Virus record (IMG/VR): IMGVR_UViG_3300017707_001413
Span: 1-41,176 of that record
Strand: one strand, 5' to 3'
Origin: a virus
Lineage: Duplodnaviria > Caudoviricetes
Length of the DNA: 41,176 nt
In this document: in pieces, positions 1-41,176 of the stretch
Layout of the letters: every line of letters starts with the position of its first letter
Position numbering within the stretch: position 1 is the first letter of the stretch
Notes under the pieces: model-generated
What the model was told of the DNA's origin: nothing
Databases searched by the model: none
The model's input: only the letters and a program-made list of their open reading frames with translations
Made by a program: the position numbers and the translations under genes

Positions 1-25
1 AAAAAAGGAGGCCCGACATTCTCCC

Positions 26-481
26 ATGCGAACCAAAAAAACAAAGTCTCCGCCGCAGGGTTACAGCGTGAACGCGCTTTCGAAGCTAACCGGGCGAGAC
101 CGCAGGACGCTTGATAAAATTCTGGTCAACGTTCCGCCGTTGCGGGTGAAAGGGAAAACCAAGCGCTACGCGCTCGACGCGGTTCAGGCGGCGTTGGCGG
201 CGAAGCCTGACAAGTCGCTGCGAGACGAGAAGCTGACCGAGGAAGTTCGTAAACTCCGGATTCGAAATGATCGCGATGACGGAAGGCTGATCTCCGTGGA
301 CGACGTAAAGCGACGCGAGTCATCCATTCTGGCGAAGGTGGACGCCATCATTGAACAGAAGCTATCCAACGAATACCCGAGCGCCGTGGCGGGGCTCGAC
401 GTTCCGCAAGCCCGCGTCTATGGCAAACGATTGGGCGATCAGATTCGCGGCATGTTCCAAGACCTCGCAACCAACTGGTGA
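26..481 (+). CDS. Terminase small subunit (Nu1-like)
   Basis: N-terminal HTH-like segment (SVNALSKLTGRDRRTL), coiled coil, 'GRLISVDDV' motif; directly upstream of terL. Confidence 0.75.
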   Translation: MRTKKTKSPPQGYSVNALSKLTGRDRRTLDKILVNVPPLRVKGKTKRYALDAVQAALAAKPDKSLRDEKLTEEVRKLRIRNDRDDGRLISVDDVKRRESSILAKVDAIIEQKLSNEYPSAVAGLDVPQARVYGKRLGDQIRGMFQDLATNW

Positions 482-482
482 G

Positions 483-2303
483 ATGACCACCGCCCGCGAG
501 CGCATCGCGCAAAACTTCAGCGCCTCCATCAAGCCGCGAGATCGACGGTTCATTCGCGAATGGGCGCGCGACATGGTGACGCTCGTCGAGCCGCTCACCA
601 AGACCGGGCCGTTTGATTCCACCATCTCGCGACACCTGGAAGGACCGCTCGACGCACTCGACGACGACCACTGCCGCGAGGTGAACGTTCGCGCCCCGGT
701 GCGTTCCGGCAAGACGCTGATCGCCGACGTGTGGCTGTGCTCCATCATCGGGCGAACGCCGGGCGCGACACGCTGGGTATTTCAGGACGACACCGCCGCC
801 AAGGACCAAGCCGAGCTTCGCACCTGGAAAATCATCGAGGCCAACCCATGGCTCTCAGACATGCTGCCCGACGACCGGCACAAGGCGCGCGCGCAACAGA
901 TCATCTTTCCTGGAATGCCGCTGCACATCAGCGGGCCGTCCCTCGCCCAGCTTCAGAGCCGGGGCTATCAGAACATCATCGCCGACGAAGCGTGGCTCTA
1001 TAAGCCGGGCCGCATGGAAGAACTGCGCGGACGCCTCGGAGACTACGTGAAGATGGGCACCGACAAGCTGCTCGTGATGTCGCAGGGCGGAGAAGTCGGC
1101 GGCGATTGGGACGAACAATGTCAGCGCGGAATCCTGCATGAGTGGGAGATTCAATGTCTGAAATGCTCGCGCTACATGCTGCCGGATCGGTGGACGTTGA
1201 AACGCGACGACGGCACGCGCTGGGGAATGCTGTGGGACAAGCACAAGACCGACGGCGGCCTGTGGGACATTCCGAAAGTTTTGCCGAGCATCCGCTTTGA
1301 ATGCGCGCACTGCGGACACCCGCACATCGACGGCGTGCGCACCAAGAGCGAATGGAATCGCACCGGACGCTTCGCCGTGGAAGAGACCGACAAAAGCCGG
1401 AAGCGCCGCACCTACCATTGGACATCCGTGATCGACTACCCGTGGGATGCGCTGGTCGAACTTTACTTGCAGGCCGTGAACGCGTGGCGCATGGGCAACC
1501 CGCTGCCGCTGATCCAATTCTTCCAAAAGCGAACCGCCGAGATGAAGTCCGAGAACTCGCTGATCGAAGAGATGAGCTTCGGCATCCGCGCGACCTACGA
1601 AGTGAACAGCACCTGGCCGGATGAAGCCGTCCGCCTGATGACCATCGACCGGCAGGATGAGGACGTTTACTGGTGGTCGATCCGTGCATGGGCCTTGGAC
1701 GGGAGATCACGCCGCATCGGATTCGGGAAAGCCTACGGCGCGACGGAACTCGAACAGATTCGCGACACCAACAAGGTCCAGCCAAACCACACCTTGATCG
1801 ATTCCGGGTTCAAGCCCAAGGGCGATCACGGCGTGTATTCCATCTGCATCCGATACGGTTGGGTACCGCTCAAAGGCATGGCGCAGGAAAACGGGCTGGA
1901 AAAATTCTTCTGGCATAAGACCAAGAAAGGCCGCGTGCAACGCACCTACTCAGAGCCTGTGATGTGCGATCCGGAGATGGGCACCGGCGATCAAGGATCG
2001 CGCCAGGTGGAGCGCATCGATTTCAGCTCGCCGACCTACGCCGACCGCGTGCAGAACATGATCGATCTCGGGCTGTGGGAAGAGCCGAAGATCGAGAAGC
2101 CCGACGCACTCGAAGTGCAATATCGCAAACAGATGGCAGCGGAGTACAAGAAACGGATCGTGATCGGCAAGCTGGGCAAGGAACGCACCGTATGGGTCTG
2201 CCCAAGCGGAAACAACCACGCTTTTGACCTCGCAAAGATGCAGGCACTCGGCGCGACCATCCTTGAAATTTTACCCGACGAACTCACCAACGAAGCAGCA
2301 TGA
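483..2303 (+). CDS. Terminase large subunit, lambda GpA family
   Basis: Walker A-like APVRSGKT, Walker B IIADEAW, CxxC zinc motifs, C-terminal nuclease motifs (IDSG, NHAFD); ATG at 483 follows the terS stop. Confidence 0.9.
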   Translation: MTTARERIAQNFSASIKPRDRRFIREWARDMVTLVEPLTKTGPFDSTISRHLEGPLDALDDDHCREVNVRAPVRSGKTLIADVWLCSIIGRTPGATRWVFQDDTAAKDQAELRTWKIIEANPWLSDMLPDDRHKARAQQIIFPGMPLHISGPSLAQLQSRGYQNIIADEAWLYKPGRMEELRGRLGDYVKMGTDKLLVMSQGGEVGGDWDEQCQRGILHEWEIQCLKCSRYMLPDRWTLKRDDGTRWGMLWDKHKTDGGLWDIPKVLPSIRFECAHCGHPHIDGVRTKSEWNRTGRFAVEETDKSRKRRTYHWTSVIDYPWDALVELYLQAVNAWRMGNPLPLIQFFQKRTAEMKSENSLIEEMSFGIRATYEVNSTWPDEAVRLMTIDRQDEDVYWWSIRAWALDGRSRRIGFGKAYGATELEQIRDTNKVQPNHTLIDSGFKPKGDHGVYSICIRYGWVPLKGMAQENGLEKFFWHKTKKGRVQRTYSEPVMCDPEMGTGDQGSRQVERIDFSSPTYADRVQNMIDLGLWEEPKIEKPDALEVQYRKQMAAEYKKRIVIGKLGKERTVWVCPSGNNHAFDLAKMQALGATILEILPDELTNEAA

Positions 2304-2506
2304 CCACCACCACCAAACCACTCAGCCCGCGCCAGACCGAAGTGATGCGGGAAATCTGCCATGGCAAGATCGGCAAGGAGATCGCGAACGAAATGGGCGT
2401 GAGCTGCCGCACCGTCGAGACCCACATTCAACTGGCCAAGCGCGCCTTGGGAGCCCGCAACATTGTGCAGGCCGCAGTCATCTTCTCCGCTCTTCACCCC
2501 GCCTGA
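2300..2506 (+). CDS. LuxR/GerE-type HTH DNA-binding protein
   Basis: LSPRQTEVMREICHGKIGKEIANEMGVSCRTVETH matches the LuxR C-terminal HTH pattern. Confidence 0.85.
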   Translation: MTTTTKPLSPRQTEVMREICHGKIGKEIANEMGVSCRTVETHIQLAKRALGARNIVQAAVIFSALHPA

Positions 2507-2510
2507 TCCA

Positions 2511-2535
2511 TTGACTCCCCGCCCATTTGCGAATG
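2511..2535 (+). promoter_or_regulatory. Late-gene motif copy 1 (TTGACTC-N5-CCAT-N4-GAATG)
   Basis: TTGACTCCCCGCCCATTTGCGAATG; repeated before three other structural genes. Confidence 0.65.
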
Positions 2536-2802
2536 GGCATGACGGCGAACTACCTGGCGCGGCATCTCTCGGTTGAAGAACTTGAGAAGATGATGCTCGC
2601 CGTGTTGCGTGAGCACACGGGCGGAAAGAGCGTAGTCGAGTGGCAGATGGGCGACAGCGCCGCCAAGAAAGTCCAATGGATGCAGCTCCCGCCCAGCGTC
2701 CGAATGCAGGACATCGGGCAGGCGTTAAGCATCAAAGATCCGGACACCTACCCGCCGGACGAACACATCCCGATCACCCAGACCCGCGTGATCTTCACCT
2801 GA
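2533..2802 (+). CDS. Head-tail joining protein (gpW-like position)
   Basis: Small ORF between terL and portal, as for lambda W; positional call. Confidence 0.5.
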   Translation: MGMTANYLARHLSVEELEKMMLAVLREHTGGKSVVEWQMGDSAAKKVQWMQLPPSVRMQDIGQALSIKDPDTYPPDEHIPITQTRVIFT

Positions 2803-2806
2803 CGCC

Positions 2807-4414
2807 ATGGCCTCCGCACCACTCACCTTCCTCGAAAAGAAATGGGCCGCCGGCTACGGGAACAGCAACAGCCTCGTCACCGCCGCCACGCAGACCAGCG
2901 ACCGCAAACAGATTCCGATGCTGGACCGCGACACCCACCGCAGCATCACACCTTACGGCCGGCGCACCCTGATGACCCTTGGCCGCTGGCTCTATTGGAA
3001 CGTCTCCGCCGTGCGCGGAACCATCCGCGAGATGGTGAACCTCACCGCGCAAAAGTGGACGCCACAATTTGAGGGTGAAGATCAGGCCTGGGGCACGCAG
3101 ATCGAGAACTGGCTGTATGAGCACGACAAGATTTGCGACGTGCGCGGCTGGCCGTTCAATATGGCCGCGTATCGGCGGAACCTGCTGAAAGGCGTGCTGC
3201 TTGATGGAGATGTCGGAACCATCCTCGTCAAGACCGCTACCGGCTACCCGATGATCCAGGTGATTCCGGCGCACCGCATCGGCTCCGGCTTTGCTGATCA
3301 AGTGGTGAAAGGCGGGCCGTTCGACGGAGCGCGCATCATCGATGGCGTGATCCTAGACGACACCGGACGATCCGTAGCCTATCGCGTATGGGGCGAGAAC
3401 GGCGAGAACAGCAGCGGCACCTTCACCGACGTTCCCGCGCGCGACATGTTCCTGAGCTTCCACATCGAGACACCGGACCAGATCCGTGGCATCTCGAATC
3501 TCGGGGCGAGCTGCTTCGACTGGCAGGATGTCAGCGACGCGCGCCGGTTCGAACTCATCGCGCAAAAGCTGATCGCCTCCATCGGCATCATCGAGACCAA
3601 CGAAACCGGGGAAGCCGACAAGACCAAGAAACTGCTCTCGCGCACCTCCACGAATTTCGACGACACCAGCAACGCGACCAAGACGCACCTGTCCACCACC
3701 GCCACCGAGACCGTGGACGGCGTAAGCATCCGGTATCACCGGGCCAACAGCGGTTCGAAGATCGAAGCCTTCAGCGGAGATCGTCCCACCTCGAATCAAC
3801 AGGCGTTCCGGGATGACGTGATCCGCGAGGCGTTGCACGGCATGGGCTGGAGCTTTGATTTCAGTTACAACCCCACGAAGATCGGCGGCGCACCCATGCG
3901 CGTCGTCGTGGACCGCATCAACCGGCAGATCGAAACCATGCGCGAAGAAATCGTGGACCCGGCGCAGATGCGGATCAACGGCTACCGGATCGCCAGTGTC
4001 ATGGACAACCCGGAACGCACCGACAAGAAGGTCGTGCTATTTCCGTTCAATGCGGACTGGTGGAAGTGGAACAGCCAGGGCCAGGCGAAAGTCACGGCGG
4101 ACGCGAAATATCAAAGTGCGGTGGACATCGAAGAGCGCCGATCCGGATTGAAGACCCTCGCCAAGAGCGCGGCAGAGAGAGGCGAATACTGGAAAGACGT
4201 TCGCACGCAGAACCAGACCGAGGCCAACGACCTGTTAGAACGCGCCGGCCAGCTTGCCAAACAACACGGCATCGCCATCGAACTTGCGATCAGTCTGCTG
4301 GAAAAGATGGACGCCAACCCGATTCAAGCCGCGCAACCGCCGGAGCCGAACCGATCACCATTCCAGAACCCGGACGACGCAGAAGACCCAACCGATCCCG
4401 CTGAACAGCCATGA
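2807..4414 (+). CDS. Portal protein, lambda family
   Basis: 535 aa; motifs DGDVG, IIDGVILDDTGRSVAYRV, QIRGIS typical of lambda-like portals. Confidence 0.85.
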   Translation: MASAPLTFLEKKWAAGYGNSNSLVTAATQTSDRKQIPMLDRDTHRSITPYGRRTLMTLGRWLYWNVSAVRGTIREMVNLTAQKWTPQFEGEDQAWGTQIENWLYEHDKICDVRGWPFNMAAYRRNLLKGVLLDGDVGTILVKTATGYPMIQVIPAHRIGSGFADQVVKGGPFDGARIIDGVILDDTGRSVAYRVWGENGENSSGTFTDVPARDMFLSFHIETPDQIRGISNLGASCFDWQDVSDARRFELIAQKLIASIGIIETNETGEADKTKKLLSRTSTNFDDTSNATKTHLSTTATETVDGVSIRYHRANSGSKIEAFSGDRPTSNQQAFRDDVIREALHGMGWSFDFSYNPTKIGGAPMRVVVDRINRQIETMREEIVDPAQMRINGYRIASVMDNPERTDKKVVLFPFNADWWKWNSQGQAKVTADAKYQSAVDIEERRSGLKTLAKSAAERGEYWKDVRTQNQTEANDLLERAGQLAKQHGIAIELAISLLEKMDANPIQAAQPPEPNRSPFQNPDDAEDPTDPAEQP

Positions 4415-5247
4415 ACCTTCCCCACATCATCAGCAAGGTCACGCGGCAGCCGTGGGTCATCACCGCCGAGAAACACCGGGCGATCATGGACGTGCTCGAT
4501 GCGCGCATCGCCGGAGACTTCAAGGCCATGGGCTACGCGGACGACGACGGGCCGGAAGACGACGGTGACCGCGATCAATACCGTGAATTCCAAACCGCCA
4601 CCGGAACCATCGCCGTAATCCCGGTTCACGGAATTCTGGGAAAACACCTTTCCTCCATGGAAATGGCTTGCGGGGGTTGCAGCCTGGACACACTACAAAG
4701 CCAACTAAAGACAGCGCTGGCCAGCCCAAGAATTTCAAAAGTCCTGCTCGACGTGAACAGCCCCGGAGGCACCGTCACAGGAACACCCGAGACCGCGCGC
4801 TTGATCGCCGCCGTCAACGCCGTGAAACCCGTCTGGGCATTTACCGATGCGGACTGCTGCTCCGGCGCGATGTGGCTGGCCAGCCAGTGCGCGCGCGTTT
4901 ACAGCACGGAAAGCGCGGAGATGGGAAGCGTCGGTGTGAGGATGGTGTTGCTCGACTACACCCGGCAGCTTGAAGAGGAAGGCGTGAAAATAAACGCCAT
5001 CAGCTCCGGCAAATACAAGCTCATGGGCGCGAGCTTCAAGCCGCTGGCCGATGACGAGCGCGAGATGTTGCAGGCCGAGAGCGATCGCATCCACGCACAA
5101 TTTCAGGAAGCCGTGAACGCCGTGCGACCTGTGGGAAACCAACATCTTCAAGGCCAGATTTACCGGGGCGAAGAAGCCGCCGGAATCGGGCTCACCGATG
5201 GCGTGGCGGAAGACATTGACGAAGTCCTTTCGATGTTCACCCGTTGA
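4411..5247 (+). CDS. Capsid maturation protease, S49 (SppA/gpC) family
   Basis: LDVNSPGGTV, CSGAMWLASQC, GSVGV, SGKYK motifs. Confidence 0.9.
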   Translation: MNLPHIISKVTRQPWVITAEKHRAIMDVLDARIAGDFKAMGYADDDGPEDDGDRDQYREFQTATGTIAVIPVHGILGKHLSSMEMACGGCSLDTLQSQLKTALASPRISKVLLDVNSPGGTVTGTPETARLIAAVNAVKPVWAFTDADCCSGAMWLASQCARVYSTESAEMGSVGVRMVLLDYTRQLEEEGVKINAISSGKYKLMGASFKPLADDEREMLQAESDRIHAQFQEAVNAVRPVGNQHLQGQIYRGEEAAGIGLTDGVAEDIDEVLSMFTR

Positions 5248-5269
5248 CTCGCGGTCCATCAGTAGAATG
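5244..5269 (+). promoter_or_regulatory. Late-gene motif copy 2
   Basis: TTGACTCGCGGTCCATCAGTAGAATG, ending at the ATG of the next gene. Confidence 0.65.
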
Positions 5270-5737
5270 GCATTCAAATTTTTCAACATCGGAAAGGCGA
5301 ACGCGGAAATCGACCGGCTCGAAACGCAGGTTGCCGAACTCACCAGGGAGAACTCCACGCTCCGTGAAAACGCACCCGAGATTGAAGCCGCTGCTGAAAC
5401 GCTGCGCGGCGATCTGCAAAAAGCTGTCGCCCGCGCTGAAAAAGCCGAGGGCGAAGCTGCGGCAGCCGCAACCCGTCTTTCGGAAGTGACCGCCGCGAAG
5501 GACAAGGCGGAAGCAGAGGCGAAGACCTCCGCTGAAAAGCTGGCGAACCCCTCCGAGATCATCAAGACCACCGCCAGCGCGCAGGCCGCCGCGATTGTGG
5601 CCAGCGTCGGGCATTCCCCGCTCGCGCTCGCGCCGTCCACCATGGACCCGAAGAAAATGACGCGTTCCGAATTCGCAAAAATGTCACCCCGCGAGCAGTC
5701 AGCCTTCGCGCAGAACGGCGGACGCATCACCGATTAA
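5267..5737 (+). CDS. Scaffold-like coiled-coil protein
   Basis: Ala/Glu-rich coiled coil, C-terminal MTRSEFAKMSPREQSAF; between protease and capsid. Confidence 0.6.
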   Translation: MAFKFFNIGKANAEIDRLETQVAELTRENSTLRENAPEIEAAAETLRGDLQKAVARAEKAEGEAAAAATRLSEVTAAKDKAEAEAKTSAEKLANPSEIIKTTASAQAAAIVASVGHSPLALAPSTMDPKKMTRSEFAKMSPREQSAFAQNGGRITD

Positions 5738-5751
5738 AAAACTAAACCAAT

Positions 5752-6894
5752 ATGGCCAACACACTCACCAACCTCATTCCCGCAGCCTATCGCGCGCTCA
5801 ACGTTGTCAGCCGCGAGCTGGTCGGGTTCATTCCGTCCGTCCAGCTTGATCCGTCGGCGGACACCATCGCCCAAAACCAATCGATCTACATTCCTGCCGC
5901 ACCGGTTAACGCGGCCGGAAAAGACATCACGGCGGCGATGAGCATTCCGACCATCGCCAACCAGACGATCGCGACCACCAGCCACACGCTGACCAAGGCG
6001 CGGGCGTTCCCGTTCTCGTGGTCTGGCGAGGAAGTTCTCTCCGTCAACCAGGGACCGGGCTACCTGTCCATTCAGGAACAGCAGATCGCGCAGGCCATCC
6101 GCGCAGCCGTCAACGAAATCGAGGTGGACGTTGCCACGGCAGCCAAGAACGGCGCGAGCCGGGCCTTTGGTGCCACCGCCGGCACCGCTCCGATTCTCTC
6201 GGACTGGGCGCAGGCCAAGAAGATTCTCGACGACAACGGCGCTCCGATGTCGGATCGTTCGTCCGTCTTCAACACCACGGCGGGCGTGGCCCTTCGCAGC
6301 ACATCGAACCTCTACAAGGTCAACGAAGCGGGCGAGGCAGGGCTCTTGCGCCAGGGTTCGCTGGGCTACCTATACGGGTTCAACCTGCGCGAATCCGCGC
6401 AGGTGCAGACCACGACCGCCGGCGCGATGACCGGGCTGTTGGTGAACGGAGCGCTGGCCATTGGGGCGACCGCCATTGTGGCTGATACTGGCACGGTCAA
6501 CACCACGGGTATTGTTGCGGGCGACATCATCACGATCGCTGGCGACACGAACAAATACGTCGTTCAAACCGGACTTGTTGCAGCTTCAGGCACCGTCACC
6601 ATCGCGGCACCGGGTCTGCGTCAGGCTGCCGCAGACAACGCCGCGATCACCGTCTTTGCCACCTCCGCTCGGAACACGGCCTTCAGCCGTAACGCCATCA
6701 TGCTTTCCACGCGCCTCCCGGCATCCACGCCGGAAGACATGGCCACCGATCGCCAGGTCATCACCGACCCGAACAGCGGAATCAGTTTCGAGCTCGCCAT
6801 GTATCCCGGCTATCGCATGGTTCATTACGAAGTCGGCATCTGCTGGGGCGTCACCGTCATCAAGCCAGAGCACCTCGCGATCATCGTGGGTTAA
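5752..6894 (+). CDS. Major capsid protein (P22 coat-like, HK97 fold)
   Basis: MANTLTNLIP..ALNVVSRELVGFIP N-terminus, inserted beta domain, C-terminal WGVTVIKPE; 380 aa. Confidence 0.85.
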   Translation: MANTLTNLIPAAYRALNVVSRELVGFIPSVQLDPSADTIAQNQSIYIPAAPVNAAGKDITAAMSIPTIANQTIATTSHTLTKARAFPFSWSGEEVLSVNQGPGYLSIQEQQIAQAIRAAVNEIEVDVATAAKNGASRAFGATAGTAPILSDWAQAKKILDDNGAPMSDRSSVFNTTAGVALRSTSNLYKVNEAGEAGLLRQGSLGYLYGFNLRESAQVQTTTAGAMTGLLVNGALAIGATAIVADTGTVNTTGIVAGDIITIAGDTNKYVVQTGLVAASGTVTIAAPGLRQAAADNAAITVFATSARNTAFSRNAIMLSTRLPASTPEDMATDRQVITDPNSGISFELAMYPGYRMVHYEVGICWGVTVIKPEHLAIIVG

Positions 6895-6920
6895 TTTCTA
6901 AACGCACCTCCCACCTCGCC

Positions 6921-6959
6921 CCGCCGCTCTGGTTCACGCCGGGGCGGCGGTTTTATTTT
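6921..6959 (+). terminator. Rho-independent terminator after the capsid gene
   Basis: CCGCCGCTCTGG-TTCACG-CCGGGGCGGCGG followed by TTTTATTTT. Confidence 0.75.
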
Positions 6960-7316
6960 ATGACCGATTTTCTGAACGAAGTCGCCGCAGACTGCGCGGA
7001 AGCCGAGGCGGATCTCGGGTTGCCCGTCATGGTGTGGAACGATGGCACCCAAAACGTCAGCGCCACCGTCGCCGCCACCCTCACCAAGCGCGGCGCGGTG
7101 CTCGTCATTGGCGGGAAGGAGGTCGAGATCGCGCTCACCCTGCGCGCGCGCTGGACCGGGACCAACGCGGCCGGGGTGGAGTGGGAATTCACCGAGGCCG
7201 TGAAACCCAAGGCCGGAGAACGTGTGACCTACAAGGGCCGTCCGTATCGCATCGCGCAAGTGAGCGACGCCCACGGGGCATTCCTGGAAATCGACGTGAT
7301 CGACGTGAACAAATGA
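6960..7316 (+). CDS. Head-closure / head-tail joining protein
   Basis: Beta-rich 118 aa with 'PKAGERVTYKGRPYRI' motif typical of head-tail adaptors; position. Confidence 0.55.
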   Translation: MTDFLNEVAADCAEAEADLGLPVMVWNDGTQNVSATVAATLTKRGAVLVIGGKEVEIALTLRARWTGTNAAGVEWEFTEAVKPKAGERVTYKGRPYRIAQVSDAHGAFLEIDVIDVNK

Positions 7317-7318
7317 AG

Positions 7319-7834
7319 TCAATCCACGCCAGCCGGTTTAAGCTTCAGCAGTCGGGGAGAGCGGAAGCGGTCATAGCAGGAACCGGCCGCGCGCAACATC
7401 ACGCCCTCGCCGCCCTCCTTGGTGATGCTGGAGAAAAGTTCGAGCAAGTGTTCAAGACCACGGCAAACCGCCTGTGGCGCCACGGAAGCGAAAGCGGGCA
7501 AGGAAACCGAGCGAAGAAAAGCGGTGCGTTCCTCAAACCGACCGGGAGCCGAGGGGGCATCGAACACCATCAAGCGCAGTTCCGACCAGTCCGAGCACTT
7601 CACCGACCGTTGCATCTCGTTGAACCGCCCGCGCCCCAGCCAAAGTTCGCCGTCAAGCGCATGGGCGGGAAGCGCCGCGCGCCAGGCAGCCGGAGCAGGA
7701 AGGGTATTGCCGTCACGCGTCACCAGCTCGGAACCCGTCCACATCACGCGCCAGCCGTCATATTTCTCGGACAGCCACCAGCCCGCCGGGGAAACCACGG
7801 CGTTGTAACGTTTGGCCAGCATGAACATGGACAA
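7319..7834 (-). CDS. ATP-dependent DNA ligase, adenylation domain only
   Basis: Motif I SEKYDGWR, III LDGELW, IIIa VFDAP, IV EGVMLR, V LLKLK; stops a few residues after motif V with no OB domain. Confidence 0.85.
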   Translation of the reverse strand: MSMFMLAKRYNAVVSPAGWWLSEKYDGWRVMWTGSELVTRDGNTLPAPAAWRAALPAHALDGELWLGRGRFNEMQRSVKCSDWSELRLMVFDAPSAPGRFEERTAFLRSVSLPAFASVAPQAVCRGLEHLLELFSSITKEGGEGVMLRAAGSCYDRFRSPRLLKLKPAGVD

Positions 7835-7872
7835 ACCATCGTCCCAAACCGCGCCCGGAGCGATTACAAAAG

Positions 7873-8610
7873 ATGAGTGGAATCCAAATCGACACCCGCC
7901 AGTTCAAGGAAGCGATCCGGTTCGTTCACCAGAACACCAGGAAAGACCTGGCCGAGATCCTGAACCAACGCGCGTTCAACGTGGCGGCGCGCGCCATTGA
8001 CGACATGAAGCCGGCACCCGGATCCGAACAAGGCACGCGGGGAAGGATCAAAGCCTACATGGACACGCCGCTTGGCGCACCCAAGCTGCGGGTCATTCAG
8101 TCAGGAAAACGCCGGGGACAACTTACGCGGAAGGGCCGGAAGCAAGATCGGCTCACCCGCAAGAACCTGATAGTGCAGGCCCGCCGGGCCAAGGCCGGGC
8201 TGACCGGACTTTACGGCATGGCCATGCGGATGGAAGCCGGGGAACTCAGCCGTCGGGCGCAAGTCGGAGTTGGCTTCCTGAAATCCCCATTCCTGCCGAT
8301 CATCAAGGGGCTTCATGCGTTGGTGAAATACAAGCGCGTCAGAACCGCGTGGGGCCGGATCAGCGTGTGGCCGGGGTCCAAGGGATACGGAAAGATCACG
8401 CCAGCCAAAGCGGGGTTCAATGTCTTTGTCGAAATGCTGATGCGATGGCAGGTGCCCGGCGCACCGACCAAGGTACAGCGCATGGTGTTGCCACATCTTC
8501 AAGCGGCCTTTGACGCAGAGGCGCGCGAGATGGTCCGCCACACCACCGAGAAACTCCAACAGACCGCCAACAAAGTAAACGCCAAGTGGCGCCGCAGCAC
8601 ATTTCCATGA
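7873..8610 (+). CDS. Putative neck / tail-completion protein
   Basis: Basic 245 aa ORF in the head-tail region; positional call. Confidence 0.45.
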   Translation: MSGIQIDTRQFKEAIRFVHQNTRKDLAEILNQRAFNVAARAIDDMKPAPGSEQGTRGRIKAYMDTPLGAPKLRVIQSGKRRGQLTRKGRKQDRLTRKNLIVQARRAKAGLTGLYGMAMRMEAGELSRRAQVGVGFLKSPFLPIIKGLHALVKYKRVRTAWGRISVWPGSKGYGKITPAKAGFNVFVEMLMRWQVPGAPTKVQRMVLPHLQAAFDAEAREMVRHTTEKLQQTANKVNAKWRRSTFP

Positions 8611-8633
8611 TCCATGACTCCTGCCCCATGCCT

Positions 8634-8660
8634 CCTGACCCCTGACCCCTGACTCCTGAC
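8634..8660 (+). repeat. Heptamer tandem repeat (CCTGACY) x~4
   Basis: CCTGACC CCTGACC CCTGACT CCTGAC directly before ATG 8661. Confidence 0.85.
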
Positions 8661-9119
8661 ATGAGCGCCAACAACATCACCCAGAAAGTTCAGAAAGCGG
8701 CCAAGGCATACCTCGACAGCGAAGATCTCAGCTTCATCACCGATGAAGAGACGCAGATCGTCTGCGGCATCTCACGCGGGGAAATGAACCTGACGCAAGT
8801 GATCTGCCAGTGCAAAAGCGCCGAGGCGGAAGTGCCGTGGGAAGGCAACTGGTCGGCGAGCCTGCGCGTCGAGATCCGCAGCCAGGCCGATGACGACGAC
8901 CAGGAAGGCACCGCGCACTTTGCCAACGCCGGGGAAGTCTTCGAAAAGTTTATGGTCAGCATCACGGACGGCCGCGCGGCCTTGAGCAGCCAGGCCATCG
9001 GCTTCACCTGCCAGCAGCTTTTGCCCGTCAGCCAGGGATGGGAAATCGAAGGCGGCTCATGGGTCAGCTTCCTTGAGCTGCGCATGGAATGCGCCGGCAC
9101 ATACTTCGACGTGAGCTGA
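8661..9119 (+). CDS. Putative tail terminator protein
   Basis: Acidic 152 aa ORF just before the major tail gene; positional call. Confidence 0.45.
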   Translation: MSANNITQKVQKAAKAYLDSEDLSFITDEETQIVCGISRGEMNLTQVICQCKSAEAEVPWEGNWSASLRVEIRSQADDDDQEGTAHFANAGEVFEKFMVSITDGRAALSSQAIGFTCQQLLPVSQGWEIEGGSWVSFLELRMECAGTYFDVS

Positions 9120-9126
9120 CCACCCG

Positions 9127-9151
9127 TTGACTCCCGCGCCATCAGTGAACG
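9127..9151 (+). promoter_or_regulatory. Late-gene motif copy 3
   Basis: TTGACTCCCGCGCCATCAGTGAACG upstream of the major tail gene. Confidence 0.65.
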
Positions 9152-9187
9152 AACTCGACCACCATCGAAACAACGCACTGAACTTTT

Positions 9188-9643
9188 ATGGCCATAGAAA
9201 TCCAGCAGGGAAAAGCGAAAATATTCGGACTTGGCGCTGCTGACCTGGTATTGGGTGCCGCCAGCGTGGCGGTGGAACAGACCATCACCGGATCAGACCT
9301 GAACTTTGAATCCAAGATCATCGAAATCGAAAACCAATACGGGAACACCGAAACGCTGATCTCGTCCAACCCGACGTTGACCCTTTCGATCAACTTCATG
9401 CCGACGGCGGCAACCAGGACACTGGCCATCACGGAAGCGCAAAAGTTTACCGCGATGACGCATTTGGTAAAGGTGGTGACCAGCGCGTTTGACGTGGATC
9501 TGTTCAACGGAAAATGGAACCTGATGGGCCTGCAAATCAGGGGCGCTAACACCGAGGCGATGACGTTCGTGTTGAGCCTGAAGGCATGGGTTGATTCCAC
9601 GACCACGCGCGACGCGCTCACCGCCGGAGTCGTGGCGGGTTAA
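9188..9643 (+). CDS. Putative major tail (tube) protein
   Basis: 151 aa, beta-rich, Thr/Ala-rich, before chaperone and tape measure. Confidence 0.55.
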   Translation: MAIEIQQGKAKIFGLGAADLVLGAASVAVEQTITGSDLNFESKIIEIENQYGNTETLISSNPTLTLSINFMPTAATRTLAITEAQKFTAMTHLVKVVTSAFDVDLFNGKWNLMGLQIRGANTEAMTFVLSLKAWVDSTTTRDALTAGVVAG

Positions 9644-9667
9644 ACACTGTAAAAGAGCGCAGAAAAA

Positions 9668-9781
9668 ATGACCGTAGAACAAGCAGAGAGACTAATAAAA
9701 GTCGCTGAACAAAACCGGTTACTACTGCGATTCATACACTGGACGCTTTGTATCCTTATCGGGGTTTTGCTGGCGTCTTAA
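9668..9781 (+). CDS. Small membrane peptide (37 aa)
   Basis: MTVEQAERLIKVAEQNRLLLRFIHWTLCILIGVLLAS, translated by hand; AT-richer than its flanks. Confidence 0.45.
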   Translation: MTVEQAERLIKVAEQNRLLLRFIHWTLCILIGVLLAS

Positions 9782-9800
9782 CAGGTAGAAAAAAAACACT

Positions 9801-10421
9801 ATGAAGGAACGCGAATGGGCACACGCCGCGTTCCCGGAGGCGATCACGGTCCTGCGCCTGCGGTTGCGGCCGTATTCCTGCGGGCACGAGATCACGCTTT
9901 GCCAGGTCGAAAGCCCGTTCCTCACCGGCCAGCGCGAGCCGACCATCACCGATCTCATGCTCGCCGCGCTCATCTGCTCCCAAACCTTCACCGACGGTCA
10001 AAAGCTGTTGCGCGATCCAAAGGCCGGCGGATGGCAGGTAAGCCTATGGCGCTGGCTGGCGTTGAGAAATCCGAACCAATACGCCGAAGAAATCCGCTTC
10101 ACCGACTACCTCACCCGAGGAACGTGGAGCCCGCCCACCGTGCGGAATAACGAACCGGGCATGACCTATCGCGAACTCAAGGCGCCGAGGACATGGAGGC
10201 TCATTCCGTTCCTCTGCCGCAACCTGGGGCTTACCGAAGCGGAGGCGCTGGACTTCCCGCTCGCGCGCGCGCACGCCTACTTCGCGGCGGAAGCCGACCG
10301 GGAGAACACCATGGACCTGGCCAGTGAAGAAGGAGACCACACCACCGAAGGCCGGTTGCTGGCGCATCTGAAGGATTTGGAAGCCCGCGCCGCGAAAGGA
10401 GAACCGGTATGGGACTTCTAA
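9801..10421 (+). CDS. Putative tail assembly chaperone
   Basis: Between tail tube and tape measure; 'LGLTEAEALDFPLARA' resembles chaperone C-termini. Confidence 0.5.
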   Translation: MKEREWAHAAFPEAITVLRLRLRPYSCGHEITLCQVESPFLTGQREPTITDLMLAALICSQTFTDGQKLLRDPKAGGWQVSLWRWLALRNPNQYAEEIRFTDYLTRGTWSPPTVRNNEPGMTYRELKAPRTWRLIPFLCRNLGLTEAEALDFPLARAHAYFAAEADRENTMDLASEEGDHTTEGRLLAHLKDLEARAAKGEPVWDF

Positions 10422-11398
10422 GCATCATCGGCAGACTCGTTCTGGACGGCTCCGGGTTTGATGCCACGCTGAAGAACGCGGACAAAAAGGCGTCTCAATT
10501 CGCGGGCAGCATGACCAAGAAACTGGTCGGAGCCGCCGCCGGATTCGCGGGATTCAGCGCGCTCAAGCAGATGGGGATGGCCGCAATTGAGCGGACGGTT
10601 GAGATCGAGAAGCTGGCGAAATCGCTCAACGTCACCACCGACCAGGTGCAACTGTTGGAAGCCGAGGCAAAGAAGACCGGAATTCCATTCAACGATCTGG
10701 TCAAGGACGCCACGGCGCTGGAATCCACGCTCAAGCGGCTGGAAGGAGGCGATGTCATTTTCAGCGAAAAGACCGTGCGCAACCTCGGCATGGTTGCGGA
10801 GTTCATGCAGAACTTCAAAGATGCGGTCGGCGAACGCGTCGGCGGAATAATCGGAGGGATTGCCGGAGTTGGCGCAGGGATGGCGATGTCGCCAGAGATG
10901 CAGGCGATGCAGGAAATCATTTTGGAACGCAAGCGCAAGAGGGCGATGGACGCGCAAGACGCGGCGGCGCGCGAGAAGGAAGAGGAAAAAATCCTCAAGA
11001 TCCACGATGAAGCAAAAGGCATCGAGGAGAAGACGGCGGACGAAGGAAAGAGCAAGGCCGAGCATCTCAACAACCTGATCGAGAAACGCCGGAAGATGCT
11101 GGACGAAATCGCCCGCATTCCCCACGAGCCCGGCAGCGAAGGCGAAGCCAACGACCGGTTGCGCGTCGCCATAATAAACTATCTGATCGCGGGCCTGCAA
11201 CGCGACGGAGGAACCGCGACCACCAAATCGAAAACATTCGCGCCAATGTCCGACAGCCTGACCAGCGTGGGCAACTTCCTCGGGGCGAACCCGAACGCAG
11301 AAACGCGGTCACAACTCAGCGAGGCCAACCAGACCTTGAAGAGCATGGATCGTAAACTGTCCGAGCTGAAAACCGGAGGATCGAACTTCCCACTATGA
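10409..11398 (+). CDS. Tape-measure-like protein (short, 329 aa)
   Basis: N-terminal LVLDGSGFDATL, helical Ala/Gly/Lys-rich body, C-terminal 'SDSLTSVGNFLG...LKSMDRKL'. Confidence 0.65.
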   Translation: MGLLSIIGRLVLDGSGFDATLKNADKKASQFAGSMTKKLVGAAAGFAGFSALKQMGMAAIERTVEIEKLAKSLNVTTDQVQLLEAEAKKTGIPFNDLVKDATALESTLKRLEGGDVIFSEKTVRNLGMVAEFMQNFKDAVGERVGGIIGGIAGVGAGMAMSPEMQAMQEIILERKRKRAMDAQDAAAREKEEEKILKIHDEAKGIEEKTADEGKSKAEHLNNLIEKRRKMLDEIARIPHEPGSEGEANDRLRVAIINYLIAGLQRDGGTATTKSKTFAPMSDSLTSVGNFLGANPNAETRSQLSEANQTLKSMDRKLSELKTGGSNFPL

Positions 11399-12120
11399 GC
11401 AGCGTCGCCGGAAATCAAAGCGCGGTTCTAGTGCGCACCTCGCGCGGGACCGACAAGCAAAGCGGGCCGTTCCTGCAAAAGACCTGGGAAGGCACCGAGA
11501 ACGCGTGCATTGGATCGGCGGCAGAAATCATCGGGTCGGACTACTACATCATCGAGCCGGTCGGAGGCGGGAAATTCAGCCTGACCGCGCGCTGGAGCAC
11601 CAACACCGGCGAGGAAGGAATGCCGGAACCACCGGTGCGGGAAGAGCGGTTGCGGTTCAACGAAGTGCAGAAAAGCATTTACAGCAGCCCGGCCTTTTCC
11701 AGCCTGACAACCAGTCAAATCAACGCCGTGCGCTCGGCGGTGGAAAGCTCGGACGGAGCGGCATTCAGCGTTCCACTCCAGCAAACGCTCTACGATCTGA
11801 TCATCGTCGGGATCGACAGCTACCAGGTGTATCAGCCCACCGTCATCGTCACGGACACTGCCGGATCGGGCTACAACTGGGACATCGGATTCGAGAACTA
11901 CGGATACACCTTCGACACCGCCAACATGATCGCCGACGCCGCGCTGACCAGCGGCTGGAAATCAAACCTTCCCGCCGAAACGTCATCCGATTCCGCGTTC
12001 GTTTATGGCTGGCTGAAGAAACCGCCGGAGATCGTGACCGTGGCCGGGAACAAGACCCAGCTCGTGCAGGAATACATTTACGGCTACTGGGCCGTCGCCG
12101 TGCTGCCAGCCGCATCGTAA
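11395..12120 (+). CDS. Putative distal tail / virion protein
   Basis: Translationally coupled after the tape measure. Confidence 0.45.
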   Translation: MSSVAGNQSAVLVRTSRGTDKQSGPFLQKTWEGTENACIGSAAEIIGSDYYIIEPVGGGKFSLTARWSTNTGEEGMPEPPVREERLRFNEVQKSIYSSPAFSSLTTSQINAVRSAVESSDGAAFSVPLQQTLYDLIIVGIDSYQVYQPTVIVTDTAGSGYNWDIGFENYGYTFDTANMIADAALTSGWKSNLPAETSSDSAFVYGWLKKPPEIVTVAGNKTQLVQEYIYGYWAVAVLPAAS

Positions 12121-12123
12121 CCC

Positions 12124-12795
12124 ATGCAACCACCCGATGAGATGCGTGACCAGGGCCGGCAGGCCGGATGGATGAACAAGCTGCTCGCCTTCGCGCGGAG
12201 CTGTCAGGTGGTGGAAGGCATCGGCTACCGGATCAACCGCAGCCATCGCGGGACATCGCTGGAGATCCTGCCGGGAAAGGGAGGAGGTTCAACCGGGACG
12301 CCGTCTTGGAAGGGCGAATGGCAGTATTGGGAGGACGCCGATCAATTGGAGCCGGGAGAATCGCCAAGACCGAGACGCTATTCCGAAGGCGACATGGTGA
12401 TCCGAGGTGGCGAGCAGGTGCTGGACGACGCGGGGAATCCTCTGATTCTCGCGGGAGACGTTTGCGGAACTTGGATTGCGCGCCGGGCGATGGAGCTGGG
12501 GGAGGCTCCCGGAGTTCCGACCGCTGCGGAAACGGCGGCGAACGTTTTTGATTGGGATTTGGTGGCACGCTTCGCGACGCCGACTTTCGTGACAAAACGC
12601 GGCACGAAAAAGATCACGCTTGGAACAACGGCTTCGGATGCTTCCATCTACGTGGCCGACTCCGCATTGAGTGGATCGATCAACATCTCGCTGACGGCGG
12701 CCCAAGGAAAGACGATCAGCCTTCGCGAGTTGCGGGTCTGCCAAAACGGAGTGTTCCGAAAGATGATCGTGCTCGGTTCTGAACTCTTTGACTGA
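12124..12795 (+). CDS. Putative tail/baseplate protein
   Basis: 'GYRINRSHRGTSLEI' and 'WKGEW' motifs; position. Confidence 0.4.
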   Translation: MQPPDEMRDQGRQAGWMNKLLAFARSCQVVEGIGYRINRSHRGTSLEILPGKGGGSTGTPSWKGEWQYWEDADQLEPGESPRPRRYSEGDMVIRGGEQVLDDAGNPLILAGDVCGTWIARRAMELGEAPGVPTAAETAANVFDWDLVARFATPTFVTKRGTKKITLGTTASDASIYVADSALSGSINISLTAAQGKTISLRELRVCQNGVFRKMIVLGSELFD

Positions 12796-13634
12796 TGCCC
12801 GATCCATGCGACGAGACGGCGTGTTGCTCCGGTGCAAACGACATCGGCGGGATCGTGATTGACGAATGCGGATCGGCGAAGTGCTCGATTGAAGGAGTGC
12901 CTAGATTTTACCACCATCAGTTCACTCGCGATCCGAACTGCGCTTACTTTCGGTACGTTTACGCCACGCTTCGAGAGACGACGATTTACGAACTGTCCGG
13001 CAACAGCGCGGACCCTGAAGATTACTGTTACCGGGAGCCGGGTGAGATTTCACAATGGGGATTCACGGACACGACGACGACGGCAGATCCGTATTGCGTC
13101 CCAATGTCCACGACACGGGAAGAGTTCGGAGACCAGCTTCAAAACAACTGCGCCAACCTGACGTTTGATGGGCCGGAAGTGTTGGAACAGGAAGACATCG
13201 GGACGACCTTCTGGTATCGCGCTTATTCTCACACAGCATCGGGCGGGCTGGTCACCTTCAGGCGGATCATCGTGCTAGAACTGGACGGAGAGATTGACCT
13301 TGAGTCGATCTTGATCGGATGCGCTCTTGAGAATGGTTTCGATAAACGATTCAGGCTCGGCTGCGGTGGCGTTCCAGAACTCATCTCTCGTGAGCCGGTC
13401 GGGACAATCGAACTGAACGGAATCAGCGTGAGTGCCGGGACAAGCATCAGCGGACTTGCGACGCGGCCTTACAAGATCATCGAAACGACAATCACCGGCC
13501 ATTGTCCGACGACCTCAACGGACGAGTGCGAATCATTTCCCGTGCGCGAAGGCGAGGGAGTGTCTCAAGTGGATTGCGTGACGCTCACGCCAGCCGTCGG
13601 AACCTCCGTCAGCCTTCAATCTGGTTCGTGCTGA
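12795..13634 (+). CDS. Cys-rich hypothetical virion protein
   Basis: Coupled ORF, acidic, many Cys. Confidence 0.45.
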   Translation: MPDPCDETACCSGANDIGGIVIDECGSAKCSIEGVPRFYHHQFTRDPNCAYFRYVYATLRETTIYELSGNSADPEDYCYREPGEISQWGFTDTTTTADPYCVPMSTTREEFGDQLQNNCANLTFDGPEVLEQEDIGTTFWYRAYSHTASGGLVTFRRIIVLELDGEIDLESILIGCALENGFDKRFRLGCGGVPELISREPVGTIELNGISVSAGTSISGLATRPYKIIETTITGHCPTTSTDECESFPVREGEGVSQVDCVTLTPAVGTSVSLQSGSC

Positions 13635-13867
13635 TGAAGTCCTCCGTCATCGTAAACGGCAGGTTGATTGGGCGCGCAGCCTTGGCCGCACTACGATTCG
13701 CCGCGTCTGGGTTTGAAAAGGTGTCGGAAAGCGTTCACATGGATCGCTCTGTTCAGTGCGCCCTTTGCCCGCGATGGAACGCGAGGCAGGGAATGTGCAT
13801 GGAGTGCGGATGCCGGGCCGTCAAACTTTGGATGGCTTCAGAATCGTGTCCGCTTGGAAAGTGGTGA
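13634..13867 (+). CDS. Small Cys-rich protein (CxxC..CxxCGC..CPLGKW)
   Basis: CALCPRW..CMECGC..ESCPLGKW pattern common in phages. Confidence 0.65.
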   Translation: MKSSVIVNGRLIGRAALAALRFAASGFEKVSESVHMDRSVQCALCPRWNARQGMCMECGCRAVKLWMASESCPLGKW

Positions 13868-13872
13868 TCGAA

Positions 13873-13897
13873 TTGACTCCGCAGCCATTGGTGAATG
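13873..13897 (+). promoter_or_regulatory. Late-gene motif copy 4
   Basis: TTGACTCCGCAGCCATTGGTGAATG, ending at ATG 13895. Confidence 0.65.
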
Positions 13898-14479
13898 GCG
13901 CTCCTGAGTCTGAATTTTGATGTCCAAGCTGGGCAGTTGGTTTTCTCCGAGACCAACCCCACGCCGTTCACCCTGCCGGCGCTCCACCAGGAAGACGGCC
14001 CCACCATCGAATTCCGCGCGCTCAAACGCATCCGTCAGAACGCAACGCCATTCTTTGAGCGCATCAACTTCAGCGGGTATGATCTCCTAATCAGCGTCGG
14101 CACCGCCGGCAGCATTCTGGCTAGCGCCACGAGCTGGACCGCCAGCGACAGCAACGACCTGTTGACCGGCCGGCTGGACCTGAACACCGCCGGCATCACC
14201 GCGCTCGCGGACGGAGCGGAGTGCATCTTCGAAATCCGGCTCTTTGACGGGACCGGATACTACCGGGGCCAGCAGGTGTGCCGGGTCAAGAAAAGCGTGG
14301 CGCTCACCGCGTCCCTGCAACCCGTCGTCAACGACATCGCGCTCGGCAAACGCGAGGCGAGCCGCACCTACATTCCCCAATACCGGAGCACCGGATTCAC
14401 CATGCTTGACGAGGCCACTGGTGAAGAGATGGTCGTGCGCCTTTTCAACGGAACCTTCCAAGCCTCGCCCATGACATGA
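13895..14479 (+). CDS. Putative baseplate / fibre-attachment protein
   Basis: Beta-rich 194 aa heading the fibre-like block. Confidence 0.4.
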   Translation: MALLSLNFDVQAGQLVFSETNPTPFTLPALHQEDGPTIEFRALKRIRQNATPFFERINFSGYDLLISVGTAGSILASATSWTASDSNDLLTGRLDLNTAGITALADGAECIFEIRLFDGTGYYRGQQVCRVKKSVALTASLQPVVNDIALGKREASRTYIPQYRSTGFTMLDEATGEEMVVRLFNGTFQASPMT

Positions 14480-16050
14480 ACTTCCTCCGCACCATCCTCA
14501 TCCTGATCGTGGTTTCGGTCTGCCTGCCGGGCCGCGCCGCCGACCGAATCACCGCCACCATCGCCGTCACCAACGCGCCGCTCGGGAACACCAACACGCT
14601 CACGATCAACGGCAACGTCCGCACCTTCACAAACAGCGTCACCGCATCGCCGGGAACCTTGGTGCAACAGACCAACTCCGTGCCATGGAGCGCGACGAAC
14701 CTGATCAACCAGCTCACCGACTACCGCGTCAGCCAGTTCCATTTTCTCGGGCAAAGCGCATCGAACAACGTCCGCATCACCGGCACCGTGGGGGAAGCCT
14801 TGACCGTAAGCCTGGCGGGCCTGTGGGGAACGATTACTTACAGTACGCAGAACGTGACGATTGCGAACGTCGTCCGCGTCCCGATGTCCGTGGAGTTCGA
14901 CACCAACCGCGCTTGGATTGCCAGCCTCTTGGTTACAGGGCTGTCGGACTATTCGACCAACAGTATCGCGACAAATGCGGTGGCGACCTCCAACTACATC
15001 ACCAAGGGCGCGAGCCCGATCCAGAACATCACTTCCCCGCTAAACGTGCTCGGTGCGCTCAGGTCAATTCTCGGTCTTTACGCCACCAACGGATTCACCT
15101 ACGCGCTGACGAACATAAACCCTGTTCTGAGCAACGCCGTTGTGTTCGGTGGACTGCGGTCGGAAGGAAGCGGCGGAAACTCGCTTCAGGTCGGGAGCAA
15201 TGCCGTCGCGTCTGGAAGTCAAACGTTGGCAGTGGGCAACGGCGCTCTTGCATCGGGCGCCAGATCCATCGCCATCGGGACCGGATCGATCTCCACCAAC
15301 ACCGACACGCTCGCGATTGGTTACGGTGCTCGCGCCGCGACCAACGATACGGTTGCAATCGGAAACGGTGCGCTTGCCTATGGTTCAGCGGGCACAGCAA
15401 TCGGGAGAGGCGCGGAAGCGGCGCTCGGTGCAGTCTCTGTCGGAGAGGAAGCAATCGGATCTGGCGTTCAAAGTGTGACCATCGGAAACGCAGCAAGCGC
15501 AGCATACGACCGGAGCGTTGCGATTGGCTATGCCGCCACCTCGCTTTATTCAAACAGCGTCGCGCTTGGTCAGAATTCAGTAACCAGTTCAACCAATCAG
15601 GTGAGGCTGGGCACTTCCTTAGAAACGGTTTCAATCCCTGGAATGCTGGAGGTAACCGGCACGATCACCAACATCGTTTCCACTGGCACGAATCGAATCG
15701 GAGGACAGCTTGTCTTTGTTCCGACCAGCAATACTGGACTGGCAAACGGCTACAACGCAGGCGTGGCCATCGGTTCGACCTATGTGAAGTTCAGCGGACC
15801 AAGCGCGGCCTACACCAACGCCGGATTTTCTGCGGCCAACAAGATGGATGGACGGATGCACTTCTGCCAGTTCGACAACCCTGGCTTGAGCATGACGTTC
15901 CTGCACGATTCCGGGCTCGATGCCGGCAACAGCACGAACCGGATCTACACCGGAACCGGCGCACTGCTCAACTCCACCAACCGGGTCGTACACGTCATCC
16001 TATCCTACGATGACAGCGTGACCGCCTGGAGGATTTGGTCATTCCGATGA
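14476..16050 (+). CDS. Signal-peptide protein with YadA-head-like (Hep/Hag) repeats
   Basis: MNFLRTILILIVVSVCLPGRAA signal-like N-terminus; about 10 repeats of ~14 aa of the form SIAIGxxAxA. Confidence 0.75.
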   Translation: MNFLRTILILIVVSVCLPGRAADRITATIAVTNAPLGNTNTLTINGNVRTFTNSVTASPGTLVQQTNSVPWSATNLINQLTDYRVSQFHFLGQSASNNVRITGTVGEALTVSLAGLWGTITYSTQNVTIANVVRVPMSVEFDTNRAWIASLLVTGLSDYSTNSIATNAVATSNYITKGASPIQNITSPLNVLGALRSILGLYATNGFTYALTNINPVLSNAVVFGGLRSEGSGGNSLQVGSNAVASGSQTLAVGNGALASGARSIAIGTGSISTNTDTLAIGYGARAATNDTVAIGNGALAYGSAGTAIGRGAEAALGAVSVGEEAIGSGVQSVTIGNAASAAYDRSVAIGYAATSLYSNSVALGQNSVTSSTNQVRLGTSLETVSIPGMLEVTGTITNIVSTGTNRIGGQLVFVPTSNTGLANGYNAGVAIGSTYVKFSGPSAAYTNAGFSAANKMDGRMHFCQFDNPGLSMTFLHDSGLDAGNSTNRIYTGTGALLNSTNRVVHVILSYDDSVTAWRIWSFR

Positions 16051-16454
16051 AACCTGCACCATTCAACCTGCACCTTGCCACACTGGCGCTCCTGCTGACC
16101 GCATTCGCAACGCCGGCTGCGGACGTGACCTTCAACCTTGCCGACTTCACCACCACCGTCGTCACGAACCGGCCGGTGAAGATTGAGCCCAAGAGCGCGC
16201 CGAAAGCGTGGCCGACGAACCTGATCGTGTCCCGCGATTCGCTCATCCGTTACAGCGACACCAACGGCACGTTTACGATCACCAACATGGTGGCGGGGAC
16301 TTATGCTTGCGAGCTTCTCGGTCCTTACGCTCGCACGGCTTTCCGAATCTACGTGGACGACACAAACACGACCTTGAACGCCTCCGATCTGCTGATCAGT
16401 GCGACCGACACCGGCATTGATACCGAGGACGGAATACCCATCGACCTGGAATGA
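16047..16454 (+). CDS. Secreted beta-sandwich (prealbumin-like) protein
   Basis: Signal-like N-terminus (LATLALLLTAFATPAA); 'SDTNGTFTITNMVAGTY' motif. Confidence 0.55.
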   Translation: MKPAPFNLHLATLALLLTAFATPAADVTFNLADFTTTVVTNRPVKIEPKSAPKAWPTNLIVSRDSLIRYSDTNGTFTITNMVAGTYACELLGPYARTAFRIYVDDTNTTLNASDLLISATDTGIDTEDGIPIDLE

Positions 16455-18451
16455 ACTCCCGAAAAATCACCGCGCTTTTAATCATCGCATTCTCGTTGCT
16501 GCTCATCGCCGGAACGAAAGTTTCACAGATGCGCCGAACGACCACCGTGGCGAGCAACGATCTCTTCAGCGTCGTGCGCATCACGGACGGGCGGAAGACC
16601 AACTTCAGCATTGAAGCCAGGCATGTCGCGACCGGGCTTGGCCCGTGGATCACGAATAGCGGAAGCGGAAGCGGCGGCGTTAGTTCAACTAACGCAAATC
16701 AGTTCGGAGAGAGCACGATTTTGACGCTTAAGAGTGGCGGGCTTCAAACGAACGGCTTTTTTTACGCGGCAACGTCTGGAAGCCATCCGCTTTCCCTGAA
16801 TGCTGCATCCGGCCAAAGCGTTGACCTGTTTCGCATCAATGATTCAACCGGAGTTAGAAGGTTTGGGGTTAATTACGAAGGCGTGCTTTACGGAGATGCA
16901 GGAGGCGCTCCCAGGCTTGCCAGCACGTCCACGGCCGGCGACGTGTGGACCGCGAGCGACACCACCGGAATCGGATCGTTCACCGCGCCCGCTCAACAGA
17001 CAAACACGAGCGTGGTGCGTCAAACGCAACTGACGACCGCCAGTAACGCACTCGTCACAATCCTGACGAGCTACGACACGACGACGAGTAACGGCCTTTA
17101 TTCGTTGATCCTCGGCGGCGGAATCACGGCGAACACCGCAACGAACATCGCGCAATACTTCGCGACGAACTCCGCAATCATCACCAGCAACCAGTTGGTC
17201 TCCACGCTCGCGCCAAAAGCATCCCCGACATTTACCGGCGCCGTGACCATCAGCAGCGGCACTGCCAACGAGATCGTTGCCTTCGATGCCTCGAAGGTGC
17301 TCGTGCCGGTCACGGGCGTTTCAGCCACCGAGGCGGGTTACCTTGACGGCGTGACCAGCCTGATTCAAAGCCAGCTCGACACGAAGCCATCGACCACCGT
17401 GTTAAATACATCCTCAAACGCGATTGTTTCCATGCTCGTCGCCAACGACACCACAACATCGAATGCGCTACATTCAGCATACATCGTAGCGGACTCGATT
17501 TTGTCATCCGCGTTCCTATTCGCGGACACGACGACCAGCAACGGAATAATCGGTCTCTTTCCAACATTAGGAACGAACAACCCCGTCACTCTCTCCGCAG
17601 GAACGCTGACGCTCATCAGTTCGCAGACGGCGCGTTACTACACCAACAGCGCGGGCTCGTTTCCGTTCACCTTCAGCGGCACGCCGAACGCCTCCAGCCG
17701 TGTCTCGCTGGCCGTAAGCAACACCAGCGCGAGCACGATCTACGTCACCAACAGCAGCGGCATTTACGATCCGCGTGATGCCGCCTTTGTGACCACGCTC
17801 GCCATTCCGGCGCAGTCGCAATCGACATTCCATTTCCGCCGCAACGCAACGAGCGGCTGGGAACTGGAAGGCGTGATCGAGAAGCCGCTCGGACTGGCGG
17901 CGGGCATCAACACCACGCTATCGACCAACAGCGGCAACGTCAGCGTCGTCGGCGCGTTAAGCTTCAGCACAAACGGAAGTTCGTGGATCAGCGCAACGCA
18001 GTTGGTGGCGCGCTCAGGTATCGTAATCAGCAATGACGCAGCGGGAACGGTTTCGTTTCATGTCGCGGCCAGCGGAGGCGGCAGCACTACCAACGTTCCT
18101 CCGGTGGTTCTGGCCATCAATGGCGGAACGGGAACTACCAACGTCGTGATCGATATGTGGCAGCTCGCGCAGATGTCCACAAACTCCGTTCAAATCACGC
18201 TCACCGCCAACGCCGGGATCATCGTGACCAACGTCATCGCCGGGAAGGAACTGGCGCTCGACATCATCCAGGACTCGACCGGAAACCGGACCATTGCCGC
18301 CAGCTCGGTCGGCGGCGCTCCGCTGCGGTTCGGTTCAGATATTACCGGGTTCGGTCTCAGCACAAACGGAACCTACAAAGACCATGTGAAGCTGCGTGGA
18401 GTTGGGACCAATGCGCATGTGGTCGGAATGATCAGGGGGTATGCGCCGTGA
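16451..18451 (+). CDS. Thr/Ser/Asn-rich fibre-like protein with signal peptide
   Basis: MNSRKITALLIIAFSLLLIA; fibre-type motifs APKASPTFTG, YLDGVTSLIQSQLD, IIQDSTGNRTI. Confidence 0.65.
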   Translation: MNSRKITALLIIAFSLLLIAGTKVSQMRRTTTVASNDLFSVVRITDGRKTNFSIEARHVATGLGPWITNSGSGSGGVSSTNANQFGESTILTLKSGGLQTNGFFYAATSGSHPLSLNAASGQSVDLFRINDSTGVRRFGVNYEGVLYGDAGGAPRLASTSTAGDVWTASDTTGIGSFTAPAQQTNTSVVRQTQLTTASNALVTILTSYDTTTSNGLYSLILGGGITANTATNIAQYFATNSAIITSNQLVSTLAPKASPTFTGAVTISSGTANEIVAFDASKVLVPVTGVSATEAGYLDGVTSLIQSQLDTKPSTTVLNTSSNAIVSMLVANDTTTSNALHSAYIVADSILSSAFLFADTTTSNGIIGLFPTLGTNNPVTLSAGTLTLISSQTARYYTNSAGSFPFTFSGTPNASSRVSLAVSNTSASTIYVTNSSGIYDPRDAAFVTTLAIPAQSQSTFHFRRNATSGWELEGVIEKPLGLAAGINTTLSTNSGNVSVVGALSFSTNGSSWISATQLVARSGIVISNDAAGTVSFHVAASGGGSTTNVPPVVLAINGGTGTTNVVIDMWQLAQMSTNSVQITLTANAGIIVTNVIAGKELALDIIQDSTGNRTIAASSVGGAPLRFGSDITGFGLSTNGTYKDHVKLRGVGTNAHVVGMIRGYAP

Positions 18452-20844
18452 AGCATTTAACGCGCGCCTTGCTGATCGTTTTTAATGTGGTAAGCGCAAC
18501 TATGGCTTTCGACAGGGGGTCATTGATCTTGGGACTTATCAATTGCGCCGCTGCTGGTCTTCTTCTGGTTATATCGATGTTAAAGCACTCCGGCGTTACC
18601 CCATTGCTTTTGATTGGATGCCTGATTTTTGCATCCACTAATCCGTCTCGCGCCGCCGTGGGCGATCTGATCGGGCTGGAAGTTGAAACCAACGGCTGGG
18701 TTCTGCGCGCCACAATCGCGGGACTGAACACCAACGGGATGTTTTACAACGGATTCCTCACCAACGGCACGCCGAGCACCACGAACAAGCTCACGCTGCA
18801 CGTTGCGGGAACAGGCTACAACTCTGCACTCTCTCAAGTGGCAGTTGGCCGAATCCTTTACGCTACAAAACATCTTCGCTTCCCTTATCCGCTGGAGCAA
18901 ACCAATGATTTCAACGCACAGGGTTCGGACGTGGTGATTCGGGTGGCAATGACTGAATACGTCTGCGCCGGAGACACCGTGACAGCGACCGCGCTGGCCG
19001 GATATTTCGCGAGCACGAACGGAACAGGGACGAACGCTAATGCCTTCACCGCGCAGACCGTGACGAACTCCTCCACGCTGACGAGCCCGACACCGTTCGG
19101 TAAATGGGCCGTAGTCCCCATGCAGCAGATCACGAACTCCACCATGCGCGTGAAGTCGTCCGACTGGCATTGGGCTGCACGCGATGGCAAGCCGGTGGCA
19201 GCGGTGAAATACACGGCGAACGACGAGCACTCAAACACCAACACCGTAACGGTCACTTCGTTGACATGGGATGCTGCGTTGCGAGCGGCGGTCTATGTGG
19301 CGGACCTCAACATCAGCACCTTTACCAACGGAGACAAGATCGCGATCAATCGCACCGTCTATCCGTGGATTGGGACGAACCTTTTCCAGACCACGAACGG
19401 AGCGCACGTCACCAGCCCTTACTACACGCTTACCAATCTCGCGGACCATCAGCGGCGCTATGGAAACTCTTATGCGCTGGTGGATGCGGCGAACGGTTCA
19501 AGCTCAGGCGTCGCAGTGAGTCACACGAACTGGAATCCGTCCGCTGTTCCCGCTCCATTCCAAACCATCGATCAGGCTCTCGCCGCGTGCCGACTCAGCA
19601 ACTCAATTTGGTTTGCGCATTCGGATGTTGGCGGGGCCATCGTGGTCCTGACGAATGGAAGTTACACCTTCACGGGCGGCGGAAGCAGCTACGGCACGAA
19701 TGCGAGAACGATGTCCACCATCACCCGGCATCCCAGCGCATCACGCGCATTGACGATCATCGGGAACCAAAGTGGGAATGGTGACGCGGGCTATTGGGTG
19801 CGCATCAACGGCATCAACAACACTAACAACTCGTCGCTCAACTACTGGTGTGCGGGCGGGTTCACTTGGTGGGACGACTGCCTGATTAACGCGCTCTGCA
19901 ACGGGCTGGCCTTTCAATACGGAGAATATGCGCAGTATGTGACGAGCTGCACCATCAGCAACAACCCTCAAGGGTGGCGAGGCTACTCCACACGAAGCGC
20001 ACCCACGCCGCTGTTTGCTGGGAACGATGTCGGGATTCAGCAGGGCGGAGACGCCTATTGCATGATAGGGAATGTCTTTTTCGATCAGCGAGACTCTCAA
20101 TGGGGTGACACGCACAGCAGCTCCCCGGACCCTAATGCCGTCGGTGGAATATTTTACAACAACAACACGTATCGCGGGAACGCTTCGGCCAGCGCGTTTG
20201 ATCTTCACCAAACCAATCTGACTGGCTACGCGATGGTTGGAAATGTCCATGAGGCGACGAACAATTCGGGCATCGTTTGGACGGTTTACGCAGACGGAAT
20301 CACCAACACCGCCACTCAGATTTTGCTCTGGCAGAACACGATTCTTGGCCAGCGGCTGAACTACAATTACAACGACTCGCAGGTGACGGCGGTTAACCGG
20401 ACCTTCTTTTCTCTCAGCGGAAATTTCATCGACGACTACAACATCAAGAGCGACACATTTAATTCTGCTCCGGCGCCATCTGGAAATCGAATTGGAAACT
20501 GGGCCTCGTTGTTTGGCGTGATGCAGAACAACAACGCGAAAGCCGAGACGACCGGAATAGGGGCCGCTGGTTTCCTGAACACCACCATCTCGGGGTTTGA
20601 AGGACTCTACACGACCTTCAGCATTGGAGACACCAACTGGCCCGCCTTTCGCAATCGTCTGGCGTTCGACGGTGTAGGTGCTCGGCTTGGAACGGGTGAC
20701 TACAAGCTGCGGCAGACTTCGCCGATGTTTGGAATCAGCGGCCAGCGGCTCATCAGCCACGATCTGATCGGAATACCTCGCGGGCTCTACGACCCGCCGG
20801 GCGCTCACGCGACAGGCAACCCAAAAGCGGGAGGTTTCTTTTGA
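18448..20844 (+). CDS. Large secreted/membrane protein with probable beta-helix domain
   Basis: GTG start overlapping the upstream stop; hydrophobic N-terminus; 'PFQTIDQAL', Asn-rich repeats, C-terminal DYKLRQTSP..DLIG..PGA. Confidence 0.6.
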   Translation: MKHLTRALLIVFNVVSATMAFDRGSLILGLINCAAAGLLLVISMLKHSGVTPLLLIGCLIFASTNPSRAAVGDLIGLEVETNGWVLRATIAGLNTNGMFYNGFLTNGTPSTTNKLTLHVAGTGYNSALSQVAVGRILYATKHLRFPYPLEQTNDFNAQGSDVVIRVAMTEYVCAGDTVTATALAGYFASTNGTGTNANAFTAQTVTNSSTLTSPTPFGKWAVVPMQQITNSTMRVKSSDWHWAARDGKPVAAVKYTANDEHSNTNTVTVTSLTWDAALRAAVYVADLNISTFTNGDKIAINRTVYPWIGTNLFQTTNGAHVTSPYYTLTNLADHQRRYGNSYALVDAANGSSSGVAVSHTNWNPSAVPAPFQTIDQALAACRLSNSIWFAHSDVGGAIVVLTNGSYTFTGGGSSYGTNARTMSTITRHPSASRALTIIGNQSGNGDAGYWVRINGINNTNNSSLNYWCAGGFTWWDDCLINALCNGLAFQYGEYAQYVTSCTISNNPQGWRGYSTRSAPTPLFAGNDVGIQQGGDAYCMIGNVFFDQRDSQWGDTHSSSPDPNAVGGIFYNNNTYRGNASASAFDLHQTNLTGYAMVGNVHEATNNSGIVWTVYADGITNTATQILLWQNTILGQRLNYNYNDSQVTAVNRTFFSLSGNFIDDYNIKSDTFNSAPAPSGNRIGNWASLFGVMQNNNAKAETTGIGAAGFLNTTISGFEGLYTTFSIGDTNWPAFRNRLAFDGVGARLGTGDYKLRQTSPMFGISGQRLISHDLIGIPRGLYDPPGAHATGNPKAGGFF

Positions 20845-22829
20845 GGTTCATTGCGCTGTTATTCCTGTCCGCTCAGTTGGCTGGAGCCGCCACTTACTAT
20901 GTGGACTTCGCTGGCGGAAGTGATGCGGCGGCTGGCACCTCCACTGGCACGGCTTGGAAGCATTGCCGAGGAGATGCGAACGCGACCGGCACCGCAGGCA
21001 CAGGAAGTCTCGCCGCTGGCGACACGGTGAACTTCAAAGGTGGAGTGCGTTACTACGGACTCATCTATACCTATGCCGGAACACTTGGTAGCCAGCTCAC
21101 TTATCAAGGTGACGCAGCGGCCCACGGGTGGGGGACAGGAAAGGCGATTATAGATGGCAGCGCGGCTCTCAGCATGACGGTTTGCTCGGCCAATGGGACC
21201 AATGCCGGGCAGGTTCCAAACGCGAACTTTGCGAACATCTACTACGCGACGAAGCCAAGCTCCAACGACTGGCGAAGCCCCATCATCGAGAACGATGTGC
21301 TCCTCGACATGGCGACAACCTCGACCGGCAATCCGTCTGGGTTCTTCATTGCAAACACCGATTACTTCACGGCCATCATCAGCGGTATCACTGCGACTGC
21401 CTGCACGGATGCGGCGGCGTTCAATCAGTCGGATGAATACCACTGGATCGGGGCGCGAATCATGTATCACGTCTCCGGGGCCATTGGAGGGAACCAGATT
21501 ACCGGATTCAATCCATCCACCGACACGGTTTCCTACTCCAGCAACGGGATTCCCTATCTCGATTCCAACTGGGACGGAAAGTACCATTACCAGATCGCGA
21601 ACAGTCCACGCCTCATCACGCGGGCTGGACAGTATGCGATTGACGATCTGCGGAACCTCATCTTCGTTTGGCCGCTTGCGGATGCGGCGGCGGTTCGGAT
21701 TGGCCAGCTCATCGGCGCGTTTGAAATCGGCGGAAACAGCTACGTGACCATCGACGGCTTCGTGACAACGGGCCAATACGGGACAAGCTACACCACGGGC
21801 CGCGCCATTCGCAGCTCGAACTCGACCGCAGTGAACGGAGTTGTGATTGCAAATTGCGATCTCAAAAACGCGGGCGATGGGGAATCTACACAGTCAAGCG
21901 GCACGACGTATCTTCGCGGAGCGGGGACGACCCTTAGCTATACTTCAAACTGCACCTACAACTTCCTGCACGGACGGGGAGCACACATCACTGGCGTATT
22001 GACTGCGGTGAAGGACTGCTATTTCGAGAACGTGGACGGGACGGCGGTCTATACGCAGAACTATTCCACTGAGGAGAATACGGACGGAGAGTTCAGCGGG
22101 AACACGATCACTAACTGCTACGGGGTTCACATGAACGGGCTGACGGTTTACGGAGGGTCGGGCGGGGCTTATTATGCCAAGCGGTGGAAGGTTCAACGCA
22201 ACAAGGTTTACGGCTTCGTCCAGCGACAAGGGCCGGGTGGTATCACGGCGCAAGGGTTCTGGGATTTGGAGATCAGCGGCAACCTCATCGAAGCGGATCA
22301 AGGAATCCCGATTGACGACCCCGCCGCTGGTTCAACCTACGTTCGCATCTTCAACAACACCGTCGTCGTGCCGGGAGACACGCAAGGCAGCGCATCGGCG
22401 GGCTGGATTCGGGTCTATAATCTGACAAACAACACGCTGCTCGATTTCCGCAACAACATCTGTCACGGGCTCGTCATCGGCGACACTGACAGCAGCGGGC
22501 CGATTAGCTGGCCGCGAGTGGCGCACAGTTACAACGTATTCACCGGGCTTAGTCCGTCGCAGACCGCACCGAACGGATGGGCCATCGCGGGCACTGAATC
22601 AACTACAACGCGGTCGGCGGCGTTCACATTGGCCAGCTCGCGAGACTACACGCCGAAAGCAGGCGGGCCGTTGCTCAACGTGGGGACTAATCTTTCCAGC
22701 TTCTTCACGCTGGCGTTGAACGGAACGACTTGGGCCGAGCCGTGGGATGTGGGCGCGTATGAAGGCGCGAGTGTCCAAAACAACACCCCGCGCACCCAGT
22801 CATTGCGCATCGAATTTCGACCACGATGA
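20841..22829 (+). CDS. Secreted right-handed beta-helix (pectin-lyase-like) protein
   Basis: MRFIALLFLSAQLAGA|ATYYVD..GSD..GTS...AWK; parallel beta-helix Asn ladders; C-terminal WDVGAYE. Confidence 0.75.
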   Translation: MRFIALLFLSAQLAGAATYYVDFAGGSDAAAGTSTGTAWKHCRGDANATGTAGTGSLAAGDTVNFKGGVRYYGLIYTYAGTLGSQLTYQGDAAAHGWGTGKAIIDGSAALSMTVCSANGTNAGQVPNANFANIYYATKPSSNDWRSPIIENDVLLDMATTSTGNPSGFFIANTDYFTAIISGITATACTDAAAFNQSDEYHWIGARIMYHVSGAIGGNQITGFNPSTDTVSYSSNGIPYLDSNWDGKYHYQIANSPRLITRAGQYAIDDLRNLIFVWPLADAAAVRIGQLIGAFEIGGNSYVTIDGFVTTGQYGTSYTTGRAIRSSNSTAVNGVVIANCDLKNAGDGESTQSSGTTYLRGAGTTLSYTSNCTYNFLHGRGAHITGVLTAVKDCYFENVDGTAVYTQNYSTEENTDGEFSGNTITNCYGVHMNGLTVYGGSGGAYYAKRWKVQRNKVYGFVQRQGPGGITAQGFWDLEISGNLIEADQGIPIDDPAAGSTYVRIFNNTVVVPGDTQGSASAGWIRVYNLTNNTLLDFRNNICHGLVIGDTDSSGPISWPRVAHSYNVFTGLSPSQTAPNGWAIAGTESTTTRSAAFTLASSRDYTPKAGGPLLNVGTNLSSFFTLALNGTTWAEPWDVGAYEGASVQNNTPRTQSLRIEFRPR

Positions 22830-23230
22830 GACTAGCGATCATAATCGTTTCGGGGTGCATGTTGAAGGTTGCAGGTTGGTCACAGCCAATGCCTCGCGCT
22901 GTGAAGTTCGCCTGGGATGCGCCGCTAACGCTAACGGACGCCATTGGCTACGAGCTGCAATGGGGGCCGCAACAGACCGCCCAGCTTCCGCTGCACATTA
23001 CGGAATTCACGGTGGACAATTTCCCGCTGGCCTTCAGTAAGCCCGTCACGGTGCGCACGCTGGGCAATGGCACGAACTCTGAGCCGGTGGAGATTCGCAT
23101 CTTCAATGTGATCGCGAACTTTGAGGAGGATACCGGCAGCGGCTGGGCCGTGGTGGAGACGGCGCAGGTGACGCGTGAGGTAAAATCAAACGCGATGATT
23201 CGCGTCAGACTTGAAGGAAATTTACAGTGA
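22826..23230 (+). CDS. Secreted FnIII-like protein
   Basis: Signal-like N-terminus; VKFAWDAP..GYELQWG pattern. Confidence 0.55.
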   Translation: MRLAIIIVSGCMLKVAGWSQPMPRAVKFAWDAPLTLTDAIGYELQWGPQQTAQLPLHITEFTVDNFPLAFSKPVTVRTLGNGTNSEPVEIRIFNVIANFEEDTGSGWAVVETAQVTREVKSNAMIRVRLEGNLQ

Positions 23231-23262
23231 CAACTAACAAAAGCGAAAGGGAAACAGGGGAC

Positions 23263-23502
23263 ATGAGCGAATCAGAGCTGAATGAGAAAACGAAACTGCC
23301 GCTCGGCCTTGTCGTGGCCTGCATCGGCGCGTTCCTTGGCGGCGCTCTCTGGATAAATAACTCGCTGAACAAAATCGACAACCGGCTCGCTGCAATGGAA
23401 GCACGGGTTTCTGACCGATGGACCGAAAGCGACATGCGCATCTGGACAATGCAGTTGAGGATGGACAACCCGAATCTCAAGATTCCAGAAAGGGTGAAAT
23501 GA
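23263..23502 (+). CDS. Small single-TM coiled-coil protein
   Basis: LPLGLVVACIGAFLGGALWI followed by LNKIDNRLAAME. Confidence 0.55.
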   Translation: MSESELNEKTKLPLGLVVACIGAFLGGALWINNSLNKIDNRLAAMEARVSDRWTESDMRIWTMQLRMDNPNLKIPERVK

Positions 23503-23753
23503 ACGAACAAACTGAAATTACCGACAAGACGACCATCACCCGCAGCGAGCCAAGCGCGGTGGGAAACGTGTCCATCAGGGCATGGCTGGCAGTCCTCATC
23601 ACAATCACAATCTGCGCGAACTGGACCGCGAACATGGTCATGGCAAGTCTTGGTGTCACGTCCACAAACATCACCATTCCTGAGCCGCTTTACTCGGCGT
23701 TTATGATGGTGCTTGGGATGTATTTCACGCAGGCAACCAGGAACAAAACGTAA
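23499..23753 (+). CDS. Putative holin (2 TM)
   Basis: Two hydrophobic helices, ending MVLGMYF + basic tail. Confidence 0.5.
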   Translation: MNEQTEITDKTTITRSEPSAVGNVSIRAWLAVLITITICANWTANMVMASLGVTSTNITIPEPLYSAFMMVLGMYFTQATRNKT

Positions 23754-23769
23754 CAAGAGAACATCAAAT

Positions 23770-24261
23770 ATGAAAACACTCCGAACTATCTGCCTCGTGC
23801 TCGTCACGCTGGCAGTTATCAAAGTCACGACGCGCGCTGCGTCGATTCTCGATTCAATCACGGCGGCGCCGGTGGCGGCGCTGACTTATCCGGACCTCAC
23901 GGGCTCGCCGACGTTCTCATCGGGCGTGGATCTCGGGGTGGGGATCAACAAGTTCGTTTCCATTCACGCCACGGCGATGGCGAGCGAGGCGGAGGACTGG
24001 GGCGGCAGCGTGATTGACGAGTCCGAGCTGTATGGCAAGGCGACGTTCGCAAAGTTCGCCAAGGAAACCTTCACGCTCTACGGCAAGGGTGGAGCGGTGC
24101 GCGATTGGGGTGAAGACCTCTGGGGCTTCGGCGTGGGTGCGGGCGTGGAGCTGCGTCTGGGCAAGCGCGTGAGCCTGGCCGGGGATTACACGATCCGCGC
24201 ATGGTTCGATGATCGCGAGAAAGACGGGCAGGTGCGGGCGTTGCTGAACTTCAAGTTTTAA
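23770..24261 (+). CDS. Outer-membrane beta-barrel protein (Lom/Ail/OmpA-like)
   Basis: Signal peptide, alternating amphipathic strands (GFGVGAGVELRL), terminal BAM-type motif LNFKF. Confidence 0.75.
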   Translation: MKTLRTICLVLVTLAVIKVTTRAASILDSITAAPVAALTYPDLTGSPTFSSGVDLGVGINKFVSIHATAMASEAEDWGGSVIDESELYGKATFAKFAKETFTLYGKGGAVRDWGEDLWGFGVGAGVELRLGKRVSLAGDYTIRAWFDDREKDGQVRALLNFKF

Positions 24262-24297
24262 GCCGTCACTCTTAGCGAATTTCATTAATATTGTTAC

Positions 24298-24334
24298 ACT
24301 CGGCCCCGCTATTGCGGAAGCCGAGTTTTCTTTT
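24298..24334 (+). terminator. Rho-independent terminator ending the late operon
   Basis: ACTCGGC-CCCGC-TATT-GCGG-AA-GCCGAGT then TTTCTTTT. Confidence 0.65.
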
Positions 24335-24380
24335 GTCCGTAAACGACTTACAAACAATCGCAAAAAATGCAAAATAATTA

Positions 24381-24410
24381 TGGACACATCGCAAATTGTG
24401 CGAGACTATC
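24381..24410 (+). promoter_or_regulatory. Putative early promoter with palindromic operator
   Basis: TGGACA followed by TCGCA-AATTG-TGCGA inverted repeat, in the AT-rich intergenic region before the Cro-like gene; -10 is weak. Confidence 0.4.
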
Positions 24411-24422
24411 AATGGCAACGAA

Positions 24423-24599
24423 ATGAAATTCTACGACATCATCAAAACCAAACGCCAGAAACTCGGCATGACTCAAGCACAGATGGCGACCGCAATCGGT
24501 GTCTCGCCGCGAACGCTGTGGGACTGGGAGGCCGGTCAAGAGCCGGACGAACTCAAGAAGGTTGGAGTGTTGGCGCTTTTGAAAAAGTTGAAGAAATGA
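24423..24599 (+). CDS. Cro/XRE-family HTH regulator
   Basis: IKTKRQKLGMTQAQMATAIGVSPRTLWDWEAG. Confidence 0.85.
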   Translation: MKFYDIIKTKRQKLGMTQAQMATAIGVSPRTLWDWEAGQEPDELKKVGVLALLKKLKK

Positions 24600-24736
24600 A
24601 AAAACCAAACTCAAAAAGATGCCGCGAGCTAATGCGGTATTGGGCGCTGAAATGGCGCACGTCGAGACTGGATTTCGATCTCGGGACCGCCGTGGCGTTG
24701 CGCAACTCGGTGGAGGTTTGGAGGATGCAGGAATGA
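24596..24736 (+). CDS. Hypothetical protein
   Basis: ATGA-coupled on both sides. Confidence 0.45.
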   Translation: MKKPNSKRCRELMRYWALKWRTSRLDFDLGTAVALRNSVEVWRMQE

Positions 24737-25026
24737 GCGAGTTGAAGAAAATCATACGAGACGAGGCCGGTCGGAGGCTGGAGGCGAGCCGGAAAGGAAT
24801 CGGAGCGCGGGCGGCGTGGGAGGCGCACGAAATGACCAATGCCCAATGTTCAATGACCAATGACCAAGGCTCGATGTCCAGGGCGGAATTCGAGCGGCAG
24901 GAGGATGAGCGCCGGGATATATGCAGCCGCGTGGGGCTTTGCCTGTGTTGCGGGGAGCGCAAGCGAATTCCGACGCATTGGCATGTGTGCTTGGAATGCC
25001 ATCAGGGATTGGAGTCGGAGCGGTGA
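24733..25026 (+). CDS. Hypothetical zinc-finger protein
   Basis: CLCCG..CLECH; contains an internal CAATGAC heptamer repeat. Confidence 0.5.
   Translation: MSELKKIIRDEAGRRLEASRKGIGARAAWEAHEMTNAQCSMTNDQGSMSRAEFERQEDERRDICSRVGLCLCCGERKRIPTHWHVCLECHQGLESER
24831..24870 (+). repeat. Heptamer repeat (CAATGAC-like)
   Basis: AATGACC AATGCCC AATGTTC AATGACC AATGACC AAGGCTC; a related array lies at 28411-28445. Confidence 0.75.
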
Positions 25027-25034
25027 GCGGGATT

Positions 25035-25064
25035 CGTAAAACGTGAAACGTGAAACGTAAAACG
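25035..25064 (+). repeat. Heptamer repeat (AAACGTR)
   Basis: CGTAAAACGTGAAACGTGAAACGTAAAACG; same unit at ~26910-26932 and 36990-37012. Confidence 0.8.
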
Positions 25065-25066
25065 GA

Positions 25067-25333
25067 ATGAAACTCCACGTTACATTGAACGGTCAGCCGG
25101 CGGAGCTGGAATTATCGGCGGAGGCGATTGCGGCGGTGCGCGGCGCGGCGGCGGGGGAGACGGTGATCGAGGGTTACAAGGGATTGTCGGTGGCGCTGGC
25201 GGGGGCGGGGATCAAGAAATCTCCGAAGACGCTGGAGCGTTGGTGCATGGCGGGGAAGCTGCCGCACACGCGGTTTTCGAGGAGGCCGAAGTTCGTGCTG
25301 TCGCAGGTAGTGCAACGAATCAAAGGAGAATGA
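25067..25333 (+). CDS. Excisionase/MerR-like HTH DNA-binding protein
   Basis: KSPKTLERWCMAGKLPHTRFSRRPKF winged-HTH pattern. Confidence 0.65.
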   Translation: MKLHVTLNGQPAELELSAEAIAAVRGAAAGETVIEGYKGLSVALAGAGIKKSPKTLERWCMAGKLPHTRFSRRPKFVLSQVVQRIKGE

Positions 25334-25429
25334 ATGACAACCATTTTGATCGGCGGATTGCTGGCGGCGGTGGTCGCAATCGTTGTTCTCAGCGCTGCCA
25401 TGATCGCAAAAGAAAAGGACGACGAATGA
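25334..25429 (+). CDS. Small single-TM peptide (31 aa)
   Basis: MTTILIGGLLAAVVAIVVLSAAMIAKEKDDE; ATGA-coupled to the lysozyme-like gene. Confidence 0.5.
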   Translation: MTTILIGGLLAAVVAIVVLSAAMIAKEKDDE

Positions 25430-26058
25430 ACGATTTCGAGCATGACAAGGAGTTGCAGATTGCGCTGTTGAAGCATCATCCGGCGTTGAAGCATCAGGGC
25501 ATTGATCCATTGTGGAGATGGATCGCGATCATCGGATGGATCACGGCGTTCGGGCTGATGGTGATCGCGGCGAGGGGGGAGGAAGTGACAGGGGAAAGGT
25601 TGAAAGTTGAAGGTAACCTGCAACCTGCAACCCGCAACCTGCAACCTGCAACCTGCAACCCGCAACCGAAGACTTTAATCACGGAACGATTCCTCGACGC
25701 ATTGGAGGAAGTCGAGAGCGGCAGGGATGCCCGCGCTGTCGGGGACCACGGACGGTCCCTGGGCAGCTATCAATTTAAGGCGGTGGCCTGGGCCCAGGTG
25801 AATACCTTGCGCGCTGCGCGGGGGCTTGGGACGCGGTCTTATCTTTTCTACGCGACGCACCGGGTCACCGCCCGACTTTACGCTCGCGAGTATCTCGGGT
25901 GGCTCGAATCCCACATGACCCGCGCGCTGCACCGTTCACCTACCCGCCCCGAGCTTTATGCGGTGTGGAATCTCGGTCCTGCGGGATTCCGGGCGCGCGG
26001 TTTCGATTTGCGGAAGTGCCCGGCGCATGTGCGGAGGGCGGGGGAGAGGTTGAATTGA
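25426..26058 (+). CDS. Lysozyme-like / lytic transglycosylase with N-terminal TM
   Basis: ALEEVESG..AVGDHGRSLGSYQF and WNLGP motifs; TM WIAIIGWITAFGLMVIAA. Confidence 0.7.
   Translation: MNDFEHDKELQIALLKHHPALKHQGIDPLWRWIAIIGWITAFGLMVIAARGEEVTGERLKVEGNLQPATRNLQPATCNPQPKTLITERFLDALEEVESGRDARAVGDHGRSLGSYQFKAVAWAQVNTLRAARGLGTRSYLFYATHRVTARLYAREYLGWLESHMTRALHRSPTRPELYAVWNLGPAGFRARGFDLRKCPAHVRRAGERLN
25615..25668 (+). repeat. Heptamer tandem repeat (AACCYGC) x7 inside the lysozyme gene
   Basis: AACCTGC AACCTGC AACCCGC AACCTGC AACCTGC AACCTGC AACCCGC AACCG. Confidence 0.9.
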
Positions 26059-26099
26059 AGACAGACACGGATTGCACGGATGAACACGGATGAGAACCA

Positions 26100-26456
26100 A
26101 TGAGCAATTGGGACATGATAATAACGATTTGCTTGATGCTGGCCGGCGCGATTGCCGGGGCGGCGATCATGGCAGTAACCACAACAGACCAACAAAGGAA
26201 ACAACACATGGCAGACATCACCACGCTCCTCGCTTTGGCGAAGGAGAACAACGGACAGGCGAAGAAGATTCGCGCGGAAGTCTTCGGCATGAAGACGGCG
26301 CTGGATGGGCGGATCGCGGCGCTGGAGAAGCTGATCAGCGAACTGACGATCACGCCGGAACAGCTCGCGGCCCTGGAAGCGGAGTTGACAGGGGCAAAGG
26401 AAACGATTGCGGAGATCGATTCACTGAACCCGGACGCCACGGAACCGCAGGCTTAA
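26100..26456 (+). CDS. TM + coiled-coil protein (possible i-spanin; alternative start 26208)
   Basis: Hydrophobic N-terminus then a long coiled coil; follows the lysozyme gene. Confidence 0.45.
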   Translation: MSNWDMIITICLMLAGAIAGAAIMAVTTTDQQRKQHMADITTLLALAKENNGQAKKIRAEVFGMKTALDGRIAALEKLISELTITPEQLAALEAELTGAKETIAEIDSLNPDATEPQA

Positions 26457-26470
26457 ACAAAAAACAAAAA

Positions 26471-26503
26471 TCCCGGTGAGGTGCAGGAAACACTTCACCG
26501 GGA
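26471..26503. terminator. Stem-loop with A-tract on its left (possible minus-strand terminator)
   Basis: TCCCGGTGAGGTG-CAGGAAA-CACTTCACCGGGA. Confidence 0.45.
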
Positions 26504-26526
26504 CAATCAACCGAACGGAACGAAAT

Positions 26527-26790
26527 ATGAAATCAACCGGACCAAAGAACAAGGGCAAAGCGAAGGCATTGCCGAAGGACGCGCCGATAGTGAAAGCGAA
26601 AAGCGAGGCGGTGGGACTGCTGGTGGACGCGGCATTACGGGCGGCAATGCTCACGAAGACATTGCGCGAAGCCCACTCGGCGGCGTGCCATGAAAACGGA
26701 TTGCTGGCCATGGTGTTGCTGGGTCGGCTGGAAAGCGCGTCGAGTCTGCAACGCAAGATCGAGAACGTCCGCAACTGCGTAAACACATGA
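26527..26790 (+). CDS. Hypothetical protein
   Basis: ORF with plausible start in the early operon. Confidence 0.45.
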   Translation: MKSTGPKNKGKAKALPKDAPIVKAKSEAVGLLVDAALRAAMLTKTLREAHSAACHENGLLAMVLLGRLESASSLQRKIENVRNCVNT

Positions 26791-26832
26791 GCAATTCAAT
26801 CGAGCGGGAGCGGACGGGAGCGGGGGGGGACG

Positions 26833-26932
26833 AAGCTCAAAGCTCAAAGTTCAAAGCTCAAAGTTCAAAGCTCAAAGTTCAAAGCTCAAAGTTCAAAGCT
26901 AAAAGCTCAAAACGTGAAACGTAAAACGTAAA
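26833..26932 (+). repeat. Heptamer array (AAAGCTC/AAAGTTC) x~11 followed by AAACGTR x3
   Basis: Alternating AAAGCTC/AAAGTTC units, then AAACGTG AAACGTA AAACGTA. Confidence 0.9.
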
Positions 26933-26939
26933 GGACGAC

Positions 26940-27152
26940 ATGCCAAGAAAACATAATGCAGCAACGGAATGCCTGCTCGCGGCGGCGCGGGTGCATGAGG
27001 TGGCGGGGACGCTGATCTTTGAACGGAAGGCGGACGCGCGCCAGATCGAAGCGGCCGTGGTGCAGTTGCAGAGGACGAGCGACACGCTCTTGAAGCTGCA
27101 AGCCTCGGAAAAGGCGGAGGCTTTGGAACAAGGAAAGGACGACAAACTATGA
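26940..27152 (+). CDS. Hypothetical protein
   Basis: RBS AAGGA, ATGA-coupled to the ATPase gene. Confidence 0.5.
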   Translation: MPRKHNAATECLLAAARVHEVAGTLIFERKADARQIEAAVVQLQRTSDTLLKLQASEKAEALEQGKDDKL

Positions 27153-28600
27153 ATCAATTCACGATCAACGGAGTGAACGGGGTGAAGGATCTGGTGGTGA
27201 GCATCGACGGGCCGGGGGTGTTCGTGGCCAGGGGGCCGAACGGGGCGGGGAAGTCGAACGCCATCGAGGCGATCAAGGCGGCAAACGGGGACAAGGACGC
27301 GAAGGCGGAGCCGTCCGACGGGTTCGCGAAGGGCGAGGTGCGCGGCGCAAGCGGAGAGGTGCTGATGGCGGTGGGGAACCGGCGGAAGCTGGCGGGCGAT
27401 CTGCCATCGGTGCGGCTGGTGTCCACGGGCGCGATTGGGCGGCTGATCGATCCGCAGATCGCGGACAGCGAGACGGCGGCGAAGGCGCGCATCAAGGCGT
27501 TGCTGACTTTGATGCCGCTGCCGGCGGATGACGCGGCGCGGATGGGGCTGACGGCGAATGACGAGGAGCTTCAGCTCTGGATCAAGAGTGATCCATCGAA
27601 GGACGCGGCGGAGATGGCGGAGGCGGTGCGGAAGCGGGCGAACGAGCTGGCGAACGAGCTGGAGAAGCGCAGCGCAGAGGCGTCGGGCGAGGAGCTTTCG
27701 ATGAACGCGCTGATCGAGGGTCTGGGGCAGTTGGATTTCGAGGCGGGCAATTTGAAGGTGCAGGAGACGATCCTTCAGCAGATGGCGAATGCGGCGTCAG
27801 TGAAGGCGGAGACGGCACAGGCGAGGTTGACGTTGGAGCGTCAGCAGGAAGAGGCAAGGAAGGCGATGGGCGAGAGGCCGGACATCGAGAAGGCGCAGGC
27901 GGATTTGGATGCGGCGAATCGATCTGTGTTTGAGGCGCAGGCCGCGTTGAAAGTGGCAGCGGCGATGTGGGAGGAAAAAGGCCGGGCGTTGAACGGGGCG
28001 AAGCGGGCACTGATGGTTTACGCGGCGCAAACCGAAATTCTGAGGCAAGAGATCAAAGGCGCCACGACGCAGGAGGCGATTGAAGCGGAGCAGGCGGCGG
28101 ATGCACAGCGGGGCCGGGTGGAACGGGCGCGGAAGGTGGACCAGGCGAAGAGCTTCATGGCGTCGGCGATGGCGGCGAAGGAGCGTCGGGAGAAGTGCGC
28201 GGATCGTGCGGTGGTATTGCGCGGCATCGCGAAGGGGACGGCGACGGCCTTGGGAGAATTGCTGGCGCGGCGCGGGTTGCCGGGGCTTGGGATCACGGAG
28301 GGTCGGCTGGTGGTGTTGGACCCGGCGGCACCGGGCGGGATGAAGGATTTCGATTTGCGCCTGAGCTTCGGCGAGCGGGTGCGGGCGGCGCTGGGGATTG
28401 CTCTTGCCGGAATGACCAATGACCAAGGCCCAATGTCCAATGACAGAAGGCTGCCGGTGATGGCGTTGGAGCCGGGTTTCTGGCTGGCGCTGGATGACGG
28501 GCACAGGGCGGAGGTGAACCGGATCGCGAGGGAACGCGGGGTGTGCCTGATCACGGAGGAGCCGGGGGATGGAGAACTGAGAATTGAGAGGATGGCGTGA
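27149..28600 (+). CDS. SMC/SbcC-like ABC-ATPase with coiled coil
   Basis: Walker A GPNGAGKS, long coiled coil, signature LSFGE, degenerate Walker B. Confidence 0.75.
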   Translation: MNQFTINGVNGVKDLVVSIDGPGVFVARGPNGAGKSNAIEAIKAANGDKDAKAEPSDGFAKGEVRGASGEVLMAVGNRRKLAGDLPSVRLVSTGAIGRLIDPQIADSETAAKARIKALLTLMPLPADDAARMGLTANDEELQLWIKSDPSKDAAEMAEAVRKRANELANELEKRSAEASGEELSMNALIEGLGQLDFEAGNLKVQETILQQMANAASVKAETAQARLTLERQQEEARKAMGERPDIEKAQADLDAANRSVFEAQAALKVAAAMWEEKGRALNGAKRALMVYAAQTEILRQEIKGATTQEAIEAEQAADAQRGRVERARKVDQAKSFMASAMAAKERREKCADRAVVLRGIAKGTATALGELLARRGLPGLGITEGRLVVLDPAAPGGMKDFDLRLSFGERVRAALGIALAGMTNDQGPMSNDRRLPVMALEPGFWLALDDGHRAEVNRIARERGVCLITEEPGDGELRIERMA

Positions 28601-28691
28601 ACGAAAAAGCTAACTGACGTATGCCCGCCACTGACTACCAAAACAAGAAAACCGTGAACTGGCATACGTTCACAGCAGCGCCTGGTTAGGC
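28596..28691 (-). other. attC site (cassette 16, most distal)
   Basis: Plus strand: CGTGAAC..TGACGTATGCC..GGCATACGTTCA..GTTAGGC. Confidence 0.75.
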
Positions 28692-28704
28692 GCACCTGAC
28701 CATT

Positions 28705-28905
28705 ATGAGCATCCAAGACATCCAAAAAAGAATCGACGACATAAAAGCGAGCGTGGGCGACGACGAGAGCGCGCACGGAATGGAAGACGCGCTCAGACGC
28801 GACTTCATCGCCTACCTCGCAAGCGGCGGGGCGGAAGACACCCAGAGCAAAGCGGCGCTCGTGCTCACAACCGAGGGACTGAGCTTTGCGCGGTGGTGCG
28901 CCTAA
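28705..28905 (+). CDS. Cassette 16 ORF, small hypothetical protein
   Basis: Cassette ends GTTAGGCGCAC / GTGCGCCTAAC (11/11 complementary); stop is the TAA of the R box. Confidence 0.7.
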   Translation: MSIQDIQKRIDDIKASVGDDESAHGMEDALRRDFIAYLASGGAEDTQSKAALVLTTEGLSFARWCA

Positions 28906-28985
28906 CGCCTAGCTATGGCACGGCGAAACAGGACTCCGATTGCAAGTGGCGGATTATCGCCGTTGCCATAAGCGTCTTGTTAGGC
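28900..28985 (-). other. attC site (cassette 15)
   Basis: GCCTAAC..GCTATGGCACGGCGA..TCGCCGTTGCCATAAGC..GTTAGGC. Confidence 0.85.
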
Positions 28986-29025
28986 TTTTTTGGGATGGTA
29001 TGGAATGAACAATAAGCGAAAGAAT

Positions 29026-29475
29026 ATGGAAATATACATAGTAAAAGAGTATGAAGCAATCGAGGGAGGCGGAGGTCACGAATCCATTATTGGGGCATGG
29101 TATGACAAGGAATCCGCCGAAAAATATGCCGCAAACCAGAACGGGGGGCGTTACATGCAGTGGGATGTTGAAGAGGTGGATGTCATGGATACTCAGCCTA
29201 ACTCCAAAGCTCAGCCAATGCCGCGCTCTCCCTCAACTCCCGCAGACCTCAACGGCCCCGTGCGCGGCATTGGCTGTGGCGGTTTGTTAGGCTGTATTTG
29301 TCACCGCTGCATTCGCGAGAAGGACATACGAAACGAATGGGGTATGCCGATAAGCTCCTCGCAAATGATCGTGTGCCCCGAATGCGGAAACAAACGATGC
29401 CCGCACGCCAGCGACCATCGATTCGCCTGCACGAAATCAAACCAACCCGGACAGGCCGGTAGCGTCTATGCTTAA
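29026..29475 (+). CDS. In-frame fusion of cassette 15 and cassette 14 ORFs (C-terminal Cys-rich domain)
   Basis: Reads through attC 29196-29292; internal ATG at 29218 starts the CHRC..CPECGNKRCPHASDH domain. Confidence 0.6.
   Translation: MEIYIVKEYEAIEGGGGHESIIGAWYDKESAEKYAANQNGGRYMQWDVEEVDVMDTQPNSKAQPMPRSPSTPADLNGPVRGIGCGGLLGCICHRCIREKDIRNEWGMPISSSQMIVCPECGNKRCPHASDHRFACTKSNQPGQAGSVYA
29196..29292 (-). other. attC site (cassette 14)
   Basis: GCCTAAC..CAGCCAATGCCGCGC..GCGCGGCATTGGCTG..GTTAGGC. Confidence 0.85.
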
Positions 29476-29582
29476 CTCCTGAGATGAGCCACGAGTCCGC
29501 AGAACACTCTATGGAAACGATAACTCAAAAACCTACCGAGAACGGACAGCCGGGCTTGTTGCGCTCTGGCGATTTGTTCGGC
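29470..29582 (-). other. attC site (cassette 13)
   Basis: GCTTAAC..GAGCCACGAGTCCG..CGGGCTTGTTGCGCTC..GTTCGGC (more degenerate). Confidence 0.65.
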
Positions 29583-29906
29583 GAGATTGTCCGCAAGCAC
29601 AGCCTCGCAGTCGAATCACTGACGGAACAACAGCTCGCCGAAGTCATACGGCAAGCAATCGCATCCGGCGACATCGTGCGGAACGTGATGCACGACGGCT
29701 CCGCGCAGGCGATCACCTACATCCCGTATCGCGAAGTCTCGCGCCTACGGGACCAGTATCACGAACTGCTCTACGCAGTCGCCAGCAAGCACGACGGCGA
29801 GACGCGGCACGAGACGGCGCTGCGCTATATCCGCGAACGCGAGGAACGCACCGAAGGCCCGGCCTCTTCTTCGCCGAACGCTCCGCATGAGCGACCGCCG
29901 ACATGA
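29484..29906 (+). CDS. Cassette 13 ORF, phage hypothetical protein (start 29484 or 29511, inside attC)
   Basis: Cassette ends GTTCGGCGA / TCGCCGAAC; 'YHELLYAVASKHDGETRHETALRYI'. Confidence 0.65.
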   Translation: MSHESAEHSMETITQKPTENGQPGLLRSGDLFGEIVRKHSLAVESLTEQQLAEVIRQAIASGDIVRNVMHDGSAQAITYIPYREVSRLRDQYHELLYAVASKHDGETRHETALRYIREREERTEGPASSSPNAPHERPPT

Positions 29907-29963
29907 GACGCCCGAACTCGCCAGAAACGCTTGCCGGCGGTTCGCTCCATGCGGTGGTTGGGC
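29873..29963 (-). other. attC site (cassette 12)
   Basis: GCCGAAC..CCGCATGAGCGACCGCCG..CGGCGGTTCGCTCCATGCGG..GTTGGGC. Confidence 0.9.
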
Positions 29964-29989
29964 GTCCGTCGAATTATGAAAATAGACGC

Positions 29990-30018
29990 TTGACAATGCG
30001 AGCTAGCACGCATAGAGT
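29990..30018 (+). promoter_or_regulatory. Sigma70 promoter inside cassette 12 with operator in the spacer
   Basis: TTGACA-N17-TAGAGT; near-palindrome ATGCGAGCTAGCACGCAT. Confidence 0.7.
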
Positions 30019-30026
30019 AGGCACGT

Positions 30027-30266
30027 ATGAAACAACAAATCACTGCGGTCAAAATAACGGCGGGGCAATATCGCCTCGGAAACCTCGTAGTCGTCAAACA
30101 TCCTCCGACGTTCGCGGGCACAACAACAACGTGGTGCAGGGCGGACAATCAAGGCGGCGGAATGCTCGGCTACTCGCTAGCGGAAGTGGTCGAACTGGCA
30201 AACAAGCCGATGTCGTATGCCTACGACCTCGCCAACGGCACGAAACTGCATCCCGCATCCAAATGA
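30027..30266 (+). CDS. Cassette 12 ORF1, hypothetical
   Basis: ATG 8 nt after the -10 box; ATGA-coupled to ORF2. Confidence 0.6.
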   Translation: MKQQITAVKITAGQYRLGNLVVVKHPPTFAGTTTTWCRADNQGGGMLGYSLAEVVELANKPMSYAYDLANGTKLHPASK

Positions 30267-30496
30267 ACAAGTGCCCCAAATGCGGCCACACATGGCCGGA
30301 CACGAAGCGCGCCAGCGGTGGAAAAGCTCGCTGGCGCGGACTCACCAAAAAGCAACGCTCACAAGCTGCCAGCGAGGCGGCGAAAGCACGATGGGCAAGG
30401 ACGCCCAACGTCGCCGATTCTCGAAATAACTCGGTGAGCAGCCCAACGACCAAGCTCAGCAACCACTGGCCGACAGTGACGAAGGACAACCAATGA
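30263..30496 (+). CDS. Cassette 12 ORF2, zinc-knuckle + basic helix protein
   Basis: MNKCPKCGH..SGGKARWRGLTKKQRSQAASEAAKARW. Confidence 0.65.
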   Translation: MNKCPKCGHTWPDTKRASGGKARWRGLTKKQRSQAASEAAKARWARTPNVADSRNNSVSSPTTKLSNHWPTVTKDNQ

Positions 30497-30556
30497 ACCA
30501 AAACGCATCGAACGTAAAGAGGACACCGGCTGTTGCGGTGCAGCGCGTGGTTAGGT
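30441..30556 (-). other. attC site (cassette 11)
   Basis: GCCCAAC..GCTCAGC..GCCG..CCGGCTGTTGCGGTGCAGC..GTTAGGT; homologous to attC 35619-35745. Confidence 0.75.
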
Positions 30557-30825
30557 GCGTCGAGGTTTCAAAAGAACTTCAAGACAATCTGGCCGTGATG
30601 AAAAGACTGATCGGAGACAAATGGGAAGCCAGCGCCGCCGAATACAAAACCATCGTGAGCAGAGTGATGATCGCTACCAACGACGACAACCCAATCTCCT
30701 GCGCGCTTCCGATGGCGAAAGAAATGTCCAGGCGAGGACACAGCCCGCTCATGCTGCTGGCCGTCGCAACTGAAATGAGCGAAGCACCTAACGCAGAGTC
30801 CAGCCGCCCCGCGCCGAAAATCTGA
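30493..30825 (+). CDS. Cassette 11 ORF, hypothetical (starts in attC loop)
   Basis: Cassette ends GTTAGGTGC / GCACCTAAC; RBS AAGGA + ATG inside attC. Confidence 0.65.
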   Translation: MNQNASNVKRTPAVAVQRVVRCVEVSKELQDNLAVMKRLIGDKWEASAAEYKTIVSRVMIATNDDNPISCALPMAKEMSRRGHSPLMLLAVATEMSEAPNAESSRPAPKI

Positions 30826-30898
30826 ACGCTATGGAAACGAAAACGAGCAACGAAAATCAGGACGCTTGCGCGGGGTTGGCTGCGACGACGGGTTATGC
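30786..30898 (-). other. attC site (cassette 10)
   Basis: ACCTAAC..GTCCAGCCGCCCCGCGC..GCGCGGGGTTGGCTGCGAC..GTTATGC. Confidence 0.85.
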
Positions 30899-31100
30899 CA
30901 TTCGCGCCATGAATCCACGCGAGGGCGACAAAATCACACAGGGCTCGACCACAATAGAAGTGAAGTGGGTGGCGGACGGAACTGTAGCCTACGTGGTGCA
31001 AAACGAATCGCAAAAGCTAGACCGACAAGCCCCGCTCGAAGACTGGCCGAGGCTGATGCGAATAGCATTGGACAAGGGGGCAACATTCCATGCGGCATAA
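30831..31100 (+). CDS. Cassette 10 ORF, hypothetical
   Basis: Cassette ends GTTATGCC / GGCATAAC; ATG in the attC loop. Confidence 0.6.
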   Translation: METKTSNENQDACAGLAATTGYAIRAMNPREGDKITQGSTTIEVKWVADGTVAYVVQNESQKLDRQAPLEDWPRLMRIALDKGATFHAA

Positions 31101-31186
31101 CGATCCGGATCAGAGACCCGGCCAATGAAGACTCTCGATTGCAACCACGACGCGATGGCCGGGTTCTCTGCATCCGGTTGTTCTCC
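31095..31186 (-). other. attC site (cassette 9)
   Basis: GCATAAC..CCGGATCAGAGACCCGGCCA..TGGCCGGGTTCTCTGCATCCGG..GTTCTCC. Confidence 0.9.
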
Positions 31187-32021
31187 ATCCGGTCGAACTC
31201 ACCTCGACCTGTTCAGTGGAATCGGTGGCTTCGCGCTCGCCGCGCAAGCGGCGGGATACTCAACCATCGGCTTTTCTGAAATCGAACCCTATGCCTGCAA
31301 AATCCTCAAACGACACTGGCCCGACGTGCCCAACCACGGCGACATCCGAAATATCCGAAACGTGCGGGCCGACCTCATCACAGGCGGATTTCCTTGCCAG
31401 CCTTTCAGTCTCGCCGGGAAGCGACTCGGCGCGGCGGATGACCGTCACCTCTGGCCGGAAATGTGCCGAGTTATTGGCGAGGCGCGACCAACTTGGGTGC
31501 TTGGTGAGAATGTGCCTGGAATCATCGGTCTGGAACTCGACGGCGTGCTATCTGACTTGGAAGGTCTCGGCTACGCCGCGTGGCCGCTTGTTATTCCGGC
31601 TGTCGCCTGCGATGCCAGACACCGAAGAGACCGGCTTTGGGTTGTGGCCCACTCCCAATGTCTGTGGCGGCGGGAACCCGCCGCACATCCTGACGAAGCA
31701 CAAGGGCCACTACATCCGACCAAGCGGGAAGAAGGCGCACCTCGGACTGGACCAAGCCGTGAAGCTGTGGCCGACGCCTCGGGCGAGCGAAAACGAAAAC
31801 CGGCAGACGAAGCCAACTCCGTCGCAGATAGCGGGAACACATGGCAAGAGTCTGGCGGCGGAATGCGGTGGCGCCCTGAACCCGAACTGGGTCGAGTGGC
31901 TGATGGGATACCCAATCGGCCACACCGCCTCCGTGGACTTGGAAACGCCATCGTCCCGCAAGTCGCGGAAACGCTCCTGCGCATGATGGCGAGGATGGAG
32001 AACGATAAAATCCTGCCATGA
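31125..32021 (+). CDS. Cassette 9: DNA cytosine-5 methyltransferase (alpha polypeptide)
   Basis: Motif I DLFSGIGG, IV GGFPCQPFS, VI ENV, VIII HRRDRLW, X LGNAIVPQVA. Confidence 0.92.
   Translation: MKTLDCNHDAMAGFSASGCSPSGRTHLDLFSGIGGFALAAQAAGYSTIGFSEIEPYACKILKRHWPDVPNHGDIRNIRNVRADLITGGFPCQPFSLAGKRLGAADDRHLWPEMCRVIGEARPTWVLGENVPGIIGLELDGVLSDLEGLGYAAWPLVIPAVACDARHRRDRLWVVAHSQCLWRREPAAHPDEAQGPLHPTKREEGAPRTGPSREAVADASGERKRKPADEANSVADSGNTWQESGGGMRWRPEPELGRVADGIPNRPHRLRGLGNAIVPQVAETLLRMMARMENDKILP
31216..31986 (+). CDS. Overlapping +1-frame ORF, probable beta polypeptide of the C5-MTase (TRD + motif IX)
   Basis: 256 open codons inside the MTase gene; WPTP repeats and LNPNWVEWLMGYP (motif IX-like); true start uncertain. 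Confidence 0.65.
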   Translation: MESVASRSPRKRRDTQPSAFLKSNPMPAKSSNDTGPTCPTTATSEISETCGPTSSQADFLASLSVSPGSDSARRMTVTSGRKCAELLARRDQLGCLVRMCLESSVWNSTACYLTWKVSATPRGRLLFRLSPAMPDTEETGFGLWPTPNVCGGGNPPHILTKHKGHYIRPSGKKAHLGLDQAVKLWPTPRASENENRQTKPTPSQIAGTHGKSLAAECGGALNPNWVEWLMGYPIGHTASVDLETPSSRKSRKRSCA

Positions 32022-32094
32022 ATCCCGCGCCCTCCAGCTCCGCCTCGTCACCGACTCCCTCGCGGGAGTCATTGGCAGCGATGCCTTGTTGTCC
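31997..32094 (-). other. attC site (cassette 8)
   Basis: GGAGAAC..ATCCTGCCATGAATCCCGCG..CGCGGGAGTCATTGGCAGCGAT..GTTGTCC. Confidence 0.85.
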
Positions 32095-32875
32095 GTCTTT
32101 TGTGTATTCCGCGCAGGGCTCACTATGGGGAGAAAAGGAGGTAGTCGGATTCGGGAATTATGCGTTCCGCGTCGTGGAAATCGGCAAGCCGGAAGCAAAC
32201 GCCGTGATCATCGCAAACCACTACTCGAAAAAAACCGCCACCGATGCCCACACGCGCCTCTGCTATGCCGTGGAAATCGACGGGGAGAGAATGGGCGTGC
32301 TGCAATTCGGATACGCCATGAATCCCGCCAGTGGCTCGGCTGTGGTGGCAGAAACCGGGCTGAATGACTACCTGGAACTGAATCGGATGTGGCTCGATGA
32401 CCGCGCCCCGCGCAACACCGAAAGCAAGGCGATAGCCTACTGCCTGCGGACGATCCGCCGCCGGATGCCAACCGTCGAATGGGTGATGAGCTTCGCGGAT
32501 GAACGCTGCGGAAAGCTGGGCGTGGTCTATCAGGCCGCAAACTTCGGATACTACGGCGGACACGTCTCCACGTTCTGGGAAATCGACGGTGAAATGATCC
32601 ACAATGCGATAGCCACGAACGGCAAGCGGAAACGCAAGGACTCGCTCGACATGGAAAAGGCGATCCGCCACGACCTACGGCAATTCCGATACATCTACTG
32701 GCTGCAAAAGCGGGCGCGGAAACGCTGCCTACTCACTGAGCAGCCATACCCCAAACATGCGTCAGAGGGCTCTGTGGAGAGCCGCCTCGTTACCAACGAG
32801 GAGGGGCAGGGTCAGATCCTGCCTGACGCTCCATTTTCTTCGGACAACGACCAAGCTCAGCGACCTGCCAAATGA
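32018..32875 (+). CDS. Cassette 8: Mom-like adenine-modification protein (GNAT fold)
   Basis: IIANHYS, GVLQFG, YLELNRMWLDD..PRNTES, SFADERCG..GVVYQAANF are hallmarks of the phage Mu Mom family. Confidence 0.85.
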   Translation: MNPAPSSSASSPTPSRESLAAMPCCPSFVYSAQGSLWGEKEVVGFGNYAFRVVEIGKPEANAVIIANHYSKKTATDAHTRLCYAVEIDGERMGVLQFGYAMNPASGSAVVAETGLNDYLELNRMWLDDRAPRNTESKAIAYCLRTIRRRMPTVEWVMSFADERCGKLGVVYQAANFGYYGGHVSTFWEIDGEMIHNAIATNGKRKRKDSLDMEKAIRHDLRQFRYIYWLQKRARKRCLLTEQPYPKHASEGSVESRLVTNEEGQGQILPDAPFSSDNDQAQRPAK

Positions 32876-32947
32876 TCCAAAGCGATCCAATTGCCTCAAT
32901 GCGTCGTGCCGGGCGAACCGCAGGTTCGCTGAAGCGCGTGGTTACAC
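32842..32947 (-). other. attC site (cassette 7)
   Basis: GGACAAC..GCTCAGCGACCTGC..GCAGGTTCGCTGAAGC..GTTACAC. Confidence 0.9.
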
Positions 32948-33108
32948 CGCGTCCGGACGATCCGGGATGGCTGGAGGACTGGCCAAGGCGAAACAAGGCC
33001 GGTGACGCAGTGGTGATGTGGGATGAACTTATCGCGTGCATGAACCTGCGGCATCAGCGGTGTAACGCAGAAGTCAGCGACCGGCGCGGAGCCGGTTCGC
33101 TGCACTGA
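32872..33108 (+). CDS. Cassette 7 ORF, small hypothetical
   Basis: Cassette ends GTTACACCGC / GCGGTGTAAC; starts and stops inside attC sites. Confidence 0.5.
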   Translation: MIQSDPIASMRRAGRTAGSLKRVVTPRPDDPGWLEDWPRRNKAGDAVVMWDELIACMNLRHQRCNAEVSDRRGAGSLH

Positions 33109-33118
33109 CGGGTTCTGC
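33060..33118 (-). other. attC site (cassette 6), classic 59-base element
   Basis: Minus strand: GCAGAAC CCGTC AGTGCAGC GAACCGGC TCCGC GCCGGTC GCTGACT TCTGC GTTACAC. Confidence 0.92.
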
Positions 33119-33122
33119 ATTT

Positions 33123-33413
33123 ATGACGAAAATTGACTATTACGAAGGACTGAACCGCGACTCGAAACTGACCGTGGAACTCGACGTGCCGACAGTCGCG
33201 AAAGAAATCTGCGCGATGAACTACGGCGCGCACCGGCTGCTCTCAGCGATGGTCCGCGAACTCCGAGCGAAGAACATGGAATACGTGAACTACCAACGCG
33301 AGAAGGACGCCGCATTGCCGGAAAATCGGCGGCTTAATCTGCCCGCTGAACGCGAACGGTCGCCGCTGGCCGACGCAATCGAAGCCGCACTAAACGCGGG
33401 GCACACCTACTAA
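33123..33413 (+). CDS. Cassette 6 ORF, hypothetical
   Basis: Cassette ends GTTCTGCATTTA / TAAATGCAGAAC (12/12). Confidence 0.7.
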   Translation: MTKIDYYEGLNRDSKLTVELDVPTVAKEICAMNYGAHRLLSAMVRELRAKNMEYVNYQREKDAALPENRRLNLPAERERSPLADAIEAALNAGHTY

Positions 33414-33415
33414 AT

Positions 33416-33508
33416 GCAGAACGGTGCGGATCAGCGACCGGGCCACACGAAAGGCTCGGATTGCAAGTGACGTGCGATGGCCCGGTTCGCTGCATCCGCT
33501 TGTTAGGG
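33416..33508 (-). other. attC site (cassette 5)
   Basis: Minus strand: CCCTAAC AAGCG GATGCAGC GAACCGGGCC..GGCCCGGTC GCTGATC CGCACC GTTCTGC. Confidence 0.92.
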
Positions 33509-33546
33509 CGCAGTTTCCGGGGCGTGAAAATAAATGCAGAATCTTC

Positions 33547-33574
33547 TTGCAATACCCAGCGATGGGTATAGAGT
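33547..33574 (+). promoter_or_regulatory. Sigma70 promoter inside cassette 5 with operator in the spacer
   Basis: TTGCAA-N16-TAGAGT; inverted repeat ATACCCA-GCGA-TGGGTAT. Confidence 0.65.
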
Positions 33575-33580
33575 GAGCAC

Positions 33581-33763
33581 ATGAATAAAGCAACTCTGAC
33601 GGGAATGAGAATGATGGCCGAAGCGATGACCGCAACGGATAACTACGCTGCCCAAATCGAAGTGGATGGAAAATGGCAGACCGTGATCGACAAGCTCAAC
33701 AAGGCCGAAGCCGAAAAGATGGCGAGCCGATGGGAGCGCAGCCGGGTGGTGAAGGTATGGTAA
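33581..33763 (+). CDS. Cassette 5 ORF1, hypothetical
   Basis: ATG 6 nt after the -10 box (leaderless-type). Confidence 0.6.
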   Translation: MNKATLTGMRMMAEAMTATDNYAAQIEVDGKWQTVIDKLNKAEAEKMASRWERSRVVKVW

Positions 33764-33969
33764 AATGCCCACACTGCGGCGGGGAAATAAACCCCGCCGC
33801 ACTCCTCGGCAGCATCTCGACGCCAGCGAAGGCGCGGGCTGCTCGCGCGAACGCCAAGCTCGGCGGATGGCCGAAGGGCCGGAAGCGTGGAAAAACCAAG
33901 CGCGTCTGCCTGCGCCCTAACGCTCCGCATGAGCCATGCGGCGCGAAGAAAGAAAACCGTGAACACTGA
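33757..33969 (+). CDS. Cassette 5 ORF2, zinc-knuckle + basic protein
   Basis: MVKCPHCGG..STPAKARAARANAKLGGWPKGRKR. Confidence 0.65.
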   Translation: MVKCPHCGGEINPAALLGSISTPAKARAARANAKLGGWPKGRKRGKTKRVCLRPNAPHEPCGAKKENREH

Positions 33970-34026
33970 AACCAATATCCGAACTGAAGGGCGTCCGCCG
34001 CATTGTGCTCCATGCGGTTGTTCTCC
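33915..34026 (-). other. attC site (cassette 4)
   Basis: CCCTAAC..CCGCATGAGCCATGCGGCG..CGCCGCATTGTGCTCCATGCGG..GTTCTCC. Confidence 0.88.
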
Positions 34027-34636
34027 TGCGTCAAATTCTAAAATGCGCTTCTCAGATGAGCATCGAGCAAATCTGTCCGCTGCCCTATCAGGTCGAAAAT
34101 TTTCTGATGAGCACCGCAAAAAACTCTCGGAAAGCTACAGGATGACATATAAAAACGGTCGCCAGCCTTCGGTAATCGCCGCAAACAAACTCGCTGAATG
34201 GACGAAGCAAAACCTGACTGGAAAGCCGCTGTCTCCAGAACACAATGAAAACGCCCACGCCCCGCTGCGTGGGAAACTCCGAACATCTGAAAAAGTAAAA
34301 CGCGGCAAGCTCACTGGAGCACTATCCGGCCAAATCAGAGACGACAGAGGCGTAACACACCGCTTTGTAAATCTCGTCCACTTCGTAAGAACGAATCCTC
34401 ATCTGTTCAAGGCTGATGAAATCCAATGGCGTAAAGACGGGCGAGGACATGAAGTGTGCCGTGCCTCAAAAGGGCTGGCGAATCTGTTTGGGAAAGGAAA
34501 GGTCGTGCCGGGATCGTGGCACGGCTGGACTGTCGTAAGCATCCATGAACGACGCTTCAATGACGGGAACGACCTACTCGCCCGGAACGATCAGGAGAAC
34601 GCTCCGCATGAGCGACCGCCGACCAAAACGCTATGA
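33959..34636 (+). CDS. Cassette 4: NUMOD3-motif DNA-binding protein
   Basis: FSDEHRANLSAALSGRKFSDEHRKKLSES and GKPLSPEH repeats; GTG start in the attC loop (start uncertain). Confidence 0.65.
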   Translation: MNTETNIRTEGRPPHCAPCGCSPASNSKMRFSDEHRANLSAALSGRKFSDEHRKKLSESYRMTYKNGRQPSVIAANKLAEWTKQNLTGKPLSPEHNENAHAPLRGKLRTSEKVKRGKLTGALSGQIRDDRGVTHRFVNLVHFVRTNPHLFKADEIQWRKDGRGHEVCRASKGLANLFGKGKVVPGSWHGWTVVSIHERRFNDGNDLLARNDQENAPHERPPTKTL

Positions 34637-34683
34637 TTGCAACTGAAACGCCAGCGGCGGTTCGCTCGATGCGGTTGTTAGAC
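34594..34683 (-). other. attC site (cassette 3)
   Basis: GGAGAAC..CCGCATGAGCGACCGCCG..GCGGCGGTTCGCTCGATGCGG..GTTAGAC. Confidence 0.9.
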
Positions 34684-35373
34684 GGCCAGATTGTGACGCC
34701 ATACTACGAAGATGAATACGCGACGCTCTACAATATGGACTGTGAACAAGGAATCGAAGGCGTGAAATTCGATGTCCTTCTGACCGATCCGCCCTACTTC
34801 CTGCCGATCAATTCATACGTCGGGCGGCGTGGTGAAGGCTACGAGAAAACCATGCTCGGCGACATGAGCGTGCTGCGCGGCTACTTCAAGATGATGTTCC
34901 GAAAGTTCCGGGCGGCGATGCCTGACACTGGCAGCATCTACGCCTTCTGTGATGCCAAAAGCTATCCAATCTTTTTTGAAGCGATGTTCCCGCTGTGCAA
35001 GCACGTCCGGCTGATAATCTGGGACAAGCAAGTTAGCTACAACGGCTACACATGGCGGCATCAGCACGAACTCATAGCGTGGGGCGAACTCGAAAACACC
35101 GTGCGCGTGCCAACCGGCGACGGCGACATCATCCGATGCCGTGGCGTGCTACAAGACGACAAACAACATCCCGCCGAAAAGCCGGTGCGACTGCTTGAGG
35201 CAATCTGTAAAAAACACGAAGGCGTCATCTGTGACCCATACGCGGGAAGCGGTTCGACGCTGGTAGCTGCGAAGATATGCGGTCGAAAAAGCATAGGCTT
35301 CGAGATGGAGGAAAAGCACTGTGAAACAGCAGCAAAGCGACTACAACAAACAACGCTCGGCCTGGCCGTCTAA
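34633..35373 (+). CDS. Cassette 3: DNA N4-cytosine/N6-adenine methyltransferase (beta class)
   Basis: LTDPPY, IIWDK, HPAEKP, DPYAGSGST; cassette ends GTTAGACGGCCAG / CTGGCCGTCTAAC (13/13). Confidence 0.92.
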   Translation: MIATETPAAVRSMRLLDGQIVTPYYEDEYATLYNMDCEQGIEGVKFDVLLTDPPYFLPINSYVGRRGEGYEKTMLGDMSVLRGYFKMMFRKFRAAMPDTGSIYAFCDAKSYPIFFEAMFPLCKHVRLIIWDKQVSYNGYTWRHQHELIAWGELENTVRVPTGDGDIIRCRGVLQDDKQHPAEKPVRLLEAICKKHEGVICDPYAGSGSTLVAAKICGRKSIGFEMEEKHCETAAKRLQQTTLGLAV

Positions 35374-35498
35374 CGAGAAAGGTCAGCGATGAGCTGTCAA
35401 AAATGCGGTGGTGAACATAGCACAATGGCGTGTGATGACGAAGGCGAGCAACGAACGAGAAAGGCGCAAAGCTCATTCGCTGCACCGTCTGGATATGC
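35368..35498 (-). other. attC site (cassette 2) with non-canonical ATC/GAT core
   Basis: GTCTAAC..GGTCAGCGATGAGC..GCTCATTCGCTGCACC..GATATGC. Confidence 0.85.
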
Positions 35499-35685
35499 CG
35501 CGATGGAGGCCACGGTGACGGCTCTCGAACGACGGGTATCCGAACTGGAGAAGCACTCGCATCCGCCCGTGAATCTGCGACCCGCCGTGGAAGCCATCGT
35601 GGAAGAATGTCTCTCGCGGCATATCGACCAAGCTCACCCACAGCCGGGGGCGGCAGGGGTGGAGCGCAAAGGAGACAACCAATGA
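35389..35685 (+). CDS. Cassette 2 ORF, hypothetical
   Basis: Cassette ends GATATGCCGCGA / TCGCGGCATATC (12/12). Confidence 0.55.
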   Translation: MSCQKCGGEHSTMACDDEGEQRTRKAQSSFAAPSGYAAMEATVTALERRVSELEKHSHPPVNLRPAVEAIVEECLSRHIDQAHPQPGAAGVERKGDNQ

Positions 35686-35745
35686 ACCAAGAAACATCGA
35701 ACGTAGAGAGCGCACCGGCTGTTGCGGTGGAGCGCGTGGTTAGCC
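35619..35745 (-). other. attC site (cassette 1)
   Basis: GCATATC..GCTCACCCACAGCCGG..CCGGCTGTTGCGGTGGAGC..GTTAGCC. Confidence 0.85.
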
Positions 35746-35969
35746 GCCTGCCAGCGTGTAAAGGAACAAACTGCGGATGCACAGATGGGGTCAGCCACTC
35801 CAAGGAATGCCGCGAAGAATACGAAGCTGCCACGGCCATGCCCTACGACGAACAATGGCTGCACGAACCAGATGACGGGCGAGGCTGGAAGTGCCACGTC
35901 TGCAAATACGGCGGCTCGGCAAACAACAGCGCGAACACCTTCTGCGCGAACTGCCACAGGCACAAATGA
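35682..35969 (+). CDS. Cassette 1 ORF, Cys-rich with RanBP2-like zinc finger
   Basis: CKGTNCGCTDGVSHSKEC and WKCHVC..N..CANC; RBS AAGGAG + ATG in the attC loop; ends GTTAGCCGCCT / AGGCGGCTAAC. Confidence 0.65.
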   Translation: MNQETSNVESAPAVAVERVVSRLPACKGTNCGCTDGVSHSKECREEYEAATAMPYDEQWLHEPDDGRGWKCHVCKYGGSANNSANTFCANCHRHK

Positions 35970-35973
35970 AGGC

Positions 35974-36010
35974 GGCTAACAGTGATTAACAAACTCCTGA
36001 TCTGTTAAAT
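35974..36010 (-). other. Putative attI site
   Basis: Minus strand: ATTTAACAGATCAGGAGTTTGTTAA-TCACT-G^TTAGCC; an R core without an attC hairpin, directly upstream of intI. Confidence 0.65.
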
Positions 36011-36970
36011 ATGAACACCGAGGCTGCAATTCAAAGACTTGTGGAAGTGTGCCGGAGGCAGCACAAATCGCTGTCAACAGAGAGGGTTTACTCGCATTGG
36101 CTACGGGACTTTTGCAGGTTTGTTCCGACCGTAGATCCTGCTCTTTCCAGTGAGCGAAAGATGGAGGCTTATTTGACGATGCTGGCCCGGAAAAGGGATG
36201 TATCCGCATCGACGCAGAATCAGGCGTTCAATGCGGTGTTGTTCTTTTATCGGCGCGTGCTCGGGCAGGAATTGAAGGACATCGACGGACTGCGCGCGAC
36301 GCGGCCGGATCGGGTGCGGTATGCGCCGACGGTGGATGAGGTGCGCCAGTTGTTGCCGATGGTGCGCGATGTGGGTGGGTATCCGACGAACTTGATCACG
36401 CGGATGCTTTACGGGTGCGGTTTGCGTGTGAGTGAGCCGCTGGCGTTGCGGGTGAAGGATCTGGATCTGGTGAACAGCCAGGTGCGAATCATCGAAGCGA
36501 AGAATCGAAAGGATCGCGTGGTCAAGCTGCCGTGTTCCATCGTGGAGGAGTTGCGAGCGCAGATGGATTTCGCGCGGGCGGTCTGGCGGCGGGACGTGGA
36601 GGGAAAGTTGCCGGTGGTGTTGCCGCATCAGTTGGCGAGGAAATATCCGGCTTATCAATTCGCCTGGTCGTGGGCCTGGGTGTTTCCGATGCGGAACGCT
36701 TGCCGGCATCCGCGCACGGGTGAATGGGTGCGCTGGCATGTGCTGCCGTGCAATGTGCAGCGGGCGGTTCAGGAGGCGGCGCAAAAGCTGGAACTGCCGA
36801 TCACGCCCCACTGTTTGCGCCACGCCTACGCGACGCATTCGCTGAACCGGGGCGTGAACATCAAGGCGTTGTCAGAGGCGATGGGGCACGCGCAGATCGA
36901 GACGACGGCGGGGTATTGCCACGCGGAGGCGTTGAGCGTGCCGAGTCCGTTGGAATTGGTGATGGCATGA
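36011..36970 (+). CDS. intI: Integron integrase (tyrosine recombinase)
   Basis: SASTQNQAFNAVLFFY, LYGCGLRVSE, IntI-specific insertion LPHQLARKYP..W.WVFP..HPRTG..RWH, HCLRHAYATH, MGH..TTAGY. Confidence 0.92.
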   Translation: MNTEAAIQRLVEVCRRQHKSLSTERVYSHWLRDFCRFVPTVDPALSSERKMEAYLTMLARKRDVSASTQNQAFNAVLFFYRRVLGQELKDIDGLRATRPDRVRYAPTVDEVRQLLPMVRDVGGYPTNLITRMLYGCGLRVSEPLALRVKDLDLVNSQVRIIEAKNRKDRVVKLPCSIVEELRAQMDFARAVWRRDVEGKLPVVLPHQLARKYPAYQFAWSWAWVFPMRNACRHPRTGEWVRWHVLPCNVQRAVQEAAQKLELPITPHCLRHAYATHSLNRGVNIKALSEAMGHAQIETTAGYCHAEALSVPSPLELVMA

Positions 36971-37020
36971 CGGTGGATGAGATTTCAGAAAACGTGAAAC
37001 GTGAAACGTAAAGGAGCGAG

Positions 37021-37545
37021 ATGAACGAAGGACACAACAGCGGAATGACGCACGATCAGCAGATGGAGCAGCTCAGGCAGTTGCAGATACGGACAACGAC
37101 GCCGGCCGCGCCGGCCGCGCCGACGCATTTTCAACCAATGCAACCAACGATGAATCCACCGAACCAACCGACGCCGTATCAACCGCCGCAGCCGCCGCCG
37201 ATGCAACCGCACCAGCCAGCACCAGCGGTCGCAATGGCTCCGGTGCATTATCCGCCGCCAGGGTATCCACCGCAGCCGATGCCGGGCTATCCGCCGCAAC
37301 CGATGGCACCGCCCGCGCTGCCAGCGGCAATCGGATTCATGGTGCCGATGAAGGTGAACACGCAACAGGGGACGGTGAAGGCGATGGTGATGTTTGGGCC
37401 GGAATGGGCGGCGAATCCTGCCGCTGCGGAGCAATTGATCACGGCGCTGCAATTCGCGGGCTGGCCGGTGGACGCGTGGCAGAAGCCGCCGGGCGGCGGA
37501 GGTGGTGGAAGCTGGGGCGGTGGCGGCGGACGCGGGAGGTATTGA
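37021..37545 (+). CDS. Pro/Gln-rich low-complexity protein with Gly-rich tail
   Basis: RBS AAGGAG; PPGYPPQPM repeats; GGGGGGSWGGGGGRGRY. Confidence 0.6.
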   Translation: MNEGHNSGMTHDQQMEQLRQLQIRTTTPAAPAAPTHFQPMQPTMNPPNQPTPYQPPQPPPMQPHQPAPAVAMAPVHYPPPGYPPQPMPGYPPQPMAPPALPAAIGFMVPMKVNTQQGTVKAMVMFGPEWAANPAAAEQLITALQFAGWPVDAWQKPPGGGGGGSWGGGGGRGRY

Positions 37546-37551
37546 ACGAAC

Positions 37552-38277
37552 ATGAACACGAAAAACGCTGAATGGAAATGCGCGCCTTGGCTGGCGCTGG
37601 ACATCGAGACGCGCGGAGGGAATCCCGAGTGCGCCGCCGAACACGTCCGCAAAGAGTGGTGGCCGACGGAATCCTGGACGCCGGAGACGATTGGGAAAAG
37701 GTTCAAGGTGGCCATCGAGGAGACGGCGCAGAAGATGGGTCTGCTCGATACGGCGGGGATCGCCACGGTGCAACTGAAGACGCCGACGATGGCGCTGGTG
37801 CTGCACTGCCTGACGCTCCATGAGCTGGTGCAGTTGCCAGCGGGGTATCAGGTGGGATTCAACACCGAGAAGGAGCTGTTGATCTATCTCAGGATCTGGC
37901 TGGAGAGCCAGGCGGACGATGCGACGGTGTTGACGGGATGGAATATCAAGGGATTCGACTTGCGGAGGATGCGTTTCGCGTATCTGCGGGCGGGTCTGAA
38001 CATCCCGCGCGCGCTGCGAGTGAGCGCGCCGACGTATGACATGATGGAGGAATACGCCAAGCATTTCAGCGTGAACCGGAATCCGTTCGTGAAGCTGGAG
38101 GTCGCGCTGGAGGCGTTTGGGATGCGGAATCACAAGACGGAGATGGACGGATCGCAGGTGGACAAGATGATCGCGGCGGGGGAGTTCGACAAGGTGCTGA
38201 AGTACGCGTGGGATGACATCGAGCAGGAGGCGGAGCTGTTCCTGATCATGACGGGGCAGAGCGGGAGGCTGGGATGA
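37552..38277 (+). CDS. DnaQ/PolB-type 3'-5' exonuclease
   Basis: ExoI LDIET, ExoII GWNIKGFDL, ExoIII YAWDD. Confidence 0.85.
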   Translation: MNTKNAEWKCAPWLALDIETRGGNPECAAEHVRKEWWPTESWTPETIGKRFKVAIEETAQKMGLLDTAGIATVQLKTPTMALVLHCLTLHELVQLPAGYQVGFNTEKELLIYLRIWLESQADDATVLTGWNIKGFDLRRMRFAYLRAGLNIPRALRVSAPTYDMMEEYAKHFSVNRNPFVKLEVALEAFGMRNHKTEMDGSQVDKMIAAGEFDKVLKYAWDDIEQEAELFLIMTGQSGRLG

Positions 38278-38789
38278 ACGCGGCACAACTGATCAACCAG
38301 ACCTCGGGCGAGGTGGAGATTTACACGCCAGCGAAGATCATCGAGGCGGCGCGGGTGACGCTGGGCGGGTTCATCGAGCTTGATCCGGCGTCGAGCGAGA
38401 AGGCGAACGAAACGGTGAAGGCAAGGCGGTTCTTTACGCTAAAAGATGACGGATTAAATCAAATTTGGGCGGCGCAAACACTGTGGATGAATCATCCATT
38501 TTCGAGAAAGGGAAACCCGATGTGGATCAACAAGCTGATCCGGAATTACGAAATGCGATACACGCGGGCGGCGTGTTGCATCACTTTCGCGAGCACATCA
38601 GAGGCGTGGTTCAGGCCGCTGCGGGATTTCCCTCAATGCTATTTGTCGCCGCGCACCAATTACTTGTTGCCGGACGGGACAGTTTACAAAGGCGTAACGA
38701 AGGGCAGTGTAGTGACTTACCTGGGGCCGAATGTGGAATTGTTCCGGCGCGCATTCGAGGGCGAAGGCTTGGGAAAGGTGAAGGTTTAG
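38274..38789 (+). CDS. Phage DNA N6-adenine methyltransferase (Dam-like)
   Basis: EIYTP, LDPAS, DDGLNQIW, WMNHPF (NPPY variant), TSEAWF. Confidence 0.8.
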   Translation: MNAAQLINQTSGEVEIYTPAKIIEAARVTLGGFIELDPASSEKANETVKARRFFTLKDDGLNQIWAAQTLWMNHPFSRKGNPMWINKLIRNYEMRYTRAACCITFASTSEAWFRPLRDFPQCYLSPRTNYLLPDGTVYKGVTKGSVVTYLGPNVELFRRAFEGEGLGKVKV

Positions 38790-38791
38790 GC

Positions 38792-39298
38792 ATGGGGGAG
38801 TATTGCCATGATTGCGAATATGCGCAGATGGAGCGGGCGGGGATTCACATGACGCACGCGGGCATGGATCAGGCGAAGGCGGACGCGCTGGCGGCGGGGG
38901 AGAGGTGCGCAGCGCACACAAGCACCTCACCCTGGCACTCTCCCGCCGAAGGTCGGCCTCCCGCAAGCGGAGAGGGAGCGGAGTTGAAGATCATCGTGAT
39001 TCAACACGAGCGCCTGGCGAAGCAGGAGGGTGAATATGTGGGATGGCCGCGCACGTTGGCGGGGCCGTTCAGGATGGGCTTCGACGGCACGCGGGATGAG
39101 GTGTTGCGAAAGTACAAGGTGTGGCTGTTCGGAGAGGTGAAGGCGAAGGGGCAGGCGTTCCGCAAGCTGGGCGAGCTGATGCCGCAGGCGCGCAGGGCGG
39201 AGGGGTTGACGCTGGTGTGTTTGGAGCCGGCCATTGGTGAGATCATCGCGAGCTGTCTGCGGTGGATGGCAGGGAAAGGAAACGAAGGGATTCAATGA
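38792..39298 (+). CDS. DUF4326-like protein (degenerate)
   Basis: YVGWPRTLAGPF..DGTRDEVLRKYKVWL..LTLVC resembles the DUF4326 pattern. Confidence 0.5.
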   Translation: MGEYCHDCEYAQMERAGIHMTHAGMDQAKADALAAGERCAAHTSTSPWHSPAEGRPPASGEGAELKIIVIQHERLAKQEGEYVGWPRTLAGPFRMGFDGTRDEVLRKYKVWLFGEVKAKGQAFRKLGELMPQARRAEGLTLVCLEPAIGEIIASCLRWMAGKGNEGIQ

Positions 39299-40068
39299 CG
39301 CCATATTTGAACGTGCGGTGTGATTATTTTGACCATCCGAAAACGAAACGGTTGATCGGCCTGTTGGGCCGTGGAGCGGAGGTGTTGCCGATCCGGTTGT
39401 GGGCATACTGCGGTATGTATCACAGCAAGGACGGCAGGCTGACCGGCTACGCGGAGCAGGAGATCGAATCGCTCGTGAACTGGTGGGGCAAACCCGGCGA
39501 GATGCTGGCGGCGCTGGAGAAGGTGGGATATGTGCAACGGGAGAACGGGGCGGGTTGGGCCATGGCGGATTGGGGGGAGCATCAGGGCCACATCGAGGCG
39601 CTAAAGGTGCGCGGACGAAGGATGGCGGAGGCACGCTGGACGCGCATTCGTGGAGAAGATGACAGCAATGCTGACAGCATTGCACAAGCAATGCCTGTGC
39701 AATGCTCCATCCTACCATCCATCCATCCAACCATCCAACATACCCTAAAAGCAGGGGGAGGGGAGGTGGACAAGGTCCGCGACGCGACAGGGAAGGCGAC
39801 GGAGATGGCGACGGAGATGGCGGGGCCGTATCCCATGCCGCGCTCGGGCGGGCTACCTGCACCGCTTTACCCGAAGACGGCGACGCAGATGGTGGATCAG
39901 TGCAAGAAGGAAATCGCGAGCATCCGGGCCAGGTGCGGGAAGCAGAAAAAGATCGAGGTGGTGGGTGGCGAGAGGCGTCACACAGGCTGGACTTACGAGG
40001 CTGCGGCGGTGGTGGCGATGGAGGCTTGGAAGGGGAGGATCGAGGAAATAGAAAGGGCAACGACGTGA
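39295..40068 (+). CDS. Putative replication initiator
   Basis: N-terminal YLNVRCDYFDHPKTKRL..LPIRLW winged-helix type, low-complexity linker. Confidence 0.6.
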   Translation: MTPYLNVRCDYFDHPKTKRLIGLLGRGAEVLPIRLWAYCGMYHSKDGRLTGYAEQEIESLVNWWGKPGEMLAALEKVGYVQRENGAGWAMADWGEHQGHIEALKVRGRRMAEARWTRIRGEDDSNADSIAQAMPVQCSILPSIHPTIQHTLKAGGGEVDKVRDATGKATEMATEMAGPYPMPRSGGLPAPLYPKTATQMVDQCKKEIASIRARCGKQKKIEVVGGERRHTGWTYEAAAVVAMEAWKGRIEEIERATT

Positions 40069-40553
40069 TGCGACTGCGTTACGACGACTTGCTGAAAACC
40101 GCTGAATGGCGCGTGTTCTCGTGGGAGCAAAAGCGGGATGCGGGGTTCAAGTGCGCGTTTTGCGTGACGTTGGGCGAGGCGAGATTGCAGACGCATCACT
40201 GGTGGTACGAGGCGGGGCAGTATCCTTGGTGCGTGTCGAGGGGTCAGGTGTGCGTGATGTGCGGTCCATGCCACGAGGTTTTGCATCGCGAGTTCGAAAC
40301 CTTCAAGCGTCATGTGCTCACATCGATGGGCGAGACGCCAGGGGCGCGGCAGTTCATTCGCTGGTTCAGGCGGCATCTGTTCGCCGGGTTCACGCCGGAA
40401 GGATTCACGCGATTCAATGCGCGCTTGTTGCTGGGCGACGAGCAGACGGGACCGGTGGGGTCGGAGGTGGCGAAGGTGTTGGCGGGAGTGTTGGCAACGT
40501 CAAACCAAGATGAAGAGATGAACGGAAGCGAAAGGACGATGAATGCCAGGTGA
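40068..40553 (+). CDS. HNH endonuclease-like protein
   Basis: YDDLLKTAEW..CAFC..LQTHH..Y..PW..MCGPCHEVLH. Confidence 0.7.
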   Translation: MRLRYDDLLKTAEWRVFSWEQKRDAGFKCAFCVTLGEARLQTHHWWYEAGQYPWCVSRGQVCVMCGPCHEVLHREFETFKRHVLTSMGETPGARQFIRWFRRHLFAGFTPEGFTRFNARLLLGDEQTGPVGSEVAKVLAGVLATSNQDEEMNGSERTMNAR

Positions 40554-41031
40554 CCACGACTATACGCAGAACGAACAGGGAGAGGTGGTGCCGGCCTTTG
40601 TCGAGGAGTTCGACTGGTCGCACTTGGACACGTTGGAGGATGAGATTCGGCAAGGGCTGAAGGAAGGGCGCTCGGTGGTGTCCATGGTGCGCGAGCTGGT
40701 GGACATGGAGGCGAGCGAGCGGGTCACGCGCTCCATCGCGGCTGTCATCGCCATGATCGCTGAGTCGCGTCGACCGAAGCTGTTGATCGACCGCATCGCC
40801 TACATCACAAACATGACGTTGAACCAGGGCGCAAGCATCAGCGAACTGGCGCGCAAGCACAGGCAGAGTAAGCAGGCATTCAGTCAGGCAGCGTTGCGAT
40901 TAGCCAAGGCGCTGGGCCTGCGTCCAGGGCGACAGATGCGAAGCCTCAAGGCGCGTGAGTCGATGGCCAAGGCGTATCGAGAAAGGCATGGAGTGACAGG
41001 AACCATGCGAGCATCCACTCCAAAGCGATGA
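40543..41031 (+). CDS. Hypothetical protein with C-terminal HTH (possible late regulator)
   Basis: SISELARKHRQSKQAFSQ HTH-like; last gene before terS if the genome is circular. Confidence 0.5.
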   Translation: MPGDHDYTQNEQGEVVPAFVEEFDWSHLDTLEDEIRQGLKEGRSVVSMVRELVDMEASERVTRSIAAVIAMIAESRRPKLLIDRIAYITNMTLNQGASISELARKHRQSKQAFSQAALRLAKALGLRPGRQMRSLKARESMAKAYRERHGVTGTMRASTPKR

Positions 41032-41176
41032 ACCGATTACACCAAAGGTTGGCACGAAAGCGCAGCTTTTACGATAACGGGGACACAATGGCGCGCGTTG
41101 ATTACCAAGGGGATACGCCGTCAAGGAATCTCTTGCTTTAACGCTATAACACTCCCTTTTTCTCCCAGATCGGAAG

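Follow-up and report, generated by a model that had tools for sequence, protein, structure and literature searches.

A probable phage-adapted integron whose cassettes lie antisense to their attC sites

Introduction

Can an integron be working equipment of a tailed phage, and how would its cassettes be expressed there? Integrons are regarded as tools of bacteria (and archaea) and, lately, as stores of anti-phage genes. The window, which is the whole 41,176-nt viral record analyzed here, carries an array of hairpin-bounded genes beside a recombinase gene. The first-pass annotation called this locus a complete integron, a type of element that it described as normally chromosomal or located on plasmids or transposons. 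That description needed correction, as three complete integrons in phages (temperate or cryptic) have been published; these resemble host or class 1 integrons, and phage attC sites were substrates of bacterial IntI1 (Qi et al. 2023, PMC9892861). The analysis presented here indicates, with a probability of about 0.8, that the integron in the window is phage-adapted. It comprises an intact IntI, an attI-like site, and 16 attC-bounded antisense cassettes, and it likely serves for the insertion and exchange of early accessory genes.

Results

The window encoded terS, terL, a portal, a head protease, and a major head protein, which identifies the predicted carrier of the array as a tailed phage (Caudoviricetes). 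The only match to a tail gene was weak (tape-measure, E 6e-4), and the CheckV completeness of the record was 42%. All called backbone genes were on one strand. Contigs of run X1, which may be the run of origin, spanned 4500-41152 at a depth of 188-277 and bridged both array borders. Because depth was even from the capsid genes to intI in the assembled contigs, a chimeric phage-host join was not indicated, and none was seen.

As shown in Table 1, the array ends at intI, which encodes an intact integron integrase. The product scored 274.9 bits on TIGR02249 (cut-off 265), and an identity as XerC or XerD was rejected based on scores of 99 and 97 bits against cut-offs of about 330 and on the presence of the IntI-specific insertion (LPHQLARKYP..WVFP..HPRTG..RWH). 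The closest solved structure was IntI4/VchIntIA (2A3V, E 4e-42), with an alignment that spanned the insertion. In a 12-row alignment with IntI1 and the Vibrio and Shewanella IntI proteins, the six catalytic residues (R139, K164, H267, R270, H293, and Y302) were invariant. Matches at E <= 1e-90 numbered 906 proteins, and relatives with 88-94% IntI identity to the window integrase exist. Thus, the initial assignment to IntI held, and grouping with XerC/D was not observed.

Table 1. Features of the predicted integron and its left border in the window (attC sites are numbered from S0, most distal, to S15, nearest intI)
Feature	Position	Strand	Remarks
Backbone AAA_23/SbcC-like ATPase gene	27149..28600	+	stop codon overlaps outer core of S0
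attC S0	28596..28691	-	most distal; inner stem imperfect
Cargo 1	28705..28905	+	66 aa, phrog_10733
attC S1	28900..28985	-	
Cargo 2 + 3	28990..29475	+	single open frame, crosses S2
attC S2	29196..29292	-	
attC S3	29470..29582	-	
Cargo 4	29484..29906	+	starts within S3, ends within S4
attC S4	29873..29963	-	ATGA in register
Promoter-like TTGACA-17-TAGAGT	29990..30018	+	cassette 5, facing intI; consensus match only
Cargo 5	30027..30496	+	two ORFs, of 79 aa and of 77 aa (the latter with CPxCG and a basic helix)
attC S5	30441..30556	-	preceded by 38-nt extra piece with second core (30407-30445)
Cargo 6	30493..30825	+	starts in S5 loop
attC S6	30786..30898	-	
Cargo 7	30831..31100	+	starts in S6 loop, stops in S7 core
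attC S7	31095..31186	-	ATGA in register
Cargo 8, C5-cytosine DNA methyltransferase	31125..32021	+	PF00145
Second frame overlapping cargo 8	31216-31986		phrog_1008
attC S8	31997..32094	-	ATGA in register
Cargo 9, Mom-like DNA modification protein	32018..32875	+	PF25680
attC S9	32842..32947	-	ATGA in register
Cargo 10	32872..33108	+	78 aa, no family
attC S10	33060..33118	-	shortest, 59 nt
Cargo 11	33123..33413	+	96 aa, no family
attC S11	33416..33508	-	
Promoter-like TTGCAA-16-TAGAGT	33547-33574	+	cassette 12; palindromic spacer; read from sequence, not flagged by promoter scan
Cargo 12	33547..33969	+	promoter-like element followed by two ORFs, of 60 aa and of 70 aa (the latter with CPxCG and a basic helix)
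attC S12	33915..34026	-	
Cargo 13, NUMOD3/homing-endonuclease-like	33959..34636	+	weak match
attC S13	34594..34683	-	ATGA in register
Cargo 14, N6/N4 DNA methyltransferase	34633..35373	+	PF01555
attC S14	35368..35498	-	131 nt; non-canonical GAT/ATC pair of cassette 15 as one core; ATGA in register
Cargo 15	35389..35685	+	98 aa, starts in S14 stem
attC S15	35619..35745	-	ATGA in register
Cargo 16	35682..35969	+	95 aa, Cys-rich; adjoins attI
attI-like site	35974..36010	-	crossover triplet 35978-35980; intI side conserved, variable past triplet
intI, integron integrase	36011..36970	+	319 aa, intact

Upstream of intI, 16 hairpins of 59-131 nt that have R and L boxes as well as unpaired bases were recovered, in agreement with the number and lengths first reported. 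The ends of 15 of the 16 cassettes were perfectly complementary over 8-13 nt, and those of the third cassette from the left (14th from attI) matched at 6/7 positions, which reproduced the initial counts. The summed pairing of cassette ends was 159, a value that none of 100,000 permutations reached (maximum, 116). In contrast, the two cores of one attC, as arrayed, paired beyond 4 nt at just 2/16 sites; the first-pass annotation had described the cores of adjacent cassettes as mostly mismatched. Across the reversed arrays, including that of the window, 90/103 cassette ends paired over at least 7 nt, compared to 14/132 sites in array form, and a methylase cassette common to the window and relative L003 was altered in step at both ends. 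Pairing of this kind is predicted by integration from circles, the origin that had been proposed for these cassettes. In a control record, a model built from the 16 sites recovered class 1 attC sites (E 1e-6 and 0.035). In the window, its only additional match was weak, in reverse orientation, and at one of the 16 known sites; an Rfam scan of the window gave 0 matches. Together, the paired ends, the unpaired bases, and the model matches indicate that the hairpins behave as attC sites. Classification as a CALIN was rejected because intI begins 266 nt past the last attC.

The candidate attI at the start of intI was also upheld. Among 20 aligned loci, chromosomal locus L051 included, the motif was constant as far as the crossover triplet but varied past it, and a copy was kept beside intI in about 20 loci. 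Judged by conservation only, this motif may be called attI-like. In addition, cargo common to relatives L013 (where it adjoined attI) and L011 (where it was in mid-array) lost its likeness exactly at the crossover triplet. At the other border, the S0 outer core at the ATPase stop codon probably represents the distal half of the original attI.

The defining oddity of the locus, which was absent from the first-pass annotation, was that the cargo is antisense to attC and attI. Judging from the extra-helical bases, the attC sites point away from intI, which is the regular integron arrangement, and the cargo of all 16 cassettes was on the strand opposite attC, which is the strand of the phage early genes and intI. 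When the minus strand was read, both unpaired bases were on the left arm, and the second was A at 16/16 sites; the first was G at 10/16 sites versus C in the aadA7 control oligo. An arm-asymmetry detector called 10/16 sites, all minus and none plus, and it called three class 1 control sites, where the genes are also minus, as minus. The 16-site model likewise placed attC on the minus strand. For the cargo, family matches in five cassettes were on the plus strand, and a codon-pattern call was plus in 16/16 cassettes. The same call was plus in 97/103 segments from 21 viral loci versus minus in 17/19 segments from chromosomal L051, with the heuristic being crude (one Vibrio control segment was miscalled, and GC-rich L143, L147, and L152 were mixed, so their strands were decided by reading ORFs). 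Folding energy favored the plus strand at 10/16 sites, which was not significant (p 0.13), and the GC skew of the attC sites was neutral (7/16 negative), unlike that of mobile-integron attC sites (PMC5027507). The skew of the whole array was near 0, compared to +0.14 to +0.33 in both flanks. The classical integron design, with genes on the attC top strand and upstream of their attC, was rejected because 16/16 cargo segments were on the other strand, and an inverted-integrase integron was rejected because intI was on the plus strand and attC on the minus strand.

In 7/16 attC loops of the window, a stop codon and a start codon overlapped in register as ATGA. Frame-0 ATGA was present at 38/113 sites in viral relatives, with 36 opening a cargo ORF, versus 1/63 comparison sites. 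Similarly, in-register ATGA was found at 49/136 reversed-array sites versus 1/49 sites where close IntI relatives have normal arrays (Fisher p 4e-7, calculated over sites that are not independent). Upstream ORFs entered the attC core in frame 0 at 72/112 sites and stopped there at 16/112. These overlaps suggest that ribosomes may be relayed through the hairpins. A consensus scan located no early promoter, and one of the two internal promoter-like elements passed it; a simple scan for a minus-strand promoter near intI found none matching the consensus, which may not be that of the host.

The same reversed layout, with different cassettes, was carried by about 20 viral contigs whose backbones were dissimilar (RecT, Mu-like, DnaB, and helicases), and the arrays were in early regions. 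Cargo common to relatives occupied different slots, so the gene order was not invariant, although no near-identical phage with a different order of cassettes was obtained. The window cargo was phage-type, as first described, with three DNA-modification cassettes, a NUMOD3/homing-endonuclease-like gene, and small phage proteins.

Normal-orientation arrays of the same IntI clade were found at L051, L056, L059-L061, L143, L149, and L152, mostly in Verrucomicrobiota where named. The long cellular contigs L051 (715 kb) and L059 (928 kb) carried normal arrays with bacterial cargo rather than prophages. Chromosomal integrons of the clade nested among the viral rows, and among 237 cargo segments, 0 homologous pairs were shared between reversed and normal arrays.

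Discussion

Based on known integron chemistry, a cassette in the phage-adapted integron would consist of a hairpin and the cargo to its right on the plus strand. Through attC x attC recombination on the folded plus strand, IntI would release the cassette as a circle, which would be inserted at attI. Because insertion would occur at attI, the array would grow at its intI end, and the cassette of cargo 16 is predicted to be the newest. Since a Pc at attI could not express reversed cargo, transcription would start in the early operon and also in cassettes 5 and 12, which bear promoter-like elements, and one message could run from the early genes through the array to intI. Many genes would start inside a hairpin because each hairpin now precedes its gene. 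The upstream gene would stop at or just before the core or enter it in one fixed frame, and a gene that entered would terminate at an ATGA overlapping the start of the next gene. With such a standard attC interface, cassettes could be joined in any order without the loss of ribosomes, and the likely benefit would be a set of exchangeable early functions that includes anti-restriction DNA modification.

The first-pass proposal that the phage acquires and reorders early genes with its own integron was supported: cassettes differed among relatives, but neither excised circles nor junctions reordered at the crossover triplet were present in the contigs of two runs, and contigs drop rare variants. 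The few joints that were seen had short sides and were within hairpins common to other genomes. We infer present-day recombination in this array. The main rival is that the array is a fossil or host-driven, assembled in the past or by the IntI of a host, with ordinary phage recombination at similar hairpins as the only present source of change. This idea is consistent with the contig result, the swapping of hairpins between copies of the same cargo, the imperfect S0 and cassette 3, the 38-nt remnant before S5, and the action of bacterial IntI1 on phage attC sites (PMC9892861). We consider it improbable because IntI is intact with complete catalytic residues and many close matches, the complementary cassette ends covary between phages, and attI has been retained beside intI.

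The rival next in plausibility, and likewise improbable, is that IntI also or mainly serves in lysogeny by integrating the whole genome into host attC-like sites via attI or attC, with cassette capture as a side effect. In its favor, PF00589 matched only IntI, both in the window and in 3/3 near-complete relatives, PF00239 had 0 matches in these four genomes, and reversed arrays were found on short MAG contigs (L055, L057, and L081). Against it, the two long cellular contigs carried normal arrays rather than prophages, the window backbone is one-stranded with a single small HTH gene, and one relative carries Mu-like transposition genes.

It is very unlikely that the unit is the textbook one (a gene plus its downstream hairpin) on the plus strand, with this IntI clade recombining the strand that other IntIs avoid. 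Folding energy and skew picked no strand, and the left hairpin differed in the two closest shared-cargo pairs (L014/L163 and L011/L013). However, the array starts with a full hairpin and ends with cargo and attI, start codons are inside the left hairpin, and normal arrays L051, L143, and L152 have the same IntI clade and attC type. Furthermore, the right hairpins of shared cargo were at background similarity (mean -0.11, n=11), while left hairpins were only slightly more alike (mean 0.00, n=15, versus chance -0.11, sd 0.15). Least probable of all is a host chromosomal integron piece captured whole or a chimeric contig, for although Verrucomicrobiota genomes have close IntIs and similar attC sites and the published complete phage integrons that were found had a host origin (PMC9892861), here the borders are bridged at even depth, the reversed phage-type cargo showed no homologous link to normal arrays among the 237 segments, and the array is fused to the stop codon of a backbone gene; the earlier judgment that the cargo does not look like a captured host array stands.

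A broader reading, which we regard as doubtful, is that a widespread viral lineage uses reversed integrons as early-gene sockets, with attC sites as protein-coding ribosome-relay linkers, and was ancestral to the Verrucomicrobiota chromosomal integrons, which would have been domesticated at least two times with the cargo flipped. If this were true, phages would be a source of integron platforms and attC sites. The tree makes the origin of such platforms and sites, a long-standing question, testable on one clade with viral and chromosomal members. The phage-adapted integron would mean that the same recombination parts can serve the phage side of the arms race under another expression logic. It would offer a site-specific explanation for part of phage early-region mosaicism, and phage arrays would supply natural protein-coding attC sites. 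Tools that compare the intI strand with the attC strand alone would take these arrays for regular ones and overlook the reversed cargo.

A phage-adapted integron is new relative to the published phage integrons. The integrons and CALINs of Qi et al. (2023, PMC9892861) also place integron parts, with DNA methyltransferase cargo, in phage genomes; the TJE1 array has normal orientation, 1/2 sites in P12002L is reversed against the genes, which the authors ascribed to mosaicism, and that paper does not describe a phage-linked IntI lineage or a reversed array. Chromosomal integrons of the same clade share 51-60% IntI identity, the attI motif, and attC sites matched by the same model, but they differ in their normal orientation, their bacterial membrane or secreted cargo, and the rarity of in-register ATGA. 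Regular integrons (class 1 intI1/attI1/attC, Vibrio, and Shewanella) share the IntI insertion, attI at the 5' end of intI, outward-facing attC sites opposite the intI strand with two unpaired bases, and paired cassette ends. In regular control loci L048-L050, genes were on the attC strand, and orientation toward Pc has been regarded as essential (PMC5027507), whereas phage cargo runs antisense to attC and toward intI, starts inside attC, and could not be expressed by any Pc. Inverted-integrase integrons (PMC4889954; PMC13323075) also have intI and cargo on one strand, but their intI is on the attC strand, whereas here intI and attC are opposed and the cargo is flipped. Lastly, ORF-11 coupling at attI1 and fused cassettes (PMC8876359) resemble the proposed design in that ribosomes restart at the following cassette by way of short overlapping frames; the coupling proposed here would occur inside attC hairpins, on their reverse strand, and at many sites.

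Recombination parts of the integron

The intI product scored 274.9 bits on the curated integron-integrase model (cut-off, 265) and fell below the XerC/D models. Its alignment with VchIntIA (2A3V) ran across the IntI insertion, and its six catalytic residues were shared without change with IntI1 and with the integrases of Vibrio and Shewanella. Among 7,997 scored proteins, 906 matched it at E <= 1e-90, four of them at 88-94% identity. Besides IntI, no protein matched PF00589 in the record or in any of three near-complete relatives, and none of these relatives had a PF00239 match. Such a combination fits lytic phages; IntI may also have a role in lysogeny.

The ends of 15 of the 16 cassettes were complementary over 8-13 nt, and none of 100,000 reassignments reached the observed total. 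Outer-stem covariation was 0.29 (0.11 when shuffled) for the window's 16 sites and 0.59 (0.14) for 142 distinct viral sites, the latter in a model-fitted and hence biased alignment. These results bore out the first-pass annotation, which had described a tyrosine recombinase with the IntI insertion, together with attC-like hairpins with paired cassette ends. In addition, the strict form of an arm-asymmetry detector recovered 10 of the 16 window sites, no long Vibrio sites, and one Shewanella site. An Rfam scan of the window gave no match. The first attC model (R1), which was without base pairs, was discarded, and an off-array attC candidate at 17862, called by an earlier detector version, was lost in later tests.

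No hairpin was present in the gap between cassette 16 and intI. A motif in this gap was conserved among relatives as far as the crossover triplet and varied past it; judged by this conservation, it behaves as a putative attI. A scan of viral contigs with the attI consensus returned one locus, with one attC match. The abutment of attI on the start of intI was dropped as a phage-specific trait, since the chromosomal loci L143, L152, and L056 have it too.

The surplus piece in the table is possibly a leftover of aberrant excision, and cassette 15 has unusual cores. The contig that shares the S8 hairpin points to another abundant genome in X1 whose attC is related.

Positions of features in the window and in compared loci (L-numbers); attC sites S0-S15 and cassettes 1-16 are counted from the distal end toward intI, and X1 is a metagenome run
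Feature	Position	Strand	Observation
Terminase, portal, head protease, and major head protein genes	window start	+	family matches
Exonuclease, adenine methylase, and replication-initiator genes	window end	+	family matches
attC hairpins (n = 16)	between 28596 and 35745	-	59-131 nt
intI	36011-36970	+	
Two similar cassettes	29990-30496; 33547-33969	+	promoter-like site with palindromic spacer, small ORF, CPxCG/basic-helix ORF
Frame overlapping C5 methyltransferase gene	31216-31986	+	256 aa; phrog_1008 methyltransferase family, E 7e-30
Surplus piece, 38 nt	30407-30445		includes a second core and a short hairpin; lies between cassette 5 and S5
Cassette 15	35492-35625		non-canonical GAT/ATC core at both ends, yet complementary over 12 nt
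S8 hairpin	31997-32102		alone common to another X1 contig (depth 310); flanks unlike on both sides
Short tandem repeats, 7-nt unit	26830-26935; 25625-25665; 25040-25060		intergenic, early region
Low-depth stretch	24171-26866		depth down to 188 versus about 270 elsewhere (X1)
Branch of variant contig	24171-24265		depth 44
X1 contigs bridging the array borders	26871-31288; 31884-41152		
Adapter-like record end	41167-41176		
Cargo pair 1	L011:7180-7820; L013:1851-2454		same cargo and paired ends, front hairpins differ
Cargo pair 2	L014:7520-7950; L163:936-1356		same cargo and paired ends, front hairpins differ
Second attC clusters off intI, and a second attI-like motif (L045)	L007:2029-4042; L010:19032-19874; L036:2357-3003; L037:579-1674; L045 near 5330	some opposite	
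IntI-like gene annotated xerD	L047 (KX853513, GenBank virus Rctr41k) 6600-10100	+	five attC calls downstream, on the gene strand
attI-like motif x3 in tandem	L051:9700-9940		ahead of intI

Orientation of the cargo

On the minus strand, all 16 attC sites showed the order core, 5-nt spacer, three pairs, unpaired base, six pairs, and unpaired A. The same unpaired-base pattern was found in a class 1 integron used as the control, on the strand that also bears the control genes. Thus, the attI and attC sites of the window point away from intI, as they do in a regular integron. Neither folding energy nor GC skew picked a strand for the window sites, so the strand was assigned from the unpaired bases; PMC5027507 describes these bases as the direct determinant. 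The cargo was on the plus strand, as indicated by family matches in five cassettes and by the codon-pattern score in all 16; that is, it was antisense to attC and pointed toward intI (reversed).

Reading frames across the hairpins and proposed translational coupling

When the window ORFs met the next core, ten entered it in one frame, four ended on TAA inside, and two stopped just short. Because each hairpin sits in front of its gene, start codons fell inside the hairpin. In 7 of the 16 hairpins, ATGA closed the entry frame and began a long ORF that crossed the far core; the opened ORF was the called cargo gene in six cases and, at S4, a 197-codon frame overlapping cassette 5. Two of these seven hairpins had a current neighbour that ended earlier. 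Entry-frame ATGA was found at 38 of 113 sites in viral relatives versus 1 of 63 comparison sites, and ATGA was found at 49 of 136 sites in reversed arrays versus 1 of 49 in normal arrays (cargo on the attC strand) of close IntI relatives. We infer that the hairpins offer a standardized junction through which translation of successive genes is coupled.

The stop of the backbone ATPase gene lay within the outermost core, and a backbone gene in each of the viral loci L006 and L009 likewise ended at the first site. The array thus forms an integral part of the early operon. Promoter-like sites in cassettes 5 and 12 were directed toward intI. The two similar cassettes in the table, whose CPxCG/basic-helix ORF had homologues in L011, L039, L005, and L036, are possibly self-regulating promoter cassettes. 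The frame overlapping the C5 methyltransferase gene, the end of which was conserved in L003, presumably resembles two-polypeptide methylases with an overprinted subunit.

Phage setting of the array

The tail genes of the window, which is a single virus record of 41,176 nt, were only weakly matched. Contigs from X1, a freshwater metagenome that is possibly the source of the record, spanned positions 4500-41152 at a depth of 188-277 and bridged both array borders; run X2 gave short pieces only. The claim that a tailed phage carries the integron, with no chimeric join, therefore stood. Joints among run contigs were rejected as rearrangements, as they had short sides or letters between them. The variant contig marked a variable region where the early genes start.

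CheckV estimated the completeness of the record at 42%. An X1 contig turned into adapter near 41152, and we took the last letters of the record to be sequencing adapter as well. Despite the CheckV value, the adapter-like end and a terS gene at base 26 hint at physical genome ends.

Reversed and normal arrays in relatives

We compared 46 viral loci encoding an IntI relative. In the 32 searched with the attC model built from the window, 138 of 145 matches were on the minus strand, and the other seven were in clusters off attI. Cargo was called plus in 97 of 103 segments at 21 viral loci. The backbones of the viral relatives were unlike (RecT, exonuclease VIII, Mu-like, and DnaB). In line with the first-pass annotation, related phages held cassettes other than those of the window, with only methylases and two small zinc-finger ORFs in common. 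One cargo was located mid-array in L011 and adjoining attI in L013, and the likeness stopped exactly at the triplet. In the methylase cassette common to the window and L003, both ends had changed in step. The two cargo pairs in the table suggested that hairpins are exchangeable apart from cargo, which speaks against a simple cassette unit. A search for close backbone relatives via the flanking ATPase and exonuclease yielded none that were useful, so empty or reordered versions of the window phage were unseen. The L045 array held a second attI-like motif inside.

Cellular contigs with an IntI 51-60% identical to that of the window, mostly Verrucomicrobiota where named, shared the attI motif and attC type of the window but had the normal orientation; 25 of the 64 parts of the cellular data were scanned, and 80 of 560 loci were kept. 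Chromosomal L051 had 20 attC sites, and 17 of its 19 cargo segments were minus; L056, L059-L061, L143, L147, L149, and L152 were normal when their ORFs were read. No cargo homologous between reversed and normal arrays was found among 237 segments. One enzyme clade with two layouts, viral versus chromosomal, is an internal control, apart from exceptions on three short and perhaps viral MAG contigs.

Origin of the lineage

A quick IntI tree had 122 rows; a careful tree of 46 rows omitted 76, mostly distant ones and near-duplicates. In the careful tree, the window's clade (n = 32) had support of 100/100, and 10 chromosomal-type ("canon_clade") rows fell into two groups, both well supported, that lay within the 22 viral-type rows; for five of the 10 (L052-L054, L058, and L062), attC was out of reach and orientation was assumed. 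In none of 200 bootstrap trees did all rows of either label share one branch. A constraint that kept the viral-type rows together was weakly rejected (AU p 0.035), with groups named after the quick tree had been seen. The nesting allowed a phage origin for the clade's chromosomal integrons; phages that captured integrons repeatedly, from hosts missing in the sample, would fit as well. Reversed cargo was also seen beside IntIs outside the clade (L033, L036, L037, L039, and L081), so the reversed layout either predates the clade or had more than one origin.

Proposed mechanism and comparison with known integrons

From the parts, orientations, footprints, overlaps, and variable content observed here, we put at roughly 0.8 the probability that this is a phage-adapted integron, with cargo antisense to attC, that likely serves to insert or exchange accessory early genes. 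Following known integron chemistry (PMC5027507 and PMC8946536), single-stranded attC would fold during phage replication, and cassettes would leave as circles and enter at attI, so that the array would extend at its intI end. Transcription would start from the far end of the array, with intI last in the message. Methylase and Mom-like cargo would shield the phage from host restriction, a role that PMC9892861 proposes for cassettes in phages.

In mostly open-access literature, neither complete phage integrons whose cargo is reversed nor coupling signals within attC were found described. A survey of 10,705 phage genomes reported three complete integrons, one In0, and 17 CALINs (PMC9892861). Two of these were checked: the TJE1 array was normal and one of two P12002L sites was reversed, as placed with short motifs from the supplement of that paper; the survey may hold further reversed sites. 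The window attC model did not find the TJE1 and P12002L sites. The last 11 bases of the window's attI-like motif were similar to the terminal bases of the Shewanella attI given in PMC9892861. Judged by its recombination parts, the window's element is an integron; its expression design makes it a variant.

What the first reader, a model, noticed from the sequence alone, without database searches (positions are those of the whole stretch)
28596..36010. All cassette ORFs are inverted relative to attC and co-transcribed with the phage
Seen: the extra (unpaired) bases lie on the right arm of the plus strand. The minus strand therefore reads as a canonical attC top strand (e.g. CCCTAAC AAGCG GATGCAGC GAAC..GCTGATC CGCACC GTTCTGC) pointing away from intI. 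Yet all 16 cassettes encode ORFs on the plus strand, toward intI. Known: in ordinary integrons most ORFs follow the top strand and are read from Pc beside attI. Inference: the array is read from the phage early operon and from cassette-internal promoters, the newest cassette is last rather than first, and intI is probably co-transcribed (only ~30 nt between the attI core and its ATG). This implies a phage-specific cassette pool.
Basis: partly seen in the sequence, partly recalled or inferred. Interest (0 to 1): 0.9.

Follow-up and report, generated by a model that had tools for sequence, protein, structure and literature searches.

The report
Phage integron with backwards gene cassettes
This freshwater phage carries a complete gene-swapping system (an integron with 16 cassettes) whose genes lie on the strand opposite to bacterial integrons, as in dozens of related viruses, so they are likely read as part of the phage's own transcript and likely form a phage-specific cassette format.

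Summary
Confirmed. The window holds an integron integrase with intact catalytic residues (TIGR02249 above cut-off), an attI-like site 30 nt before its start, and 16 attC hairpins. Bulge position, a covariance model trained on a bacterial array (16 of 16 sites best on minus) and cassette evolution (protein heads stay, tails change) all put the attC top strand on minus. The genes are on plus. In related viral arrays 25 of 55 plus-strand ORFs and 0 of 55 minus-strand ORFs match known families. Bacterial chromosomal arrays, including one with a sister integrase, are the reverse. Ten of 16 cassette genes start inside their own attC. Genes that cross the swap point do so in one frame (43 of 43) and take their tail from the next attC, but exact stop/start overlap holds for only 11 of 43. 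Cargo is rich in DNA-modification genes. Transcription and recombination were not observed: no RNA run was listed and no excision joint was seen. Phage integrons are published (Qi 2023); this layout was not found in eight literature searches. This scan noted it before on other genomes. New variant of a known kind.

The parts
36011..36970 (+). intI, integron integrase, 319 aa; R139 K164 H267 R270 H293 Y302 intact, IntI insertion present
   Evidence: TIGR02249 274.9 bits vs cut-off 265; best PDB match VchIntIA 2A3V E 4e-42; alignments
35974..36010 (-). attI-like simple site (core 35974-35980, no hairpin) and 30-nt gap to intI ATG; pattern conserved in related phage integrons
28596..28691 (-). 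attC1, terminal, degenerate; its outer box overlaps the stop of the upstream AAA/SMC-like phage gene
28900..28985 (-). attC2
   Evidence: 41.7 bits minus, 11.2 plus
29196..29292 (-). attC3; read through in frame (cassette 2-3 fusion ORF)
29470..29582 (-). attC4, degenerate
   Evidence: partial hit
29873..29963 (-). attC5
30441..30556 (-). attC6, preceded by a 38-nt remnant with a second core at 30403
30786..30898 (-). attC7
31095..31186 (-). attC8
31997..32094 (-). attC9; holds ATGA stop/start overlap
32842..32947 (-). attC10; ATGA overlap
33060..33118 (-). attC11 (59 bp)
33915..34026 (-). attC13
34594..34683 (-). attC14; ATGA overlap
35368..35498 (-). attC15; its cassette has a GAT/ATC core at both ends instead of GTT/AAC
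35619..35745 (-). attC16; ATGA overlap
   Evidence: (partial hit)
28705..28905 (+). cassette 1 ORF, phrog_10733
29026..29475 (+). cassette 2 ORF (weak DUF7336) fused in frame through attC3 to cassette 3 ORF
29511..29906 (+). cassette 4 ORF, unnamed family with 220 homologues
29990..30496 (+). cassette 5: sigma70-like promoter (29990-30018) and two small ORFs (30027-30266, 30263-30496)
30493..30825 (+). cassette 6 ORF, unknown
30831..31100 (+). cassette 7 ORF, unknown
31125..32021 (+). cassette 8: C5-cytosine methyltransferase, with an overlapping second frame (within 31216-31986) matching phrog_1008
32018..32875 (+). cassette 9: Mom-family DNA modification protein
32872..33108 (+). cassette 10 ORF, about half attC-encoded, doubtful
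33123..33413 (+). cassette 11 ORF, 8 full-length homologues
33547..33969 (+). cassette 12: promoter-like site (33547-33574) and two small ORFs (33581-33763, 33757-33969); same layout as cassette 5
33959..34636 (+). cassette 13: NUMOD3/homing-endonuclease-like ORF
34633..35373 (+). cassette 14: N6/N4 DNA methyltransferase
35389..35685 (+). cassette 15 ORF, unknown
35682..35969 (+). cassette 16 ORF (Cys-rich), next to attI

Best explanation
This is a complete phage-borne integron with normal attI/attC polarity but with its cassette genes written on the attC bottom strand, so that they are likely read by the phage's one-directional early transcript and two cassette-borne promoters rather than from a Pc at attI. 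Shown: IntI, attI-like site, 16 attCs, polarity, gene strand, recurrence in related viruses, past reshuffling. Because each attC travels with the gene on its 3' side in the message, it sits at the gene's 5' end. It often supplies the start codon and first residues (10 of 16 here). Genes that cross the crossover point read it as Asn in one frame and take their stop and tail from the next attC. Inferred: IntI excises bottom-strand hairpins and inserts at attI, so new cassettes land last in the message, just before intI. The fixed frame keeps proteins terminated after any reshuffle. Selection acts on anti-restriction cargo (methyltransferases, Mom).
For: Polarity. Heads stay, tails change: of 88 anchored homologues of cassette 4, 20 end in PN plus a tail, with 19 different tail starts, while 12 of the 20 share one of two heads. 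C5-MTase and Mom relatives also diverge right after the Asn. Reshuffling: a cassette's own two ends are complementary in 15 of 16 here and 88 of 131 in viral arrays, against 7 of 131 within linear sites. Strand: 41 viral arrays gave 111 plus, 5 minus, 19 uncalled; 8 genome arrays gave 23 minus, 5 plus, 7 uncalled. Family matches were 25 of 55 plus and 0 of 55 minus in viruses, 9 minus and 1 plus in genomes. The sister integrase L048 has the same attC family with canonical genes. Frame: 43 of 43, 10 of 10 family-matched, open frames 96 vs 14 vs 21 of 131 sites. Strict promoter motif 9 plus, 0 minus in 109 kb.
Against: No transcript, protein or recombination was observed. The promoter scan of the window is not above chance. 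Exact stop/start overlap in only 11 of 43 crossings, a near start in 12, none in 20. Canonical attCs also have more stops in that frame (29 vs 19 and 16 of 39), so part of the frame bias is built into attC. Some phage arrays are canonical (TJE1, Rctr41k). Six of 16 window ORFs lack homology support. The contig is linear, estimated 42% complete.
Confidence: 0.74

Rival explanations
1. The layout is selected through replication, not transcription: with genes co-directional with the fork, an inverted array puts the recombinogenic bottom strand on the lagging-strand template, raising excision and shuffling during infection. Compatible with the main reading as an added effect.
For: Bottom strand on the lagging template raises excision in V. 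cholerae (PMC13108822, passages). Flanks have GC skew +0.21 to +0.24 on plus.
Against: Origin and replication mode are unknown. The skew can come from codon or transcription bias; the structural region has none. It does not explain starts inside attC or the fixed frame.
Confidence: 0.12
2. A relic: an array fixed once in an ancestor, no longer shuffled; the attCs are only domesticated 5' ends of phage genes.
For: Sites 1, 4 and 6 are degenerate; cassettes 2-3 are fused; no excision joint in the contigs of the one run.
Against: Catalytic residues intact; 15 of 16 cassettes keep perfect own-end complementarity; 19 different tails on 20 close homologues; array GC skew 0.015 against 0.2 in the flanks; inverted arrays in at least four IntI groups.
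Confidence: 0.07
3. Polarity is really flipped: this IntI recombines the other strand, so each hairpin follows its gene as usual and only the bulges look reversed.
For: Homologous bodies occur with more than one head family, so hairpins were exchanged at times.
Against: The hairpin-less site is at the intI end; tails vary far more than heads; K211, Y212 and W221 align with VchIntIA K, Y and W of the IntI insertion (their role in bulge recognition is recalled); the sister integrase serves a canonical array.
Confidence: 0.04
4. The array is transcribed from a Pc inside intI on minus, as antisense or non-coding RNA, and the plus ORFs are silent stock.
For: Class 1 Pc lies inside intI1, so the short gap does not exclude one.
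Against: A relaxed minus-strand promoter motif near intI occurs in only 5 of 40 viral loci (also only 3 of 9 canonical controls, so a weak test); plus ORFs are intact and coupled.
Confidence: 0.03

Closest known systems
Canonical integrons (class 1 intI1/attI1/Pc; V. cholerae sedentary chromosomal integron, VchIntIA PDB 2A3V)
   Same: IntI family and catalytic residues, attI next to the intI 5' end, attC anatomy, attC top strand pointing away from intI, cassette end complementarity
   Different: Genes on the bottom strand and co-directional with intI; attC at the gene's 5' end and translated; 30-nt attI-intI gap; embedded in a phage operon
Phage-borne integrons and CALINs (Qi et al. 2023, PMC9892861)
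   Same: attC arrays in phage genomes, orphan DNA methyltransferase cargo
   Different: Their complete integrons are captured host or class 1 integrons; TJE1 is canonical; uniform inversion and translated attCs are not described in the parts read (1-4 of 7, supplement by term search)
Inverted-integrase integrons (Treponema type; PMC4889954 passages) and Rctr41k (KX853513)
   Same: intI and cassette genes end up on one strand
   Different: There intI is flipped relative to attC and the genes stay canonical (Rctr41k: array downstream of intI); here intI/attC is normal and the genes are flipped
ORF-11 coupling at attI1 and translation effects of attC (PMC8876359, PMC11511950, passages)
   Same: Translation across att sites shapes array expression
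   Different: Here the start, N-terminal head and C-terminal tail of cargo proteins are encoded in attC, in a shared frame

Membership tests
Integron | IntI-family tyrosine recombinase with the IntI-specific insertion and intact catalytic residues | tested here: met
Integron | attC sites: R''/L''/L'/R' boxes, unpaired central spacer, extrahelical bases on one arm | tested here: met
Integron | attI simple site beside intI at the array end | tested here: met
   hairpin-less core with conserved flank at 35974; function inferred
Integron | Cassettes mobile as units | tested here: met
   own-end complementarity and changed neighbours; indirect
Integron | IntI-catalysed bottom-strand recombination | not testable with these tools
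   needs a recombination assay; sequence evolution is consistent
Canonical (Pc-expressed) integron | Most cassette ORFs on the attC top strand | tested here: not met
Canonical (Pc-expressed) integron | Pc promoter near attI or inside intI facing the array | tested here: inconclusive
   no minus-strand site; weak motif test
Inverted-integrase integron | intI on the same strand as the attC top strand | tested here: not met
   intI plus, attC top strand minus
CALIN | attC cluster without a neighbouring intI | tested here: not met
   intI adjacent
Sedentary chromosomal integron | Homogeneous attCs at a chromosomal location | tested here: not met
   attCs 59-131 bp and diverse, against mostly 99 bp in L048; phage context

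The most novel reading that the evidence does not exclude
Phages run their own integron format: ordinary phage early genes are turned into inverted cassettes whose attC encodes the translation start and head, and IntI rebuilds an anti-restriction operon, and the protein tails, during infection. The format recurs in several IntI lineages, one next to IntI1. Because un-cassetted versions of the same genes exist, these families show cassette genesis in progress.
Probability: 0.35. Interest if true: 0.92.

Novelty: new variant of a known kind. Interest (0 to 1): 0.76.

Why it matters
The textbook reason for attC strand choice is to orient genes for Pc. Here the same chemistry serves a mirror-image array, so orientation is set when a cassette is made, not by the integrase. 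It puts the integron on the phage side of the arms race (methyltransferases, Mom, Lar, PAPS-reductase-like cargo in relatives), while bacterial arrays hold defence systems. It offers paired cassette and non-cassette versions of one gene, a handle on the open question of how cassettes are made. It also warns that tools assuming gene-then-attC misassign cassettes and protein ends in viral data.

Tried and rejected
Rfam: no match. RNA: no RNA holder listed; one DNA run, possibly the source. Its contigs show no cassette-skipping joint, only attC pieces of other phages with other neighbours; contigs drop rare variants. DNA folding energy does not separate the strands. A first coding model trained per locus was noisy and was replaced. 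The 5 minus calls left in viral arrays look like shadow frames on inspection, and one has a C5-MTase match on plus. Longest-ORF calls are weaker (99 plus, 35 minus, 1 tie). Mixed attC alignments were poor and not used. In the tree (quick method, not finished) the CAN labels of L012, L017 and L138 are ties, not canonical arrays. Gene-anchored test: 57 of 61 C5-MTase and 63 of 68 Mom relatives had no flanking attC; 3 and 3 were inverted, 1 and 2 had a lone opposite-type hit, too few to estimate the pool. Host vs viral cassette proteins: no match among 44 x 143, but none among the host set either, so uninformative. MW202573 and P12002L gave only weak model hits pointing to inversion (E 1.7-2 and 0.025). 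No structure or complex prediction was run.
Full report
Context. The window is a 41-kb virus record (linear, CheckV 42% complete) from a freshwater metagenome. Terminase, portal, head, an HTH gene, an AAA/SMC-like gene, exonuclease, Dam and replication-initiator genes all lie on plus (outside the array only plus ORFs were scanned).

The observation. Sixteen hairpins and one hairpin-less core delimit 16 cassettes of 218-902 bp between the stop of the SMC-like gene and intI. intI passes TIGR02249, matches VchIntIA and keeps its catalytic residues. Extrahelical bases lie on the R''-L'' arm by definition (PMC2727003, passages). Here they lie on the plus-right arm, so the top strand is minus. The scanner was checked on class 1 and Vibrio sites and on shuffles (0 sites in 20 of 20). 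A covariance model from 13 attCs of the canonical bacterial array L048 scored all 16 sites best on minus. So intI, attI and attC are arranged normally; only the genes are flipped.

Real cassettes. The two 7-bp ends of a cassette are complementary in 15 of 16 cases, whereas only 2 of 16 linear sites are. In 39 viral arrays the figures are 88 and 7 of 131. Cassette 15 carries GAT/ATC at both ends, so cassette 16 went into a GAT core. This fits the GWT tolerance reported for IntI1 genome sites (10.1101/2022.09.11.507474, passages). Homologues give a polarity test that does not use the bulges. For cassette 4 (220 homologues; the best 98 examined, 88 anchored), 20 end in PN plus a tail, all among the best 33. 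They have 19 different tail starts, while 12 share one of two heads. The crossover is therefore at the plus-left box, as bottom-strand recombination predicts.

Recurrence. Ninety-five viral loci were fetched by the integrase. After dropping duplicates, 41 had two or more detected attCs upstream of intI; the rest were too short there or had fewer sites. A codon model called 111 intervals plus, 5 minus, 19 uncalled; 38 of 41 arrays were majority-plus and 3 tied (two near-duplicate pairs remain in this count). Eight genome arrays gave 23 minus, 5 plus, 7 uncalled; two of the plus calls are L052, which groups with phage integrases. I sent 149 of 201 paired ORFs to Pfam and PHROG: 25 of 55 viral plus ORFs matched (24 without a duplicate) and 0 of 55 minus. 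In genomes 9 minus ORFs matched and 1 plus (L052). Further host arrays gave 12 canonical and 2 inverted by longest ORF. In a quick tree, inverted arrays fall in at least four groups, one containing IntI1, and L048 sits beside the window's group with the same attC family. Number and direction of origins were not tested. Exceptions exist: TJE1 and Rctr41k are canonical. L162 and L172 have opposite-type sites downstream of intI whose genes I did not examine.

Consequence of the flip. Each attC lies at the 5' end of its gene. Ten of 16 genes here start inside it, and 42 of 107 viral genes can. Of 15 internal junctions, four genes stop at the TAA of the box, one stops just before it, and nine cross with AAC (ATC at site 16) read as a codon. 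One crosses in another frame but is in frame with a remnant box 38 nt upstream. In relatives 43 of 43 crossings are in that frame. Given stop availability (78, 50, 47 of 84 sites) the chance for the 31 non-TAAC cases is about 1e-11, though related loci are not independent. ATGA inside viral attCs favours the frame that overlaps such stops (58 vs 18 and 30; 5, 3, 4 in genome sites). Coupling is partial: five exact overlaps in the window, and 11 of 43 in relatives with 20 lacking a nearby start. One junction (attC3) fuses two cassettes.

Expression, inferred. The array sits within a run of plus genes, with 30 nt from attI core to an intI start that lacks a ribosome-binding motif. Cassettes 5 and 12 carry promoter-like sites 6-8 nt before an ATG. 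A strict motif occurs 9 times on plus and never on minus in 109 kb of viral arrays, but the general scan is not above chance. All 39 viral arrays are A-rich on plus. No expression data were available.

Literature. Eight searches found phage integrons only in Qi 2023 (parts 1-4 of 7 read, supplement searched by term), which does not describe uniform inversion. The other eleven papers were read as term passages. Subscription papers and bioRxiv supplements were not visible. This scan's notes hold 49 findings with the same words and several on the frame lock, one marked as partly fallen. These are leads, not support; the heads-and-tails test was prompted by one of them.

Verdict. A real integron in a new, phage-adapted layout. 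Anatomy and recurrence are shown; transcription, activity and selective cause are inferred.

Noticed in passing
window 35492-35498 and 35619-35625: Cassette 15 has a GAT/ATC core at both ends, so the next cassette inserted at a non-GTT core.
   Followed up: partly
window 30403-30440: 38-nt remnant with a second core before attC6; it restores the ATGA overlap that attC6 (11 nt shorter than its relative attC16) would otherwise lose.
   Followed up: partly
window 31216-31986 within 31125-32021: Two overlapping plus-strand frames in one cassette, both matching methyltransferase PHROGs: possibly a two-chain C5 methyltransferase.
   Followed up: partly
window 29990-30496 and 33547-33969; L143, L005, L011: Two-gene promoter cassettes with a small Cys-pair, Lys/Arg-rich second protein; the ATG lies 6-8 nt after the -10 box, suggesting leaderless messages.
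   Followed up: partly
L048, L049, L050, L055, L056, 30-50 nt upstream of intI: A conserved palindrome (GGAC...GTCC) precedes chromosomal relatives of intI and was not seen in the phage ones; possible operator.
   Followed up: no
window 35995-36013 and related phage loci: A conserved GTT-containing motif abuts the intI start codon; possible extra IntI site or promoter element.
   Followed up: no
L148, L149, L151, L155, L157, L158, L169, L170, L171: Viral integrases with inverted arrays group with class 1 IntI1 in the quick tree (support 98-99).
   Followed up: partly
L129 (Rctr41k) 4680-10101: A phage integron with the array downstream of intI and canonical genes: a second way to make everything co-directional.
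   Followed up: partly
L036 1748-2910: Second attC cluster of opposite direction beside a minus-strand methyltransferase, so also inverted.
   Followed up: partly
window 26835-26935, 25045-25065, 25615-25670, 36985-37015: Short tandem low-complexity repeats between phage genes, some recurring at several places.
   Followed up: no
P0017, P0020, P0022, P0027, P0044 (cassette 4 family): Homologues without the PN tail keep the xF(G/E) motif that in the cassette is encoded by the R'' box, hinting that the box came from the gene's own sequence.
   Followed up: partly

What the first reader, a model, noticed from the sequence alone, without database searches (positions are those of the whole stretch)
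29196..35745. attC sites act as frame-standardised translational couplers
Seen: many ORFs start inside the attC of their own cassette (29484/29511, 30493, 30831, 31125, 32018, 32872, 33959, 34633, 35389, 35682). At the far end an ORF either stops at or just before the R box, or crosses its own cassette boundary with AAC (or ATC) as an in-frame codon (PN, EN, DN, CN, HI) in every read-through case. In that frame, seven attCs supply a TGA overlapping an ATG (ATGA at 29903, 31125, 32018, 32872, 34633, 35389, 35682). Two of these (31125, 35389) are present although the current upstream gene has already stopped. Inference: a plug-and-play rule keeps termination and re-initiation intact in any cassette order, so the recombination site also serves as RBS, start, stop and coding sequence.
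Basis: partly seen in the sequence, partly recalled or inferred. Interest (0 to 1): 0.9.

Follow-up and report, generated by a model that had tools for sequence, protein, structure and literature searches.

The report
Frame-locked inverted integron in a phage
This phage carries a complete gene-swapping integron whose cassette genes face the opposite way to textbook ones and nearly always cross the swap point in the same reading frame, so each recombination site likely doubles as the stop codon of the gene before it and often the start of the gene after it, a shared rule that would let phage genes be reordered without breaking.

Summary
The window is a tailed phage with a complete integron: an integron integrase (36011-36970), an attI just before it, and 16 attC sites. 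Their polarity lies on the minus strand, so the genes are inverted and each attC precedes its own gene. All ten read-through genes cross a cassette end with AAC/ATC in frame. In 34 other inverted arrays (143 attCs) read-through genes used that frame 58 times, the other frames 0 and 1 times; ordinary bacterial arrays show no bias (1/5/3). 128 of 143 attCs supply a stop in that frame, 45 of 142 as ATGA (shuffles 6.8). Homologues of one cassette gene carry 23 different tails after the same Asn. There is no Shine-Dalgarno enrichment. Only 15 of 58 read-through junctions are exact ATGA couples. Two window attCs lack the stop, and one of them gives a fusion. ATG 29903 opens no gene. Coupling itself is unmeasured. 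Earlier scan notes saw inverted cassettes in at least 33 other genomes; my nine literature searches found no paper on it. Verdict: new variant of integron.

The parts
36011..36970 (+). Integron integrase IntI, 319 aa; catalytic R139, K164, H267, R270, H293, Y302 assigned by motif position; integron-specific insertion present
   Evidence: TIGR02249 274.9 bits, cut-off 265; best PDB match IntI4 2a3v, E 4e-42, aligned through the insertion; motif positions
35974..36010 (-). attI candidate; crossover AA|C at 35978-35980; TAA in the AAC frame at 35987
   Evidence: Left box complementary to the last attC's GTTAGCC; conserved AA|C-A(A/G)TGATT on the integrase side in 27 loci, window included
28596..28693 (-). 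attC 1 (distal end); the TGA of resident gene 27149-28600 overlaps its AAC
28900..28985 (-). attC 2
29196..29292 (-). attC 3; ATG 29218 in the AAC frame and no stop in that frame, giving in-frame fusion 29026-29475 (exception)
29470..29582 (-). attC 4 (degenerate); TGA 29480; ATG 29484 and 29511 start gene 29484-29906
   Evidence: E 0.35
29873..29963 (-). attC 5; ATGA 29903 stops the upstream gene, but the ATG opens no plausible gene; the cassette has a promoter-like TTGACA-17-TAGAGT at 29990-30018
30409..30446 (.). 38-nt insert between two GCCCAAC copies; shifts gene 30263-30496 so that it ends at ATGA 30493
   Evidence: no match in 206 loci
30441..30556 (-). attC 6; 11 nt shorter before its ATG than sister site 35619; ATG 30493 in the AAC frame; SD-like AGGA
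30786..30898 (-). attC 7; TGA 30823, ATG 30831
31095..31186 (-). attC 8; ATGA 31125, required start region of the C5 DNA methyltransferase 31125-32021
31997..32094 (-). attC 9; ATGA 32018; Mom-family gene 32018-32875
32842..32947 (-). attC 10; ATGA 32872
33060..33118 (-). attC 11 (short); TGA 33106; next ATG 33123 lies outside the site
33416..33508 (-). attC 12; cassette with a non-coding leader (TTGCAA-17-TAGAGT read by eye, not listed by the scan) and two small genes
33915..34026 (-). attC 13; TGA 33967; homing-endonuclease-like gene, start uncertain (33929, 33959 or 34043)
34594..34683 (-). attC 14; ATGA 34633; N6/N4 DNA methyltransferase 34633-35373 (an in-frame GTG also lies 3 codons past the site)
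35368..35498 (-). attC 15 (GAT in place of GTT); ATGA 35389
35619..35745 (-). attC 16 (ATC in place of AAC), nearest attI; ATGA 35682 with SD-like GGAG; gene 35682-35969

Best explanation
This is a complete phage integron whose cassette genes lie on the strand opposite to ordinary cassettes, so the predicted swap point (AA|C) falls at the 3' end of each gene, and read-through genes cross it almost always with AAC as a codon, likely because selection across a shared phage cassette pool keeps one common frame. Shown from sequence: integrase, attI and attC geometry are ordinary relative to each other; only the genes are flipped and face the integrase. A cassette is therefore C + attC + gene + xxxxAA. 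About 40% of genes (58 of 143 junctions) have no stop of their own and take a 2-24 codon tail and a stop from whichever attC or attI follows. About 90% of attCs, and all 27 attI candidates, hold a stop in that frame. About 44% of attCs (63 of 142) hold an in-frame ATG for their own gene, most often one base before that stop (ATGA). Inferred: IntI recombines the folded coding strand at AA|C; new cassettes enter at attI beside the integrase; transcription comes from upstream or cassette-borne phage promoters, not from Pc. Ribosomes running into the attC would unwind the mRNA hairpin and hand over at ATGA. Termination is close to order-proof; coupling is a frequent bonus, not a rule.
For: Polarity: the extrahelical base is on the right arm, 8 nt from GTT; a model from ordinary arrays hits the minus strand; a conserved attI lies right of AA|C. 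Gene direction by cassette: viral collection 93 plus, 2 minus, 8 unclear; genome collection 4 plus, 23 minus, 2 unclear or too short. Frame: 58/0/1 in 143 attCs against 1/5/3 in 60 control attCs; 55 of 56 protein families. Model-free, 80 or more open codons upstream by frame: 77/7/7 against 4/3/1. Stops inside the attC by frame: 128/84/75 against 35/32/35. First stop is ATGA in 45 of 142 against 6.8 +/- 2.1 in 500 loop shuffles; control 2 of 59. Internal control: at the non-exchanging GTT end the frames are only mildly uneven (17/15/31). In-attC ATG open into the gene: 63 of 94, against 37 of 188 in the other frames. A follows ATG in 37 of 40 frame-2 starts, against 15 of 23 other starts and 54% of ordinary genes. 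Natural swaps: 34 of 93 homologues of gene 29484 have an aligned xN, and all 23 tails of 5 or more residues differ. The methyltransferase cassette in L003 has another attC and another tail, in the same frame.
Against: No expression, ribosome or recombination data were obtained. Only 15 of 58 read-through junctions are exact ATGA. Among frame-2 starters, frame 0 is not kept more open ahead of the first ATG than frame 1 (10 vs 13 of 40, p 0.63). No SD enrichment. The AUG is neither clearly exposed nor buried in the predicted hairpin (0.52 vs 0.58, p 0.11). Exceptions exist: a fusion at 29200, 15 of 143 attCs without the stop, and 14 of 30 ATGA-coupled attCs behind a gene that has already stopped. 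ATGA overlaps are common elsewhere in this genome. attC families share ancestry, so the stop and ATGA counts are not independent. Gene frames come from my own codon model.
Confidence: 0.75

Rival explanations
1. Termination-only convention: the common frame exists to guarantee a stop. In-loop starts arose because the loop is the nearest free sequence, and ATGA is the ordinary phage overlap without real coupling at attC.
For: 27 of 58 junctions have a stop but no near in-attC start, and ATGA persists behind stopped genes and before a non-gene at 29903. Frame 0 is not specially open before the ATG.
Against: Starts favour the one frame that makes ATGA a frame-0 stop (40 vs 15 vs 8, p 1e-6), and A after ATG is enriched in that frame (37 of 40 vs 15 of 23, p 0.013).
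Confidence: 0.35
2. Inherited or mechanistic by-product: the frame bias reflects how cassettes are made, or descent from few founder attCs, not ongoing selection on translation.
For: Phage attCs resemble host-type attCs of ordinary arrays, and near-identical arms recur across phages. Why frame 0 rather than frame 1 is unexplained.
Against: The bias covers 55 of 56 unrelated protein families and integrases from 36 to 65% identity in both main clades of a quick tree. Similar attCs in ordinary arrays lack it: L051 has a frame-0 stop in 1 of 6.
Confidence: 0.15
3. Ordinary polarity misread: the crossover is at the right-hand GTT and each attC belongs to the upstream gene, as in textbook or 'reverse' integrons.
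For: Integrases co-oriented with cassettes are described (Cury 2016 passage). Phage Rctr41k has ordinary gene/attC polarity.
Against: Extrahelical base position, minus-strand model hits, attI position and conservation, and a frame constraint at AAC but not at GTT.
Confidence: 0.03
4. Chance in a small, GC-rich sample with long spurious frames.
For: The window alone is not significant in the model-free test (p 0.10).
Against: Related arrays: frame 0 longer than frame 1 at 120 of 143 sites, p 8e-17; control 31 of 60.
Confidence: 0.01

Closest known systems
Bacterial integrons (IntI, attI, attC; Bouvier 2009 PMC2727003, Nivina 2016 PMC5027507, Cury 2016 PMC4889954; passages seen)
   Same: IntI family integrase; attI beside the 5' end of intI; attC with R and L boxes and extrahelical bases on the R''-L'' arm; predicted recombination at AAC of the bottom strand.
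   Different: Genes lie on the bottom strand and face intI, so Pc cannot express them. The attC precedes its gene, the crossover often lies inside a reading frame, and one frame is shared across cassettes.
Phage integrons and CALINs (Qi et al. 2023, PMC9892861; parts 1-4 of 7 read, abstract to start of references; supplement not opened)
   Same: attC arrays in phage genomes, with DNA methyltransferase cargo.
   Different: Its complete integrons are pieces of host chromosomal or class 1 integrons. The text read does not describe genes antisense to attC, starts inside attC or a frame rule.
ORF-11/ORF-17 at attI1 and short ORFs in attC (review PMC8876359, section 3.2 and passages; Jacquier 2009 only as cited there; Carvalho preprint 10.1101/2024.03.26.586746, passages; author name recalled)
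   Same: A reading frame crosses a crossover and borrows its stop from the inserted cassette; termination-reinitiation is proposed at attC.
   Different: There it is a leader peptide at attI1 or an occasional mini-ORF, which the preprint calls anecdotal. Here the cargo genes themselves cross attC junctions, array-wide, on the opposite strand.
Synthetic attC sites embedded in proteins (Nivina 2020, PMC7439510; passages seen)
   Same: An attC can be both coding sequence and a working recombination site.
   Different: Engineered linkers; here natural, at gene ends, with starts and stops.

Membership tests
Complete integron | IntI tyrosine recombinase with the integron-specific insertion | tested here: met
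   TIGR02249 above cut-off; aligns with IntI4 through the insertion
Complete integron | attI next to the 5' end of intI with a core triplet | tested here: met
   35974-36010; conserved in 27 loci; by sequence only
Complete integron | Array of attC sites with R''/R' and L''/L' boxes, extrahelical base, hairpin | tested here: met
   sites 28596, 29470 and 30441 are degenerate
Complete integron | Complementary R boxes on either side of each gene (sign of exchange) | tested here: met
   window; inverted arrays 88 of 120 exact across cassettes against 18 of 158 within a site
Complete integron | Cassette genes on the attC top strand, expressed from Pc | tested here: not met
   genes are on the bottom strand; the only promoter-like hit points towards intI
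Complete integron | IntI-catalysed single-strand recombination at AA|C | not testable with these tools
   needs a recombination assay; no cassette-skipping joint at AAC in two assembled runs, which proves nothing either way
CALIN (attC cluster lacking an integrase) | No neighbouring intI | tested here: not met
   intI lies 33 nt from the attI triplet
Reverse (inverted-integrase) integron | [quoted passage not shown] | tested here: not met
   intI on plus, attC polarity on minus; it is the genes that are inverted
Translational coupling by overlapping stop-start | Upstream stop overlaps or abuts the downstream start | tested here: met
   6 of 10 window read-through genes end at ATGA, one before a non-gene; 15 of 58 exact and 15 near in relatives
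Translational coupling by overlapping stop-start | Downstream translation depends on upstream translation | not testable with these tools
   needs reporters or ribosome profiling
attC as ribosome-binding site | Shine-Dalgarno-like word before the in-attC start | tested here: inconclusive
   9 of 63, against 46 of 188 ordinary genes and 11 of 131 other ATGs (p 0.11, 0.22); the upstream 12 nt are somewhat richer in A (0.36 vs 0.25 and 0.30)

The most novel reading that the evidence does not exclude
Phages run their own integron class with a shared grammar: cassettes are built backwards, the crossover is an in-frame Asn codon, and attC loops are interchangeable stop/start modules. Any cassette from any phage in the pool, whichever integrase lineage moves it, would then drop into a transcribed operon already terminated and often coupled, and occasional attCs without a stop would create new fusion proteins. 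This is a natural in-frame gene-shuffling standard.
Probability: 0.55. Interest if true: 0.9.

Novelty: new variant of a known kind. Interest (0 to 1): 0.8.

Why it matters
It gives phage genome mosaicism a concrete, testable mechanism: an integrase-driven, order-independent exchange of small genes, including DNA-modifying genes that plausibly counter restriction. It also bears on the open question of how integron cassettes are made, because here cassette ends fall inside reading frames and obey a rule shared by unrelated genes and distant integrases. It shows natural attC sites acting as coding sequence, which the papers I read show only for engineered sites and short leader frames. It suggests a design for recombination sites that keep frame after shuffling. 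It would also mean that variable N- and C-terminal tails of many small phage proteins are translated recombination sites.

Tried and rejected
Rfam: no hit. RNA evidence: no RNA holder listed, so nothing on expression. Contigs of two DNA runs: the window is rebuilt by run X1, which may be its source, with one differing letter. No joint skipped a cassette at AAC. A joint 28439 to 36989 has only 24 letters on its short side and was not used. Exact viral scan for one attC arm: 0 hits. The 38-nt insert: 0 of 206 loci. SD enrichment, AUG exposure and selective openness of frame 0 before the ATG: none significant. No full TGTTC-N4-GAACA box (motif recalled) in the window. The careful integrase tree did not finish. 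The quick tree needs at least 6 label changes, but its 'ordinary' group included 2 ambiguous rows and several one-cassette calls, so it is weak. Look-ups of earlier notes by place and by a longer word list found nothing. Rows dropped before the counts: of 206 loci only 56 had two or more chained attCs. 38 were inverted (34 left after removing duplicate sites), 16 ordinary, and 2 ambiguous (L003, L055, left out). L090 is mixed but was counted as inverted and supplies 4 of the 15 attCs without a stop. My detector found 13 of the 16 window sites, so related arrays are under-called and some 'early' rows may hide a missed attC. Literature: nine searches of the open-access library found no report of this layout; subscription papers are not covered.
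Full report
Setting. The window is a tailed-phage sequence: terminase, portal, head protease and major capsid genes at the left and replication-type genes at the right. The best run holding it is a freshwater metagenome that may be its source. Several of the closest integrases in genome records lie on contigs labelled Verrucomicrobiota, 50-60% identical, alongside contigs with other labels, so that host group is an inference. The gene at 36011-36970 passes the curated integron-integrase cut-off and aligns with IntI4 through the integron-specific insertion. Cargo includes a C5 methyltransferase, a Mom-family protein, an N6/N4 methyltransferase and a homing-endonuclease-like gene.

Sites and polarity. 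Sixteen attC sites run from 28596 to 35745. Published passages place the extrahelical bases on the R''-L'' arm and the cut in the AAC of R' on the bottom strand (Bouvier 2009; Nivina 2016). Here the unpaired base sits on the right arm, 8 nt from GTT, so the plus strand is the recombining strand and the left AAC is the predicted swap point. Two further checks agree. A covariance model from 21 attCs of ordinary arrays, oriented by their genes, hits all 16 sites on the minus strand; those training sites came from my detector, so this check is only partly independent. A conserved AA|C-A(A/G)TGATT follows the last cassette just before intI in 27 loci, picked by eye and including the window. Integrase, attI and attC are thus ordinary relative to each other; the genes are flipped.

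The window's junctions. Ten genes cross a cassette end, all with AAC or ATC as a codon, and six of them end at ATGA. The seven listed ATGA are in that frame. There are exceptions. attC 29196 has no stop in that frame and its ATG is in frame, giving a 149-codon fusion. attC 30441 is 11 nt shorter before its ATG than its sister 35619 and the L209 site; a 38-nt insert ahead of it restores an ATGA ending, which has a one-in-three chance of being coincidence. ATG 29903 leads into a non-coding frame of a promoter-bearing cassette. Starts at 33959 and 34633 have alternatives just past the attC.

Larger sample. I fetched 206 loci around related integrases: 46 viral, 80 metagenome, 80 genome. I detected chained attCs mechanically and called genes with a codon model trained outside the arrays. 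Of 56 loci with two or more sites, 30 of 31 viral loci were inverted and one ambiguous; 10 of 12 genome-record loci were ordinary. In 143 non-redundant attCs from 34 inverted arrays, window excluded, the upstream gene read through in frame 0 in 58 cases, frame 1 in none and frame 2 in one. It stopped at the R box in 21, earlier in 52, and no gene was called in 11. In 60 control attCs the same strand gave 1, 5 and 3. The 59 read-through genes form 56 protein families, 55 in frame 0. A model-free count gives 77/7/7 against 4/3/1. The bias holds at the 86 sites where no TAA can block frame 2 (63/8/16 with 50 or more open codons). Five further loci found by an attC motif rather than by the integrase gave 15 sites, all with a frame-0 stop inside and 9 with 50 or more open codons in frame 0, against 1 and 2 in the other frames.

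Stops and starts. A frame-0 stop lies inside 128 of 143 attCs (other frames 84 and 75; control 35, 32, 35 of 60) and within 45 nt of all 27 attI candidates. The first such stop is ATGA in 45 of 142, against 6.8 in shuffles. Of 94 genes whose frame is open back to the attC, 63 have an ATG inside it, against 37 of 188 for the other frames. Those starts fall 8/15/40 by frame relative to AAC and 17/15/31 relative to GTT; 30 of 63 overlap the stop exactly, and 13 of 63 have no ATG, GTG or TTG within 20 codons after the site. For the window's C5 methyltransferase the first such codon comes after the first conserved motif, so the start must be inside the attC.

Natural shuffling. Among the top 96 of 120 listed homologues of gene 29484, 93 could be anchored. 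34 (the window's own included) have an aligned xN near the end, and the 23 tails of five or more residues all differ. 27 of the 34 also carry a variable N-terminal leader ending where the attC ends, while 52 have neither feature. Tails score best on average against frame-0 translations of attC arms (18.5, 14.5, 12.0). I did not see their DNA, so their cassette status is inferred, and one-residue tails may be cut genes. L003 carries the same methyltransferase with another attC in front and another tail behind, again through an Asn.

What does not hold. Shine-Dalgarno-like words are not enriched; only 30493 and 35682 have one among the window starts checked. Exact coupling covers 15 of 58 read-through junctions, near coupling 15 more. 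Frame 0 is not kept more open before the ATG than frame 1, and the AUG is not clearly exposed. No expression or recombination evidence was obtained. Inversion is not universal in phages: Rctr41k has ordinary polarity.

Mechanism. Shown: geometry, frames, stops, some obligatory in-attC starts, tail exchange at the protein level. Inferred: recombination at AA|C, entry at attI, transcription towards intI, hairpin unwinding and re-initiation. Once most attCs offer a stop in one frame, genes lacking their own stop survive reshuffling only in that frame, and attCs offering it are favoured in turn. That self-reinforcing convention is my best explanation (0.75). Why frame 0 won is open.

Known work and novelty. 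Phage integrons and CALINs are published (Qi 2023; its supplement, which I did not open, holds annotations that could show gene orientation). Leader ORFs across attI1 and mini-ORFs in attC are known, and coding attCs have been engineered. Nine searches found no account of inverted, frame-locked cassettes. Earlier notes of this scan report the inverted layout in at least 33 genomes, one with the in-frame Asn; these are unchecked AI notes, not support. Verdict: real, a new variant of integron, interest 0.8.

Noticed in passing
window 30409-30446: 38-nt insert between two GCCCAAC copies that resembles a lone attC left arm; it turns a would-be fusion into an ATGA-coupled pair. No match in 206 loci.
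   Followed up: partly
window 29026-29475: In-frame fusion of two cassette genes through attC 29196; the second half is a small Cys-rich protein.
   Followed up: partly
window 29963-30407 and 33508-33919: Two cassettes share a plan: promoter-like leader, a small gene, then a basic Cys-x-x-Cys gene (joined by ATGA at 30263 and ATGGTAA-type overlap at 33757); homologues in L011, L039 and L005. They may act as internal promoters for the array.
   Followed up: partly
window 35368-35498 and 35619-35625: One cassette has GAT and ATC instead of GTT and AAC at both ends, a matched change in the core triplet.
   Followed up: no
L212 (KX853513, Rctr41k) 6641-10101: Public phage with six attCs in ordinary polarity downstream of a co-oriented integrase, not annotated as such in the record; three annotated genes run into the attC in one frame.
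   Followed up: partly
L051 5473-9503: Ordinary array beside a 57% identical integrase, with attCs similar to the phage's but no frame rule; a candidate host-type source of the sites.
   Followed up: partly
window 26819-26925: Tandem 7-nt repeats (AAGCTCA/AAGTTCA) upstream of the AAA-domain gene.
   Followed up: no
window 28439 to 36989 (run X1): A contig joins both flanks across the whole array with unknown sequence between; the short side is only 24 letters, possibly a related phage.
   Followed up: no
L037/L038 636-1670, L036 2445-2999, L003 3988-7549: Second attC clusters on the opposite strand, away from the integrase.
   Followed up: no
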